DNA of 64,000 nt. It comes from an uncultured Gemmataceae bacterium (GTDB taxonomy: Bacteria; Planctomycetota; Planctomycetia; Gemmatales; Gemmataceae). The stretch spans positions 928,001 to 992,000 of the forward strand of contig CAVVPN010000011.1 of assembly GCA_963750165.1 (NCBI GenBank), written 5' to 3'. A model generated the notes under the pieces. The model was not told where the DNA came from. It saw only the letters and a program-made list of their open reading frames with translations, and searched no databases. A program made the position numbers and the translations under genes. Shown in pieces: positions 1-64,000 of this stretch; within the stretch, counting starts at the first letter, position 1, and each line of letters starts with the position of its first letter.

Positions 1-3000
1 AAAACCGTATCGTGTCAACGCTCCCCGTCATCAGGGTTTTGCCGTCGGGGCTGAAGGCCACGGATTTGACCTCGTCTGGATGTTGCAAGGGCAGTCCGAC
101 CTGCTTTCCTGTGGCGACCTCCCAAAGCCGCGCCGTGTTGTCCCAGCTCCCCGTTAATACGGTCTTACCGTCCGGGCTAAAGGCAACCGCATTAACGCCG
201 TTTTGATGCTGCAAGGGAGGTCCGAGCGGTTTGCCTGTCGCCGTCTCCCACAATCGCGCTGTCTTGTCAACGCTCCCCGTCAATACGGTCTTGCCGTCCG
301 GGCTGAAGGCCACTGCCACAACCTGGCCTCGATGCAGCAGGGGTGGTCCGAGTTGCTTGCCCGTGGCGGCCTCCCACAGCAGCCCGCCGTCAGCCCCGGT
401 CAGGACGATCTCGCCGTTTGGGCTGAAGGCCGCCGCATTAACGCCGTTTTTATGCAGCAGGGGTGGCCCGAGTTGCCTGCCCGTGGCGGCGTCCCACAGC
501 CGCGCCGTGCGGTCATAACTCGCTGTCAGCAAGATCTTGCCGTCGGGGCTGAAGGCCACGGTTCTAACCCAGCCTTGATGCTGCAGGGGAATTCCGCGCT
601 GTTTGCTTGTGGCCACCTGCCAAAGCCGTGCTGTCTTATCAGCGCTTCCCGTCAGCACGGTGTCGACGTCCTGACTGAAGGCCACGGCGCCAACCGTATC
701 TTGATGCTGCAGTAGCCCGATCTGCTTGCCCGTGGCCGTTTCCCATAGCCGCGCCGTTTTGTCCCTGCTCCCCGTCAACGCGGTCTTGCTATCCCGGCTG
801 AAGGCCACGGCCCAAACCTGGTCGCGATGCTGCAGGGGCAGTCCGGCCTGTTTGTGTGTGGCCGCCTCCCACAGCCGCGCCGTGTTATCCTGGCTTGCGG
901 TCAGCACGGTCTTGCCGTCGGGGCTGAAGGCCACGGCCTTGACCCCGGCTTGATGCTGCAGGGGTAGCCCGAGTTGCCTGCCCGTGGTCGTCTGCCATAG
1001 CCGCGCCGTATTATCACTGCCACCCGTCAACACGGTCTTGCCGTCCGGACTGAAGGCCACGGCAAGAACCAGGTTTTGATGCCGCAAGGGTGGTCCGAGT
1101 TGCTTGCCGGTGGCCGTCTCCCACAATCGCGCTGTGCTGTCACTGCCTCCCGTGAGAACGGCCTTGCTGTCTGGGCTGAAGGTCACAGCATTAATCCCTC
1201 CTTGATGTTCCAGGAGTGGTCCGAGCGGCTTGGCTGTGGCCGTCTCCCACAGCAGCGCCGTGTTGTGAACGCTTCCTGTCACGACGGTCTTGCTGTCCGG
1301 GCTGAACGCGACGGCCGTAATCGTTCCGCCATGCTGCAGGGGTAGTCCGATGTGCTTGCGCGTGGTGGCATCCCACAGCCTCACGCTCAAATAGTCTGCC
1401 GTCAGCACGATGTTGCCGTTTGGGCTGAAGGCCACACGGTCGACCACGGATTGATGCTTCAGCGAAGGGCCGAGCTGCTTGCCCGTGGCCGTTTCCCAAA
1501 ATGTCGCCTCGCCTTTCCGGAAATTATCCGCAGCGCTGGCTGTCAGCAGGGTCGCGCCGTCCGGGCTGAAGGCCACGGCGTAAACGATGCCTTTATGATG
1601 CAGCGTTGGTCCGACTTGTTTGCCCGTGGTAGTCTTCCACAGCCGCACCACGTCAGAGGCGCCCGTGACGAAGGTATCGCCGTCGGGGCTGAAGGCCACG
1701 GTCCTAACCCCCCCGCCTTGATTCTGCATGGGCGGACCGAGCGGCTTGCCGGTGGCCGTCTCCCACAGCCGCGCCGTCTGGTCGTCGCTGCCCGTCAGCA
1801 GCGTCTTGCCGTCCGGGCTGAAGGCCATGGCCATCACGACGCCTTGATGAGAACACGCTGCGCGCAATGGGCGCACGTCCTGGGACCACGCGCCCAGGTG
1901 CAATAAGATCGAATCCGCCACGGATTGATCCTTTAGCGCGACGGCTCCGGACAATAGTTGCGCGGCCCCAAGCATGGCCACGGGGGTTTCCTCCCGAGAT
2001 CGAAAATAAATACGGTCGAAGCGAGCCTGCAACTCGTTCTTGATTGCCAGGGCCAGGGCCTCCTTCGTCTTGCCCTGCTCCTTTTCCAGGATTACGCGGG
2101 CCTCGGTTTCCGCCGTCGCCTTGGCGGCCTCCGCGTCGCGGGCGTCGGAAATCGCTTTCACCGCAACCTTGCGCTGCTCCGCTTCGTCCTTCCTCGCCTG
2201 TTCGGTCTTGTCCCGTTGGTCGAGCGCATCGACGAGGCCGCACGTTGTCCCGACGATGCCGGCCAGCAACGTTGTGAGCACGATGGCTGCCGCCGTCACC
2301 GTGCCGCGGTTGCGTTTGACGAATTTGCTCAGCCGATACCCGGCCGACGGCGGTCGTGCTTCCACGGCTTCATCCGCCAGATAGCGCTGGATGTCGCGGG
2401 CCAGGCCGCTGGCCGTTTCGTAGCGCCGCTCACGCTTTTTCTCCAGGCACTTCATCACGACCCAGTCGAGTTCACCACTCAACATCGCCATCAGCTTTTT
2501 CGGCTCCGTCTGCCGAAGCGCCGCCAGCGACGCCAACGCCTCATTGGTCGAGAGCCGCGTACTGGGCCGCGCCGGATCCTCCTCGCGGATCATACGGATC
2601 ATCTCCGTCAGCGCTGCCTTTTTCATACGCACAGCGTCGAGCGGCTTTAGCCCCGTTAGCAACTCGTAGAGAATCACGCCCAGGGAGTAGATGTCTGCTC
2701 GGGTGTCAATGTCCTCGCCGGAAAACCCTGCCTGTTCCGGCGACATGTACTCGAACGTGCCGATCACGGCGCCGAAGTGCGTGGACACCGATTCGTCGGT
2801 GAGTTTGCCCGCCGTTGCCTTCGCCACGCCAAAGTCGATCACCTTGGGTACCGGCCTCGCGTCAATCAACGTTACCAGGATGTTGGCCGGCTTGAGGTCG
2901 CGGTGAACGATGCCTTTTTGATGCGCGTGCTGCACCGCCTGGCAGATCGGCACGAACAGTTCCAGCCGCTCTTTCGGCGTCAGCCTGGCTTCGTCGCAGA

Positions 3001-3550
3001 ACCTGGTCAGCGGCAGGCCGTTGACCAGTTCCATGACGAAAAACGGCTGACCAGTCGGCGTCATGCCGCCATCGAGCACGCGGGCGATATTCGGATGATC
3101 CATCAGCGCCAGCGCCTGCCGTTCCTGCTCGAAACGCGATAGCACCGCTTTGGAGTCCATGCCGGTCTTGATGAGTTTCAAAGCCACCTTGCGCTTGACC
3201 GGCTCGGTCTGTTTGGCGACCCAGACCTCACCCATGCCGCCTTCGCCGAGCTTCTGTTGCAATGTGTAGCGGCCGGCGACGACCAGGCCGGGCTCAAACT
3301 GCGGGCGGTAGTCGCTGGTGGCGTCGGGATGGGGTGACGGTCCGCCCGGATCGGAATCGACGGTCGCATCTCCTGTCTCGGCTCGCGGTAACGGCGAGGC
3401 GTCGTTGGCCCGAAGTAGGGCCTCGACCCGGCCACGAAGTTCGGCGTCGCCGCCGCACTCGCGCTCCAGATAGGCGGCACGTTCCGCCGGATCGGCGAGG
3501 TCCGATGCGGCCAGGAACAAGGATTTCGCTCGCGCGGCATCGACCGCCAT
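1..3550 (-). CDS. Ser/Thr protein kinase with C-terminal WD40 repeats (3' end runs off the window)
   Basis: Not in the ORF track, consistent with running off the edge. ATG at 3550 (MAVDAARAKSLFLAA) follows GAGGTG. Kinase motifs GEGGMGEV, VALK, HRDLKPAN, DFG and YMSPEQ. Many AVAFSPDGK..ARLWE repeats continue in the same frame down to position ~50. Confidence 0.9.
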   Translation of the reverse strand, partial: MAVDAARAKSLFLAASDLADPAERAAYLERECGGDAELRGRVEALLRANDASPLPRAETGDATVDSDPGGPSPHPDATSDYRPQFEPGLVVAGRYTLQQKLGEGGMGEVWVAKQTEPVKRKVALKLIKTGMDSKAVLSRFEQERQALALMDHPNIARVLDGGMTPTGQPFFVMELVNGLPLTRFCDEARLTPKERLELFVPICQAVQHAHQKGIVHRDLKPANILVTLIDARPVPKVIDFGVAKATAGKLTDESVSTHFGAVIGTFEYMSPEQAGFSGEDIDTRADIYSLGVILYELLTGLKPLDAVRMKKAALTEMIRMIREEDPARPSTRLSTNEALASLAALRQTEPKKLMAMLSGELDWVVMKCLEKKRERRYETASGLARDIQRYLADEAVEARPPSAGYRLSKFVKRNRGTVTAAAIVLTTLLAGIVGTTCGLVDALDQRDKTEQARKDEAEQRKVAVKAISDARDAEAAKATAETEARVILEKEQGKTKEALALAIKNELQARFDRIYFRSREETPVAMLGAAQLLSGAVALKDQSVADSILLHLGAWSQDVRPLRAACSHQGVVMAMAFSPDGKTLLTGSDDQTARLWETATGKPLGPPMQNQGGGVRTVAFSPDGDTFVTGASDVVRLWKTTTGKQVGPTLHHKGIVYAVAFSPDGATLLTASAADNFRKGEATFWETATGKQLGPSLKHQSVVDRVAFSPNGNIVLTADYLSVRLWDATTRKHIGLPLQHGGTITAVAFSPDSKTVVTGSVHNTALLWETATAKPLGPLLEHQGGINAVTFSPDSKAVLTGGSDSTARLWETATGKQLGPPLRHQNLVLAVAFSPDGKTVLTGGSDNTARLWQTTTGRQLGLPLQHQAGVKAVAFSPDGKTVLTASQDNTARLWEAATHKQAGLPLQHRDQVWAVAFSRDSKTALTGSRDKTARLWETATGKQIGLLQHQDTVGAVAFSQDVDTVLTGSADKTARLWQVATSKQRGIPLQHQGWVRTVAFSPDGKILLTASYDRTARLWDAATGRQLGPPLLHKNGVNAAAFSPNGEIVLTGADGGLLWEAATGKQLGPPLLHRGQVVAVAFSPDGKTVLTGSVDKTARLWETATGKPLGPPLQHQNGVNAVAFSPDGKTVLTGSWDNTARLWEVATGKQVGLPLQHPDEVKSVAFSPDGKTLMTGSVDTIRF

Positions 3551-3646
3551 GGTTCACCTCTGGGATCGGTATGATTCTGACTGTCCCAGCGAGGGGGGAT
3601 ACTCTCAATGCCCCATCCGGGGGAAAAGTGTCTCGCGGATTCTGAG

Positions 3647-4192
3647 TTATTTTTCCAGAGCCTCGCGAAGCCAAGCCCGCGCGTATTTCCAGTTCCGATA
3701 AGCCGCCGCGCGCGAGAGCCCCAATGCCTCGCCCACCTCGCTGACGGAGATGCCACCGAAGAGGCAGAGGTGAGCGACCTGTGCCGCGGCGGCATCCTCC
3801 TCGCCGAGTCGGGTGAGCAGTTCGTCCAGCGACAGGATGAGGTCGGGATCCTCGGCGAGGAAACCGATCTGATCGAGCAACTCGAGCCGAACCCGCCCGC
3901 CACCCCGCTTCAGCCGTTTCCGGTCTCGGGCGTGGTTGACCAGGATCCGCCGCATCGCTTCCGCCGCAGCCGTGAAGAAGTGCCCGCGGCCGTTGAACTG
4001 CTGGTCGCCGACCAACCGCAGATAGGCTTCATGGACCAGGGCGGTCGCGTTGAGAATGTGGCCTGGCGCTTCGGCGGCCATCTTCGCGACGGCGAGTTTC
4101 CGCAATTCGTCATAGACGAGGGGGAGCAATTCCGCGGCGGCTTGGCGGTCCCCCTTCTGGGCAGCTTCGATGAGTTGGCTCAGATCAGACAT
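3647..4192 (-). CDS. ECF RNA polymerase sigma factor, TIGR02999/ECF43-like
   Basis: LLPLVYDELRKLA, TALVHEAYLRL, FF.AAAEAMRRILV.HAR and W.YARAWL motifs; lies directly upstream of the kinase. Confidence 0.93.
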   Translation of the reverse strand: MSDLSQLIEAAQKGDRQAAAELLPLVYDELRKLAVAKMAAEAPGHILNATALVHEAYLRLVGDQQFNGRGHFFTAAAEAMRRILVNHARDRKRLKRGGGRVRLELLDQIGFLAEDPDLILSLDELLTRLGEEDAAAAQVAHLCLFGGISVSEVGEALGLSRAAAYRNWKYARAWLREALEK

Positions 4193-4468
4193 AAAGGCTT
4201 AGTTTACAGACCGTTGAGTGGCCCGCAACTGAACGAGGATGGAGAACTGAGCATCAGCTTGTCTTTAGGATCGTCGCCTCACACCGCGCCGAGCCGCTTC
4301 GCCTCTTCGTGATTCGCCGGGCCGACATCGGCCCAACCGAGGCTTGTCGCAAGCCCATAGACGCCATCGGCACCGCACTGAGAGCCGACGAGCGGATCTT
4401 CGACGGATGCCTCGCCGTCGAGCGGTATTGCTGGCCGGTCGGCACGTTGCGCGCCTCGGTCCGACACG

Positions 4469-4623
4469 CGAATGGCACGTAGATCTCGAAAAAATCGTCA
4501 TAATGGAAAAGCTGGGTAGCTACCCAGCTTGCCCAGTTTCAAGAAAAAAGGCAGATCTACGTGCCATTCGTCCGACACGCCGACGCTGGTTGCGCTGGCC
4601 GATGTGCCGAATGGCACGTAGAT
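4469..4623. repeat. Nested inverted repeats and palindrome in an intergenic region
   Basis: CGAATGGCACGTAGATCT (4469-4486) has a perfect inverse copy at 4553-4570 and a 16-bp third copy at 4608-4623. A 22-bp perfect palindrome AAGCTGGGTAGCTACCCAGCTT lies at 4509-4530. Confidence 0.85.
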
Positions 4624-4976
4624 TAGTCGAAACCCTTGTGCAGTAGCAACTTGTGCTTCGGCGCCAACTTCGGCGCCGAAGCGCCGAAAACGCGGCGCCG
4701 TTCGTCGCAGCCGGAAAAACATCAAGGGCTTTGGGGGTCAGATGTTACAGCCGACCACCTGTCAAGGCCATAACTACTTATTCAAAAACAGCTTACGAAG
4801 AACTAAGTGCCATTCGTCGATGTGACCTGTGCACCTGGCACTACGGCTCGAACTCACGTCGGGTGGGGCGGACCGACGCGCGCAAGGTTAGTTTAGCAAC
4901 CTGCCCAGCAACCGCACCCGGAGCGGACGCGGCTTACCCCCACGAAATTCCCGTTTCAGATCGGTAGGGCCTACTT

Positions 4977-5150
4977 GTTTTGACGGCGGCGGCGACCTTG
5001 ACCAGGCCCAGCGCGTGGATGAGGTGGCGTGGCAGCGGCTGGCCGGAGATGGGAAAGTTCTCGACGGCGCTGCGTCTGGGCGCCGTAGTACGCTTGGGCC
5101 GGGAACCTCACGTCGCCCATCGAATCGCGTTCGGTGCGGAACTCGCTCAC
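4977..5150 (-). pseudogene. fumC: 5' remnant of class II fumarate hydratase (about 57 codons, frameshifted and truncated)
   Basis: SEFRTERDSMGDVRFPAQAYYGAQTQR, then in a shifted frame VENFPISGQPLPRHLIHALGLVK. Similarity ends at about 4977. Confidence 0.85.
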
Positions 5151-5249
5151 GGCTGGCTTCTCCCGAGGAGGACTGCGAATCCTCTTCGGGAGTCGTAATA
5201 ACAATCGTGCCGGAAGAAAGCGGGCGGTGGTCGAGCGTGGTGGCGTCGC

Positions 5250-7025
5250 TTAGCCGTTGGTGAAGAACTCCGGCCCCGCCAGGAACTCCGCCTCCAGCGT
5301 CAGCAGGTCCAGCGGCAGGCCGGCCAGGCTCGACAGTTCCGCGGCCGACGCCGGCCGGTGCAGCAGGCTCTGGAAGTCGCCCGCCACCACGTTGGAGCGA
5401 TGCTCCGCCGAGTTGGTGAACGCCGCCGCCACGCCCTGCAATCCCAACCCGGGCAGCGCACCGTACCAGCCGGCCAGCTCGGCGGCGCTGCCGGTGCGGC
5501 CCAGCGTCAGCCGGTACAGCGCCTGCACGTAATCCGTGTCGATGTGCCCCAGGAACTCCGGCGAACTGAGGAAGGCGGCCTGCACGTTCTCCGCGCTGGC
5601 CCCCGACTGCAACTCGGTGATCCAGCCCGCGCGGCCGGCGTCGGACTGCCGGCCCAGGTACTGCAGGTAGTAGCCGTCGATGACGCGGCCCAGCGCCTCG
5701 CGGGAGCGGAGGATGCCGTTGACGATGTTTTTTTGGTTGACGTTAGGGATGGCCAGCCAGCCGTCCAGCTCGGCGAGTGTGCCGCTGCGCCCCAGCGCGT
5801 CGTTGTACAGCGTCTGCACAAACGCCCGGTTGGCGTTCAGCGGAGCGCTGACATCGATGACGCCGTTGCCGGTGACGGAGCCGGACACGCCGTCGTCGAT
5901 CACCAGATTGGGCGCGGCCCCGAAGATATTGTTCCGGGCGGGCAGGGTCGCACCTGAGGAAGTCTCGAGCAGCAAGATAGCGGCCGAGGTTAGGGTGCCC
6001 AGGGTGGTGAAGCCGCGGAAGTCGTTGCCGCCCAGGCTGCCGAGCGCACCGCCGCCGAGGTCGGCGTTGACGTTGGCGTCGTTGCTGTCGGTGCCCTGGA
6101 ACAACACTCCGTATTTGTCGCCGTGGAAATCATTCCCCTGCACCAACACGGTCAAGTTGGCCTGGTTGAATGGATAGAGGAGCAACCCAGAGCCTTGGTT
6201 GCCGGTATCGATCGTGTTGTTCAGGATCCGAGCAAAAGCGACTGCCGAGGCGTCCCCGGTGACCATTAACATGCCGCGGGGACCGAAGCCGCCGGTCAAG
6301 GAGATGCTGTTGTTGGCGACGACCACGGGCGCGGCCGCGGTCCCGCTGTCTCGCACATAGATGGCAAGAGATCCTCCATCCACGCTAATGAAACTGTTGG
6401 ACTGGACCAACAGGCCCGTGTCATTGCTGGCGGCCAACATCTCAATCGCGGGGCCGGTAAACGTGTTGAACGTGACCACGTCGTTGGTGGCCGTGCCCCC
6501 CGTGTCGCCGCTCAGGGAGACCGCGCCGGTGATCCGGTTCTGGGTAATGGTGTTGCCGCCGTTACCCGCCGCCGCCGTCAACTCGGTGATGGTGTTGACC
6601 AGCGAACGCTGCACCGTCATCGCGCCGATCTCGGCGGAGATCGTCACCGTGCCAAGATTCAGGTTCAGGAGGCGGACGCCGGGGGCGGTGATGTTGAGGT
6701 CGTAACTGGGCAGGATGTCGCCCGGGATGTTGGGGTCGCCCTGGATCAGGACCCCCGTCTGAAAGACGTTGACGGGGCCGGGGTCGGGTTGGACGCCGGG
6801 CTCGATGGTGATCGTGCCGCCGTTGCCCGCCAGGGACATGGCGTTGCCGGCGAGGGCGTGGAAGTGCGTGCCGTCGAGCGGCACCGTGTAGGGGACGACG
6901 AACACGCTCGCCGGCACGGCGCGCCCCTCCAGGCGCTCCAGGGTCAGGCGCGCGCGCCGGGGGAAGGGACGCCGGCCGCTGGCCGCGCCCTGTTGACGAG
7001 ATGGCAAATGCGTAAACCAGGTCAT
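5250..7025 (-). CDS. Exported beta-helix + DUF4214 protein, array copy A (591 aa)
   Basis: Planctomycete export motif RLTLERLEGRAVPA; Asn/Thr/Ile-rich parallel beta-helix repeats; C-terminal FVQTLY..ALGR..G..ELDGW / FLSSPEF repeats typical of DUF4214. Confidence 0.85.
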   Translation of the reverse strand: MTWFTHLPSRQQGAASGRRPFPRRARLTLERLEGRAVPASVFVVPYTVPLDGTHFHALAGNAMSLAGNGGTITIEPGVQPDPGPVNVFQTGVLIQGDPNIPGDILPSYDLNITAPGVRLLNLNLGTVTISAEIGAMTVQRSLVNTITELTAAAGNGGNTITQNRITGAVSLSGDTGGTATNDVVTFNTFTGPAIEMLAASNDTGLLVQSNSFISVDGGSLAIYVRDSGTAAAPVVVANNSISLTGGFGPRGMLMVTGDASAVAFARILNNTIDTGNQGSGLLLYPFNQANLTVLVQGNDFHGDKYGVLFQGTDSNDANVNADLGGGALGSLGGNDFRGFTTLGTLTSAAILLLETSSGATLPARNNIFGAAPNLVIDDGVSGSVTGNGVIDVSAPLNANRAFVQTLYNDALGRSGTLAELDGWLAIPNVNQKNIVNGILRSREALGRVIDGYYLQYLGRQSDAGRAGWITELQSGASAENVQAAFLSSPEFLGHIDTDYVQALYRLTLGRTGSAAELAGWYGALPGLGLQGVAAAFTNSAEHRSNVVAGDFQSLLHRPASAAELSSLAGLPLDLLTLEAEFLAGPEFFTNG

Positions 7026-7099
7026 GACGGATCCTTTCCAGGGTCACAGCCGCGCGCAGGCGGGACGCCTGCACCTCGGAAGGAGAAGCGGGTCGCCGC

Positions 7100-8875
7100 T
7101 CAGCCGTTGGTGAAGAACTCCGGGCTCGACAACACCGCTGCCTCCAGCGTCAGCAGGTCCATCGGCAGGCCGGTCAGACTCGACAGTTCCGCGGCCGACG
7201 CCGGCCGGTGCAGCAGCGTCAGGAAGTCGCCCGCCACCACCTGAGACCGGTGCTCCGCCGAGTTGGTGAACGCCGCCGCCACGCCCTGCAGCCCCAGCTG
7301 CGGCAGCACGGTGTACCAGCCGGCCAGCTCGGCGGCGGCGCCGGTGCGGCCCAGCGTCAGCCGGTACAGCGCCTGCACGTAATCCGTGTCGATGTGCCCC
7401 AGGAACTCCGGCGAACTCAGGAAGGCGGCCTGCACGTTCTCCGCGCTGACCCCCGACTGCAGCAGGTTGATCCAGCCTTCGCGGCCGGCGTCGGACTGTC
7501 GGCCCAGGTACTGCAGGTAGTAGCCGTCCACGACCCGGCCCAGCGCCTCTCTGGAGCGGAGGATGCCGTTGACGATGACCGCCTGGTTGACGTTGGGGAT
7601 GGCCAGCCAGCCGTCCAGCTCCGCCAGCGTGCCGCTGCGCCCCAGCGCGTCGTTGTACAGCGCCTGCACGAAGGCCCGGCCGGCGCTCAGCGAGGAACTG
7701 ACGTCGATGACGCCGGTGCCGGTGGCGGCGCCGGACACGCTATCGTCGATCACCAGGTTCGGCGCGGCCCCGAAGATATTGTTCCGGGCGGGCAGGGTCG
7801 CACCCGAGGAAATGTTGAAAAGCACGATGGCGGCCGAGGACTGGGTGCCCAGGGTGGTGAAGCCGCGGAAGTCGTTGCCGCCCAGACTGCCGAGCGAACC
7901 GCCGCCGAGGTCGGCGTTGACGTTGGCATTGTTGCTGTCGGCGTCCAGTAAATACACTCCGAATTTGTCGCCGTGGAAATCGTTCCCCTGCACTAACACG
8001 CTGAAATTGGCCTGGTAGCCTGGGTCGAGGATCAGCCCAATGCCTTGGTTGCCGGTATTGATCGTGTTGTTCACGATCCGAGCAAAAGTAACCAAGGGGG
8101 CTGGCAGAGTCACATCAATGCCGTCGGGAACACCGGTGCCGGTCAAGGAGATGGTGTTGTTGGCGATGACTACCGGCGCGGCCGCCGTACCGCTGTTTTG
8201 CAATCTAATGGCCTGCTGATAATCGCTGCTGCCAATAAAGCTGTTGGACTGGATCAACAGGCCCATTTCATTTTGGGCGTACAAGATCATACCGGCGTTG
8301 CTGGCAAACGCGTTGAATGTGACGATATCATCGGTCACAGCGAATCCGCTGTTGCCGTTCAGGAAGACGTTGCCCGTGATCTGGTTCTGAGTAATGGTGT
8401 TGGAACCATTGCCCGACACGGCGGCCGTCTCGTTGATATTGTAGACCAGCGTGTGCTTCACCGTGGTCGTGTTGACGCCGGCCCCAATGGTCACCGTGCC
8501 GAGCCGCAGATTCAGGAGACTGACGCCGCTGGCGTTGACGTTGATGTCGTAGCTGGGCAGGATGTCGCCTGGGATGTTGGGGTCGCCCCGGATCACCACC
8601 GCCCCCTGGGTGACTGTGACTGCCCCTGGGTCAGGGATGGCGCCGGGCTCGATGGTCACCCTGCCGAGGGTGCCGGCCGCGGGCAGCGCGGCAGTCAGCG
8701 CGTGGAAGTGTGTGGCATCGAGCGGCACGGCGAGTGGGACGACGAACACGTTGGCCGTCAACAGGGTGCGCTCCTCCAGGCGCTCCAGGGACAGGGGCGT
8801 ACGTTTCTGGGAGGGACGCCGGGCGTGAGCCTGCGCGGCCCGCTGCCGAGACTGTGAACGGGTAAACCAGGTCAT
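7100..8875 (-). CDS. Exported beta-helix + DUF4214 protein, copy B (591 aa)
   Basis: LSLERLEERTLLTA motif; paralog of copy A. Confidence 0.85.
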   Translation of the reverse strand: MTWFTRSQSRQRAAQAHARRPSQKRTPLSLERLEERTLLTANVFVVPLAVPLDATHFHALTAALPAAGTLGRVTIEPGAIPDPGAVTVTQGAVVIRGDPNIPGDILPSYDINVNASGVSLLNLRLGTVTIGAGVNTTTVKHTLVYNINETAAVSGNGSNTITQNQITGNVFLNGNSGFAVTDDIVTFNAFASNAGMILYAQNEMGLLIQSNSFIGSSDYQQAIRLQNSGTAAAPVVIANNTISLTGTGVPDGIDVTLPAPLVTFARIVNNTINTGNQGIGLILDPGYQANFSVLVQGNDFHGDKFGVYLLDADSNNANVNADLGGGSLGSLGGNDFRGFTTLGTQSSAAIVLFNISSGATLPARNNIFGAAPNLVIDDSVSGAATGTGVIDVSSSLSAGRAFVQALYNDALGRSGTLAELDGWLAIPNVNQAVIVNGILRSREALGRVVDGYYLQYLGRQSDAGREGWINLLQSGVSAENVQAAFLSSPEFLGHIDTDYVQALYRLTLGRTGAAAELAGWYTVLPQLGLQGVAAAFTNSAEHRSQVVAGDFLTLLHRPASAAELSSLTGLPMDLLTLEAAVLSSPEFFTNG

Positions 8876-8945
8876 GACGGATCCTTTCCAGGTGTCACAC
8901 CCGCGGCAGGCGCGACGCCCGCGCCACGAAAGAAGATGCCGCCGC

Positions 8946-10729
8946 TCAGCCGTTGGTGAAGAACTCCGGGCTCGACAACACCGCTGCCTCCAGCGTCAGC
9001 AGGTCCAGCGGCAGGCCGGACAGGCTCGAAAGCTCCCCCGCCGACGCCGGCCGGTGCAGCAGCGTCAGGAAGTCGCCCGCCACCACCTGAGACCGGTGCT
9101 CCGCCGAGTTGGTGAACGCCGCGGCCACGCCCTGCAGCCCCAGTTGCGGCAGCGCGCCGTACCAGCCGGCCAGCTCGGCGGCGTCGCCGGTGCGGCCCAG
9201 CGTCAGCCGGTACAGCGCCTGCACGTAATCCGTGTCGATGTGCCCCAGGAACTCCGGCGAACTCAGGAACGCGGCCTGCACGTTCTCCTCACTGACCCCC
9301 GACTGCAGCACGGCGATCCAACCCGCGCGGCCGGCGTCGGACTGGCGGCCCAGGTATTGCAAGTAGTAGCCATCGACGACCCGGCCCAGCGCCTCGCGGG
9401 AGCGCAGGATGCCGTTGACGATGATCGTTTGGTTGACGTTGGGGATGGCCAGCCAGCCGTCGAGTTCGGCGAGCGTGCCGCTGCGCCCAGCGCGCTGTTG
9501 TACAGCGTCTGCACGAAGGCCCAGCCGGCGCTCAGCGAGGAACTGACGTCGATGACGCCGGTGCCGGTGGCGGCGCCGGCCACGCCGTCGTCGATCACCA
9601 GGTTGGGCGAAGGCCCGAAGATATTGTTCCGGGCGGGCAGGGTCGCACCCGAGGAAGTGCCGAAAAGCAAGATGGCGGCCGAGGCCATGGTGCCGAGGGC
9701 GGAGAAGCCGCGGAAGTCGTTACCGCCCAGGCTGCCGAGCGCCCCGCCACCGAGGTCGGCGTTGACGTTGGCGTCGTTGCTGTCGGTGCCCTGGAACACC
9801 ACTCCGTATTTGTCGCCGTGGAAATCATTCCCCTGCACCAACACGGTCAAGTTGGCCTGGTTGAAGGGTTCGAGGAACAACCCAATGCCTTGGTTGCCGG
9901 TATTGATCGTGTTGTTCAGGATCCGAGCAAAAACAACTGCCGAGGCATCCCCGGTGAACAGTAAAATGCCGCGGGGATTGAAGCCGCCGGTCAAGGAGAT
10001 GCTGTTGTTGGCGACGACCACGGGCGCGGCCGCGGTCCCGCTGTCTAGCAATCCGATGGCAGTCTGAGTGCCACTGTACTCGCCAGTGAAGCTATTGGAC
10101 TGGACCAACAAGCCCGCGTCCTCATAACCAACCAAGCACCCCGCCGGGGTGGTATTGGTGAACGCATTGAACGTGACGACGTCGTTGGTGGCCGTGCCCC
10201 CGCTGTTTCCCGACAGGAAGACCAAGCCCGTGATCTGGTCCTGGGTGATGGTGTTGCTGCCGTTGCCCGACGCGGCCGTCGTCTCGATGATGGAGTTGAC
10301 CAACGAGCGCTTCACCGTGGTCGTGTTGACGCCCGCGGCAATCGTCAGCGTGCCGAGGTGCAGGTTCAGGAGGCGGACGCCGCTGGCGTTGACGTTGAGG
10401 TCGTAGCCGGGGAGGATGTCGCCCGGGACGTTGGGGTCTCCCTGGATCACCACCCCGAACTGAGTGACGCTGGTGGCCGCGGCGTCGGGGTCGGCGCCGG
10501 GCTCGACGGTCACCGTGCCGAGGGTGCCGGCCGCGGGCAGGGCGGCGGTCAGCGTGTGGAAGTGCGTGGCATCGAGCGGCACGGCGACCGGCACGACGAA
10601 GACGCTGGCCAGCAGGGCGCGCTCCTCCAGGCGCTCCAGCGTCAGGCGCGCACGCCGGGGGAAAGGGCGCCGGCCGTTGGACTGGGCCGCGCCCGGTTGC
10701 CGAGACGGCGAACGGGTAAACCAGGTCAT
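8946..10729 (-). CDS. Exported beta-helix + DUF4214 protein, copy C (frameshift at about 9487)
   Basis: ORFs 9263-10729 and 8946-9362 join. There is CCC at 9486-9488 where the sister copies have CCCC. Confidence 0.8.
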
Positions 10730-10800
10730 GAGGGGTCCTTTCCAGGTGTCACACCCGCGCGCAGGCGCGACGCCTGCGCCACGAAAGCAGATGCCGCCAC

Positions 10801-12571
10801 TCAGCCGTTGGCGAAGAACTCTGGGCCGGACAGCACGGCTGCCTCCAGCGTCAGCAGGTCCAGCGGCAGGCCGGCCAGGCTCGACAGTTCCGCGGCCGAC
10901 GCCGGCCGGTGCAGCAGCGTCAGGAAGTCGCCCGCCACCACCTGAGACCGGTGCTCCGCCGAGTTGGTGAACGCCGCCGCCACGCCCTGCAGCCCCAGCT
11001 GCGGCAGCACGGTGTACCAGCCGGCCAGCTCGGCGGCGTCGCCGGTGCGGCCCAGCGTCAGCCGGTACAGCGCCTGCACGTAATCCGTGTCGATGTGCCC
11101 CAGGAACTCCGGCGAACTCAGGAAGGCGGCCTGCACGTTCTCCGCGCTGACCCCCGACTGCAGCAGGTTGATCCAGCCTTCGCGGCCGGCGTCGGACTGT
11201 CGGCCCAGGTACTGCAGGTAGTAGCCGTCCACGACCCGGCCCAGCGCCTCTCTGGAGCGGAGGATGCCGTTGACGATGACCGCCTGGTTGACGTTGGGGA
11301 TGGCCAGCCAGCCGTCCAGCTCCGCCAGCGTGCCGCTGCGCCCCAGCGCGTCGTTGTACAGCGCCTGCACGAAGGCCCGGCCGGCGCTCAGCGGGGCGCT
11401 GACGTCGATAACGCCGGTGCCGGTGGCCGCGCCCGACACGCTGTCGTCGATCACCAGGTTGGGCGCGGCCCCGAAGATGTTGTTCCGGGCAGTCAGGGTC
11501 GCAGTTGCGGGAGTGTTGAGCAGCCAGATGGCTGCCACGTTGCTGTTGCCCAGGACGGTGAAGCCGCGGAAGTCGTTGCCGCCCAGGCTTCCGAGTGCCC
11601 CGCCACCGAGATCGGCGTTGATGGTAGCGCGGCCGGTGGCGGTACCCTGGTAGAGCACCCCGACCGCGTTGCCGTGGAAATCGTTCCCCTGCACGATTGC
11701 CTGCAAGTTGTCCTGGCTATTGGTCCCGTTGAGGAACAGCCCGGTACCGAGGGAACTGGTATTGATCGTGTTGTTCAGGACCCGAACGAACGTAGGGGTA
11801 AACCCGTTCAAACCGATGCCGATGCGGCCGTTGCTGCCGACGCTCATGGTGATGGAGTTGTTGGCGATGACCACCGGCGCGGCCGCGGTGCCACTGTTAC
11901 CCAAATTAATGGCAGTCTGACCGTCGCCCTCGCCGACAAAGGTGTTGGACTGGATCAACAGGCCCGTGTCATTCGTGACGTCCAACAGCCGAACCGCGGT
12001 GCCGGTGAACGTGTTAAACGTGACCACGTCGTTGGTCGCCGTGCCCCCGGTGTTGCCGCTCAGGGAGACCGAACCGGTGATCCGGTCCTGGGTGATGGAG
12101 TTGTTGCCGTCGCCCGACGCCGCCGTCGTCTCGGTGATGGAGTTGACCAGCGAACGCTGCACCGTCATCCCGCTGTACCCGGCGGCGATGGTCACCGCGC
12201 CGAGGTGCAGGTTCAGGAGGTGGACGCCGGGGGCGGTGATGTTGAGGTCGTAACTGGGCAGGATGTCGCCCGGGATGTTGGGGTCACCCTGGATCAGGAC
12301 CCCCGTCTGAAAGACGCTGACGGGGCCGGGGTCGGGCTGGACGCCGGGCTCGATGGTGATCGTGCCGCCGTTGCCCGCCGCGGACATGGCGTTCCCGGCG
12401 AGGGCGTGGAAGTGCGTGCCGTCGAGCGGCACCGTGTAGGGGACGACGAAGACGCTCGCCGGCACGGCGCGCCCCTCCAGGCGCTCCAGGGTCAGGCGCG
12501 CGCCGGGGGAAGGGACGCCGGCCGCTGGCCGCGCCCTGTTGACGAGATGGCAAATGCGTGAACCAGGTCAT
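10801..12571 (-). CDS. Exported beta-helix + DUF4214 protein, copy D (frameshift at about 12500)
   Basis: The N-terminus MTWFTHLPSRQQ (12571) matches copy A, but a CG dinucleotide is missing at 12497-12502. The body is ORF 10801-12465. Confidence 0.8.
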
Positions 12572-12641
12572 GACGGATCCTTTCCAAAAGCCACACCCAG
12601 GCAGGCGAGACGCCTGCGCGAAAGAAGAAACGGGCCGCCGC

Positions 12642-12717
12642 TCAGCCGTTGGTGAAGAACTCCGGGCCGGACAGCACGGCCGCCTCCAGGGGCGGCAGGT
12701 CCAGCGGCAGGCCGGCG
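12642..12717 (-). pseudogene. Relic C-terminal tail of a fifth array copy
   Basis: AGLPLDLPPLEAAVLSGPEFFTNG* followed by the conserved spacer; the sequence upstream is degraded. Confidence 0.7.
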
Positions 12718-12857
12718 CGAGCCCCGCGGAGATCCCACGCGGACGCCGTGCAGGCGGGCCGGCCGCCCCCGCGTGTTACTCGACCCCAGGCAGCGGGCGC
12801 GCAGCTGCTCCTCCGCCCTGCCGGGTCACCGGACAACTTGGTTAGTGAGGTCAGAAG

Positions 12858-15800
12858 TCAGCGCGGGATTTGCTTCTTCGGCGACTCCGGATTCTCACCT
12901 CCGGACGCCATCTTCATCAGCTCCGCGGCTTCGCTGCGGAGCGGCGGCCAGCCAGGATGTTGGTGGGTCGCCATCCACAGGTCGGCCTTGTCGTACCACC
13001 GGCGCGCCTCGACTTTGTCGCCGAGCTTCCAGTGGACCATGGCCAGGAAGAACCAGTCGGCGCAATCGCCGCCGTTGCGCAGGGACATGGCCTTCTCCAA
13101 CGACTCCCGCGCCGGCTTCCAGTCGCCCGCCCGGTATTGGGCCACGCCCATAGCAATCCAGGCGTTTCCGTCCCTCGGAGCCAGTTGGACGGCTTTTGTG
13201 GCCAGTGGGAGCGCCCGGCCCGGATCGCGAGAGCCGGTATCCGGGCAGTCAACCAACAACCAGGCCAGGAGGTTCAGATAGCTGGCATTCTTTGGGTCCA
13301 ACTCGATAGCCCGTGCGTAGGCGCCGATGGCCTTGTCCCATTGCTTCGACTGGACAAAATCGTTAGCTTGTCGCCCGAGGGCGCGGACCTGACGCACCGG
13401 ATCGCCCGGTTCCACTTCGATTCGCAGGGGCTTGCGGTCCGGCGCCGGCGGCGGGTACGGCGGCAGGTCCCAATCCAGCCCCATCTTGGCCAACCGTTCC
13501 CGGATCGCCCGCAAGTCCCAAACGTGGATCGACGCGCCGTCACCGGTGGCGACCACCAACTGTGTCCCGTCGGCGTTGAAGCTCAGGTAGTTGGCGCCGT
13601 CCTGGTCGGGGTCTTCCAGCCGGGCGTATTCCCGGCCCGTGTCCGGATTGACCAACCGCACCGCCCCGTAACCCGTGTCCACCGCCAGCAACCTGCCGGA
13701 GGGGGACTTGAGGTCGGGGGAAAAGGCGAACCCGCCGCCGCCGATCCGGGGCCCTTCCCGCCACGAGCCGACCGCCCACAGGCGAAGCCCGTCGCCGGTC
13801 GTCGCCAGCCATTTGCCGTCGGGACTGAAGCCAACGCGCGTGCAATCGACGGGCAGATCTTTCTTGCACTCGCCAGTCTGGGCGTCCCAGATTTTCACCC
13901 CCGTTCCGTTGTGGCTGCCGGTGGCCACCCACAGACCGTCGGGGCTAACCGCGACGTACCGGGCGTCGCCATGGGGGGTAAGGCGCACCGGCTGGTCCGG
14001 GCGGGCGGTGTGCACGACGGAGCCGCCCTGGTATTGGGAGACCGCAATCACCCGGCCGTCTTCGCTGCAGGCGACGTGGCAGATCGGACCCGGCACGGAC
14101 AGTTTGTGCGGCGGGCCGATCCGCAGCAATCCCTGCGCCGCCGGGTCGGCCTGGACCGGCCAGCGCAGCAGACCGGCAGACCCGTTGGTCAGCAGAGCGC
14201 CCGACGGTTCAAACAAGACAAAGTTCGTGCCGGGCGACTCGAGGAAAGAGAGTTCCGTGCCGCTGGGCAGTTCCCACAGCCCAACGCCATCCCTCGTCGC
14301 CACGGCCAGTAACCGTCCGTCCGAACGAATCGAGGTGATCAGATACTCGCCCTTGCCGGCGGCCGCGGCGCGGAGCAGCGTCCGATACTCGCCGCCGGCG
14401 GCGACTTCCCAAAGCCTCAACTTGTCATCGCGGCCATCTCCGGACAGCAAGCGGTCATCGGGACTGAAGCGGGGAATCCCGGCCCCGGACTTCGTGCTAA
14501 ACAGTTGCTTGCCCGTTTGGGGGTCCCACAGCCGCAGTTTCCCTTCCCAACCCGTGCTGGCCAGCAGATCGCCGGCATGGTCGAAGGCGATCACAACGCC
14601 GCCGTTCCAGATTCCCTTGATGACCAGAGTTTGTTTACCCGAGGCCACGTCCCACAAATAAATCCGGGAGTCGCTGCCGACTACCGCCAGCGTCTTGCCA
14701 TCGGGTCGCCAGGCCAGGTAGAGTGGCGCGACCGGACCCCGCAAGTCCGCGACCACTTTCCCCGTATCCAGGGCACGGATTTCCACCGAGGTGTCACACG
14801 AGACCGCCAACTGCCGGCCATCGGGATGGAACGCCAAATACTCACCGGGCCGGCCCTTGGGAAGCTCCCGCGGCGGCTGCCCGGAAGCCAGGTCATACAA
14901 GCGGATCGGGCCATCCACGCGGCCGACGGCGCACTGCCGGCTGTCCGGACTGAAGTCGAAGCCATAGGCATCGTTGAGCTGCTCCACCCGAACCGGCTCG
15001 TGACCCCCCAGTTTCCAGAGGTTTAGACCACTGGCTGACCAGACGGACAGGAACTTGCCGTCGCGGCTGAACAGCACCCAGGTTTCGGAGCCGGTGGCGG
15101 GCAGGCGAGCGATTTCCACATCGTCGGCCACGCGGCGGATGCTGACCACCCCCCGCTTGTCCGCCACGGCGACTTGTTCCAGCTTGCCGTCGAAATCGAC
15201 GTGGCGGCTCCCGGGGGGCCAACCGAGTCCTTGCTTGGACCGGCGCAGGTCGGTCAGGGCCAGGCAGGCGATGGCCGTATTGCGGAGTTGCAGGAAATGC
15301 TCGTCGGACAGGTTCAGGTCGCGGGCGATTTTGGTTGCTTCCGCCACGGCCTTGAGACTGCCGAACCGCTGCCCGGGCCTTCGGCTCAGGCTACCCCCCC
15401 TGGCCTGAGCCAGCCGAGCGTCGTAAAGCTGGCGCTTCTCCTGATCTTGGGCCTGCTCGGTAAGGCGTAATTGGGCGAGCGTGGTTTCCTGGGCATCGGT
15501 TTTCGCCTGCAATTGCGTTTGAGCCAGCCCCTCCGCCTCCGTCGCGCGAATCGCCATCCAGGTGCTGACCACCGTGCCCATTACCAGGGCCAATGCCAAC
15601 AGGCCGACCGTCGCCAGAATCTGCTTGTTCCGTCGCGCGAACTTGCGGAATCGGTAGATCGCCGACGCCGGACACGCCTTCACCGGCTCGTCATTCAAGT
15701 AGCGCTGTAAGTCGGCGGCGAAGCTGCTGGCCGTCGGGTAGCGGCGGTTGCGGTCCTTTTCCAGGGTCTTCATCACGATCCAGTCCAGCTCGCCGCGGAC

Positions 15801-16865
15801 TAACGTCGCCAGCTTGGCCGGCTCCATGTGGCGCTGGGCCGAGATCGTTACCAGCGCCTCGCCCGAATCGGTCAGCCGCGTGCTCGGCCTAGGCGGCTCT
15901 TCCTCCTTGATCATGCGGAGGACCTCGCCATAGGCCGCTTCCCGGACCCGCTTGTGGCTCAGCGGCGTGCTGCCGGTCAAGAGTTCGTACAGGAGCACGC
16001 CCAGCGAATAGATGTCGCTGCGGGTATCGACCCCCAGGGCGCTCATCTCCGCCTGCTCCGGGCTCATGTATTCCAGCGTGCCGATGGTGGCGCCGTACTG
16101 CGTGAACAGGGTCCGCTCGGTCAGGCGTTGCTCGGTCGCCTTGGCCACGCCGAAGTCGATCACCTTGGGGACCGGCTTGCCGTCGTAGTGGGTGATCATG
16201 ACGTTGGACGGCTTGACGTCTCTGTGGATGACGCCCTTCTGGTGCGCGTGCTGGATCGCCTGGCAGACCGGCACGAACAGCTCCAACCGCTCACGCGGCG
16301 TCAGCTTGTTGTCGTCGCAGTACTTGGTGATCGGCACGCCGTGGACCAGTTCCATGACGAAGTAGGGCCGACCGGAGTCGGTGGCACCCGCGTCGAGGAC
16401 GCGGGCGATGTTGACGTGGTCCATCATGGCCAGGGCCTGGCGCTCGGCCTCGAAGCGGGCGATCACCTGCTTGCTGTCCATGCCGGCCTTGATGACCTTC
16501 AGGGCGACCTTGCGTTGCACGGGCCGGGTCTGCTCGGCCATGAAGACGGTGCCCATGCCGCCCTCGCCGATCTGCTGGAGCAGCTTGTACGGGCCGATGA
16601 CCGTGCCGGGGCTTTCGCGGAGGGGGACGGCGGCCGCCTCTTCCCCGGGCACGGGCGGGAAGGCCCCCGTGGCCTCCACCGCGACGGCCGGCCGGTCCAG
16701 GAAACTGCCGGCCTCGCGGTGGACTTGGAGAAGGCGCCCCAGTTGCCGCTCCAGTTCGGCATCCCCGCCGCAGGCTTCGCCGACGTAGCCGTCCCACTGC
16801 TCCGGCGGCAGCTTGCCGACGGCGTGCAGAAACAGTTCGCGGGCTTTTCGCAGGTCTGCTGGCAT
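12858..16865 (-). CDS. Ser/Thr protein kinase with TM segment, WD40 propellers and C-terminal TPR (1335 aa)
   Basis: [19 protein letters not shown] and YMSPEQ; hydrophobic [22 protein letters not shown] repeats; TPR-like [16 protein letters not shown]. Confidence 0.93.
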
Positions 16866-16960
16866 GGCAACACGTCCCTTCCGGTTCGTTGCCTACAGTG
16901 CGGATTCGAGGTTGGAATTGTCCGGAGGAAAAGAAAAAAGAATTCGGTCGCGCCCGCCTA

Positions 16961-17518
16961 TCACTCTCCGTCCAGCAGGGTTTTGAGGAGGACCCGGGCG
17001 TAGGACCAGTGCTCGTAAGCGGTCGAGCGCGAGATGCCGACCACCTCGGCGGCGTCCTCGATCGACAACCCGGCGAAGTAGCGCAGCTGAATCAGTCGGG
17101 CGGCCTGGGGATCGTCGGCGGCCAGGCGGGTCAGGGCTTCATCGATGTCGAGAAGATCGCCCGCCGGCGAGGTGAAGCCGACGTCGGCGGCGTCGAGGGG
17201 CACACGACGACCCTGGCCGCCGCGTTTGACGGCCTGCTTGCGGCGGGCCTGATCGACGAGGATGCGGCGCATGGCCTCGGCGGCGGCGCCGAAGAAGTGG
17301 CCGCGGCTGTTCCACGGCTGCTCGGGGCCCGCGCCGACCAAACGCAAATAGGCCTCGTGGACCAGGGCGGTGGGCTGCAGCGTCTGGCCGGGCCGCTCCT
17401 GGGCCAGTCGCTGGGCGGCGAGCGCACGCAGTTCGTCGTAGACCAGCGGCAACAACTCGGCGGCGGCGTATGGGTCGCCGTGCCCGAGGGCGTCGAGGAT
17501 GCGGGTGACGTCGCTCAT
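16961..17518 (-). CDS. ECF RNA polymerase sigma factor, TIGR02999/ECF43-like
   Basis: LLPLVYDELRALA, TLQPTALVHEAYLRL, LRYFAGLS; lies upstream of the kinase. Confidence 0.93.
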   Translation of the reverse strand: MSDVTRILDALGHGDPYAAAELLPLVYDELRALAAQRLAQERPGQTLQPTALVHEAYLRLVGAGPEQPWNSRGHFFGAAAEAMRRILVDQARRKQAVKRGGQGRRVPLDAADVGFTSPAGDLLDIDEALTRLAADDPQAARLIQLRYFAGLSIEDAAEVVGISRSTAYEHWSYARVLLKTLLDGE

Positions 17519-17871
17519 GCCGGTTAATCTACCGCGCGGACCGCAGCCCGTCTCCCGTGGCGACGGCAGGCGCCTGTGCGTGCTTCGGACTGATCGACAT
17601 GCGCGCGCAAGCCGAAGCGCTCAGCGCGCGTCGGTCCGACGTGTCGGAGCACCTTACCGCCAGCCAGGAAGTCTTGAGCCGAGTACGAAGACAAGCAGGC
17701 TGTGTTCGGCCCCCCTGCGTGGCGATTTCCCCAGCGCCGCCTGATGCGCGGTGGGCGTCGCCGTTCAGTGCCCCGATATGAGTAGTGTAGTGTCAGGCAC
17801 CGTCGGCGCTATACGTTCACCGCAAAATCTAGCTCAAACTCGACCCGCTCTGGTTATCGGCGCGCAAAATG

Positions 17872-19708
17872 GGTTCTTCCGCACTTTTGGTGCAACGGGG
17901 ATAGGATAACGGGATTTGGCGTTCCCGTTGTCCAGCTGGAATCCCCGCGATGTTGCTCCATGACCTTCGCCTGGATGGCCTCGGCCTCCGAGTCACCAGT
18001 GTCGCTCGCACCCCCTCGTTGCTGGTGTTCGCCGTGGTTTCGACCAGCCCTTCCTCTGCGTGCCCCGCTTGCGGCGGACTCTCTGACCGCGTCCATTCCC
18101 ATTACGTCCGCACTCTCCAGGATCTCCCCTGCCACGACCAGCCCGTCGCCATCCGCCTCACGGTCCGCCGTTTCCGCTGTGTCTGCCCTGACTGCCCCAA
18201 GGCGGTCTTCTGTGAGCGCCTCCCGGGCGTACTCGATCCCCACGCACGCGCCACCCGGCGACTGCGCGCCACCCACGGTCAGATCGGCCTGGCCCTCGGC
18301 GGTGAGGCCGGCGCACGCTTGGCCGACGCGATGGCCTGTCCCACCAGCCCCGACACGCTCCTGCGGCGGGTCAAGCGCTTTGAGGGGGATCCCGCGCCCG
18401 AACCGCGTTTCGTCGGTGTGGACGACTGGGCCTGGCGCAAGGGGCAGAGCTACGGCACGATTCTCATCGACCTGGAGCGCGGCCGACCCATCGACATCTT
18501 GCCGGGACGTGACGGCTCCGCGCTCGCCGCCTGGCTGAAGGAGCACCCCCAAGTGGAAGTCATCACCCGTGACCGCTGGGCCGCCTTCGCCCAGGCGGCG
18601 ACCGAGGGCGCGCCGCAGGCCAAGCAGGTAGCCGACCGCTGGCACCTGCTGAAGAACCTGCGCGAGATGCTTGAGCGGCTGTTCGGCCGCCTGGCCGCCG
18701 AGGTCCAGGAGGCCTTAAAGGAGACTGCCGAGACACCTGCCGCCGGGGCAACGGGGTCGGGGTTCGCAGCCCCAGCGACGCAGCCGACGGAGCCGGCCCC
18801 GGCAGCCCTTCCGGACGCCGTGCCGGCAGAACCGTCCCTTGAGCAGCCGAGGCTCACCGCGCGTCAGCAGGCGCGCCAGGTTGGCAAGCAGGCGCGCGCC
18901 GAGCGTCACCAACAGGTGCGGCAGTTGCACGAGCAGGGTGTGTCCCTGCGTGAGATCGTGCGTAGGACGGGGCTGGACCGCAAGGCCGTGCGCCGCTACT
19001 GCCGGCAGGAGCATTGCCCGGACTGGAACCCGGGGCGGACGGGCCGTTCCCAACTGGACGCCTACGCCACGCAGATCGAGACCTGGCTGCAGGGCGGGGA
19101 GAAGAACACGGCGGCCTTGTTCAGGCAGTTGCAGGCGGCGGGGTGTGAGGCCTCCTACGACGCGGTGCGGCGCTTCGTGAACCGGAAGGCGGGCAGCACG
19201 GGGAAGCCGGGACCACGCACCGGGACGCCCGTCGTGCCGCCCGCGCCACCGCCGTCGGCGCGGCAACTGGCCTTCGAGTTCATCAGGCGGGCGGACGAGC
19301 GTCAGGCCGAAGAGACGGCGCGGATGGACAAGCTGCAAGTCGGTGCCGGGGCCTTGCAGGAAGCACTGGCGTTGGCAGGAGAGTTCGCGCGGATGGCTCG
19401 TAAGCAATCGAAGGAGACACTGACGGAGTGGTTGGCGAAGGCAGAGGCGTCGTCGTGCGCCGAGGTGAGGAGCTTCGCCAGCGGCCTGCGCCAGGACGAG
19501 GCGGCGGTGGCAGCAGCGTTGACCGAGTCGTGGAGCAACGGTCCGGTGGAAGGTCAAGTGAATCGGCTGAAGCTGATCAAGCGACAAATGTACGGGCGGG
19601 CGGGCTTTGAGTTGTTGCGGGCAAGGGTCCGGTTCGCTTCTTGACCGCAGGCCCGAAGAATCGGGCACGGAGGAGCACCCCCATCAGCACCAACTCTGCG
19701 GGAGAACC
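17872..19708 (+). mobile_element. ISL3-family insertion sequence
   Basis: Terminal IRs GGTTCTTCCGCACTTTTGGTGC and (reverse complement) GGTTCTCCCGCAGAGTTGGTGC enclose an ISL3 transposase. No direct target duplication seen. Confidence 0.88.
17950..19644 (+). CDS. ISL3-family transposase
   Basis: CPACG..HSHY zinc finger, GVDDWAWRKG, ITRDR, QVADRWHLLKNL and SNGPVEGQVNRLKLIKRQMYGRAGF. Confidence 0.95.
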   Translation: MLLHDLRLDGLGLRVTSVARTPSLLVFAVVSTSPSSACPACGGLSDRVHSHYVRTLQDLPCHDQPVAIRLTVRRFRCVCPDCPKAVFCERLPGVLDPHARATRRLRATHGQIGLALGGEAGARLADAMACPTSPDTLLRRVKRFEGDPAPEPRFVGVDDWAWRKGQSYGTILIDLERGRPIDILPGRDGSALAAWLKEHPQVEVITRDRWAAFAQAATEGAPQAKQVADRWHLLKNLREMLERLFGRLAAEVQEALKETAETPAAGATGSGFAAPATQPTEPAPAALPDAVPAEPSLEQPRLTARQQARQVGKQARAERHQQVRQLHEQGVSLREIVRRTGLDRKAVRRYCRQEHCPDWNPGRTGRSQLDAYATQIETWLQGGEKNTAALFRQLQAAGCEASYDAVRRFVNRKAGSTGKPGPRTGTPVVPPAPPPSARQLAFEFIRRADERQAEETARMDKLQVGAGALQEALALAGEFARMARKQSKETLTEWLAKAEASSCAEVRSFASGLRQDEAAVAAALTESWSNGPVEGQVNRLKLIKRQMYGRAGFELLRARVRFAS

Positions 19709-20026
19709 CGTTTTGCTTGCCGATTACCACCGCACGGCAGCCGTTGTGCAGTGCCTGGCCGATGGAGTTCCAGGTTTCGCGTGTGCCGCGGATTCCGCCG
19801 CACAACTGGTTCGGCCAGGCCCCTTCCTGCGACGTTCGCGCCTGATCGGAGACGAGTAAGCAACCGTCTTGGTCCAAGGTGAACGCCTCCGGTCGAGCAG
19901 CGTCAGCTCAGTTGACTCTACGTCGGGTCCGTTGGCCTGTACCTGGCGGATGTGGGGGCGTCTGGACGACCGTCACCGACTCCAGCCCCCAACGATTAGT
20001 TAGCGAGGCGCTCAAGGTAACTGCCA

Positions 20027-20812
20027 TCATGGAAGGGGCAATAACAGCCCGGCCATGACCATTGTCTCAAAATGCCTCGCCAGCTTATCGGCGAAGTGCT
20101 CGGAGTGGATCAGCACACCGGCTTCGATATTCCGCACCTGCGCCGCCTCCGTGAAGTTGGCGGACGACACGAACGCGACCCGCCGGTCCATCACGACGCA
20201 CTTGGCGTGGAGGCAGGAGCGCTTCCCTGCGTCGGGGTGCAACGAACGGGGGTCGTAGTACAGTTCGGGCAGCCGGTCGCCGGGCCACTCCGCCTGACGG
20301 AATCGGCGAACGAACCGCGCCAGGACTTCAGCGTCCGGGGTGACATCTCCCGGGGACCGTTGCACGTCCAAGAACATCCGCACCACCAACCCGGGGCGCT
20401 GGGCCATGCGTTCGGCCAACGAACGGAACACCTCTCGCCCCTGGTACACCGCATAGCCGGCAACCAGTACATGACTTCGGGCGGCGGCAAACAGCTCGCG
20501 CACGACCACGGCCGTGTCACGGTTGACCGTTCCCGGTGCCTCTGGGCCGGTCCACACCAGATCCACCACGTCATCAGCTACCCGCCCTTGCCGTGCTCTG
20601 CCGACCGATTCCAGCAGCAGAGCCAGGTGTTCCGGACGCATGCCTTCATCAGCCATTTGTTGCAGGCGTTGGGCGACCGGGTCGGCACGGTCAGCGGCGC
20701 AGAAGCGCTGCAAGGTCACGGCGGAGAACGGTGCAAAGAGTCGGCCGGCGCGCATGGCTGCGCCAAGGGCGAACAGGTCCGCTGCGGCCAGTTGCAAGAA
20801 GGGCTCTGTCAT
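20027..20812 (-). CDS. drmC: DISARM phospholipase D-like nuclease
   Basis: LVWTGPE; HKD motif LHAKCVVMD..SSANFT..NIEAG; last gene of the drm operon. Confidence 0.88.
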   Translation of the reverse strand: MTEPFLQLAAADLFALGAAMRAGRLFAPFSAVTLQRFCAADRADPVAQRLQQMADEGMRPEHLALLLESVGRARQGRVADDVVDLVWTGPEAPGTVNRDTAVVVRELFAAARSHVLVAGYAVYQGREVFRSLAERMAQRPGLVVRMFLDVQRSPGDVTPDAEVLARFVRRFRQAEWPGDRLPELYYDPRSLHPDAGKRSCLHAKCVVMDRRVAFVSSANFTEAAQVRNIEAGVLIHSEHFADKLARHFETMVMAGLLLPLP

Positions 20813-20818
20813 GGCGGC

Positions 20819-22629
20819 TCATGGTTGGAAGAACGCGGCGCCGGCCTCCTCCACCGTCGGCACCACCAGAGCACGGTCCAGGAAGTCGTTGAACTGCTCG
20901 CAGCACGTCTCCGCGATCAACAGGCAGCCGTGGCAGGCCGCGCCCTGCAAGAAACGACGTTCGTGTTCGCTCTGGGGTTCGTGCTGGGCACAAACGGGGT
21001 CATTGGAGCACAGGCCGCCCAGATCCAGCGCCGTTCTCAGGTGCCGGTGAATCTGCTTCCCGGTCTCCACGAGTCCGCCCAGAGTGCCCTCGGCGTCCGG
21101 GGTGCCGGTATACAACAGGATACCGTAGCCCCCGTCGTTGGCGTACACCCGCTCGCGGATGGAACTGGCCGGGTAGCCGCACTCCAGCGACACCGCCGTG
21201 ATCAGCAGGTGCGACAGCGAATGCAGCAGCAGGTACGGCGCGTTCGGGAAGGTGCGCTTGCTCTGCGGGTGCTCGTGCAGCCACCCCTGGAAACCAGCCT
21301 CCAGGCGCTTGAGCCGTTCCCGCACCGCGGGCAGCTGCTCCCAGGCGTCGATGGCGTCCATGCGGAACTGCAGGAACACGCCCTCGCCCCGGTTTTCGAC
21401 CGCTGGGATCCAGCTGACCTCGCGGGCCAGCGACGCCATTTCGGCGCCCACCTGCAACTCGCCCTGCACGTCCGGGCCGTTCGGCTCGAAGCGCGTGAAG
21501 CCCACCTGGGCGACCACCTCGCGCAGCCGGTGGACCAGCACGACGCGCTCCACCTTGTCCATCCACGGCCTGTCCCAGACAACGTGCGGCAAGGCGCGGG
21601 CGTAGAACGTGCCGTCGGGGGCGTCGTGACCGACCTCTTCCTGGGCGGTCGTCAACACCTCCAGTTCGGCCTCCTTCACCGACTTGGCTGCCCCGGCGCC
21701 GCCGGGCGCCCGCCGCGCCAGGACCGCCCGCAGTACCTCGGCGTCGCTGAAGCCCTCCAGCATGTGCTTGACGGTCGCCTTCTTGCGCTCGTACCGCAGC
21801 TGCTCCAGGTCCTCGACGCACTCCAGGAACGACCACGCCTGGTTGACCGCCTTCTCCAGAGCCTCGCCGCGGTCGGGCAGCGAAATCACGCTCAGCACGC
21901 GCGGGAAGTAGGCGTTACTGGCGGAGCGCACCAGCAGGCGGTTCGGCTCGCCGCAGGGCTCGCGCGTCTCGGACAGGCCCAGCCACGGGCGGGCACCCTC
22001 GCAGTTGCCCAGCGCCTTCGCGCCAGGTTCGCCGCCTCGCCAATCGGCCGCCACGCCCCACACTCGCAGCGCACCTGAATTTCCGACAGGTCGCCCGTCG
22101 TGCCGCGTTCGTCAAACCACAGTTGCCGCGGGCAACCGGCCTGGCCGGTATGCACGAAGCCGCGCCAGTCGATGTCGCCGATGTGCCCCCGGCGACAGGC
22201 CCGCACGAACCGCACCGGCACCACGGGCCGACGGCGCTTGTTCACGTCGATGAACTCGCCGCGCGTCAGGAACTTGCGGTGGACCAGCAGCCGCGACCGC
22301 ACCAGTTCGTCGCGCCGGTCCCGCTCCACGTCCTGCGTAATGAACCACTCGGGGAACTGCCAGGCGGTGATGCCGGTGCGCGGCGCCCCGGGCAGCTCGC
22401 CGTCCGGCGGCGGCCCGAACAGTCGCAGGGTATCCACCTCCAGCACCCGCCGGGCCTTGTCCACCAGGCGCGGTTCGTGGATCTCATCGCCGACGCCTTC
22501 CCACTGATCCAGCCCGCCGATGATGACGGAGTGGTTCGGCAACTCCAGCAGCGCGCCGGGGCCGAACGTGGTGATGACCTGACTGCGGCGCACCTGGCCG
22601 TTGGGCCGGGCGTTGGGGCGACGGCTCAT
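20819..22629 (-). CDS. drmB: DISARM DUF1998 protein (frameshift at about 22023)
   Basis: The N-part (GQVRRSQVITTFGPGA, ORF 21892-22629) joins the C-part containing LLHSLSHLL, GTLGGL, CSNDPVC and AACHGC. ATGA overlap with drmA. Confidence 0.87.
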
Positions 22630-25600
22630 GTCTCGTCCTCCACGTCCATGTTGTCCAGAGTCTTGACCCAGAGGTTGACGGCCGGCTCCACGTCGCGCAT
22701 GGAGCGGTTGGCCCGGAACTTCAGATGGCGGGTGTGCAGGGTCTTCAACTCGGGGTGTAGGTACTCGTGGAGCAGCGGCTTGGCCGCACCGACCTCGCGC
22801 TGGTACTGCAGCGCCACCCCCAGCTTGTCGTACTCCGAGGCGATCAGACTCCAGGCGTCGAACAGGTCCTTGGCGTAGTCACTCACGCGCTTGCGGATGG
22901 CCTCCACGCTATCCGCGCTCAGATCCTTGTCGTGCTCCGCAGCCCGGCGGCTCAGCAAGTCCACGACGAAGTCCAACCGGGCGCGCTCCCGCAGAATTTC
23001 CATCGCCCCCTTCGGCGCCGTCATGGGCTGGTGCGCCTGGCGGGCCAATGCCACGAGGGTGCCTGCCAGGCCGCGGTCCAGCGCCCGCGGCGAGAACGGC
23101 GTCACGCTCGTGGCCTCCACGTTTCGGTAGAAGGTCTGGTGGTACGCGGCGAAGCGCTCGTAGTGGGAGCGGTCCCGCGGCCGGTTGAGGTTCAGGAGCG
23201 TGACCACCAGCCCCGGGCGGTCCGCGTCGCGGCCGACGCGGCTGGTCGCCTGGATGTACTCGGCGCACGCCTTGGGCTGGGAGAGCACGACCATCAGGCC
23301 CAGCCGGGTGATGTCCAGGCCGACGGAGATCATGTTCGTGGCGATGGCCACGTCCACCTGCCCCTTGTCGCCATACCGCAGCGCCAGGCGGCGCTTGGCG
23401 TCGGCAACCTGGTCGGTGCTCACCCGCGAGGTCAACTCGACCGGCTCGTAACTGATCGCGCGGTCGGCGAACAGGCCGGAATGCTCACCCACGCGCTTCC
23501 GCCTGCTGCGGTTCGTGATCTGGGTACTGACCTCATCCTCGATGATGCGCCGCGTGCCGCCCAGCTCGCGCAGGCTGTTGAAGTAGCCCAGCAGGGTCAT
23601 GTACGGGTCGGCCGGGTTGTCCTTGTTCTTCGCGGCGCCGGCTTCCTCATAGCACTTCTGGGCGGCGCCGAGCAGGGCCAGGTACACGCGCAGCAGGCCC
23701 ACCTTCGGGCTGCGGCCCTGGGCGGCGATGGCCACATACAGCCGGGCGTTGCTCTGTGCGGGCGTGTGCGTCTGGGCGAAGAAGGAGTCGCGGCGGTCCG
23801 GCCCCGGCGGCGGGAAAATGTCCACTTCCTTGCGGCTGAACAGTGCGCGGATTTGCTTCTCGGCACGCCGCACGGTGGCGGTCGAGGCGACGATTTTGGG
23901 CCGCACGGTGCGGCCGCCGATCTCCCGCGCACACAGCGCGTCCAGGGCCGTCTCGTACAGGCCGACCATCGTGCCCATCGGCCCGGAGATCAGGTGCAAC
24001 TCATCCTGGATCACCAGGTCGGGCGGCGGCAGCGGGGCGGGCAGCGGCGCCCCGACATTCAGTTCACAGGGGCCGAAGAAGCCGTCGCGGTTGTAGCGCT
24101 CCACGCGGCCGAAGAAGCCGCCGATCGGGCCGGTCCACGGCATCGCCGCGAACTTGTCCACCGTGGCGATCAGGAAGCACGGCAAGCGCCGGTAGATCGG
24201 CTCGTCCACGGCCAGGATCGGCAATGGGTTGCGGGCGCCGAACTCGCATTGGCGGTTGAGGCAAATCACCCGCAGGTTGAGCGGTTGGTCGGGGTTGGGC
24301 ACCAGCTGGAACGAGTTCGGCCGAAACGGCTCGCCGCACCAGGGACACAACTCCAGCGGGATCGGCGCGGCCTTCTGGTCGTTGTTCTTGTAAGCGATGG
24401 TCTTCGTCCGCGCCGAAAACTTGTTGCCGTCGTTCTTGGCGCCCATCTCGTTGGGGGTGGCCGCACGCCCGACCCACAGGCCGATCTCGAACGGCCAGTC
24501 GCCCAGCTTCGTCACGTCGCGCTGCCGTTCCAGTTCCAGGGCACAGATCAGCGCCGCGGCGCGGCTGAGCTGGTCCAGCGTCAGCAGCCGCAGGGTGTAA
24601 CGCATCAGCACGCTCAGGCCGGCGGAGGTGATGCCCGGGTTACGCAGGCGGCGCAGCACCAGCGTGAACGCCGCCAGCCCCAGGTACGCCTCGGTCTTAC
24701 CGCCGCCCGTCGGGAAGAACAGCAGGTCCACCACCTCGCGGTCGGCGTGCCCCGGATCCACGACGCCGCGCAGGTTCATCAGCAGGAACGCCAGCTGGAA
24801 CGGCCGCCATGTCGGCTTTTCCACCGCGACGGGTTCCTTGCCCAGCAGCTGGCCGGTGCGGCGGCGCTGGGTGACGGCGATCACCCCGTTGGCGATACGG
24901 AAGGCGTCCAGCACCTGGGGGTCGGCCAGCAGCGCGATGCCGGCCTCGATCCGGTCCGCGGCGACGCTGGCCCTGCGCAACAGCTCCTCCGCCGTCTCCC
25001 GGCGCTTCTTCGGCTGGTCGGGCACTGCTGCTTTCTGGGCGTCGATCCAGGCCCGGTACTGCGTGACCAGGGCCGCCAGTTCGGCGCGGGCCGCGGCGCC
25101 GTCGGACAGCTGGGCGAGCGCCTCCATGCCGAGTTCGACGCCCTGGATGGCGGCCGGGGCAACGCGCTCCACCTCGGCCCGCGGCACCCAGCAGGTGTGG
25201 ACCTCCCGGCATTTCCCCTCGGCGTCCAGGACGGCATGCGTCGAGACGCCGTGGCCCACGGCGTACTCGAAGGCGTCGCGGTATTGCAGGTCGGCGACGC
25301 GCTCGTCCCAGTCCTCCGCGGTGAGGCCGCGCACGTTCGGCCGCGGCACCAGCGGGGTGTCGCTGTGGACCTCCAGGGCGGCCTGAAAGCAAAACGCCGC
25401 GTCGCGCTCCGCGTCCGGGGCGGGCTTTCGCCGGTTGACCAGGAACACCGCCACCGAGCGCGTGCCCCTGGGAAGCGCCCCCTCGAACGGCCCGCCGCCC
25501 CGGGAGTCGCGCGCCACCAGGGCCAGCCGCAGGCCGTTGCTATTCGGCACCTCCTTCTCGACCAGCCCTTTGCCCGCCACCTTGAGGGTCATGGTTTCGG

Positions 25601-26024
25601 TCCGGTCCACGCGCTGCCAGTGGAACGTGGCGGGGCGGGGCGGGGAGGCGACCAGGCCGTCGGCACTGCCGAGCGGTTTGTAATCACCCCAGCGGACCAC
25701 CACGCGCAGTTCCTTCGTGTCGGCGGACGCCAGCAGGCTGAGGCCCAGCGAAGAGGGGAAGATGACGCGGCGGGCGTTGGCGGGTTCGGGGGTCACGGCG
25801 TCGTCGGTGCCGCCGGCCTCGTTCTGGATGTCCACGCCCTCGGTGGCGGTGTCGTCCGTCTTCTGGTCCTCAGGCGCGTCGGCGGGCACCAGGAAGCCGG
25901 TCAGATACCAGCGGGAGGGCGTCTGCGGCAGGGTTTCATTCAGCAGGTGCGCGTCGCCGTCCGGCCCGACCAGGTCGAGGTTGAGGGCGTGGATGAGCGC
26001 CTGGCGGACATCAACGGGGCGCAT
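22626..26024 (-). CDS. drmA: DISARM SF2 helicase
   Basis: PSRWYLTGFL, FFPTGGGKTEAYL, MRYTLRLLT, IQDELHLI, ATNMISVGLD and YIQATSRVGR. Confidence 0.92.
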   Translation of the reverse strand: MRPVDVRQALIHALNLDLVGPDGDAHLLNETLPQTPSRWYLTGFLVPADAPEDQKTDDTATEGVDIQNEAGGTDDAVTPEPANARRVIFPSSLGLSLLASADTKELRVVVRWGDYKPLGSADGLVASPPRPATFHWQRVDRTETMTLKVAGKGLVEKEVPNSNGLRLALVARDSRGGGPFEGALPRGTRSVAVFLVNRRKPAPDAERDAAFCFQAALEVHSDTPLVPRPNVRGLTAEDWDERVADLQYRDAFEYAVGHGVSTHAVLDAEGKCREVHTCWVPRAEVERVAPAAIQGVELGMEALAQLSDGAAARAELAALVTQYRAWIDAQKAAVPDQPKKRRETAEELLRRASVAADRIEAGIALLADPQVLDAFRIANGVIAVTQRRRTGQLLGKEPVAVEKPTWRPFQLAFLLMNLRGVVDPGHADREVVDLLFFPTGGGKTEAYLGLAAFTLVLRRLRNPGITSAGLSVLMRYTLRLLTLDQLSRAAALICALELERQRDVTKLGDWPFEIGLWVGRAATPNEMGAKNDGNKFSARTKTIAYKNNDQKAAPIPLELCPWCGEPFRPNSFQLVPNPDQPLNLRVICLNRQCEFGARNPLPILAVDEPIYRRLPCFLIATVDKFAAMPWTGPIGGFFGRVERYNRDGFFGPCELNVGAPLPAPLPPPDLVIQDELHLISGPMGTMVGLYETALDALCAREIGGRTVRPKIVASTATVRRAEKQIRALFSRKEVDIFPPPGPDRRDSFFAQTHTPAQSNARLYVAIAAQGRSPKVGLLRVYLALLGAAQKCYEEAGAAKNKDNPADPYMTLLGYFNSLRELGGTRRIIEDEVSTQITNRSRRKRVGEHSGLFADRAISYEPVELTSRVSTDQVADAKRRLALRYGDKGQVDVAIATNMISVGLDITRLGLMVVLSQPKACAEYIQATSRVGRDADRPGLVVTLLNLNRPRDRSHYERFAAYHQTFYRNVEATSVTPFSPRALDRGLAGTLVALARQAHQPMTAPKGAMEILRERARLDFVVDLLSRRAAEHDKDLSADSVEAIRKRVSDYAKDLFDAWSLIASEYDKLGVALQYQREVGAAKPLLHEYLHPELKTLHTRHLKFRANRSMRDVEPAVNLWVKTLDNMDVEDET

Positions 26025-26120
26025 GCGATCCCTTTCTTGTGTGGCGTTCGGCGTTGGCGTCTTCCTGGAAACGCTCTGGGTGGGGAAGTGCCCAGAGATT
26101 CCTTTCCCAACAGTTTTGTG

Positions 26121-26438
26121 TCAGATGTCGTCAGGACCGACCTGGTCCTGGGTGGCATGGCGAACGCGCAGGACGTTGACCGTCTGGTCATCAATGGTGA
26201 ACAGCACGCGATACACGTTGCGGCGCCGGCCGTAGAGCAATTGGCGCAGGTCCACGCCGAGGTCGTCCGCCTCGTCGGCCGCACCGTAACGGTTCGGGTC
26301 GGTTTCCAGGTTCTCGACGATGCGGAGCAGGCCGGATCGCCACCGAGCGGCCCGCGCTGCGCTGGTCCATGCTAACCACGTCATCGTGGCGGAAATGTCG
26401 GACCGGGCGCGAGGTCGAAAAACGACCTGGAAGGGCAT
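26121..26438 (-). CDS. Type II TA toxin, RelE/ParE family
   Basis: FQVVFRPRARSDI...LETDPNR...LRQLLYG..YRVLFTI...VNVLRVRH pattern. Confidence 0.85.
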   Translation of the reverse strand: MPFQVVFRPRARSDISATMTWLAWTSAARAARWRSGLLRIVENLETDPNRYGAADEADDLGVDLRQLLYGRRRNVYRVLFTIDDQTVNVLRVRHATQDQVGPDDI

Positions 26439-26441
26439 CGT

Positions 26442-26702
26442 TCACTCCCCCTGTTCAAGGGGAAGGTTGAATTCCGCCGCCAGTTCCTTCAAGAATTCCC
26501 GCGCCGGCGTCCCCCGCCCGGCCCGCACGTCCTCCAGCGCCTCACGCAGGATCGCCAGTTCCTGCTCGCGGTCGTAAGGCTCCGCCGGCGGCGCCAGGTC
26601 GTCGGGGTCTGCCAGTTCGACCCGGACCCGCGCCCCGTCGGGCAGCTGCACGCCGCCATCCAGGACAATCGCCCCATTCACCACCGTGCCTTCGAGTGTC
26701 AT
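26442..26702 (-). CDS. Putative cognate antitoxin
   Basis: Small acidic protein 3 nt upstream of the toxin. N-terminal GTVVNGAIVL..LPDG.RVRV (DUF104/AbrB-like) and C-terminal EALEDVRAGRG.PA.EFL helix. Confidence 0.7.
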   Translation of the reverse strand: MTLEGTVVNGAIVLDGGVQLPDGARVRVELADPDDLAPPAEPYDREQELAILREALEDVRAGRGTPAREFLKELAAEFNLPLEQGE

Positions 26703-26813
26703 CGTTCACCTCCCCAGGCTCAACCACCAGAATCGTAACAGGCCGCCGCGCGCCCGAACAGCCCAGGCGCTCGGCGCGACAGCGTCTCCGTGGTGGCCGG
26801 CTCGGGCGGGCGC

Positions 26814-29800
26814 TCAATACTCCAGTTCCGGCTGTTGCGGGTCGGCCGGCTTGGCGGCGCGGCCCTTGCGTGCCTTCTTCGGCGCGGGGGTTGCCGCGGC
26901 GTCAGACGGTTTCTGCCCGGACCGTTTGCGGTTCAGCTCCAGCAAGCGGGCCAGCACCTCATCGCGGAACGCATCAGGCCAGCGGTAGCGCCACGGCTTC
27001 TTGCGTGACCGGCCCTTGCCTTCGTTTTTCTCCTCCTCTTCTACGTAATCCAGGATGAAATCCCAGGTCGGTTGCAAATCCTGCCAACCGTAGGCGTCGA
27101 GCACGGCACGGTCCATCGCCGCGTGCAGTTCGCGCAGTCCCAGGATGTCCGCAGAGCGCTCGTGCGGGTCGTGGAAGCGGTTGTAGGTCTTCGTCAGGCC
27201 CTCGTTGTTCTTGACCATCAGGGCGGCGCGGAACTCGTAGTACGCTTTGCCGACCGCTTCTAATCGGCTGTGGGGCAAGTTTTCAACTTGCCCGGCCGGT
27301 TGGAAACCGGCCCCACATTCCAGTACCCCTTCGGGAAACGGGAATGTCTCGAAGCAGAGCGAGGGGGTATATTGAAGATCATCCTTGAGAGTACTTGACT
27401 GAAAGCGCACCCAAACTTCATGGACGCGAGACTGTAAGACGGCTAAATACTTCGATTTGTCGAATGGAACCACTACTATCTTGTCATTTAGAACTTGTCT
27501 GGCGGGAAGAAAAGTAAACGCAAAGGCATTCCCCACACGAGCGATCCCAAGGATGGTTTGCATCCCGCGGAGGATTGAACGTAATTCGCTGCGTTTCTCT
27601 GCGAACTGCCACCAGAATTTCCGATATGTAGCGCGATTGTCAGACAATCGCGCTGGTCTCACCATTTCTTCGACAATTCGCATAAGATCTGGCCATTGTC
27701 GAGCCTGATCTTCACTCATGTCCTCAAAATCGATTATGAAGCGATGAGCAGTGTGTGTTGGGTTATCGTTGACCTCTTCACCGCCGATGTACGGGAAAAT
27801 TCGCTCCGCGTTCCGCTTGTCCTTGGCGATCAATTCGTGCATGAGGCTGATGGGGCTTGCCACACCGTCCTTGTCAGTGTCGTCGAAGGTGAAACCCATG
27901 CCCAGCACAATGTTACCCTGAAAACTCTTGTTCGCGTTGGGGATCAAGGGCATCGGGTTTTCATGCCCGCCGGCGTGGAACAGATAGGCGGTGATGAGGA
28001 CCACGCTTTTGTCGTCAAGCAGAAACGGCCCTTTCAAGGGTCCTTTGAAAACGTGAATGACGCTGACGACAACTGCGGCCTCCCCCGGCCATTTCATGCG
28101 CCGTTTCGCCGCGTAGATGGTGCCGCCGTTGGTGCAAATCCAGCGCAACCCGGTGGCGCGGGTATCTCCCTGGGCAATGGTGTTGGTGGCGATCAATCCG
28201 AACGCCCCACCATCGCAAAGCAGGTTGAACGCGCGGCGGAAGAAGTGCGCCACCAGGTCGGCGTTGCCGTGCGACTTCTCGTGAACTGCTTTGAGCCAAT
28301 CGGGGTAGCGTTCGTGGTTGCCCTCGGCGACCGTGTTTTTCCCTGCGAAGGGCGGGTTGCCCACGATCACGTCAAAGCCGGGGTTGTCGCGGCTGAAGAC
28401 CTCCGGGAACTCGATCTCCCAGTGGAAGGGCTGCACGGGTTTCGGGCCGTGGAGCAGCGCCTGTTCCCGGTCAGCCGGTCGCAGGGACAGGTCGCCTTTG
28501 GCCAGGTACTCCGTGAGCGCCGCCAGCAAGGTGTCGCGATACGCTTTCCGCTGTTTGTCGGTGGTCCCGGCGAAGAACGCGGCCACGACCAGGTTGCCGG
28601 CAAAGCGGACCAGGTTCAGGCTATTATCAGCCGTTACCAAATCCTGGCTTTTCTGGATCGGCGACATGAAATCCCCGGCTCCCAGGATTCTCAATCGGGC
28701 GTCGAGCGCGGCCTTGATGCGGTCCTCAATGTGCTTCTGGCCGAATACCAGTTGCGGGTTCGGGTTCCAGTGAAAGTCGGCGATGCGGTCGCGGCTCAGG
28801 CCGACCAGCGAGTCGCCGGGCCGTAGGGCGTGGTCGAGGAAGGTAAACGGGTGGTCCTTCGCCAGCGTGACCAGCCAGAGCGACAGCTTGGCCAGGTCCA
28901 CCGCCATCGGGTTTTTGTCCACGCCGTACAGGCAGCGCTGGGCGACCATGCGCTGCGCGAACAATTCGGGCGTCTCATCGTCGGGCACCTTGGGCATGGC
29001 GCCGTGGTGTTCCCAGGCGGCCACGAGGGCGGCGCCCAGCTGGCGGCACGCCTCCACCAAAAACGCCCCGGAGCCCATCGCCGGGTCGCACACCTTCAGC
29101 CCCAGGATCTGCTGCGGCTTCGGCTTCGGACCCAACCGCTCCAGCACCGGCCGCAGGGCGGTCTGCACAATCGGCCCGGTGAGGCTGCGCGGCGTGTAGT
29201 GGGCGCCGGAGCGGCGCCGCTCGGCACTGGGTTGCAGGATCATCGCCTGGCCGGCCACGATGGCGGGCGTCAACTCCTTCGCCACCTTGCGGTCCAGGGC
29301 GGCCACCACGTCCTCGGGCGTCCGCGCCGCCTTCAGCGCCGCCAGGGCCGGACCCGTGACCGTCTGTTCCGTCTGCTCCTTGAGCCATTTCGCCCGCCGG
29401 TCCGCCGGCAGTGCGAGCAACGCCTCCAGGTTGATCGTCACGGGCGCGCCGTGCTTCTTGGTGGGCTTCACCGCGACCGAGCGCCCCGCGGACCGCTCCA
29501 GCCGGAAGCCCATCATGCGCTCGTATACCGAACCGATGTGCTCCACTTCCAGGTGGCGGTACGACAGGTGTTCGCCGTCCACGATCAGCAGGTTGTGCAG
29601 CACGCGGAAGACGACGCCGTCGGACACCAGCGGCGGCCGCAGGCGGGCGTCGTCGCGGCGGTGGCGGTGCGGCCGGCCTTCGAGGAAGGGGTAGCGGTCG
29701 GGGTCGAACAGGTAGCCGTGCCGCGCCGGCAGGACCAGCGTGCCGTGCCGGGCGCCGTCGTGGACGAGGCGGAACAGCGTGAGCAGCTGGGCCCAGGCGC

Positions 29801-30833
29801 CGTAGCGCTGGTCCATCGTGTCGGGGTAGCGGCCAGCGTCGGCGCGGAGGCGGTCGAACAGGCCGGTGAGGGCGTAGTGGTTGACGAACAGGCGGTCGGC
29901 GGGGAGCAGGCCGCGGTCCTCGGCGTAGAGCAGGAACACCAGCCGCATGAGCACGGTGAGCAGGCCGGCGTACACGGTGTCCGGCGCCGCGGCGAGCACG
30001 TCGCGCAGCAGGTCGCCGTGGGCCTGGTCGTCGGCCGCCTGGAAGCCGCGCAGCAGCTCATAGAGGGCGGCGAGCACCTGATCGGCGAGCTGGTCGGACA
30101 CGTCGTTCTGATAGGCGCGGCTCTTTTTGAGGATGTGCGGCAGGCGCTGGCTGTCGTCGAGTTGAAAGACGCGCTCCACGGACAGGAGCATGTGCAGGGC
30201 GGCGAAGATGGGCCGGCCGGCCACCTCGGTCATGGCCTGGACGGGGAAGGTGACGTGGCCGGTGGACTCCTGCCGCGGCGCGTACACCAGGCGCAGGTGC
30301 GTGCCGTTGACGAGCAGGCCGATGGGGACGCGCGTTTCGCGCAGCAGGCGCTCGAAGCGGGCTTGCGGCGACGCCTGCCAGTGATGAGCGGCCGCGGCCG
30401 CGGGGAACTTGTCGAGTTCGGTGCCGGTCGGCAACACCTGAATGAGCAGGATCAGGGGCTGCACGTCGGCCCCGGGGCGCGGCAGTTCGCGGGCGGCGTA
30501 GGTGGGGCGGAGGGTTTCCTGGTAGTCGGTCAGGACGACTTCGAGGGAAGCGGGCAGCGGTTCGGCGCCCGGCCCGCCGAGGAGGTCGCCCGGCTCCCAG
30601 CCGAAGACGTCGCAAAAGAGGCCGGGCAGGTCGGTGACGGCGGCGACAGGGTGGGCGTCGGGCGTGGGCCGCCCCTCCTGGACCCAGTTGAGGAAGCGCT
30701 GGTGTTCGGGCAGGATGTTGCGGTTGACGTACGCCTGCGCCTGGAGCAAGGCCGGGGCCGAGACGACCAGGCCGACCGGCTGCAGGTAGCCGAGCCATTC
30801 CTGGTGCGCCAACAATTCGGGATCTTTCGCCAT
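26814..30833 (-). CDS. drmMI: DISARM class I N6-adenine DNA methyltransferase (about 1339 aa)
   Basis: Start MAKDPELLAHQEWLGYLQPVGLVVS, 4 nt after the drmD stop. GAHYTPRSLT, VCDPAMGSGAFL, GNPPF; the C-terminal target-recognition region is more AT-rich. Confidence 0.88.
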   Translation of the reverse strand: MAKDPELLAHQEWLGYLQPVGLVVSAPALLQAQAYVNRNILPEHQRFLNWVQEGRPTPDAHPVAAVTDLPGLFCDVFGWEPGDLLGGPGAEPLPASLEVVLTDYQETLRPTYAARELPRPGADVQPLILLIQVLPTGTELDKFPAAAAAHHWQASPQARFERLLRETRVPIGLLVNGTHLRLVYAPRQESTGHVTFPVQAMTEVAGRPIFAALHMLLSVERVFQLDDSQRLPHILKKSRAYQNDVSDQLADQVLAALYELLRGFQAADDQAHGDLLRDVLAAAPDTVYAGLLTVLMRLVFLLYAEDRGLLPADRLFVNHYALTGLFDRLRADAGRYPDTMDQRYGAWAQLLTLFRLVHDGARHGTLVLPARHGYLFDPDRYPFLEGRPHRHRRDDARLRPPLVSDGVVFRVLHNLLIVDGEHLSYRHLEVEHIGSVYERMMGFRLERSAGRSVAVKPTKKHGAPVTINLEALLALPADRRAKWLKEQTEQTVTGPALAALKAARTPEDVVAALDRKVAKELTPAIVAGQAMILQPSAERRRSGAHYTPRSLTGPIVQTALRPVLERLGPKPKPQQILGLKVCDPAMGSGAFLVEACRQLGAALVAAWEHHGAMPKVPDDETPELFAQRMVAQRCLYGVDKNPMAVDLAKLSLWLVTLAKDHPFTFLDHALRPGDSLVGLSRDRIADFHWNPNPQLVFGQKHIEDRIKAALDARLRILGAGDFMSPIQKSQDLVTADNSLNLVRFAGNLVVAAFFAGTTDKQRKAYRDTLLAALTEYLAKGDLSLRPADREQALLHGPKPVQPFHWEIEFPEVFSRDNPGFDVIVGNPPFAGKNTVAEGNHERYPDWLKAVHEKSHGNADLVAHFFRRAFNLLCDGGAFGLIATNTIAQGDTRATGLRWICTNGGTIYAAKRRMKWPGEAAVVVSVIHVFKGPLKGPFLLDDKSVVLITAYLFHAGGHENPMPLIPNANKSFQGNIVLGMGFTFDDTDKDGVASPISLMHELIAKDKRNAERIFPYIGGEEVNDNPTHTAHRFIIDFEDMSEDQARQWPDLMRIVEEMVRPARLSDNRATYRKFWWQFAEKRSELRSILRGMQTILGIARVGNAFAFTFLPARQVLNDKIVVVPFDKSKYLAVLQSRVHEVWVRFQSSTLKDDLQYTPSLCFETFPFPEGVLECGAGFQPAGQVENLPHSRLEAVGKAYYEFRAALMVKNNEGLTKTYNRFHDPHERSADILGLRELHAAMDRAVLDAYGWQDLQPTWDFILDYVEEEEKNEGKGRSRKKPWRYRWPDAFRDEVLARLLELNRKRSGQKPSDAAATPAPKKARKGRAAKPADPQQPELEY
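27269..27317. repeat. REP-like doublet inside the drmMI reading frame
   Basis: TGTGG-GGCAAGTT-TTC-AACTTGCC-C-GGCCGGTT-GGA-AACCGGCC-CCACA: two hairpins with GTGG feet in inverted orientation. Confidence 0.75.
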
Positions 30834-30837
30834 GACA

Positions 30838-33800
30838 TCACCCCGATACCGGCCAGAGGTAGACCAGGCCCACCGGCTCGACGCGGCGGGCCAGGATGCG
30901 GTACAGGCCGCGGATGCGTTCCGGTTCCTGCACCAGTTCCGTGTCGATGGCCGCCAGGCGCTGGTCCCAGTGGCGGCGGTTGGCCTCCAGCTGCCGCGTC
31001 TCGTCCGGGTCGAAGTCCAGCCAGCCTTGCGGGTCATTGTGCTCCCGGGCCGTGGCGGCGATGCGCTTCCGCTGGTTCTCCAGGATTTCGCGCATGGCCT
31101 TCGCCTCCTGGTCGCCGCGTTCGGCGAGCTTCACCTCCGCCTCCTCCCCCAGGCGTCGGCCGCGTTCCTCCAGGGCGGGCAGCAGTTCGCGGATGTCCTG
31201 CGGCCCCGCCTCCTGCAGCTGCTTGATGATGCCCGCGCCGACGGTCGGCGCCGCCCCCGGCAACAGCGCCGCTTCCAGCAGGTCGATTGTTTTTGCCTCG
31301 GCCTCACGGGCGTAAGGCGTCAACGGCTTGCCCTTGCGCTGCGATGGCTCCGCCCACCGCGCCGTGACGTGGATCAGCACCTCGTGCAGCCGGGCCGCCC
31401 CGGGGCCGTACAGGCACAGCCGGCCGAGCAGGACGACGCGCCGCAGCGGGTCCGCGGTCTGCGTCAGGCAGGCCCGCGAGAGGTCGTGAAAGACGAACCC
31501 CTGGGCGGTGAAGCGGCCGAGCAGGCGCTGCACGACGCGGTGTTCCAGGTGCAAGTGTACGGAGTCCTGGCCCATGTCGCCCGGGTCGTCAAAGACGATG
31601 GGCCGGATGGGCGCCTGCCGCCGCCACTCCCAGAGCGACTGGTCGCGGCGCCGCGGCGCCCGCAGCGTGTCCAGCGTGTCCGTCCAGCTCGAATCGGCGC
31701 CGGCGCGGCCCTCCAGAGCTGGGAACTGCCAGCGCGCCGTGGGCGATGGTTCGGCGGGCGCGTTCGCCAGCGTCTGAAGCGGGTCGGCCCCCATCAGCCC
31801 CAGGGCACAGGAGATGGCGGCGCGGAAATGGTTCTCCTCCAGGCCCACCCAGTCCTTCGAGTCCTTCAAGCGCGTCCGCAGCAGTTCCACCTGGGCCCGT
31901 AAATCCTCCACCCGTTCCCGGGCCTCTTCCAGTTCTTCCTGCACGGTGCCCTTGAACCGGGCGTCCAGGTCGGCCCGGTCGATGATGCCGGCGAGCCGGT
32001 CCACGTCGGCGTGGCGGATGCCGTTGGTGAGCGTGGCGGCCAGCTTGCCCTCGACCACCTGCGCGAGGCTGCCCAGTTCCTTCTTGATCGTCTCCGTCTT
32101 GCGGACCAGCACGCGGAGCACGCGATCCTCGGGGCGCTGGGCGTAGACGAAGTAGTGACAGAACACCTCCGGCCGGGGCTGCAGCTTGCGGTCGATGCGG
32201 CCGTTGCGCTGCTCCATACGGCTGGGGTTCCAGGGCACGTCGAAGTGGAACAGGTTCCAGCAATGGCTCTGCAGGTTGATGCCCTCCCGGGCCGCGTCCG
32301 TGGCCAGCAGGATACGCACGGGGTGCTTGCGCGGGTCGGTGTTGAACGCCCGCTTGATCTCCTCGCGCCTGGCCTGGGGCGTCGGGCCGTGGTAGACCTC
32401 GATGCGCTCGTCTGCGCGGTCGGTACCCTGAATCGCGACGGTCAGCTGCTCGCGCAGGTAACGCAGCGTGTCCTCGTACTCGGTGAAGATGAGCACGCGC
32501 ACGTCGTTCCAGCGCGGCGGTTGCTCCGGCGGCGCCGTTCCCAGGGGCGGGAGACCGGGGCACAGGGTTTCCCGGAGCCAGTCCACCAGCCGCCGCACCC
32601 GCGCATCCGGCAGGCTGCGGGACGCCTCCGCCACGCGGGTCATCGCATCGAGCAGGACTTGTTCCTCGCTGCCATCCGCCGCGGCCGGGCCGGTGGGGGC
32701 GCTGGCGACCGTGGCGGCCTCAATCTGCGCTTCCTCCTCGGCGGACAGCAGGGTTTCGGGCAAGGTCGCCCGCTCGTCGTCGCTGCCAATCCCTCCCCCG
32801 AGCAGGTCCAATCGGCCGGTGCTGGCCGTCAAGGCGGCCCGCTCCTGGCGCTGCCGCTCGATGGTGCGGCGGTGGACGCGCAGGGTCCGCGCGAAGGCTT
32901 CGATGGACGAGAGCAGCCGCTGTTGCAGTCCCGAGATGAGCAGGCTGGCGACCGCCTGTTTGCGTTTGGTTTCCTCGCGGAGTCGCTCCTCCCGCAGCCG
33001 GCGGTACTGGTCGAGCAATGCGGACAACCGCAGTTCCGGCGCCTCCGCGGGCAGGTTGTCGATGTCGAACTGGCGGACCACGCGCTGCGGGAACACTTCA
33101 TGGATCTGGCGGACATCCTCCTTGAGCCGCCGCACCATGACGGCTTCCAGCAGTTTCTTGTCCTTGACCGGCACGCCGCGGCAGAAGCGCTGCGGGTCGA
33201 GGATTTCCAGCAAGGCGGAGAAGCTGTTGGAGTGGCCGTTGTGCGGCGTCGCGGACAGAAACAGGCGGTGCTCGAAGCGCGGCGCCAGGTCCCGGATGGC
33301 CCTGGTGATCTTGGAGTCGATGGCGTAGCGGCCGCCGCTGGACGGCGCGGCGTGGTGGGCCTCGTCCAGGATGAGCAAGGCGCCGGCCCGGAAGTCCCCG
33401 AGCCAGTCGCGCAAGGGGCCGGCGTAGGCTTCGTCCACGAGCAGGCGGTGCGAGATGAGGAAGCGGCTGTGGGTGGTCCAGGGGTTGACCCCGTAGCCGC
33501 GCTCGCGGCGGACGCGCGTGACGAAGTCCTTGTCGAGAATCTCGAACGTCAGGCCGAAGCGGTTTTCCAGTTCGTCCTGCCACTGCTGCAAGACCGAGGG
33601 CGGGCAGGCGACGACGATGTCCCGGACCTTCTTGCGGAGCAGCAGTTCGCGGGCGATGAGACCGGCCTCAATCGTTTTGCCGAGTCCGACGTCGTCCGCG
33701 ATGAACAGGTTGACGCGCGGCAGCAGCAGGGCCTTGCGAAGGGGTTCCAGCTGGTAGGCGTCGATGCGGATGCCGGCGCGGAAGGGCGCCTGGAACAATT

Positions 33801-34101
33801 TCGGGTTGGTGGCGGTGACACAGTTCCAGCGCAGCGTGTGCAAATACGCCGAGAACAGCCGGGGCGGGTCGAAGCCGCGGGTGGAGAGCGCGTCCCAGGA
33901 GGTGTCGCCCAGGATCTCGGCGTCCACTTCTTTCTGCCAGAGCACCTCCAGGGGCTTTCCCTGGTTGTCGTCATCCAGGCAGGCCATGCAGACCACGGCA
34001 CAGTCACCGACCCGCGGCGGGTTGGTCACTTCCTCAACGAGATACTGGCGCTGGCGCACGCGGACGATCTGGCCGAGTTTCGGAATCGAGTCGTCACGCA
34101 T
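30838..34101 (-). CDS. drmD: DISARM SNF2-like helicase
   Basis: GQIVRVRQRQYLVE, IADDVGLGKTIEAG, DEAHH, LSATPHNG, TDAAREGINLQ, WNPSRMEQRNGRIDR and EPVGLVYLWP. Confidence 0.92.
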   Translation of the reverse strand: MRDDSIPKLGQIVRVRQRQYLVEEVTNPPRVGDCAVVCMACLDDDNQGKPLEVLWQKEVDAEILGDTSWDALSTRGFDPPRLFSAYLHTLRWNCVTATNPKLFQAPFRAGIRIDAYQLEPLRKALLLPRVNLFIADDVGLGKTIEAGLIARELLLRKKVRDIVVACPPSVLQQWQDELENRFGLTFEILDKDFVTRVRRERGYGVNPWTTHSRFLISHRLLVDEAYAGPLRDWLGDFRAGALLILDEAHHAAPSSGGRYAIDSKITRAIRDLAPRFEHRLFLSATPHNGHSNSFSALLEILDPQRFCRGVPVKDKKLLEAVMVRRLKEDVRQIHEVFPQRVVRQFDIDNLPAEAPELRLSALLDQYRRLREERLREETKRKQAVASLLISGLQQRLLSSIEAFARTLRVHRRTIERQRQERAALTASTGRLDLLGGGIGSDDERATLPETLLSAEEEAQIEAATVASAPTGPAAADGSEEQVLLDAMTRVAEASRSLPDARVRRLVDWLRETLCPGLPPLGTAPPEQPPRWNDVRVLIFTEYEDTLRYLREQLTVAIQGTDRADERIEVYHGPTPQARREEIKRAFNTDPRKHPVRILLATDAAREGINLQSHCWNLFHFDVPWNPSRMEQRNGRIDRKLQPRPEVFCHYFVYAQRPEDRVLRVLVRKTETIKKELGSLAQVVEGKLAATLTNGIRHADVDRLAGIIDRADLDARFKGTVQEELEEARERVEDLRAQVELLRTRLKDSKDWVGLEENHFRAAISCALGLMGADPLQTLANAPAEPSPTARWQFPALEGRAGADSSWTDTLDTLRAPRRRDQSLWEWRRQAPIRPIVFDDPGDMGQDSVHLHLEHRVVQRLLGRFTAQGFVFHDLSRACLTQTADPLRRVVLLGRLCLYGPGAARLHEVLIHVTARWAEPSQRKGKPLTPYAREAEAKTIDLLEAALLPGAAPTVGAGIIKQLQEAGPQDIRELLPALEERGRRLGEEAEVKLAERGDQEAKAMREILENQRKRIAATAREHNDPQGWLDFDPDETRQLEANRRHWDQRLAAIDTELVQEPERIRGLYRILARRVEPVGLVYLWPVSG

Positions 34102-34312
34102 GAGGCGCCCCAGTCAATCCAATCGGGGATGAAAGCGGTTGTGTTCCGGCTGCATGGATGGCGCTGGTCACGCCCCACCGGGATCAGCCAGCACGTCGGG
34201 TTGGTGTATTGGAATGAGCGGGCCCGAGTGCGTCAATGAAAATCGGGGTGCCGAGCGGAGAGATCGCAAAAGTTGCTGAACGGACGGCAGAAGCAACCAG
34301 CGCGTGAATCGA

Positions 34313-35851
34313 TCACATGCCGGCAGTTCTGCTGCGCTGGAAAACATAGGGCACCTCCTTGACCCCGCCCCGCTGGCCCTCGTGCTCCTGCACCAGCTGC
34401 GCGGCGTACCCCAGGCAGTCGATCTGGTCATCTTTGCCGCCATCCGCGCCGACAAACACCGCCAATTCTGCCAGGAAGTCCCCTAGCCAGGGCGCCTCTA
34501 CGGGGAGGTAGATTTGCCCCGCTTCGGCCCGAATTACCGCGGGCAGCGCCCGTACCAGCTTGCTTTTGCCGCCGGGGTGCAACTCCTTGACCGGCACCAT
34601 GCCGGCCAACTTCCGGGCCTGCTGCGCCAGTTTGCCCTGAAAGAAGCCGGTCTCCAGCGCCGCGAAGCTCGGCCGCCACTGGTCGCACACGGCCTTGAGC
34701 CGCGGCACGATGGCCTCCAGCGGCACACGCTCGCGGAGCATGTACTCCAGCAACAGATCGCAGCCGGGCGTAACCGCGAACACGCCGGCGGCGGTAAAGT
34801 CTGCCGAACTCGATTCGCCCCCCGCAGGGTCCAGCACCACGAACCGCCAGCAGTCGCGCTTGAGCACCGGGGGCCCACCGGCCAGGCGGTAGGCGTCGCC
34901 CTGATCGACGAACCGACGTTTCTCAAACCAGGCCGTCTTGAAAATGGCGCCCTCGCGCGGCACCGGGCGCTGCTGGTGCTGCGCCAGGTAGCCGGCGCTG
35001 CCGAGCGTGCGCTTCGCCTCCGCGGTCTGTTCGGGGCCGAACACTTCGGGGCGGAGCAGCTGCCCCGGCTCGGTCCGCCAGTCCGACCAGCCGATGGGCG
35101 TGGCGCAGCGCTCCCTGGGGTCGTACTCCTCCTGGAGCAGCAACTCGACCCAGTCGCCGCTGCGGCGCAGGTGGCCGATGAGGTCGTCGTGGTGGACGCG
35201 CTGGCCGATGACCACGCGGCCGCCCAGTCGGGCGTCGTTGACGCGGTTGAAGAACGCCTGGTCATGCCAGTCGATGGTGCCCAGCCGGACCGCCGCACTC
35301 TCGGCCTCGCGGACGTTGTGCGCGTCGTCGATGAGGGTGAACTGGCCGCGCTCGCCGGTGGTGCCGCCGTCCACCGACGCCGTGACGCGGAAGCCGGTCC
35401 GGTCGTTCTCGTACCGCTCCTTGACGTTCTGGTCCCCGGTCATCCGGAAGCAGTCGCCGAAGTGCGCCTGGTACGGCGGCGACTCGATGACGCGGCGGCT
35501 GCGGACGCTGTCGCGCAGGGCGAGCTTCAGGGCGTAGGAGGCGGTGACGAAGCGGTCGGCGGGCCAGTTGACCCAGTGCCAGGCGGGCCAGAGCACCGAG
35601 GCGACCGTGCTCTTGCCGAGGCCGGGCGGGCACTCGACCAGGAGGTTGCGGAGTTGGCGCCGGCTGACGGCCTCCAGGTGGTCGCAGACCGCGTCCAGGT
35701 GCCGGCCCCAGCGCAGCGGCGTGGCCGGCTCGACGACGGGCCAGGCCCAGCGGACGAAGTCACGCAGGCGGCGCCGCGCCTTCTCCGCCCGGACCTGGCC
35801 CAGGGGTGGCAGCCCGGTCGAGAATCGCTTCGAGCGTATCGAGGTCATCAT
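34313..35851 (-). CDS. terL: Phage terminase large subunit
   Basis: Walker A PPGLGKST, Walker B LIDDAH, coupling motif IGQRVH..DL, AQHQQRP, nuclease DPA..DFT and DDQID. The start is uncertain because it overlaps terS. Confidence 0.9.
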   Translation of the reverse strand: MMTSIRSKRFSTGLPPLGQVRAEKARRRLRDFVRWAWPVVEPATPLRWGRHLDAVCDHLEAVSRRQLRNLLVECPPGLGKSTVASVLWPAWHWVNWPADRFVTASYALKLALRDSVRSRRVIESPPYQAHFGDCFRMTGDQNVKERYENDRTGFRVTASVDGGTTGERGQFTLIDDAHNVREAESAAVRLGTIDWHDQAFFNRVNDARLGGRVVIGQRVHHDDLIGHLRRSGDWVELLLQEEYDPRERCATPIGWSDWRTEPGQLLRPEVFGPEQTAEAKRTLGSAGYLAQHQQRPVPREGAIFKTAWFEKRRFVDQGDAYRLAGGPPVLKRDCWRFVVLDPAGGESSSADFTAAGVFAVTPGCDLLLEYMLRERVPLEAIVPRLKAVCDQWRPSFAALETGFFQGKLAQQARKLAGMVPVKELHPGGKSKLVRALPAVIRAEAGQIYLPVEAPWLGDFLAELAVFVGADGGKDDQIDCLGYAAQLVQEHEGQRGGVKEVPYVFQRSRTAGM

Positions 35852-36191
35852 CGGACACGTTGGCAAGGTTGATAGTGTGGGCCAGCTGCCCGCTCTGCCG
35901 CACCTCAGAGCGCTCCACGAAGCCGCGGTCCTTGCCGAGGGTCTTCAGCGTCAGGGCGATGGCCCAGGGCTCTCCCCGCTTGATCGCGGCGAACAACTTT
36001 TCCTCGGCGGTGTCCACGACTTCGCCACGCCGGTTGGCGATACACCTGGCGATCTCCGGGCTCTGCCTCGCGCGGTTGTAGATCGTGTCCGGGTCGCAAC
36101 CGAGGCTCTTGGCGGCGAGGTAGACCAAGCCCTTCGTTTTGCTGAGGGCCGCCTTGATCTGGTCGTCGGAGTACACACGCGGCCTGGCCAT
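35760..36191 (-). CDS. terS: Phage terminase small subunit (HTH)
   Basis: Fis-like HTH (GLVYLAAKSLGCDPDTIYN) and AEEKLF..I..GEPWAI..LKT.GKDRGFVER; overlaps terL. Confidence 0.75.
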   Translation of the reverse strand: MARPRVYSDDQIKAALSKTKGLVYLAAKSLGCDPDTIYNRARQSPEIARCIANRRGEVVDTAEEKLFAAIKRGEPWAIALTLKTLGKDRGFVERSEVRQSGQLAHTINLANVSDDDLDTLEAILDRAATPGPGPGGEGAAPPA

Positions 36192-36574
36192 GATAAATCC
36201 CGAGTAACCTAGAAATCATGTAGTACGGGCACCTCGTGCCGCAGATCGTCGGCCCCACCCGGCGGGGACATTTCGTGTCTGTGATCTTGCCCACTACACC
36301 AGAGGGTCGGCCCGCAGTTCTTCCGCGCGTACCATCCCCAACTGCGGCATTGCTGAGAGCTGCACCTTTCAGGCGTCGGACTCGTTGACCCCACTGGCCC
36401 CTGGGAACGTTTTTTTCTCCTACGCGCGTGCGCATCAATGTCTTCTTGTCTTCCTGTCGTGCGCGCACGATAGAAAAATAATTTCATCTACAACCCAAGT
36501 GGACATTTCGGCGCCGCAATGACTTGCGGCAAATCGTCTCCGCCGCAGTTAGTGACAGACGCAAGGGGGTGCCA

Positions 36575-38738
36575 CTAATCTGCTGAGTGACACCCCCCAT
36601 TTGTTGTCACTGATTCCTCAATGTCCCTCTCGGGAGCCGCGATCAGAATTTCGTCCCGCAGGTCGTCGGAGAGCACAATCAACCGATGGCCGCCAGAAAG
36701 TCGGTCAGTCACCGGCGGGTCGGGGTTCAGGCAGCCGGCCTTCTTTGCCAGGGCCTGCAGCGAGTCCTGGTTGATCACCCCCGGTAACATCACTTCAATC
36801 TCCCCTGCGAGTTCCCACCGCATGCCGAGGTACAGCGTCACCTCCCCCTCGTTCGTCACCACCGCCCGCCAATATGCGTGATGCGCCCGCTGCACTTCCC
36901 GCCAACCGCGAGAGGACTCCCGCACCCCCGTCGCCACGTCCCTGGCGCGCCGGGCCAGACTGGTCTTGCTGGCGGTGCGCACGTCGCCGTCGCCCGGCTT
37001 CAGCAACTCGAAGGTCTTCGGCTTCGTCCACAGCGACACCAGGTTCGCCCGGAACCGCATGGAGAACCGCATGTCCCGGGTCAGGTTGGCGGCCGAGATG
37101 AGGGGTTCCGTCTCGATCAGGTTGGCGTACAGCACCGTCAGTTCGTCGCGCAGCGCCCCCAGGAGCATGCCCCGGTTCATCCCCGCGGGCGATTGAGGGG
37201 CGTCCGCCGCTGCCGCCGCAGCCTTCAGCAACCGCTCGGGCGTGAAGGCGATCAGGTCGGCCCGCGTCAGTTCGCCGTCCTTGGCGTCAGACCACAATCC
37301 CTTGTCGGTGCGGCCGACGATCTGCAGCGCCGTGGGCACGATAGTGCGAACCACGTCCCGTAGGTTGAGGGCGGCCACCGGCGGCCCGTGATCTAGTTCC
37401 TGGGCGGCGGCCGCGATGATCCGCGCCAGTAGCAGCTGCACTTCCGTCGGCTTGGGAGCTTCACCTGCGAAATGAGCGGCCAGCGTCCGCGCCGCCGCCC
37501 TGCGGCCGCCGTCCGTATTGCTCAACGGCACCTGGTCGAGCATCACGCCGTCGCGCAGCACCGCCACGCTGAGCGTAATCCGCCCGGAGCCGGTGCGCCG
37601 TGGCAGGCCCGGTCGCAAGGTGACGCCACCGATTTCATGGCCCGCCGGCACCTCTACAACCTCGCGGTCGTCCTGTTCGACTCTGACCGCCTTCCGCCGT
37701 CGTCGCTGCTCGCCGTAGCCCTGGTGGCTTAGATCGGCGGCAGCCTGCTTGAAGTCGCCGCCGTGATTCAGGATCGCGTAGACGGCGAATCGGTTGTACG
37801 CCTTGTTGGGTTCGAACGGGCTAGCGTTGCTGCTGAAGACGTAGAGCAAGGGGTTGCCGTCCTCATCCCGGCAGTGCCCGATGGTGGCGGACCAGCCCTT
37901 GCTTTTGCCTGGCCGGCGCACTGCGCAGCACGCCGTCGGCTGTCTCCTGGACCACCTCCCAACCCTGCAACAATTCCTCGATTGGTGGGCCGCAGCGAAT
38001 GTAGTCGTCACCCGGTCGCACCCCATCCCCCTTGGCGCTGACCGCCTGGGGCCGACTCTGGCGCGGCTGGTTGACGCCCGCCCGCTGGAACGACCTGGCC
38101 GTCTCGTGCAACAACTCGCGTTCGTCGGGAGAGAGGTCGGCCAGCTCGGAGAACGTGCGCCCCGCGTGATGCTGGTACTGCCCACCCGCATCGTGGCAGG
38201 CCCCGGGCGAGCCCGGGGCCAGGCCCTGGCCGCCCTCGCCGCGCGTCTCGATCAGCGTGCGCAGCAGGGCATTGCCGTGCGCGTCGCGTTGGATTTTGCC
38301 GGTGTCGTCATACCGATAGTCTGTCGCCAACTTCAGGTTGCCCGGGATGACGCCGGCTCGGCAGGTGTACCAGCAGTGAAACCGACCGCTCGGCGTCCTG
38401 ACCTGGCACAATCTGGCGACCAGCCCTGGCGCCTGCTGTTCGACCAGGGCGCACCAGGTCGGGAAGATCGTATCTGCTTCAACGTCGAAGTCTAGCAGTT
38501 CCAGGTTGCCGCTGGCCTTGCCGCAGCGCAGGCCGATGCCGTTGCGGCCGTCGCCGAACCACTTCTGAAGTTCGTCCGGCGTCGGCGCTGCCAGGTTTTG
38601 CCACCCCTTCAGGAAGGGTCGTTTCTCGCCGTTTGGCAGGATGGGCGTAACGGCGATCTTGGCGGCCCGGTAGCCCAGGGCATAGTCCAGAACCGTCAGC
38701 CGGTCTTCGGTGCCGTTGATGCTGGTGGGAGGTGTCAT
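36575..38738 (-). CDS. Bifunctional primase-polymerase (Prim-Pol) with an unrecognised C-terminal region; frameshift at about 37920
   Basis: KRPFLKGWQ, GIGLRCG..SGNLELLDFD, RTPSGRFH and IETRGEGG..LAPGS. It continues in another frame as RRPGKSKGWSAT..LYVFSSN..HGGDFKQAA. Confidence 0.8.
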
Positions 38739-38902
38739 AGGTCGGCCCTCCCGCCTTTGCCAATTGTCGCCGCTGAAGATACCATGTTCTATGTTCCCGA
38801 TTCGTTTTTGGCGGAGGGACCGCGAATCCCTGCCGCCTTTTTTCAAACTCACGCCACGCCTCTTGGCGCTCCGCCTGCGAACGGTTAGCCAGCCAGACGG
38901 GG

Positions 38903-39259
38903 TCAGATGCCGATCCGGTCGAGTTCCTTGTCGGCGCGGGCCGCTGCGCTCTGACGTTTCGCCGGTGAGCGCGAAGCGGGGATGTCGCCCCGGGCGGCCT
39001 TCGGCGTCTGCCTCTCAATGAATCGTGCCAGGGCGGGGCCGGTCGTGATCCAACGGCCTGACAGCCTCGCGGCCTCCAGGTAAACCCGCTCGCCGTTTGG
39101 CCCCGCGGTGCCGTTCAGCACCCAGCGCAGCACACAGCCCAAAGTCGGCTTCTTGCCGCCGCGTGTCACCGGCAGCCGCTGGCCAGCCTCCACCAAACTC
39201 AACCCCTGCCCGGCCGCGATCTCTTCCGCCAGTGTGTCCGTGGTCGTCTCGTCGTTCAT
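38903..39259 (-). CDS. DUF1580 protein (planctomycete HTH, likely excisionase/regulator)
   Basis: LSLVEAGQRLP..GKKP....VLRW..G.....LEA.RL.GRW.TT..ALARF and a ADKELDRIGI tail; lies next to the integrase. Confidence 0.8.
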   Translation of the reverse strand: MNDETTTDTLAEEIAAGQGLSLVEAGQRLPVTRGGKKPTLGCVLRWVLNGTAGPNGERVYLEAARLSGRWITTGPALARFIERQTPKAARGDIPASRSPAKRQSAAARADKELDRIGI

Positions 39260-39544
39260 GGTGTCCCCCTCGTGCTCGATAGTTGTCCGCCGCTTGCCAG
39301 AGCCGACGAACATTCACGGATTATGGGGGCTACATGGGTGTGTTTCGGTGCCGTCCCTTGCTTGTTGGTGTCCGCCGCTCACCGCGGACGACGAGTTGTT
39401 GCGACCACTCGTGGGCACACCGATTTTCAGCCGCAAACGCATTCCGGCGGTTGGCACCGTCTTAAGGCCCCAACCGCCGGAATGCGTTTAGCTGATGTTA
39501 TTTACGGAAATATGCGATCGTCCGCTGCGGAAGCAAAATCGGCG

Positions 39545-40723
39545 TCAGCCGATGTCCCGCATGATCTCCTGCGCCTTGTTCAAGTCCCGCTCTGCGTAGA
39601 TTTGCGTCGTCTCAATCCGGGTGTGTCCGAGGACCGTTTTTGCAGCCTCGACGCCGAACTTCGCTCGGATCGCGGTCGCAGCCGTGTGTCGCAGCTGCAG
39701 GGGCGACCACGCTGGCACCTTGGCCTTTTGACAGGCCCGGACGATGGCGACGCGGAAGCTCCGTCGGTTGTAGCGCTCGGCGGGGACGCGGCGGGGCTGG
39801 GGCTTACGCTTCCGCTTCAGTTCCGAGGGCGTCCGCTTGGTTTTCCGCTGGGCGGCCCGCCGGCGGCGCAACTCTTCGACGTAAGCGCGAGGGCTGAAGA
39901 GGTACGCTTCCAGGTTCGTGGTCAGGAACGGCTTGACGATCTCCTGGGCCTGTGGCCCGAGATGGATGATGCGGTCCAGGCCGCGGTGCTTGTTCTTGTG
40001 GCTAGCCGGGCAGTAGGTCCAGACTGGCCCGGCCATGTTCAGGTCGGCGGCGCGCATGACCATGACCTCACCCGGCCGGCACCCGGTCAGCCGCTGCAGC
40101 CCCACCATGGCCCGTACTGGTTCGGGCAGGAACGGGAGGGTGGCGGTCACAACCTCGTCGGCGACGGGTTGGACAGGCGGGGCTTCCTTTGCCGAACAGC
40201 GGCCGCGCTGCAAGCCCGGCACGGTGCGCAGGGATTCAAAGACGGCGGACGGGATGTGTTGGTAACTGACGGCCCACTTGAACACGCGGCGGACGCGGTT
40301 GACGCGGGCGTTGACCACGCCGCGGGACAGGCCGGACTTGGCCAGGTCTTCTTGAATGGTGCGGAGTGCCAGGGGGCCGAACGCCGCCGCCTGGGAGTGA
40401 CTGTAGAGGCGTCGGAGGGGCTTGAGCGCGTTGCGGATGTTCTCCAGCTCTAGGCCGGGGTTGCCCTGGTCATCGCGGTAGTAGCCTTCGGCCCAGTGCC
40501 AGTAGCTCACCATCAGTTCGGCCACGGTCGGGCCGTCGGCCGCCGGCGCGGCCAGACTGCGGCCGCTGCCGAGCCATTCGGCAATGAGCCGGTCGTACTC
40601 CGCGCGGCTTTCGGCAGAGCCGAAGGCGCCCAGATAGTGGTCTTTGCCGTCGATGCGCACGACGGCCCGGCCGCTGGCTTTGTGCAGGCAGTAGGAGGGG
40701 GTGCGGGGTGCTCGCTTGGACAT
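39545..40723 (-). CDS. int: Tyrosine integrase
   Basis: N-terminal PSYCLHKASGRAVV; TGCRPGE, HKN, QLRHT, LGH and TQIYA; starts about 110 bp from the tRNA fragment. Confidence 0.93.
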   Translation of the reverse strand: MSKRAPRTPSYCLHKASGRAVVRIDGKDHYLGAFGSAESRAEYDRLIAEWLGSGRSLAAPAADGPTVAELMVSYWHWAEGYYRDDQGNPGLELENIRNALKPLRRLYSHSQAAAFGPLALRTIQEDLAKSGLSRGVVNARVNRVRRVFKWAVSYQHIPSAVFESLRTVPGLQRGRCSAKEAPPVQPVADEVVTATLPFLPEPVRAMVGLQRLTGCRPGEVMVMRAADLNMAGPVWTYCPASHKNKHRGLDRIIHLGPQAQEIVKPFLTTNLEAYLFSPRAYVEELRRRRAAQRKTKRTPSELKRKRKPQPRRVPAERYNRRSFRVAIVRACQKAKVPAWSPLQLRHTAATAIRAKFGVEAAKTVLGHTRIETTQIYAERDLNKAQEIMRDIG

Positions 40724-40739
40724 GGTGCAAAGGCCCTTT

Positions 40740-40753
40740 TCCGTAATTACGGA
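40740..40753. promoter_or_regulatory. Perfect palindrome TCCGTAATTACGGA just upstream of the int start
   Basis: Seen directly; it lies within a longer imperfect IR, CCTTTTCCGTAATTACGGAGAAGG. Function is inferred. Confidence 0.45.
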
Positions 40754-40831
40754 GAAGGATTCCTTTCCGGGCTGCACCATTCACCGCGAATGGGTACGCT
40801 CAACCTGAGTCTGGTTGAGGATTTCTGTCTA

Positions 40832-40875
40832 GAGCGGGCGATGGGATTCGAACCCACGACGTCCAGCTTGGGAAG
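40832..40875 (-). tRNA. 3' half of tRNA-Gly(CCC); att core, not a complete tRNA
   Basis: The minus strand reads CTTCCCAAGCTGGACGTCGTGGGTTCGAATCCCATCGCCCGCTC: anticodon loop, T-arm and acceptor 3' strand. The 5' half is absent. Confidence 0.9.
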
Positions 40876-41021
40876 ATGTATGCTTTTCGCATTTTTCCGT
40901 TTTTTCTGGCTTTTTTCTTCTCAAATTAAACGATTTTGTACCACTTTCTGCTATAATCGTTTAAGATGTCGTTTAATGGGGGCGATCTCGCCGCCATCCC
41001 GACAAGCGCGAGGAGACGATC

Positions 41022-42494
41022 ATGCCACGACGCTACGAGCTAACTTGGGTGAAGTCCTTGAAGCGATGGAAAAAATGCTATCAGGGTAAGCAATACTACT
41101 TCGCCTTCGGGACCGGGAAAACAGACGATCAAGGATACATGCAGGCGTTGGAGGCGTGGAAAATCAAGAAAGCAGAACTGGACTGCGCACGCCAAGCCCA
41201 GAAACCCCACAAATCCGAATACGAGGCTGCGATCTTGGGCCGTCAAGACCTTGCCCGATGGAGCCGTGAAAACGGTGAAGAAGAACAAGCCGCTGTTTTT
41301 CAGCAAGAGGCGGACAGGCTACTTTCACGGTTCAACGCATCGGACGACCCGCCCGCATTAACGAGAGAAGAAGCCGAACCGTTGTCTACGATTTTTGCGA
41401 ACACGCCGACGAGCCTGAAGGTGGTGCAAATCGAGTCTGGCTTCCCTATTCCACCGGATATGGAACCTCCAGAACACGAGGCTCTACGACAGATATGGCA
41501 AGACAGGCTGGCGCGGACTCGCAAAGCTCCCGCGCACAAGGCTATCGGCACGAACATCGACGAGTACATTCAAACCAAGAGCAACCTAGCCAAGAGCGGT
41601 CAGATAACGCACGGTTGGAGCCAGATCATTAAAGAGCGGCTTGAGCATTTTCGGGGATACACGGGTGCAACAACCTCGGTGGATGCCATCAACGGGAAGA
41701 CGCTCAGCGGATACCATGCCTATCTGTTGCGAAAGCTCCACGAAAAACAAATATCTGCATCTTATGCTTCAGAGCTTCTGAGCATTGCTAAGCGATTCGT
41801 CAAGTGGCTCTGGCGGCACGAAGTCATCCAGACCTTGCCACGAAACTTCGACGACAAAGAACTGTCGATCAACGTGCCTATTAAGAAGATCGAGACCTTC
41901 ACGGCAGATGAAATTCAGACATTCCTGACAAATGCCACGGAACGAACGCAACTATACATCCTCCTAATGCTCAATTGCGGGATGACCCAACAAGACATCT
42001 CTGATGTGGCTCAAGAGGAAGTCGATTGGACGATGGGAAGGATCATCAGGAAACGATCAAAAACCGGCGAAGTGGAGACAGTACCAACTGTCAACTACTT
42101 GCTGTGGGATCAGACGTTCGACCTTCTGAAGAAATCTCGTAGTAATGCAACGCAAGTTCTCATCAACGAAAACGGGAGTCCGTTGCGGTTTAGGCACGTG
42201 AAGGAAGATGGCAGGGGAATCAACTTGGACAACATCAAGTGCGCGTACGTTCGCCTCGTTACCAAGCTGGGCCTCAAAGACGCCAAGCCCCCGAAGTTCT
42301 TCAGAAAGACATCGGCAAGTGAGCTAGAAAAGCACGAGACTTATGGTCGCTTTTCACAATACTTCCTCGGTCATGCCCCGCGTTCTGTGGCTGAGAAGCA
42401 TTACGCCAAGCCTTCGGACGAATTGTTTGATAAGGCAGTGATCTGGCTGGGCGAGCGTTACGGTCTAAAGACGCTCCGTACAGCGTTGAAATGA
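41022..42494 (+). CDS. Tyrosine recombinase/integrase, atypical box I
   Basis: N-terminal RWKKCYQGKQYYF; LLMLNCGMTQQDI, RKRSKT, KFFRKT, FLGHA and KHYA. Confidence 0.85.
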   Translation: MPRRYELTWVKSLKRWKKCYQGKQYYFAFGTGKTDDQGYMQALEAWKIKKAELDCARQAQKPHKSEYEAAILGRQDLARWSRENGEEEQAAVFQQEADRLLSRFNASDDPPALTREEAEPLSTIFANTPTSLKVVQIESGFPIPPDMEPPEHEALRQIWQDRLARTRKAPAHKAIGTNIDEYIQTKSNLAKSGQITHGWSQIIKERLEHFRGYTGATTSVDAINGKTLSGYHAYLLRKLHEKQISASYASELLSIAKRFVKWLWRHEVIQTLPRNFDDKELSINVPIKKIETFTADEIQTFLTNATERTQLYILLMLNCGMTQQDISDVAQEEVDWTMGRIIRKRSKTGEVETVPTVNYLLWDQTFDLLKKSRSNATQVLINENGSPLRFRHVKEDGRGINLDNIKCAYVRLVTKLGLKDAKPPKFFRKTSASELEKHETYGRFSQYFLGHAPRSVAEKHYAKPSDELFDKAVIWLGERYGLKTLRTALK

Positions 42495-42508
42495 TCCATG
42501 CGGTGTAA

Positions 42509-42545
42509 GAGGGGGACCGAGCCGCGAGTCGGCTCGATCCCCTTC
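42509..42545. terminator. GC hairpin between convergent integrase and MTase genes
   Basis: GAGGGGGACCGAGCCG-CGAGT-CGGCTCGATCCCCTTC. Confidence 0.55.
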
Positions 42546-42553
42546 GACGTTTC

Positions 42554-43339
42554 TCACGATGCCCACAGCAGCCGTTCGGCCTTCCTCAGCCGCTCGTGGG
42601 CGACGGCGACGTACTCGGCGTTGATCTCAAAGCCGAGCCAGCGCCGCCCGTTCAGCATCGCCATCTTGGGCGTGGTGCCTGCACCTGCGAACGGGTCGAG
42701 AACCACGTCATAGGGCCTGCTGAAACCGACGATCAGGTCGCGGGCCAGCGCCTCGGGCATCAACGCGGGGTGGGCGAACGCCTCCTTGTCCTTGGTCGTC
42801 GTGTTGAAGCCCGTGACGTACTCCCAGATCGTCGTTCGGCGACCATACAGGGGAAGCACTGCTGGGAGCTTGCCGCGCCGCATCGACCCATCCGAACGCC
42901 GTCGATGCCAGTTCGCCTTCAGGAGACCGGCGTGCTTGTTCAGTCGGTCCTTCAGGATTTTCACGGTCCTCGGCCTTCCCCTGCTCAGCACGAAGCAGTA
43001 CGAGAAGGGGGCGAAGTAGCGTCTGTTGTTGGGCAGCATGTAGCAGCGTGACACGATTATCAGCACATCCCAGATCCCGAACCCTACCCGCTCGAAGTGG
43101 AGCGCCTGCTTGAAACTGGTCAAGGTGCGGCGTCCGTCTTCAATGGCATCCTGAACTTGCCAGCAGACAAGGCCCCCGTCCTTTGTGACCCGGTAAAGTT
43201 CATCAGCCACACGCTCGAAGTCCCACTCCGCGAAATCGCGCACGCGGTCGTAGGGCGGACTGGTTACGGTCAAGGGGATGCTGTTGCTCGGCAACTTCGA
43301 CATGCCCTCGACGCAATCGCAGCAGGTGATGGTGTTCAT
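42554..43339 (-). CDS. Orphan site-specific DNA methyltransferase (N4-C/N6-A, beta class)
   Basis: TVTSPPY catalytic motif precedes HPALMPE and VLDPFAGAGTT..GFEINAEY; GGAGG RBS. Confidence 0.9.
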   Translation of the reverse strand: MNTITCCDCVEGMSKLPSNSIPLTVTSPPYDRVRDFAEWDFERVADELYRVTKDGGLVCWQVQDAIEDGRRTLTSFKQALHFERVGFGIWDVLIIVSRCYMLPNNRRYFAPFSYCFVLSRGRPRTVKILKDRLNKHAGLLKANWHRRRSDGSMRRGKLPAVLPLYGRRTTIWEYVTGFNTTTKDKEAFAHPALMPEALARDLIVGFSRPYDVVLDPFAGAGTTPKMAMLNGRRWLGFEINAEYVAVAHERLRKAERLLWAS

Positions 43340-43354
43340 TGTTCCTCCAAGAAG

Positions 43355-43385
43355 GAAGGGGGCCGAGCGCTGCTCGGCCCCCTTC
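43355..43385. terminator. Perfect 14-bp-stem hairpin upstream of the MTase
   Basis: GAAGGGGGCCGAGC-GCT-GCTCGGCCCCCTTC. Confidence 0.55.
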
Positions 43386-43405
43386 AACGCCCTTTGCCTA
43401 TCCGG

Positions 43406-44049
43406 TCACGCCGCCATCTTTTGCTCCAGCCCGGCCCGAACCTTTTGCAGCAGGAGGGCCGCATCGTCTACGCGCCGGTGGCGCTGTCGGTCGTGTCCAG
43501 AGACGGCAGGTCGCGGACGATGGAGAGCAGCAGCGCCACCACTGGAGCCAGCCGCTTCAGCAGGGAATCAGGCTCCCCCTCGGGCTCGGCGGGAACGACG
43601 CTGTAGGCGGGCGGCTGCGGGGACTTGCCTGCGGGGGCCGGTTCGGTCGGGGTGTCCTCGGCCTCAGCAGGGCTGGTCTTCTGCGGCGAATCGCCAGCCG
43701 GGGCCGGGCTCGTCGGCGCGTCGGCCTCGTCGGGGCTGGCCTTCTTCGGCACGATGCCGAGGTGGCGGTACGCCTCGGTCAGCCTCTTGCCCGTCACCTC
43801 TTCCTCGGGCAGCTTGCTGACGGCCTCGTAGCGGCTCAGGGTAGGCTGGCTTAGGAAGGGGAGCCATTCCTTCTGCCACGTCTCAATCTTCTTGCCCTCG
43901 GTCTTCGCCTTCTGCTTGGCGATGGTGTAGGCCCGCCCGAGCAGCCATGCGTCGTGGGCGGTGCGTTTGGCGATCCGCTGGGCGAACTGGCCGAGTTCGT
44001 CGAGGGTCCAGTCTTCGCAGGGGCTATCGGTCGGGAGGTTGGTCTTCAT
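43406..44049 (-). CDS. Hypothetical protein, DUF3102-like N-terminus; probable frameshift at about 43470
   Basis: AWLLGRAY..AK....W..EW.PFLSQPTLSRYE pattern. A shifted frame continues VDDAALLLQKVRAGLEQKMAA*. Confidence 0.5.
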
Positions 44050-44250
44050 GGTCGTTCTCTTGTAGATGGTTCTTCTTGGCCGCTTCACCTTGAAGTCGGC
44101 CCTCTACCTTCTGGCGCGGCAAGTTTGCTGTGTAATGGTTCAGATGTACAGTATGCGACGAGATTGCAGCGATCCGACCCGACGATGTGAAAAGCAGCAC
44201 AGCCCCGGTGGATGCTCATCGGGGGCGTCCTGCTCATGTAGAACAAGTGT

Positions 44251-45138
44251 TCAGATGCGCGATTTGATTCTCAGCCCGTCGATGTGCGGAGACGCTTTCT
44301 TTTGCGGCATCTTCTCTTCACGGTTGAGCGCATGGCCCATGCCCTCGACCACTCTCACGGCGATGTCCTCGTCAGACCAGTCGGCGAACTGGGCGACGAA
44401 GTTCTGAATGACGGCGAGCGCGGCACCGTGGTCAGCAGCGGGGGAATTCAGAGAGGCGAGGACCAAGGAGAGAACCTTCGCGGCCCGGTCTTCCTCGGCC
44501 TGCACCGCGTTGAGGCACTCCTCGTCGGCCCGCTTCTCTCGCTGCGCCACCGCCTCAAAGTAGGCGTGAGCGATGGCCTCGACGGTTGGGCCAGAAGGGA
44601 AGTGTTCTTGGAGGTGGACGAGAATGGCGTGTTCCATCTGCTCGTCGGTCAGGTCGTCGAGGTTGTCGCCGATGGGGTACGAGATGATCGAGCGGAAGTC
44701 GCCACGGAGGCCGAGGACCAGTTCCATCGAGCGCTTGTATTGCGGGTGTTCTTCGAGGGCGCGGAGGAAGATGCGCGTCCACCGAGCGGTAAGCGTCTCT
44801 TGCACCGGCTTGTTCAGGAGCGATGTGGCAAGGTCGTCGGCAAGCTGGTCGTCGGTGAAGTTGGGGTGCGCGGCGGCGAGATCGACGATCCGCTCAACGA
44901 CCTCGGTGATCGAGGCTTGCAGGAGTGGGAGAAGGTCGCGGTGCTTGGTCAGCAACTTGCCCAGAACACGGGAAATAATGCGCTCGGCCTGTTTTTTCTG
45001 CCGCTGGCGCAGCCGCGCCACGCCGATGAGGTTGGCGTCCACCACGATGCCGCGAGCGGCTAGAAGGCGCTCAATGGCCTTCGGCTTGAGGGCGGGAAAG
45101 CGGCTCAGGAGGTCGCGGATCAGTTCACTGCGGCTCAT
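44251..45138 (-). CDS. Hypothetical helical protein
   Basis: Long ORF with protein-like composition; N-terminal SRSELIRDLL...KPKAI..LL..RGI.V is a possible small DNA-binding domain. Confidence 0.6.
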   Translation of the reverse strand: MSRSELIRDLLSRFPALKPKAIERLLAARGIVVDANLIGVARLRQRQKKQAERIISRVLGKLLTKHRDLLPLLQASITEVVERIVDLAAAHPNFTDDQLADDLATSLLNKPVQETLTARWTRIFLRALEEHPQYKRSMELVLGLRGDFRSIISYPIGDNLDDLTDEQMEHAILVHLQEHFPSGPTVEAIAHAYFEAVAQREKRADEECLNAVQAEEDRAAKVLSLVLASLNSPAADHGAALAVIQNFVAQFADWSDEDIAVRVVEGMGHALNREEKMPQKKASPHIDGLRIKSRI

Positions 45139-45235
45139 GCGGTCGAGGATACGCGAGGGCAACGCCGGATGCAAGAAACAGCGATGGTGAATTATTCAGC
45201 GTGAATGAAATCGAGTTTCTGAGATGCTATGCAGG

Positions 45236-45943
45236 CTAGGAGTTATCTTCTCTCCGGTCGGAGTCGGCGGCACGCCTCTTGATCAGTTCGTCGTATACGT
45301 CGATCAGTCGGCGAAACGCCTCAGCTTCCGAGGAGTCGAGGATCGAGGCGAGCTTGTTCGCGTAAGGGCCAGTGAGGATAGGCACATGCGTATCCTCCAA
45401 GCCCAATGCTCGGTTCAACCACGCGAGTTGTTCGCGCCGGATCGGCTCTTCCTCTAGTCGCCTTTCCCGTTCGGTCAGCAGCCGCGTGCGAAATGTCTGC
45501 ACGAATTTGCTGTCCTTCGGGAAGACGAGCCGCCGCACGAGGTCGTTACGCCATAGATCCTCGACGCTCGGCAGACAGAAGAAATCGGCGATCTTCGTGA
45601 GGCTCTTCAAGTTCCGGTCGTCGGTGCGGCTGACTCCAGCGGTGATGAGCCGCCTCAGAAGCCGGTAGGAGACGCGCATCTCACGGGCAGCATCTACCCG
45701 GCTCAATCCGACAAGGCTGACGAGTTGGTCGAGGTTGTCGGCGAACCGCCGTTTCCACTCCTCGGGCGTGAGCCGTGCCCCAAAGTCAGGATCAACCTCC
45801 CGATCAGTGGTCGGCTTCCGTGTGGGGGCTGGTTCCGGTCTGTCGTTCTCTGAAACCACCCGTCTTTTGAGCTTTTTCTTTGCCGGATCAACGGGTTCGC
45901 TCGGCTGCTCACTGGACTCCCGTGCGTTCCTTTGCAAGTTCAT
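45236..45943 (-). CDS. XRE-like HTH protein
   Basis: FADNLDQLV...GLSRVDAAREMRVSYRLLRR....L.KIADFF....EDLW; AAGGAG RBS. Confidence 0.65.
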   Translation of the reverse strand: MNLQRNARESSEQPSEPVDPAKKKLKRRVVSENDRPEPAPTRKPTTDREVDPDFGARLTPEEWKRRFADNLDQLVSLVGLSRVDAAREMRVSYRLLRRLITAGVSRTDDRNLKSLTKIADFFCLPSVEDLWRNDLVRRLVFPKDSKFVQTFRTRLLTERERRLEEEPIRREQLAWLNRALGLEDTHVPILTGPYANKLASILDSSEAEAFRRLIDVYDELIKRRAADSDRREDNS

Positions 45944-46134
45944 GGCTGTTCTCCTTTCGACCATAAAGCGTAGCGTAGGAGACTGGCGCAATCAATGTCA
46001 ATGATGACTATGGACATCGGTTGTCACACCTGCTACTCTAGTCGTGGAGCGGTCGCGGCTGCGCATCACTTTTTGGCGGAAACATACCCGCCTGCTTGCG
46101 GGAAGCGAGCCCCGCAAGTTCAAGGAGAAATCTT

Positions 46135-46746
46135 ATGAACTGGCCCTCCAATCCGATCTCTCAGATGCTTCAGCAGGACTCGCGCGTGTTGCGGGCGGCG
46201 CGGGTCTGTGCTGTGCGCCGCCCACGCGCCGACCTCGTGGTGACAATCTGCGTGGAGGAAAGCACTTGTGTCTGCCGCCGCCTTCACGCGCCAGAGTGGG
46301 AATGCCCTCGTGACATTGAGGAGTGGTGCGAACCGCTTGGCTGGACACTCGGGTCGTCATGGCTAACGCGGGAGTTTTGGGCCGCGACTCGCACGCCCAA
46401 CGTCGTGACGCTGCTCGATTTCGGCTTCGACGCCTACTTTCCATGCCTCGACGCGGGCGATGAGTGTCCTGACCTTCTCGCTGAAGCCGTGGCTGGGGGC
46501 TACTGGAAGTGGACGTTCCAGCCGCGCTGGCCTGTCCATGACCGTGCCATCACGGACATGCCAGATGACACGCTGGATGGCGACGGGGGCCGCGAGAGGC
46601 CCTTTCCCGGCTGGCGACCGACGTACTGGACAGATGTGGCAAAGCGGTTCGAGACGCTCGCCCCGGTTGAACCTTGGAACTACATCGCCACCCTCTACTC
46701 CTACTGCGCCCTGCAAGTCGAACAGGGCAGTCCGTTAGCCCATTGA
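46135..46746 (+). CDS. Hypothetical Trp-rich protein
   Basis: AAGGAG RBS before ATG 46135; divergent from the HTH gene. Confidence 0.6.
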   Translation: MNWPSNPISQMLQQDSRVLRAARVCAVRRPRADLVVTICVEESTCVCRRLHAPEWECPRDIEEWCEPLGWTLGSSWLTREFWAATRTPNVVTLLDFGFDAYFPCLDAGDECPDLLAEAVAGGYWKWTFQPRWPVHDRAITDMPDDTLDGDGGRERPFPGWRPTYWTDVAKRFETLAPVEPWNYIATLYSYCALQVEQGSPLAH

Positions 46747-47201
46747 GAGCTTGAAAGGGCTCGTACACGGTTCGAGATGCGATGTCCTGCATCATGTCGC
46801 CCCGACCGTGTTGGGGGACTGTGGAAGAGGCGCTTCATTGGCACATGGAAGAGGAAGGCCCTGACCTTCGCCTTTAGCTATCAACTTCTGCCCGTTGGTG
46901 TCGAGGTACGGTCGGTGACGTTCATAAGGTCGCGGCACTGGCAAACGAAGGCTGATAACGAAATGGAGAGGGGCGGGTGGATCGACACCACAACAGCCTC
47001 TCGCCATCCTCATCGGCTTTATGAGCAGGCCATCCGTTAGAAAAGCCCGTCGCCTCAGAATCCATAGCCGATTTTGGGGTTCCACAGTGCTGCGCTGGAT
47101 GGGCGCTGGGGTTATTCGGAGGGGCTGGTCGGGTTCGTGTTTGATGCAAGCGACATGCACCGGGCCGAGCGCCATGCACTTGCTGTCGGTCAGCCTTTGA
47201 G

Positions 47202-47366
47202 TCAGGCATTTTGAGCCACAAAAGCGAGGAGTTCGTCATCGTAAAAATGAGCGGTCTCCGTCGCCTTGTTGAACATGCCGGTCGGGACGTACCGGGGCTG
47301 TAGCACCTGTTCAAACTGGCGCTCTGTCGTAATCTCGTGGTCCTCTTGGAAGCCGATGACCGTCAT
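47202..47366 (-). CDS. Small hypothetical protein (54 aa)
   Basis: MTVIGFQEDHEITTERQFEQ...; ATGA-coupled to the reconstructed pre-insertion stop of the AEP-like gene. Confidence 0.45.
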   Translation of the reverse strand: MTVIGFQEDHEITTERQFEQVLQPRYVPTGMFNKATETAHFYDDELLAFVAQNA

Positions 47367-47412
47367 GGAGGTGCTCGGCATCGCCCTTTCTGGGGGCCGA
47401 AGGCCGCTAATA

Positions 47413-48965
47413 CTACAGCGCTACGGTGGGCGATCACGTTGTCTTTGAGTTCTGGGTTGTTTTCTTCGTCGCCGGCGTCTGGATCGTGCCGCCGGCCTGG
47501 CGGACTCGGCTGGCAGGCCACAACCCCGCCGCTGCCGGGATTCGCGTGCCGCCTGATTACGCCGCTGGTGGTAACCGATGACTGTGGACGTGTACTGCAA
47601 CTGGGTCGTCTGTCGCAGCGTCGCCAGCCACGCCGCGCACACGCAGTTCAACGCCCGGCACACCTGCTCCGGCGTCACCTCCGGGTTTTTCCCCCCGCAG
47701 CCGTTCCGCCTGGCCGGCCACGAAACGCCAGCATCACCAAGCACAGCATCAGGTGCCGCATCATCCCCGTGTAGTTGCGCCCCTCGATAGTGCCCGAAGC
47801 CGATCTCGCTTTTGGCTCACGCGGAATCCGTGTTCCACGTTCCAACGCATGAAGGCGATCCGCAACAGCGCTCCAACGGCGTGGCCGCCGCCGCCCCGTC
47901 GGAGACGAAGTACTTGTCCTCGCGCCGTCGCGCGTCGTTCCGCGCCACGATCAGCCAGTAGGTGCGGGCCGTCGGCTCTCCCCGTCCCGCGATCAGGCAC
48001 ACCTGCGCCGTCCTTGACCTCCCACACGTGCTCCCCCAGCGTTTGCCGGTTCAACGGTCACTCGTCCGCCACGGCCTGGTCCCGGAAGGCCGGGCTGTGC
48101 CGCACCAGGTCATCGGCCCGCTTGCCCGTCCAGCCCTTGCGGGGCTTTTGCCCTTGGGCGGCGTCGTGAAGCAGCGGAACGACTTGGGCACTTCGCCGAC
48201 GTAACGCAGTTCGGCCAAGTCGTCCAGGTTCGGCCAGGAACCCCGTGCTTGGCAGCCGTAGCCCTCGTCGAAGGTCAGCCAGTCCAGGGCGAGGCCGTTG
48301 GCCCATCGCCCGGCAGCATCTGCTGCAGACCCAGCCGCCACTTGGGGCTGGTAGGCCACGTCGTCGGGGATGCCGGCCGCCCGGCAACGCGGTCGCGGTC
48401 CTCGGACCCAGGACTGGGGCAGGAACAGGTCGGCGTCGAGCAGGGTCTTGTAGCGGCCCCGGGCGACGCCGAGGTGGACGGTGACGATGCAGTTCTCGAC
48501 TGCTTGCCGACCGCTCGCCGCACCACTGCCGCTGCACGCCGGGGGTCTTCGGTGCCCTTCTTGACGCACGGAGGTCTCGTCGAGCAGGCCGACGGTGCCC
48601 AGGTCGTCGGCCGGCACGGACGCCAGACCCTGGGCCACGTGGTCGGTGCAGGCGGTCGCGCAGGGCGCGTCGGTCCCAGACGTGATCCTTGAGGAACTCC
48701 TGGAGGGTGCGGACGGCGGTGCCCGCGTCCAGGGCAATGGGTTCGGCGCTCTTGCGGGGCAGATCGGAGAGCAGGCCGCGGCAGTAGACGTTGAGCAGGT
48801 CGAAGGTCTGGGTGTACTCACAGCAGAAGAGGAACTGCCGCAGGTAAGCGGTGAAAGCCGGACCCAGCGCTTCGATCTGCTCAGGCTGTCATGACAACCT
48901 CCCGGTCTTGCCGGAGGTGGTGTACAGAATACAAGATCAGTGGCCAGTCAACCGTAGCGCTGTAG
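47413..48965 (-). mobile_element. IS701-family element, transposase multiply frameshifted
   Basis: Perfect IRs CTACAGCGCTACGGT / ACCGTAGCGCTGTAG flanked by TA. Fragments YCRGLLSDLPRKSAEPIAL, LLDETS, QRQWCG, VENCIVTVHL, LFLPQSW, WLTFDEGYG and RWNVEHGF. Confidence 0.88.
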
Positions 48966-50609
48966 TACTGATCGCGCCTTCTTGTCCAGATAATAGTTAA
49001 GTGGGGGTTGGGGGTGCATCCCCTGAAGGAACTCTTCAAGAGGAACAGGTTCGTTGATAGATGGTTGCCGCTTCGTTTTGTACCAGACGTGTAAATCATG
49101 GAACCTGTCAGTCGGTCGCCACTTCATCGCCTGACCGTTGCCGTTGCCGAAATGCCACTTGCGGTCGAAGACATCAATGACACCGATCTCATCCAGCCAG
49201 TTGCGGGCGATGGCCCACTTTCGGTCGTCCCAGTCCACGTCAATCAGGTGCGCTCGACGGCTCGACTCCCAAAGGGCACGCGCCCCTGTCTGGGGCAACG
49301 ACTGGTCAGGATTCGGGTGGTCAAAGCAGAACTCCACGATGGACAGCATCACGGACACGAACCGCCAGTCCACCGTTGTTCGACTTCGCTGTTCGTGGAT
49401 CACGCCGTACTCGTCCACATACCGACGCACCTTCTCGCGGAGGGTGCCGACGTGAGTACGAGCCCAACTGTCGAACTTTCCGAAATGGATCTTGTACTTC
49501 GCGCTTCCGCACTTGGCGGGGTCAAACGTCTTGGCGATGTGCTTCAGAATCCACCGGACTCGGCCCCGGCGTCTGGCCTCGTTGTCGGCCCAGTCGCCCG
49601 AATAGAGCCGGTTCTCCTTGATGAAAGCCAGAGCCTCCCTCTCGGTGGGGACGTGGCGCAGCCTCCGGGCCATTTCGAGAAGTGCCCGTAATTGACGTGT
49701 CAGTGCATTCGGCTCCTCGTTGTAGTCGCCGAGCGCCATCGGCACCTTCACGGCCTCCCGCTTGGTGATTGGTTCCTCGGTCTTCAAGACAGGCACCTCA
49801 CTGACTTTTGCCACGGGCCGGTCGGGGAGGTTTGCGCACGCAGTCTTGAGGACGCGATGAAGGGTGTCCTCGTCGTAACATGACCGAGCCCGGATGGCGT
49901 CGAGGAAGGCGACCGTCGAATACGTCTCAAACAAGACCATCTTGTCGTCCAGTTTCTTCTTGCGAGGGCACTTCCCCAAGACGCCAGACGATACGATGGT
50001 TTTCTTGTCTGTCCGCATGGGCAGGCCGACTTGCACGCAGTTGTAGGGGAAGACCTCAGGGTCGCCAAAGCCATGTTCAACAAGGAAGTCGTGAATGCGC
50101 CGCCCGAGATCGAGGGCCGTTTCAATGGGGATGGGCTTGCCGGTGAATCCGAAGAGTTTTGCCGAGCCATTCTTGTCGTTGACTTCCGCTACAGGCCAGT
50201 AGAGTTCGGGGAAGTGCCGTTTCAGGAGACGCCCCGCGTTAAGGACGCGAAGAGTGTGATCACGGGCAAGTACGCTGCCGTCGTGGCGGTCGAAATCGGC
50301 GGACACGAAGAGAACGTCCTTGGCGTTGAGTGCCACGATGCCGCGATGGTTGCCTTTCAGGTGGTCCCAGACCGGATTCCACCATTTGCGCTGGTCCTGT
50401 TCAGTTGGAATAGTCCAGAAGCGCCAGCCATCTTTGCCTTCCTTTTGCCATGTGCCATCTGGCATGAGAAGTTTATCGGCAACTCTCCACCCAAGGAACT
50501 TCGCGCCTGCACCGCCATAGATTAGCCTGTGGAGGATCTCTGTCGCTCGAATCTCGGGATTCTGAGTTTTTCGGTTGCGCTTTCGAGTTGTGAAGTGTAT
50601 AATACTCAT
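48948..50609 (-). CDS. Putative replication protein with divergent AEP primase-like N-domain; C-terminus clipped by IS701
   Basis: DHLKG..GIV.....FVSADFDRH, GSAKLFGF..KPIP and PEVFP..QVGLPM resemble AEP motifs I-III. The stop codon lies inside the IS end. Confidence 0.55.
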   Translation of the reverse strand: MSIIHFTTRKRNRKTQNPEIRATEILHRLIYGGAGAKFLGWRVADKLLMPDGTWQKEGKDGWRFWTIPTEQDQRKWWNPVWDHLKGNHRGIVALNAKDVLFVSADFDRHDGSVLARDHTLRVLNAGRLLKRHFPELYWPVAEVNDKNGSAKLFGFTGKPIPIETALDLGRRIHDFLVEHGFGDPEVFPYNCVQVGLPMRTDKKTIVSSGVLGKCPRKKKLDDKMVLFETYSTVAFLDAIRARSCYDEDTLHRVLKTACANLPDRPVAKVSEVPVLKTEEPITKREAVKVPMALGDYNEEPNALTRQLRALLEMARRLRHVPTEREALAFIKENRLYSGDWADNEARRRGRVRWILKHIAKTFDPAKCGSAKYKIHFGKFDSWARTHVGTLREKVRRYVDEYGVIHEQRSRTTVDWRFVSVMLSIVEFCFDHPNPDQSLPQTGARALWESSRRAHLIDVDWDDRKWAIARNWLDEIGVIDVFDRKWHFGNGNGQAMKWRPTDRFHDLHVWYKTKRQPSINEPVPLEEFLQGMHPQPPLNYYLDKKARSVLQRYG

Positions 50610-51311
50610 AGTAGTCAGCACTACTATAATAGTGTAAGCCGCCAATTTTCTCAACAGAAAATTGACGGCTGCACTTGTTTACACAGGACTGCGATGCGCT
50701 CGGGCTCCGCATTCTCGTGTTGGAAACCAACAGGTTTCATCTTCAACTAATAGAAGTTCCAGTCGCAGAAGAGCACATCATCTGCGATGTAGGAGAAGAG
50801 TCGATCTAAAATGGCGAAGGAGAATGTTTACACCTGAAAGTGATCTTTTTGGAAAAGTGGCAGGATCTCACTTTGGGCGACAATACACCGGATTATCCAT
50901 GCGAAGTGATGAGGCTTTTTTGCTTGACTCATTTCTTTTTTCTCGATAAGATCGTGATATATTGAATGCTGTAGGTTTCGGTCCTGCCTATGAAGCTTTC
51001 TTATGAACTGGACGCCAACAACCCTTGCGGCTGATTAGGCGAGTGCTGGGCGATCATGCCCCAATCACATCTCCAGACCCCTCTATGTAAGCTCGTATCC
51101 GTTCGTGGCGCACATGAAGCTCCAAGTATTTGCTCTGAGCTTCCGCATGTCACGATTGCTCGCCGGTTGTCCTGCCTCGCCGCAACTGTTGCGGATGGAA
51201 TGGACTATTAGCGATAGCCACTACGCCGCGGTTAAGGTCGCCCCCGCTTTCAGCGGCTATGACCGGATGCGGGGCTAAAAGTCAGCCCACGATGGGCTCA
51301 ACATTTTTTTC

Positions 51312-52670
51312 CTGACCGTCACGGATTGTGGGGCGAATGATTTCCGCGGCGGTATCCACCCAGGGAAGCGGATACCAAGAGGTTTTGGAGCCAGTCGTCG
51401 TGATACCGGTGCTGGTTGATCCGCTCCGCCGGGCTGCGCCAGCCGCCGTGGGCCCGCGCCGTCGCGGGGTGCCACGGCCGGAAGTTGTGCAACAGCGCCC
51501 ACCCCCGACAGTGCAGGGCACAGGCCGCGGCGCTGCCGTGCAGGTGCTGCGCGTCCTCGAAGTAGCGGCTCATGGACCGCATCAGCCGGTCCAGCATGGT
51601 GCTGGTCCGGTGGCCGCCCGGGTGCCGGTACGCCACGCCATACTCCCGCGCCCGGCCGCACAACTTCTCGACCTGTTCCAGCAACCAGGCGGTCAGGGGT
51701 TGGACCCGCGCCCACTGCCCCAACCGCCGCAGCCGTTGCGCGAAACTCCGGCGGTCCGGGGCGCGGAACGCCTCCCACACCTTCCGGGACAGTTCCGCGA
51801 ACGCCGCGCTGAGTTTGCCCCGGCTGCGGAGGTTGAGCCAGCCGTGCAAGAAGCAGCGCAACAACACCACCAGCGGGAACAAAGTCCGCCACGCCTGGTG
51901 GGTGGCCGCCCAGCCATCCACACTCACCGTCTGGGGTCGGTAGTCGGGCTGCACGTCGTGCGCCTCCTCCTGGAAGGTCGTGTAGGCGGCTTGCAAGTCC
52001 TCGGCGCCGGCCGTCTGGGCCAGGGCCGCCCCCAGGCAACAGCCCTCCCCGACCGTGGTGGCGATGTAGTTCTTCAGGCCGGCGCGGCTCTGGTGGTGCT
52101 CGTCGGCGAGCAGGTGCTCGGGCAGGGGGGCGCGGCGGAGGGTGGTGCCGACGATGCTGTGGCGCCCCAGGCCGACCGCCAGGCGATACCAGTACATGGC
52201 GTCCCTGCCGAAGACGCGGGCCAGGGCCCAGAAGGGCACGCCGAAGGCCCGCAGGAACAAGGGCGCCTGCACCTGGTCGGCCGAACCGGTCTGGTACGGC
52301 AGGGCGAAACTGGGGCGGACGGAGAAGGCCTGGCCGGTGGCCCGCAGGCGGAGGCGGCGCAGCGCAGGCCGGTCTTGGCGGAGCGGCGGCTGTCCTTGAG
52401 GCGGTAGCCCAGAGCGAAGTCTTGGGGGAACAACTCCGGCCAGGAGCGGAAGGCTTGATCGAGCCAGCCGCGAAACCGCCTTGGGTCCTCGACGAGGTCT
52501 TGGTAGGCGTCTGTGCCGATGGGCAAACAAATGGTAGAACAAGAGCGGGCCAAGGGTCACCTCCGCGTCGTGCGGGTTTACAGCAAAGGTGATTCTTGGC
52601 CCGTTTCATGCGCTTGTCCCCTGGACGCTTGTTTACAACTCCAGGCCGCCCCTCAATCCGTGACGGTCAG
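51312..52670 (-). mobile_element. Insertion sequence, IS256/Mutator-like or unclassified
   Basis: 24-bp IRs CTGACCGTCACGGATTG(T/A)GGGGCG (23/24 match); T7C / T8C flanks, consistent with an 8-9 bp target duplication. Confidence 0.85.
51319..52553 (-). CDS. DDE-type transposase (frameshift at about 52365)
   Basis: The N-terminus MARSCSTICLP joins a frame containing LLADEHH, VSVDGW, RCFLH and HRTSTMLDRLM. Confidence 0.8.
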
Positions 52671-52693
52671 TTTTTTTTCAAGGAGGAAGTGTC

Positions 52694-53593
52694 ATGAAGA
52701 CAGAGAAAACCACACGCAGCTTTATCGAGGTCTACATCGCCGACATCGTGTCGGGGGTCGAGAACCTGCGGGACGCAGTACCTCGTCTCAGCAACCAAGG
52801 CTTCGGCATCTTCGAGGCCACAGATAAGCAACCGGACTCGCTGGCGTCCTTGGCGCTTTCCGAGGACAGCCTGCAACAGAAACGGTACGTGAAACTGATC
52901 GAGGAGCACGAACCTGACATCGAGTCATTGGCCGCGAACATGGCGACGATGGGCCTCCTCGAACCGATCTGCGTCCGCGCTGCCGAAGAGAAGGGCAAGT
53001 ACGATCTGATCTTCGGGTGCCGCCGCTGTCTGGCGTGGCTCTATAACTTCGCCAAAAGTGCGGGCAAGATCCCGGCGCGGCTCACCGCCGAGGTCGTGGA
53101 GGCCGATGGAAAGCTCTCTCTCTTGTCGTCGCTGTCCGAGAACATGCGCGTGGACCCGTCGCCCATTGATGAAGCCAAGAGCTTCAAGAAGCTCGAAAAG
53201 GCGTTCGGGATGAAGGCGTCAGAGATCGCCGCTGTGACGGGAAAAGACCCGAAGGTCGTGCGAGAACGCCTGAAACTGCTCAAGCTGCCGCTGGATGTGC
53301 AAGAGAAAGTGCATCTCGGAAAACTGGCACAGCACAAGGCGCTTGCTCAATATGAGGGCGACAAGGGCAACGCTACGGCCTCGTCGGCAGATCCTCGGCG
53401 AATCCCTCAAATCAAGGTGATCGAGAAGCTGTACGAAGCCCAACACGACCAGCTTCCTCCTGACTACGAGCCACTCATCACGGAGGATGTGCGGCGGCTG
53501 TTCGCCCACTGGTTGAAGGTCAGCTACAAGCCGCAGGCTGAAGCGCAGAAGCCGCCCGCACCAGACGAAAATGCCCAGACGCAACCTGCATGA
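52694..53593 (+). CDS. ParB/Spo0J-family protein
   Basis: LAANM..MGLLEPICVR..YDLIFGCRR, SENMR.D.SPIDEA and HTH EIAAVTGKD..VVRERLKLLKLP; AAGGAGG RBS. Confidence 0.88.
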   Translation: MKTEKTTRSFIEVYIADIVSGVENLRDAVPRLSNQGFGIFEATDKQPDSLASLALSEDSLQQKRYVKLIEEHEPDIESLAANMATMGLLEPICVRAAEEKGKYDLIFGCRRCLAWLYNFAKSAGKIPARLTAEVVEADGKLSLLSSLSENMRVDPSPIDEAKSFKKLEKAFGMKASEIAAVTGKDPKVVRERLKLLKLPLDVQEKVHLGKLAQHKALAQYEGDKGNATASSADPRRIPQIKVIEKLYEAQHDQLPPDYEPLITEDVRRLFAHWLKVSYKPQAEAQKPPAPDENAQTQPA

Positions 53594-53604
53594 CATCGAC
53601 AATA

Positions 53605-53652
53605 GCTCGCTACACCGGCCACTGTCTCCTGATAGTGGCCGGTGTAGCGAGC
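53605..53652. repeat. Long hairpin (19-bp perfect stem) after the ParB gene
   Basis: GCTCGCTACACCGGCCACT-GTCTCCTGAT-AGTGGCCGGTGTAGCGAGC; no U-tract. Confidence 0.75.
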
Positions 53653-53707
53653 AACCACAGCGAACGGCATCGAGAATGGTGAAACCGCCTTTTGAGGAGG
53701 TAGATCA

Positions 53708-54151
53708 ATGAACCGCTATGTGTCAAAAAAGTCTGCGCGGCGTCTCGGTGCGGAACTGCCTGCTTCACCCGCCCGTTTGGTCAAGACGGCTGACAACCGT
53801 GAACGCGGGTTTTACCTGTTGGACAGTCTTTGCCCAACAAGGTCAGTGAACGTCGAAGTTCTCACTGACGAGCAAATTGACGAACTGGCCGAGCGCGAGC
53901 AGCAAGAAAGGCTGCGGCGCGCCGTAGCTGAAGCAAAGCGGCGCGAAGAGCACGAACGCTGGTGTGCAGAGGCTCTAGTCCGCGAGGCCGAGCACAAGCG
54001 TCAGGTCACTTTACGGCGTAAGCAGACAATCGCGGAGCGGCGGACCCAGACAGATCCCGGTTGCCCCTATAGGTCGCTGAACGCCGCCTACGCGGACGGC
54101 TGGATCAAAAGGACGGACGGCAGCATTATGGAGGGCAGGAAATGCTGTTGA
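53708..54151 (+). CDS. Hypothetical coiled-coil protein
   Basis: GAGGAGG RBS; charged helical segment. Confidence 0.65.
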   Translation: MNRYVSKKSARRLGAELPASPARLVKTADNRERGFYLLDSLCPTRSVNVEVLTDEQIDELAEREQQERLRRAVAEAKRREEHERWCAEALVREAEHKRQVTLRRKQTIAERRTQTDPGCPYRSLNAAYADGWIKRTDGSIMEGRKCC

Positions 54152-54408
54152 AGGGGCACCGACTTATTCGAGGGGCTCGCGTGGCGGTTTCCAAGACAGA
54201 GTGGAAGAGAAGAGGGTATGAGATCAAGGCAGGTGAGCAACCGCACGGATGGCTGTGTCACAACATGGGCTGCATGGTGACGTATGCGGTTTACCGCGAC
54301 GACCAAGTTGAGCAATTGGTCCCCCGACCACGGACACGGAGACGGACACGACGAAAAGCGGTGCGGGAGGTCATCCCCGAGATCAGATGGCAAGAAGTTG
54401 GCTTCTGA
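54142..54408 (+). CDS. Hypothetical basic protein
   Basis: Overlaps the upstream stop; SKTEWKRRG..IKAGEQP....YAVY..DQV. Confidence 0.55.
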   Translation: MLLKGHRLIRGARVAVSKTEWKRRGYEIKAGEQPHGWLCHNMGCMVTYAVYRDDQVEQLVPRPRTRRRTRRKAVREVIPEIRWQEVGF

Positions 54409-54465
54409 CGGTATCCGCGAGGCCACTGCCCGAAGCAGATCAACAACGAAGAAAAGGAGTTCAAC

Positions 54466-54957
54466 ATGACCGTAAGAGAAACTTGTCCAGATTGCGGCGT
54501 GGGCGTCGGCGAGCCGCACGTCAACGCCTGCGATGTCGAACCCTGCTCCGTCTGCGGCGGACAGCAGTGCAGTTGCGAGTGCAAGGGCCACGACCCGACC
54601 AAATCGGTTTGGACCGGAGCTTGGCCGTTCAAGTGCAAGAACAACGACCAGAAGTCACCGCACCCAATCACGAGCGATGGCTTCGTGATCTACGGCCTTG
54701 AAGAAGCACTTCGAAGACAGCAGGGAGCGCCTCAAAGGAAGCAGGAGCCCCCTCCGCGAGAGTATCCTGACCACCTCCTTGAACGGAATGCGCGCTGTGC
54801 CTTCAGAACGGGCTTCATCGAGCCAGTCTTCAGTGGCGGACAAATGACGGGAGACTTCCGTGCGTGCCGCCGATGCCCTGATGGGGCATACGAGATGGGC
54901 CAGTTCACAAGCCGAGAGGAGGCCCTTGGTTGGGCGAAACGATACGAGAAACGCTGA
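54466..54957 (+). CDS. Cys-rich putative Zn-binding protein
   Basis: CPDCGV.VGEPH..ACDVEPCSVCGGQ.CSC.C; AAGGAG RBS. Confidence 0.7.
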   Translation: MTVRETCPDCGVGVGEPHVNACDVEPCSVCGGQQCSCECKGHDPTKSVWTGAWPFKCKNNDQKSPHPITSDGFVIYGLEEALRRQQGAPQRKQEPPPREYPDHLLERNARCAFRTGFIEPVFSGGQMTGDFRACRRCPDGAYEMGQFTSREEALGWAKRYEKR

Positions 54958-54992
54958 CAACAACATCACTTCACGAAAGGTAAGGAAGCCAC

Positions 54993-55634
54993 ATGACCAC
55001 TACGCGACCCAAGGAATACGTCTACAAGTCTACCTTGCGAGACGTTTACGGACTTACACCGTCAATGATCGACGAACTGGACCCGCCCGACAAGATCGTT
55101 GACAACCCGCTTTACACTAATGCGCCAAGCGCCAGTTTATATCTGATTGTGCGGGTCGAATCGTGGATCGACGCCAATCAGGAACGAGTCGAGAAGGCAC
55201 GGGCGAGTCGAGCCAAGAGATCGGAAGCGGCCAAGAAGTTTCACGACAAGCTGCGCGCCCAGAAACGCGATCTTGCTTTTGAATGGGTTGGCAGTGTGCA
55301 GATCACCTTGGAACCGCTGCCCGACGATTTGATCGAACGAGCGAATGCTCGTTACCCGCTGCGAGCGGTTGTTGACGTTGAAACTGAAAAGGGGCTGCGC
55401 ACGTTCGTGCGGCATCGGCTCAGCAACTATGAATCCCTTCTGGCACTCCTTCGTGGGTACGAACCTTGGCTGTCGGAAGAACTGTATCTGAAACTTCGAA
55501 GTCGTGTTGACGCGATTGTTGATCAGGCAGTGATGCAATGGCAGCGCCGCACGACCGAAAACAGCGGGGTCAAGAACGACGGCCTTGCCCATGAGCCTCG
55601 TGAGACACGGCAAATGAGCGCAATGACGGTGTGA
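54993..55634 (+). CDS. Hypothetical protein, XPA-C-like N-domain
   Basis: YKSTLRDVYGLTPSMI.EL.PPDK.V.NP.Y..AP.A.LY...RVE pattern. Confidence 0.6.
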   Translation: MTTTRPKEYVYKSTLRDVYGLTPSMIDELDPPDKIVDNPLYTNAPSASLYLIVRVESWIDANQERVEKARASRAKRSEAAKKFHDKLRAQKRDLAFEWVGSVQITLEPLPDDLIERANARYPLRAVVDVETEKGLRTFVRHRLSNYESLLALLRGYEPWLSEELYLKLRSRVDAIVDQAVMQWQRRTTENSGVKNDGLAHEPRETRQMSAMTV

Positions 55635-55734
55635 CGCTGGGTCCATCCACGTACTACGCCAGCGGGCTTCTCGCATTCGGCTTCTTCGCCATGACTCACT
55701 CCACCTCAGCAAAGGTGCCTCGATCCGCTGGGAT

Positions 55735-56235
55735 TTACGGGATTAGGCCCTTCTTGAAGGCCATTTCCTGCACCTCCCGTGTTGCGCGTCGGCTGTCAAG
55801 CATGAAGCCGTTCACGCTCAAGGTCCAGATGATCGAATAACTGTCGATCTGACTCGGCAAGAGCCAATGCCAATCGAATTGGCGGATCTTGAGCATCTTG
55901 CGGATCAGCGCCGACTTGCCTTGTCCCGTGCTCTCGGCGACCTCGAACGCCTTGTCGATGGCGGTCAACTTCATGTGCGGAGATCTGCCGCTGTCGTCGA
56001 GGAAGTTCGCCCAGCCGATTGTGCGAACTATGCCGCAGGCCCACGTGTTCGGCTTGCCGCTCACCAGAGGCGAGGGGCGCTTACGAGCGAGTTTCTCGGT
56101 GAGCTTGCGGCAGAGGACCGCATACTCGTCGTTCAGGTGCTCGCGGCAGAAGCCTTGCACGAGACGGTCAATGACCTCGAAGACGGGCTGGACCTCTTCG
56201 GGGATCGCGGTGCCACCGCTCTTGCGTTTCGCCAT
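55735..56235 (-). CDS. DUF6398-family protein
   Basis: FCREHLNDEY..LCRKL..KLARKRPSPL.SGK..TWACGI...G.ANFL.D; ends GLIP*. Confidence 0.75.
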   Translation of the reverse strand: MAKRKSGGTAIPEEVQPVFEVIDRLVQGFCREHLNDEYAVLCRKLTEKLARKRPSPLVSGKPNTWACGIVRTIGWANFLDDSGRSPHMKLTAIDKAFEVAESTGQGKSALIRKMLKIRQFDWHWLLPSQIDSYSIIWTLSVNGFMLDSRRATREVQEMAFKKGLIP

Positions 56236-56340
56236 CGCTCGCCTTCGTCAGATTGTGACATCACCAGAATGCGAGAATCCCGCCTACGACGGTTCTCCGG
56301 TGTGGTGCTGATGTCATTTCCTCCCAAATTCAGCAAATGA

Positions 56341-57183
56341 CTAAGTTGGGGGTTGCGATACCAGCAGTCGCCTCTTAATCACCCTCCCGATGAACCGCCA
56401 GTAGACATCGGGAGCGGGTTCGTGGTCATCGGGGCACACGGGCGGAAGGTCTTTACCGGCCATAAATCTGCCTTGGATGAGGCCGATGGGGGTCTTGTCG
56501 TAAGCGTCGTTGTGGAGAAGTGGGACGAAAGACCGGAGGATCGCCACGATCCGATCCACATCCCCGTTGGGTGCCATCTGGACAACGGCGTGGCGCAAGT
56601 AGCTGGTGACGCCGTGCCCGTCCGGGTCTTCGTCGGTGCAGAAGCGGAAGAATAGCCCAACCTGCGTATTCTTGTTGACCGGCAACTTCAAGGTGCATCC
56701 CGGTGCCTCGGTGCATCGACGGAGAAACTCAGCCCCGTAGCTGTTCAGGTGACCCTCGGTGAACTCATCCTTTCCCGTCAGCAGGTAGGTACACAGCGCG
56801 TAAATGGACGAGTGCTTGAACACGAGCCAGAGGGTCTGCTCTGGGGCGAATTCGGCCAGCAAGGCTGGAATATCCTGCCCTAGCCGCAATTGTCCCCCAG
56901 TGGGCTTACGGAGCACGTTGATGCGGCGAGGCGTCTCATCCTTCAGGATCTCCTTCGCTTGATCGAGCACCTTCAGGGTATTGTCCACGTCGCCTTCCTC
57001 GTAGAAGGCCATAACCGCCGAGAGAAGTGGGGTCGCCACCAGATTCGGGAAAACCCCGTGCCGGGGGTCCAGCGCCACCAGTTCGGAGAGGCTACCGCTT
57101 GGGAACGGGGTGTTGTGCTTGCTCTTGTCTTCTGGAAGGGCTTTCCCGACGAAATACAGGTCTTTCATCCCAGCACCTTTCAC
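56341..57183 (-). CDS. Hypothetical protein
   Basis: 280-aa ORF co-oriented in the string downstream of drmC. Confidence 0.6.
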   Translation of the reverse strand: MKGAGMKDLYFVGKALPEDKSKHNTPFPSGSLSELVALDPRHGVFPNLVATPLLSAVMAFYEEGDVDNTLKVLDQAKEILKDETPRRINVLRKPTGGQLRLGQDIPALLAEFAPEQTLWLVFKHSSIYALCTYLLTGKDEFTEGHLNSYGAEFLRRCTEAPGCTLKLPVNKNTQVGLFFRFCTDEDPDGHGVTSYLRHAVVQMAPNGDVDRIVAILRSFVPLLHNDAYDKTPIGLIQGRFMAGKDLPPVCPDDHEPAPDVYWRFIGRVIKRRLLVSQPPT

Positions 57184-57190
57184 ATGCTTG

Positions 57191-58072
57191 TCATCGGCTC
57201 TTCCTCATCGCCGCTGTCGCCTTCTTCGGGTCAAACGCCTCGGGATCGAACGGCCCGCGCCACGCCAGCAGTTCATCGTGCTGCTCGTGCTCGGGGTCGG
57301 CAAGGGCGGCAAGGTAGTCCACGTATCCCCATGGTCCACCAACATCCTCGGGCGGACAGGCGCGCCCGCCTTCGACGCACCGTGGATACTTCTGGCCCTG
57401 CTCAGGCGTCGGGTGGCCCTCGAAGACGATCTCGTGCCGCCAGCCGTCGCCGAAGTCGTACTCGTACACCCACCGGGTCTTCTTCTTCGACTTTGGCAGC
57501 AGATCGCTCAGCACCACCTTGGTCTCGTCCTCCATCTCCAGTTCGAGGTTCATGTCGGCGGGCTCGGGCGGGCCGTAGCGTACCCCCTCGATCTCGAACT
57601 GGTGCAAGTGGTAGTTCTCCCACCCGAAAGCCGCTTGGATGTAGAGGTGAAGCACGTCGAGGCTGCAATCCGGCACCAGAATCCGCCGCCAGATCGCGGG
57701 CTTGATGTCGAGCAGGGTGATCTTGAACTGGAACAGCAGGCCCGAGTTCTGGAAGGGGCGTCGGGTGGTGGCACGGGTCACGGCCAGCGATGCGCCGTCC
57801 TCAACGGCCTCGAACAGATGGGTGACTTTGCGCAAGACGGCGATGAGCCGCTTCTTGTCCGCGCCGACAGCGTACAAGGCGGCTTGACCGATCTCGTCGT
57901 TGAGAGCGTCGAGATCCTTGCGGGTGACGAGGACGGTCTGCGTCCCTTCACCGGCCTGCTCGATTTTCTGCTTGATCGACCGCTTCAGGCGGGTGGAGTG
58001 GATGAGTGACTCCCGCTGCGGTTGGGTCAGCTTGAAGGGATAGCTGGCAGCAGAGGTGTGTTTCTTCGCCAT
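57191..58072 (-). CDS. Plasmid pRiA4b ORF-3 family protein
   Basis: FKITLLDIKPAIWRRI, LH..IQAAFGWENYHLHQF, YEYDFGDGWRH and GGRACPPEDVGG. Confidence 0.9.
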   Translation of the reverse strand: MAKKHTSAASYPFKLTQPQRESLIHSTRLKRSIKQKIEQAGEGTQTVLVTRKDLDALNDEIGQAALYAVGADKKRLIAVLRKVTHLFEAVEDGASLAVTRATTRRPFQNSGLLFQFKITLLDIKPAIWRRILVPDCSLDVLHLYIQAAFGWENYHLHQFEIEGVRYGPPEPADMNLELEMEDETKVVLSDLLPKSKKKTRWVYEYDFGDGWRHEIVFEGHPTPEQGQKYPRCVEGGRACPPEDVGGPWGYVDYLAALADPEHEQHDELLAWRGPFDPEAFDPKKATAAMRKSR

Positions 58073-58124
58073 TCCTACCCCACTCCTTTCACTTCGACCA
58101 CTTCGGTCGCCACTCACGGGGTCA

Positions 58125-59099
58125 TCAATCCATTTGTGTCGGGACAATTGCGTTCAGAATCCCCTCGTCGTCCTTGGCCTGCATGAACGCGATGGTCCCC
58201 ATCGGAGGTCGCTTACTCAGCAGCCGATAGCCTTGCGGTGGCGAATACTGGATGACACCCGACTTCACCCCCTTGCTCTTCGTAGAGCACTTGGCTCTGA
58301 TCGCCTGCTCGATGTGCTCCTTCAGCGCAGCCCCTTCGAGCAATTCGCTCTTCTCGGCCACCCCGCATACGGCACAAAGGATGGCATCGAACTCGTCGTG
58401 TGACAGCACCTCGGATGCCGGGGCTGTCCATCCGAGACCGTTCAAGATTCCGGCCAGTTGGTGATTCATTTTCGACTGGGCAGGGATCTTGTCAGGACGC
58501 CCCTGCCACGTTCCGTCTTCCCCGCAGGAAGCCGCTCCCTTGTATTTCTTATTCGGTAGGCTCATCAGTTTGAGGGAAGCAGCCGGATAGGTTTCAAACA
58601 GGGTTGCGGCAAGTGCATTCTTCAGTTCGGCGGGCAGTGAGCGCCGCAGGTGTAGGAAGCGGGCGACGTATGACCCGATCCGTTGGGCGAGCGGCGGCAT
58701 GGCGTTGAAGGCGTAGTCCACGGGTCGTTTGGTCAATTCCCATACGAAGTGAGGCTTTCGCGGGGTCGGCAAGTCTTGCAGGTCTATTGGCACATCCACC
58801 ACCAAGCGATGATGGCGAAGGCAAGCGGCGAGCAGGGCCGATTCCGCCTTGATTACATTTGAGAGCACCCGCTTTCCGGCGACCTTCCGCCCAAAACACT
58901 GATTTCGGAAGACAGTGATGCGGAGCGTGCCGGAATCGAGCCGATCCGCTCGGGCGAGCGCCGAGCCGTCTGTGGAGTACCCGGCAAGGTCGAGGCCAAG
59001 CGCCGTCTTCAGCACCCGTTCTGGTTGCGATGTACCCGTCATGGCACATGGGGTGTCCTGAAACTCGCGCTCGGGATCGTTGGGCTTCCCCGGCATCAT
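58125..59099 (-). CDS. DUF429-family predicted RNase H-fold nuclease
   Basis: LGLDLAG, VVDVPI, TKRPVD, FETYPAA and HDEFDAILCA; starts 9 nt after drmC. Confidence 0.75.
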   Translation of the reverse strand: MMPGKPNDPEREFQDTPCAMTGTSQPERVLKTALGLDLAGYSTDGSALARADRLDSGTLRITVFRNQCFGRKVAGKRVLSNVIKAESALLAACLRHHRLVVDVPIDLQDLPTPRKPHFVWELTKRPVDYAFNAMPPLAQRIGSYVARFLHLRRSLPAELKNALAATLFETYPAASLKLMSLPNKKYKGAASCGEDGTWQGRPDKIPAQSKMNHQLAGILNGLGWTAPASEVLSHDEFDAILCAVCGVAEKSELLEGAALKEHIEQAIRAKCSTKSKGVKSGVIQYSPPQGYRLLSKRPPMGTIAFMQAKDDEGILNAIVPTQMD

Positions 59100-59108
59100 A
59101 ATGCTCCC

Positions 59109-59918
59109 TCACGGTGCGGACAGCACTCCCGTCTGGATCATGCGGTTGAAGTGCCTTTCGACCTGCTCGGGGAGGCCCCCGCCTTTGACCAGCAGACCAA
59201 GCTCCATGTTCAGCGTGAAGGCGTACTCCGTCAAGTTGGCGCTCGACAGGAACAGCCAGCGGCCATCGGCCACGGCGCACTTGACGTGCAGGATGCCCGC
59301 CTTGCCGCTCTCGCCCCGCGCCCGCTGCTCCAGCGGCCAGAGGTATACGCCGCACCGGCTGGCGACGGACGGGCCGAGTGCCGCGAGTGTGCTGTAGGCG
59401 TTCTGACCCTCGATTCGGTCGGGGCTTTCCACGACGATGTTGATTGCAACACCTCGGTTCGCGGCCTGCACCAAGGCATCACAGACGCGAGGGATGTTGT
59501 AGACGGCGTAGCTGACGACCAACAGCCGTGCTGTCGCTGATTCGATGACCTGAAGTATGGCTTGTTCCGTGCGCCGCACCGGCACTACGCCAACATCAGG
59601 GCCGGTCCAGACCAGTTCGACCGATTGGTGTTCGCTGTGCGCCTTTGCCATCGAAGAAGCGGTCAAGAGGGCGGTGGCGACCGCTTGGGCCGACACGTCG
59701 GCTGCATGTTCCCTCCATCCGTCGAGGAAGGCGACGACGAGGCTACGGTAGTGAGCATGGGCAAGGTCGCGCACCGCACTGGCGCGGCACGTCGCCCAGT
59801 CCCCCACAGCGACCGGGACGAGGGCCTCGGCGACCGCTTCCGCCACGGACCACGGCAACTTCTTGACCAGTAACGTCGCTTGATCGGAGACGAAGCGAAA
59901 GCCGCTGCTAAACGTCAT
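59109..59918 (-). CDS. drmC: DISARM phospholipase D-like nuclease (second system)
   Basis: VELVWTGP..VPVRRTEQ; HKD motif LHVKCAVAD..SSANLT..NMELG. Confidence 0.87.
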   Translation of the reverse strand: MTFSSGFRFVSDQATLLVKKLPWSVAEAVAEALVPVAVGDWATCRASAVRDLAHAHYRSLVVAFLDGWREHAADVSAQAVATALLTASSMAKAHSEHQSVELVWTGPDVGVVPVRRTEQAILQVIESATARLLVVSYAVYNIPRVCDALVQAANRGVAINIVVESPDRIEGQNAYSTLAALGPSVASRCGVYLWPLEQRARGESGKAGILHVKCAVADGRWLFLSSANLTEYAFTLNMELGLLVKGGGLPEQVERHFNRMIQTGVLSAP

Positions 59919-62019
59919 GGCGAGTCCCCTTTACCCGGCAAAAAGGGACTCGGCGCGCCCCACGAGGTTACGACCAGCAGGTCGCGGGCTCGGGTTGCCG
60001 CGACAAAGAGCAAAGAGCGTTCGCGGTCCACATGCTCGGCCCATGCAGCGGCGTCACTCTCGGCAGCGGGCACGCGCAAGGGCAGGACCGAGGCGTTGGC
60101 CCCTGCGAGGATCATGACGGGGAATTCGAGCCCCTTGACGCGGTGCATTGTCGCCAGACGGACGCCTTGGCCTTCGCGGGTTTTTTCTAAGCAGCGCATC
60201 TGATCCCCAGATCGCTCAAGATCGGCTGGTAGTCTTCCTTCAGCATCTTGTTCGTGCGGGCGACGAGACAGACCTCCTCTGGATGCCGGTCGCCGATGAG
60301 TTCTTTGATCCGCTGGCCGAGGAATTGTCGCTCGTCATTTTTCGAGCCAAAGAGGCGCACTTCGGGGACAGGTCCAGACAACAGCGACTTGTACCCCTGT
60401 TCCTCGTCGCGCTCGCCGTCGAGGTCGTCGGTTTCGACGCCTTTGAGCATTGCCATCGCCCACGCCCTGATCTCTTCGGTGGTCCGGTAGTTGATCCTCA
60501 ACTTGCTGGACCGCCCCTGCACGTTGATGCCGCAGCCTCGAAGTGTCACTTTCTGGCCGTAGATGCGCTGGTGCGCATCTCCCACGATGAACAGGTCATT
60601 CGCGCCGGGAGCAGCGATGGCTCGGATCAGTTTCCACTCATCGGCGTGGAAATCCTGCGCCTCGTCCACGATGACGGCCCGGTAAGGGAGGCGGGGCTTC
60701 TTCTCTTCAAGAAAACGGTGTGTTTGCTGAATGACGCTTTTCCACTCGGTCTTGCCAAGGTTGCGTAGGCCCAGACGGAACTTCTCGAACACCTTCCAGA
60801 CACGGCTGCGATGAGGGCGGCTGAGCGTCTGGCCTCGCCCAATGCGAGGCACTTTCAGGTAGTCGGCTTCCGCCTCGATGTCGTTGGCCTGCACCACCCG
60901 TTCCCATTCTTGCCGCAGAAATCCGATGTCATAGCCGAGGTCTTCCGCTGCGAGCAGGGCGTCCTCCCAGCAGCGGTCGAGGTCGTCTGGGCTGGCAATG
61001 TCGAACGCGAGTCCTTGGTCCTTCATGAAACGAATGGCCCAAGCATGTAGATGCAGGATCTCGATCTTCTTCCTCTGGTCGCCGCACAGACTGTCGAGGT
61101 TGTGCCCGACGTTCTGAGCAAGGTTCGCCGTGTAGGTCGTGAAGAGTACCTTGTCGTCTGCCCCCGTACAGAGGGAATTTGCCAGATGCCGAGCCCTGTG
61201 CATCGCCACGACCGTCTTGCCCGTGCCTGCGCCGCCCGTCACGCGGGCTGGGCCGTTGAACGCCTTCGCCACCAGCCGCTCTTGGCTGGGATGGAGGAAC
61301 ACTCGCCACTTCTCCAGTGGGGCGTTGAGGATCGAAGTCAGGTCTTCGTCGGTCTGGATGGTCACGAATCGGCGGCGAGAGTCGGGATGCTGGAGCGCCG
61401 CCGCGAGGTCGGCGGCATCTACCTTCTCCTTCGCTGTCTGGACTGCTACTGCCTCGCGTACTTCGTCCGGTGGCAGTCCCTCGGCCAGCCACGTCAGGGC
61501 CTCGGCGGCTTCCGCAGGAAGGTGCTTCGTGAGCGACAAAAGCTCATCTGGCTTTGCGACGGCCCGCACCGAAGGCAGAAGGACGGCGGGCACTCCAAAA
61601 GAAAGGAGAAGTTCGTCGTCGAACTGCGCCAATATGCCCGCCCGTTTCTTCCCGTTCACGGTCGGCTGGATCGCTTCGGTTGCCTCACTGACGCTGACGA
61701 CTTGAAGTGATCCTGTCCGTGGATTGACCTCGAAGACCCGGTTTTCAGTCCACGCCATCGCCTCATCATGGTTATCTACCCACATGAGGACGTAGACATC
61801 GCCCTGCTCAGGATGGAGAACGACGGCCCGGTACTTCTGGTCGATCCGAACGGTGCGGACCTTCGGATCTTTGGAGGCGTGGATCTTCTCGTAGTGGATC
61901 GCGGCTGATTTGGGATCGGCCTTGAACTTCTCGGTGAAGTCGCGCACTTTCTTCTGCTGCGCACGAGGTATGCGGGCGAAGGCGTCGAGGAACTCAGAGG
62001 AAATGGCGACAGTGGGCAT
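59915..62019 (-). CDS. RelE-like domain fused to a UvrD/SF1 helicase (frameshift at about 60195)
   Basis: About 90-aa RelE-fold N-terminus (SEFLDAFARIP..QKKV..F..DP...HYEKI...VRTVRIDQKYRAV...WVDNHDEA). GGAGTGKT, VDEAQD, GDAHQRIY, NYRT; the shifted frame carries TMHRVKGLEF and LLFVAATRAR. Confidence 0.85.
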
Positions 62020-62025
62020 GGGCAG

Positions 62026-64000
62026 TTACACCCCCAGTAATTCTCGCAGTTTGCCTTCCTTGCCGGTAAGATCCGTGGCATCGAGTACCTTCCAGCCCTG
62101 TTTCTCGAAGGCTGGGTGGGCGTCCGCTCCCTCTGGTAGCACAGCCGCGACCTTCTGCGTCGGCCACGCCAGTTCTGCCTGAGCACAGACCCGCCCGTCC
62201 TCCTGAAGCTCGAAGCCGACGACTGGAAGAGGCAGTTTCTTCCCCGCCCATGAGCGAACGAACTCCTTACACCGCTCGTCGCAAAAGTCCACCAGTTCGT
62301 CGGTCGCGCTCAACGCGGTTTTCACGGGCAGGACAGAACTGGCCGATTCTTCGGTATGGGCGGTGATTTCTCCTTTCGGCATCGCTTCGGCGAAATCCTT
62401 GAAGAAAGCCAGATCCGCTGACTCGACAGTGGAGACCAGCACCGAACGGTCGAGATACTTGTTCCCGCGCTCGCACGAGGTCTCTGGCAGGAAGAGGCAA
62501 GCGTGGCAAGCCGCTCCGTGCAACGTCAGGCTGTCCCTGTAAGGGTGGTGCTCGGCACAGAGAGGGTCAGAAGTGCAGAGCCGCATCGCCTCCAACGCCT
62601 GATCCAGATGCCGACCGAGTGACTTCGGTTCCCCCAGACTGACGAGCCCACCGAGCGTGCCTTCGCTGTCGGGAGCGGCAGTGTAAAGGAGAACTCCCGC
62701 CATCGGATCGTGGTCTCCTCCCGGTGGCCGGGAATAAATGCGTTCACGGATGCTGGCTGTCGTGTAACCGCACTCCAGCGAGAACTGCCGAATCAGGGCG
62801 TGGGCCAGCGAGTGCAGCAGCACATAGCGCATCGTCGGGTAGTCCGCGTCTGGGTGCGGATGCCCACGGTTCATGCGCCAGCGCCGGTGGGATTCGCGGA
62901 ACTCCTTATCGCGGTCAGTGGTCTTCTTGATCCATGCTTCGATGGCCTTCTCCGAGAATTGCAGGAAGACGCCCTCGCCACGTACTTCTGAAGTCGGAAC
63001 CCACTTGGGGGCAGAGCGGCCCAAGGGGACGCGCTGTTCCTCGGGCAAGCTGCCGAGTTCGGTGTAATCACCGGGAGACTCGATACGGGTGAAGGCGATC
63101 AGCGACCGCACCTCCCGCAGACGCTCAGCCAGCACAACTTTCTCCACCACGTTCTTGTACTGCTTCGGGGCCTCGACGACGCGAAGCCGAAAGTCGCGGC
63201 TGTTCAGCTTCGGGTCGGGGTTAGAGAGTACCTCCCACTCGGGGTCGCGGAGGTCGCGGGCCTCCTCGTCCTCCTCACCCGTACTGGATTTTTTCTTGGA
63301 GACCGCCTGCCAGATTTCGTCCTCGGTGAAAGTCGCCAGCCCCTTCAAGAGCTTGCGCTTCAGTTTGACCTCGCGGGCGCTCTCGCACTCCTCAAGTTCG
63401 GCCCAGTTCATCTCGATCAACTGGCCGAGCTTGTCCGTGGTGGACGGGATCGACAGTGCCGACAGCATCACCGGGAACCAGCTATTCGACGCACCGAGCA
63501 AAATGGCACGTTGCTTCCCTTGGCACGCATTTTCGTCGAATTTGCGCAGGTGCGGCCAGCGGCCTTTGCACTGGTGCAACTCGATCTTGCCTTCTTCGCT
63601 GAAGGCATCGCTCATGCGACGAGTCGTCGGTTTCTCCTTCGTCCCACATTTCACACATTCCACCTGAATGTCGGCCACCTCGCCGGATGCGCCCAGTTCA
63701 TACAGACGCAATTCATAGCGGCAGTCGGTCTTGCCTCGATGCACGAACTGGACCCAAGGAAAATCGTCAAGGTGGCCCTGTTCGCAGGCGATGAGGAAGC
63801 GAGCGGGAACGGCGGTTGGCGGCTTGCCCGGCTTCTTGCAAATGCGGTGAACATAGCGGCTGCGGTCCTTGCGGTAGGGGTCGAGACGAAGCTCGAAAAG
63901 CCCCGACTGGATGGGGGCCAACAGGCGGCAGTACGGACACAGCAGCCAGCGGGGAAAGGGCGCAACCGGGACGCCGATGTTGGCCGAGTCGTCAAACGGG
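62026..64000 (-). CDS. drmB: DISARM DUF1998 protein with an extra C-terminal domain (5' end off the window)
   Basis: The frame is open to the window edge (PVAPFPRWLLCPYC). ACEQGHLDDFPW, LLHSLAHAL, GTLGGL, CTSDPLC, AACHAC, plus an about 120-aa tail. Confidence 0.87.
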   Translation of the reverse strand, partial: PFDDSANIGVPVAPFPRWLLCPYCRLLAPIQSGLFELRLDPYRKDRSRYVHRICKKPGKPPTAVPARFLIACEQGHLDDFPWVQFVHRGKTDCRYELRLYELGASGEVADIQVECVKCGTKEKPTTRRMSDAFSEEGKIELHQCKGRWPHLRKFDENACQGKQRAILLGASNSWFPVMLSALSIPSTTDKLGQLIEMNWAELEECESAREVKLKRKLLKGLATFTEDEIWQAVSKKKSSTGEEDEEARDLRDPEWEVLSNPDPKLNSRDFRLRVVEAPKQYKNVVEKVVLAERLREVRSLIAFTRIESPGDYTELGSLPEEQRVPLGRSAPKWVPTSEVRGEGVFLQFSEKAIEAWIKKTTDRDKEFRESHRRWRMNRGHPHPDADYPTMRYVLLHSLAHALIRQFSLECGYTTASIRERIYSRPPGGDHDPMAGVLLYTAAPDSEGTLGGLVSLGEPKSLGRHLDQALEAMRLCTSDPLCAEHHPYRDSLTLHGAACHACLFLPETSCERGNKYLDRSVLVSTVESADLAFFKDFAEAMPKGEITAHTEESASSVLPVKTALSATDELVDFCDERCKEFVRSWAGKKLPLPVVGFELQEDGRVCAQAELAWPTQKVAAVLPEGADAHPAFEKQGWKVLDATDLTGKEGKLRELLGV

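Follow-up and report, generated by a model that had tools for sequence, protein, structure and literature searches.

A DISARM-bearing island of a Gemmataceae genome that carries both terminase subunits and no recognized head genes

Gene content and boundaries of the island

The window analyzed here (64,000 nt of contig C11 of an uncultured Gemmataceae genome) carries on its minus strand, in this order, an attachment site (att), a tyrosine integrase, a DUF1580-like helix-turn-helix (HTH) protein, a Prim-Pol replication protein, terS, terL and, after a gap of 211 bp, DISARM class I. The first-pass annotation had proposed this arrangement, with drmD about 210 bp beyond terL, and every component was found, the DUF1580 match being under the curated cut-off (see below). 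The genes belong to a mobile island of 44.5 kb (C11:924,366-968,874) that occupies a tRNA-Gly attachment site and extends out of the window by 3.6 kb on the left side.

The 44-bp att core (40831..40874, minus strand) equals the 3′ 44 nt of tRNA-Gly(CCC) and forms the element's left junction. Six copies of the core occur in the genome: one in the intact tRNA-Gly(CCC) on contig C1 and five on C11, in an array that includes the element itself; an integrase follows several of them. ARAGORN finds no tRNA in the window. A palindrome that precedes the integrase (TCCGTAATTACGGA, 40740..40753) may, judging by its sequence, be an arm-type site for that enzyme. Its TACGGA unit is present in three more copies at 122-144 nt inward from the next att (C11:924,365), in a cluster that is unique in 9.6 Mb (by the criterion of at least three TACGGA within 40 nt). 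Because these arm-type repeats define the far end, the element is 44.5 kb long.

The integrase (39545..40723, minus strand, in an ORF open to 40780) matches PF00589 (E 3.2e-14) and phrog_1, as expected of a PICI, and its family is present in 103 of 208 Gemmataceae genomes. A perfect 20-bp inverted repeat in the interval between the integrase and HTH genes (39435..39489) is a possible terminator or operator. The HTH gene (38903..39259, minus strand) matches PF07618 at E 0.0095 and belongs to a cluster (c1) whose other members exceed the curated cut-off. As a candidate counterpart of the AlpA/MerR/Stl regulators of PICIs it has this weak match and zero PHROG matches; it is likely an excisionase/AlpA-type regulator.

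The Prim-Pol gene (36575..38738, minus strand; PF09250, E 1.9e-18) supplies the primase-replicase of a PICI. As assembled, it lies in two frames, owing to one extra base near 37922, and both halves match phrog_19930. The frameshift is probably an assembly error: one contig (depth 3.8) from X1, the only DNA run, which holds 8% of words in scattered contigs, is without one base at 37922, so by frame arithmetic the halves join into one 720-codon frame, and a paralogue at C11:730 kb is a single frame. Domain profiles recognize no helicase domain in the C-terminal half. The interval between the primase and terS holds only a 92-aa ORF without any match; the HNH nuclease that precedes terS in cf-PICIs is absent, and no pac/cos-like repeat stood out.

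Terminase genes and defense cargo

The small subunit gene, terS (35760..36191, minus strand), encodes an HTH followed by long helices and has a single weak profile match (phrog_4044, E 0.006); its assignment, which gives the element the small terminase of a PICI, draws support from viral homologs, as a recognized TerL lies directly downstream from this family in 59 of 81 viral loci. The AF2 model of TerS (pLDDT 85.8) has no PDB fold match at E ≤ 0.001, and the top-ranked entries (a Bacillus phage protein, E 0.78; Sf6 TerS, E 2.2) are not counted as evidence. A search of 400 other genomes sampled from the phylum did not find the TerS family.

The terL gene (34313..35851, minus strand; phrog_38, E 3.8e-75) is full length, as is terS, and both have intact motifs. 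The catalytic residues of TerL are invariant in 26 homologs (Walker A K80, Walker B D175/D176, nuclease D341, E400 and D474/D478). Terminases are the best Foldseek matches of its AF2 model (pLDDT 86.5), and the TerL profile matched no sequence in the PDB.

DISARM class I consists of drmA, drmB, drmC, drmD and drmMI. All five match PADLOC here, on the minus strand and in the order drmD (SNF2 helicase, 30838..34101, E 0), drmMI (methylase, 26814..30833, E 0), drmA (22626..26024, E 5e-296), drmB (20819..22629, in two frames as assembled, both pieces matching) and drmC (PLD nuclease, 20027..20812, E 9e-90). The locus differs from the standard set by this frameshift in drmB and by a ParE-type toxin-antitoxin pair between drmMI and drmA (26121..26702, minus strand), in which 26121-26384 matches PF05016 (E 2.6e-7) and the upstream 86-aa ORF, which has no match, would be the antitoxin by position. 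The X1 contigs do not span the break in drmB and give no useful coverage of the att junction. The remaining cargo within the att boundaries (1..19644) includes a transposase, two ECF-type sigma/kinase pairs and four related secreted-looking proteins, one of which was scanned and is a DUF4214 protein. This region and the outer 3.6 kb may be original cargo or a later insertion.

Search for head and tail genes

The first-pass annotation saw no portal, capsid or tail genes, and this stands. Profiles for portal, protease and capsid have no match across the whole 44.5 kb, and the same profiles do match a head module on contig C3 of the host genome. No PHROG tail match was obtained among the element ORFs scanned within the window, the outer 3.6 kb having been gene-called only. 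The portal/capsid/tail operon that follows terL in a complete tailed prophage is missing, with drmD beginning 211 bp past terL.

Head genes could have been missed, being too divergent or located elsewhere in the tandem array. The portal profiles did at first fail on two other loci, L393 and L403, whose capsid genes were recognized only by Atlas or weakly by PHROGs, and phrog_113 matched no control genome and was uninformative in the host genome. We nevertheless consider this explanation very improbable, given that all long ORFs between att and drmC are assigned, that drmD follows terL at a distance of 211 bp, and that the rest of the element is made up of IS, kinase, sigma and DUF4214-type genes.

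Recurrence of headless cassettes

Many relatives of the island carry a PLD-type gene ahead of terS. In a survey of 27 such Gemmataceae loci, chosen by contig room with content ignored, TerL is present in 18 and terS alone in nine. For 17 of the 18 TerL-bearing loci, no portal occurs in the 1.1-4.5 kb downstream (at least 2.8 kb was available in 16 of the 17). The 6.5 kb upstream lack a head gene in 16 of the 17 headless loci, and a primase, helicase or integrase is found there in 13 of these 16. As assembled, seven of the TerLs in these 17 loci are broken, with error and decay indistinguishable. Two further loci (L043 and L298) were rejected as headless when a portal was found behind an inserted gene.

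Thirty-six chromosomal loci, out of 71 with the PLD cassette, were examined in total; one has a portal, within an intact-looking prophage, and the others stop at terS, terL or an IS. The same cassette was found in 11 IMG/VR contigs, and a portal lies within ~2.5 kb in all six with room for one. Set against these portal-bearing viral contigs, the headless loci indicate that the chromosomal copies stop at terS or terL rather than at arbitrary positions along the late operon. In Gemmataceae, headless integrase-HTH-primase-terS-terL-defense elements recur, comprise at least four TerL lineages, and stop right after terL; in the lineages measured, their TerLs are under purifying selection. In many cases DISARM, type I R-M, CRISPR-Cas or helicase systems directly adjoin. 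The suggestion of a planctomycete satellite type is partly supported by the recurrence of the layout in Gemmataceae; it is not specific to planctomycetes, as an Acidobacteria family shows the same principle.

The host genome itself has two sister islands, with different TerL lineages in the same slot ahead of a defense locus (both TerLs broken as assembled), and a third island in which terS alone precedes drmD. Head modules able in principle to help are present elsewhere in this genome, and none of its prophage TerLs is similar to the window TerL. In another genome (G099), three copies of the cassette share only a 2.6-2.8-kb PLD-terS-terL stretch (94.6-97.4% nucleotide identity) whose limit is the end of terL, and they adjoin two integrase types. 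Estimates of dN/dS, all from TerL lineages other than that of the window, are 0.08-0.19 for the G099 copies (at dS 0.07-0.16), 0.10-0.17 for a portal-less Acidobacteria TerL clade (15 pairs, 6 sequences) and 0.23-0.49 for deep pairs of the split-type TerL, the last of which may reflect selection in phage ancestors.

The window TerL has nearest relatives at 50-62% identity. Scanning viral and metagenome contigs with a single TerL protein gave no match, and relatives there were recovered only with alignments. Two trees were computed, both by FastTree with midpoint roots. The idea that the window TerL belongs to a clade of capsid-less elements only was rejected, since its clade includes portal-bearing phage contigs (L203, at 47% identity, and L541) and a capsid-bearing prophage (L393). 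It should be noted that the "N" labels in one of these trees overcount headless loci because L393 and L403, labeled "no portal" by profiles, both carry a capsid gene. It had been argued at the outset that portal and capsid genes after terL in all close relatives would make this a deleted prophage. That is not what we find, as headless elements recur, but phages with such genes do share the window TerL clade.

Relic, decoy or packaging motor

The cassettes of terS and terL are native to phages. The island may be what is left of a prophage or a cf-PICI-like element, the genes after terL having been lost when DISARM took their position; terS and terL would then be passengers, and movement would be by hitch-hiking or would not occur. 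Head genes are found in five of 12 TerL-bearing integrase loci. The full prophages L339 and L353 have the same integrase family and are equally compact ahead of terL, and L294 (integrase-HTH-capsid-portal-terS-split terL) combines capsid and portal with terS and TerL types of the headless islands. The portal-bearing phages within the window TerL clade, the many TerLs that are broken as assembled, and an archaeal precedent, NitKor-E1, which was described as probably being a relic (Krupovic et al. 2019, PMC6563490), also fit. Random decay, however, should leave some portals, and just one of the 36 chromosomal loci has one; the G099 cassette occupies three sites with dN/dS <0.2, and the window terS and terL are undamaged. 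On balance we regard a relic as rather unlikely, though a serious contender.

The coexistence of terS-only (9/27) and terS+terL (18/27) versions of the cassette, along with the free swapping of TerL lineages, makes TerS look like the core component. It is also in line with a terminase kept for interference or cutting, in which TerS would redirect the helper motor as in classical PICIs, and TerL would either jam helper portals as an anti-phage device or make the first cut only, including in the integrated copy, and so send defense cargo into lateral transduction. Defense loci do lie directly downstream in many islands, and PICIs are described as mobilizing downstream DNA by that route (PMC12829572). 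A pure decoy, on the other hand, would need neither the ATPase nor the nuclease motifs, and both are conserved; we rate this explanation as quite improbable.

We give roughly an even chance to the reading that the island is a phage-derived satellite with its own packaging motor, whose DISARM-bearing DNA is loaded into helper heads. Upon helper infection, the HTH protein would trigger excision and Prim-Pol would copy the excised circle; TerS would recognize a site within or close to its own gene, and the TerL of the element, docked on the helper portal, would cut the DNA and pump it toward DISARM. A full-size head would suit an element of 44.5 kb in which no capsid-shrinking gene is seen. Elements of this kind probably have several origins, in each of which a phage packaging operon was retained as far as the end of terS (PICI-like) or of terL. 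More tentatively, Gemmataceae "motor-forming" satellites might bridge PICIs, which have terS alone, and cf-PICIs, which have the entire head, with terS-terL cassettes captured repeatedly and cut before the portal, TerL lineages swapped to match helpers, and foreign proheads filled with tens of kilobases of defense cargo.

Known satellites either depend on the TerL of the helper or construct an entire head; for a motor-only element to work, its TerL would have to dock on a portal that is foreign to it. The specificity of TerL-portal docking is usually thought tight. A foreign TerL may not fit the helper portal, because TerL and capsid trees are linked in cf-PICIs (10.1101/2022.09.08.507074), and no matching helper phage is known for the island. 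If the satellite reading is true, it would show TerL working on a noncognate portal and provide a route for moving large defense loci (DISARM, CRISPR-Cas, R-M) in Planctomycetota. With terS-only, terS+terL and full-head states on one integrase-DUF1580-primase backbone, the family would then show directly how satellites gain or lose packaging autonomy, and it offers matched versions of the three for direct comparison. Software for which a TerL gene signals a prophage would wrongly file such islands under decayed prophages.

Comparison with known systems

With PICIs, as described by de Sousa et al. (2023, PMC10085698), the element shares the order integrase, HTH regulator, primase, terS, with cargo after terS and no portal or tail gene found. 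It differs in its DUF1580-like regulator, in its size (44.5 kb from att to att, with a core of 6.5 kb), in the absence of a capsid-morphogenesis gene (part of the PICI core in the SatelliteFinder model, often missing) and in having its own TerL, where a PICI uses that of the helper; TerL is listed there as specific to cf-PICIs, and classical PICIs are described without it (PMC13612085). The string "Planctomyc" does not occur in the main text of PMC10085698, and we found no satellite study of Planctomycetota.

Like cf-PICIs (Alqurainy et al., 10.1101/2022.09.08.507074), the element has both TerS and TerL of its own; unlike in them, no genes for capsid, portal, protease or head-tail proteins were found in its 44.5 kb. 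Where cf-PICIs have an HNH gene before terS, many Gemmataceae relatives have the nuclease-like PLD-type gene and the window element has none. Within this family, L294 may represent a cf-PICI-like sister.

PICI-like tycheposons, VEIMEs and EPIPs (10.1101/2020.12.28.424599, 10.1101/2022.07.26.501625, PMC12822802) have terS in common with the window element, and tycheposons also have tRNA-targeting integrases and primases. EPIPs have a tape measure gene; L291 and certain relatives seem to have one as well. As described in these sources, all three groups have terS or a capsid gene and not TerL.

Literature searches, judged mostly at the level of listings, brought up no class of TerL-bearing headless satellites and one archaeal precedent. 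This is NitKor-E1 of Ca. Nitrosopumilus koreensis AR1, in which a tyrosine integrase, TerS and TerL are accompanied by toxin-antitoxin and restriction cargo and by no other viral genes (Krupovic et al. 2019, PMC6563490). NitKor-E1 is a single case, whereas the Gemmataceae set is bacterial and multi-lineage, with a primase, defined ends and, for some lineages, selection data.

Element layout and boundaries

On the minus strand, the element reads att (40874–40831, minus strand, the 3' 44 nt of tRNA-Gly(CCC)), integrase, DUF1580-like HTH, Prim-Pol, terS, terL, drmD, drmMI, a ParE-type pair, drmA, drmB, and drmC. All parts of the order from att to drmD given in the first-pass annotation are present, although the HTH protein is a weak, sub-cut-off match to DUF1580 (E 0.0095), and the terL-to-drmD gap, put there at ~210 bp, measures 211 bp. 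The HTH protein clusters with proteins that pass the DUF1580 cut-off. As assembled, the Prim-Pol ORF spans two frames. A 151-bp contig from one DNA run (X1) has one base absent at 37922, which by frame arithmetic gives a single 720-codon frame; because this is one contig at depth 3.8, an assembly error is likely rather than proven. The drmB gene is also split as assembled, at a break outside X1 coverage.

The 44-nt att sequence occurs six times in the host genome (contig C11: 924,322; 968,831; 1,032,810; 1,054,053; 20,766; C1:387,555). On C11, these tRNA-Gly(CCC) 3'-end copies divide islands in a tandem array (spacings 44.5, 64.0, and 21.2 kb); the intact tRNA-Gly(CCC) is on a separate contig. 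A palindrome (TCCGTAATTACGGA) lies upstream of the integrase, and the sole cluster in the 9.6-Mb genome of at least three TACGGA within 40 nt lies 122–144 nt inside the next att (C11:924,365). The two neighboring islands are each bounded at either end by a different repeat unit; across the array, the island-specific units are TACGGA, TTAAACGA, and TTCCGCA. We infer from this arrangement that the palindrome and end repeats are integrase arm sites. Because arm-type repeats stand at both ends, the element is 44,509 bp long with DISARM inside. In the adjoining 64-kb island (window 41022–64000, on to C11 1,032,853), the integrase points away from att; the island also encodes a methylase, ParB, and another DISARM-like set (drmC, UvrD, drmB, with drmD/MI-like genes farther along), together with a tail-sheath-like gene (L026:6797–8446, phrog_23).

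Terminase proteins and the absence of detected head genes

The TerL is full length, and K80, D175-D176, D341, E400, D474, and D478 are invariant across 26 homologues; K80 belongs to the Walker A motif, D175-D176 form Walker B, and the remaining four are the acidic residues of the nuclease. Its AF2 model (pLDDT 86.5) matches the PhiV-1, T4, D6E, Sf6, and HK97 terminases. The TerS gave a weak profile match and no significant match in fold comparison. In its family, a recognized TerL follows directly in 59 of 81 viral loci, and an unlabeled 340–590-aa ORF in 18 more.

The first-pass annotation saw no portal or capsid gene, and this holds across the whole element: a six-frame search of all 44,509 bp with portal, protease, and capsid profiles from related loci matched only TerL, whereas the same profiles matched the head module on host contig C3. 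It is very improbable that head genes are present but were missed. In the host genome, phrog_12 and phrog_10 matches are confined to C3, C2, and C10. The C3 module, a candidate helper source, is a terL-portal-protease-capsid cluster beside tgt-yajC-secD (G000:C3:2,481,594–2,495,087; labels from N-terminal sequence) with no obvious adjacent tail or integrase; its TerL is a fused form related to a split type. In the split type, the same break across several genomes separates adjacent ATPase (phrog_7579/phrog_2) and nuclease (phrog_27743) genes (L301, L306, L414, with two nuclease-like genes, L423, L429, L432, L434, L437, and L294). Further candidate helper sources are a C2 prophage and a prophage-like region at C11:2,246–2,268 kb.

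Headless relatives

Two more islands of the host, a Gemmataceae genome, (L027 and L028) have the order integrase-HTH-primase-PLD-terS-terL, the PLD-like gene being absent from the element itself. In L027, TerL is of a different phrog_38 subtype and a type I methylase comes next; in L028, it is phrog_2 and a helicase system comes next. Both terL genes are frameshifted as assembled. Among further sister loci, a terS-like gene stands alone upstream of drmD (L029), an island is broken by an IS (L025), and terS occurs without TerL (L433).

The PLD-like protein (71 matches in 39 of 252 Gemmataceae genomes) is encoded immediately upstream of terS in islands and phages alike. It has an H-x-K ... GSxN motif and a weak phrog_16945 endonuclease match (e.g., L027:12963–13613), and by analogy may have the role of HNH in cos-type packaging. 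We examined 36 cassette loci: nine seeds, biased toward TerL (TerL in eight, portal in none), and 27 chosen for contig room. Among the latter, TerL was found in 18 (at least four lineages) and terS only in nine; the one portal was in L438, with the most distant PLD gene fetched. At the 17 headless loci (TerL without a detected portal), the sequence available downstream was 1.1–4.5 kb and reached 2.8 kb or more in all but one. Upstream, 6.5 kb was searched at 16 of these loci; head genes were absent from all of them, whereas 13 encoded a primase, helicase, or integrase. In five genomes scanned whole, phrog_12 portals were far from headless islands. TerL is broken as assembled in seven of the 17. 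Among 11 IMG/VR viral contigs with the cassette, all six with room have a portal within ~2.5 kb of terL; there, the cassette is an ordinary component of phage genomes.

The integrase family occurs in 103 of 208 Gemmataceae genomes. From 150 of 260 matches we fetched 80 regions, selected for contig room (79 hold the integrase). TerL, by seed-based detection that possibly overlooked some lineages, was found in 12, with head genes in five (L294, L298, L339, L353, L360) and none detected in seven (L291, L293, L299, L301, L305, L306, L356). The headless int-primase-terS-terL relatives proposed for searching were found within Gemmataceae, and a single integrase family is thus shared between full prophages and headless islands.

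Several of these loci are distinctive. L294 (G019:C1:859,400–879,300; int-HTH-capsid-portal-head morphogenesis-split-type terL after terS, IS-interrupted, no tail gene in the fetched stretch) is possibly a cf-PICI-like element. In headless L291:3566–10238, L306:6068–12978, and L356:7791–18488, terL is followed by a gene resembling that of a tape measure protein (in L291 by a weak phrog_167 match) and by one for a conserved, uncharacterized protein of 620 aa. Although the TerL types of L291 and L356 differ, the gene that comes next is common to both. The headless island at L305:226–9484 (genome G123) has a type I CRISPR-Cas locus that begins 250 bp past terL and comprises cas6, cas3, a cas7-like gene, more cas-like genes, and repeats. 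In five integrase-primase islands (L285, L288, L312, L332, L338), a ~340-aa protein (cluster c18, no Pfam or PHROG match) replaces the terminase genes in the packaging slot.

Origin and possible maintenance of the headless state

In a FastTree phylogeny, the TerL groups with proteins of 50%–62% identity, and nothing similar to it is encoded by any prophage of the host. The first-pass annotation took portal and capsid genes after terL in all close relatives as the mark of a deleted prophage. The relatives are mixed: the wider clade, separate from the main Gemmataceae prophage clade, includes the capsid-bearing prophage L393 and, in a second tree, portal-bearing phage contigs L203 and L541, but also headless L068 and L291. 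Because the clade mixes headless with head-bearing loci, a single old headless lineage was rejected, and the headless state thus appears to have arisen repeatedly from phage cassettes. Capsid-bearing prophages L393:6919–8238 and L403:10132–11358 (both minus) have a conserved ~400-aa opposite-strand ORF at the expected portal place; it has no PHROG match and may be a shadow ORF lying antisense to a disrupted portal gene.

Selection was estimated (Nei-Gojobori, pairs >50% identity only) in lineages other than that of the window TerL. Three headless copies in genome G099, beside two integrase types, are alike only over a 2.6–2.8-kb cassette ending at terL (94.6%–97.4% nucleotide identity; dN/dS 0.08–0.19; one with 5' frameshifts). 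Six portal-less Acidobacteria TerLs gave 0.10–0.17, and split-type TerLs 0.23–0.49 with dS near saturation. The Acidobacteria MAGs (L136–L153 and related) hold a distinct headless family, several copies per genome, laid out as large serine recombinase, small accessory gene, ParB-methylase, terS, and terL.

That the element is a relic is a reading we consider plausible but the weaker one. Against random decay, end points cluster at terS or terL, TerL lineages are exchanged on a common backbone, and the cassette has spread with low dN/dS (in those other lineages); for these reasons we favor a maintained headless state. A terminase used for interference or cutting only seems improbable. To the reading that the element is a satellite filling helper heads with its own motor, we would give even chances.

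Comparison with known satellites

Our literature search (few subscription papers, no supplements) found no description of a class of TerL-bearing headless satellites. As far as the accessible text of the reports goes, tycheposons, VEIMEs (10.1101/2020.12.28.424599, 10.1101/2022.07.26.501625), and EPIPs (PMC12822802) carry terS or a capsid gene. The sole published case found of integrase plus TerS-TerL with no other viral genes is NitKor-E1, called a likely relic in the text consulted (PMC6563490). Archaeal satellites described as carrying the packaging ATPase of spindle-shaped viruses are a loose parallel (10.1101/2025.02.15.638363). In the consulted portions of the PICI papers (PMC10085698, PMC13612085, 10.1101/2022.09.08.507074), PICIs have their own terS and take TerL from the helper, whereas the element has its own; cf-PICIs likewise have TerL, but with a full head, where no head gene was detected in the element. 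By these membership criteria, the element lies outside both classes, although by analogy it would work most like a PICI.
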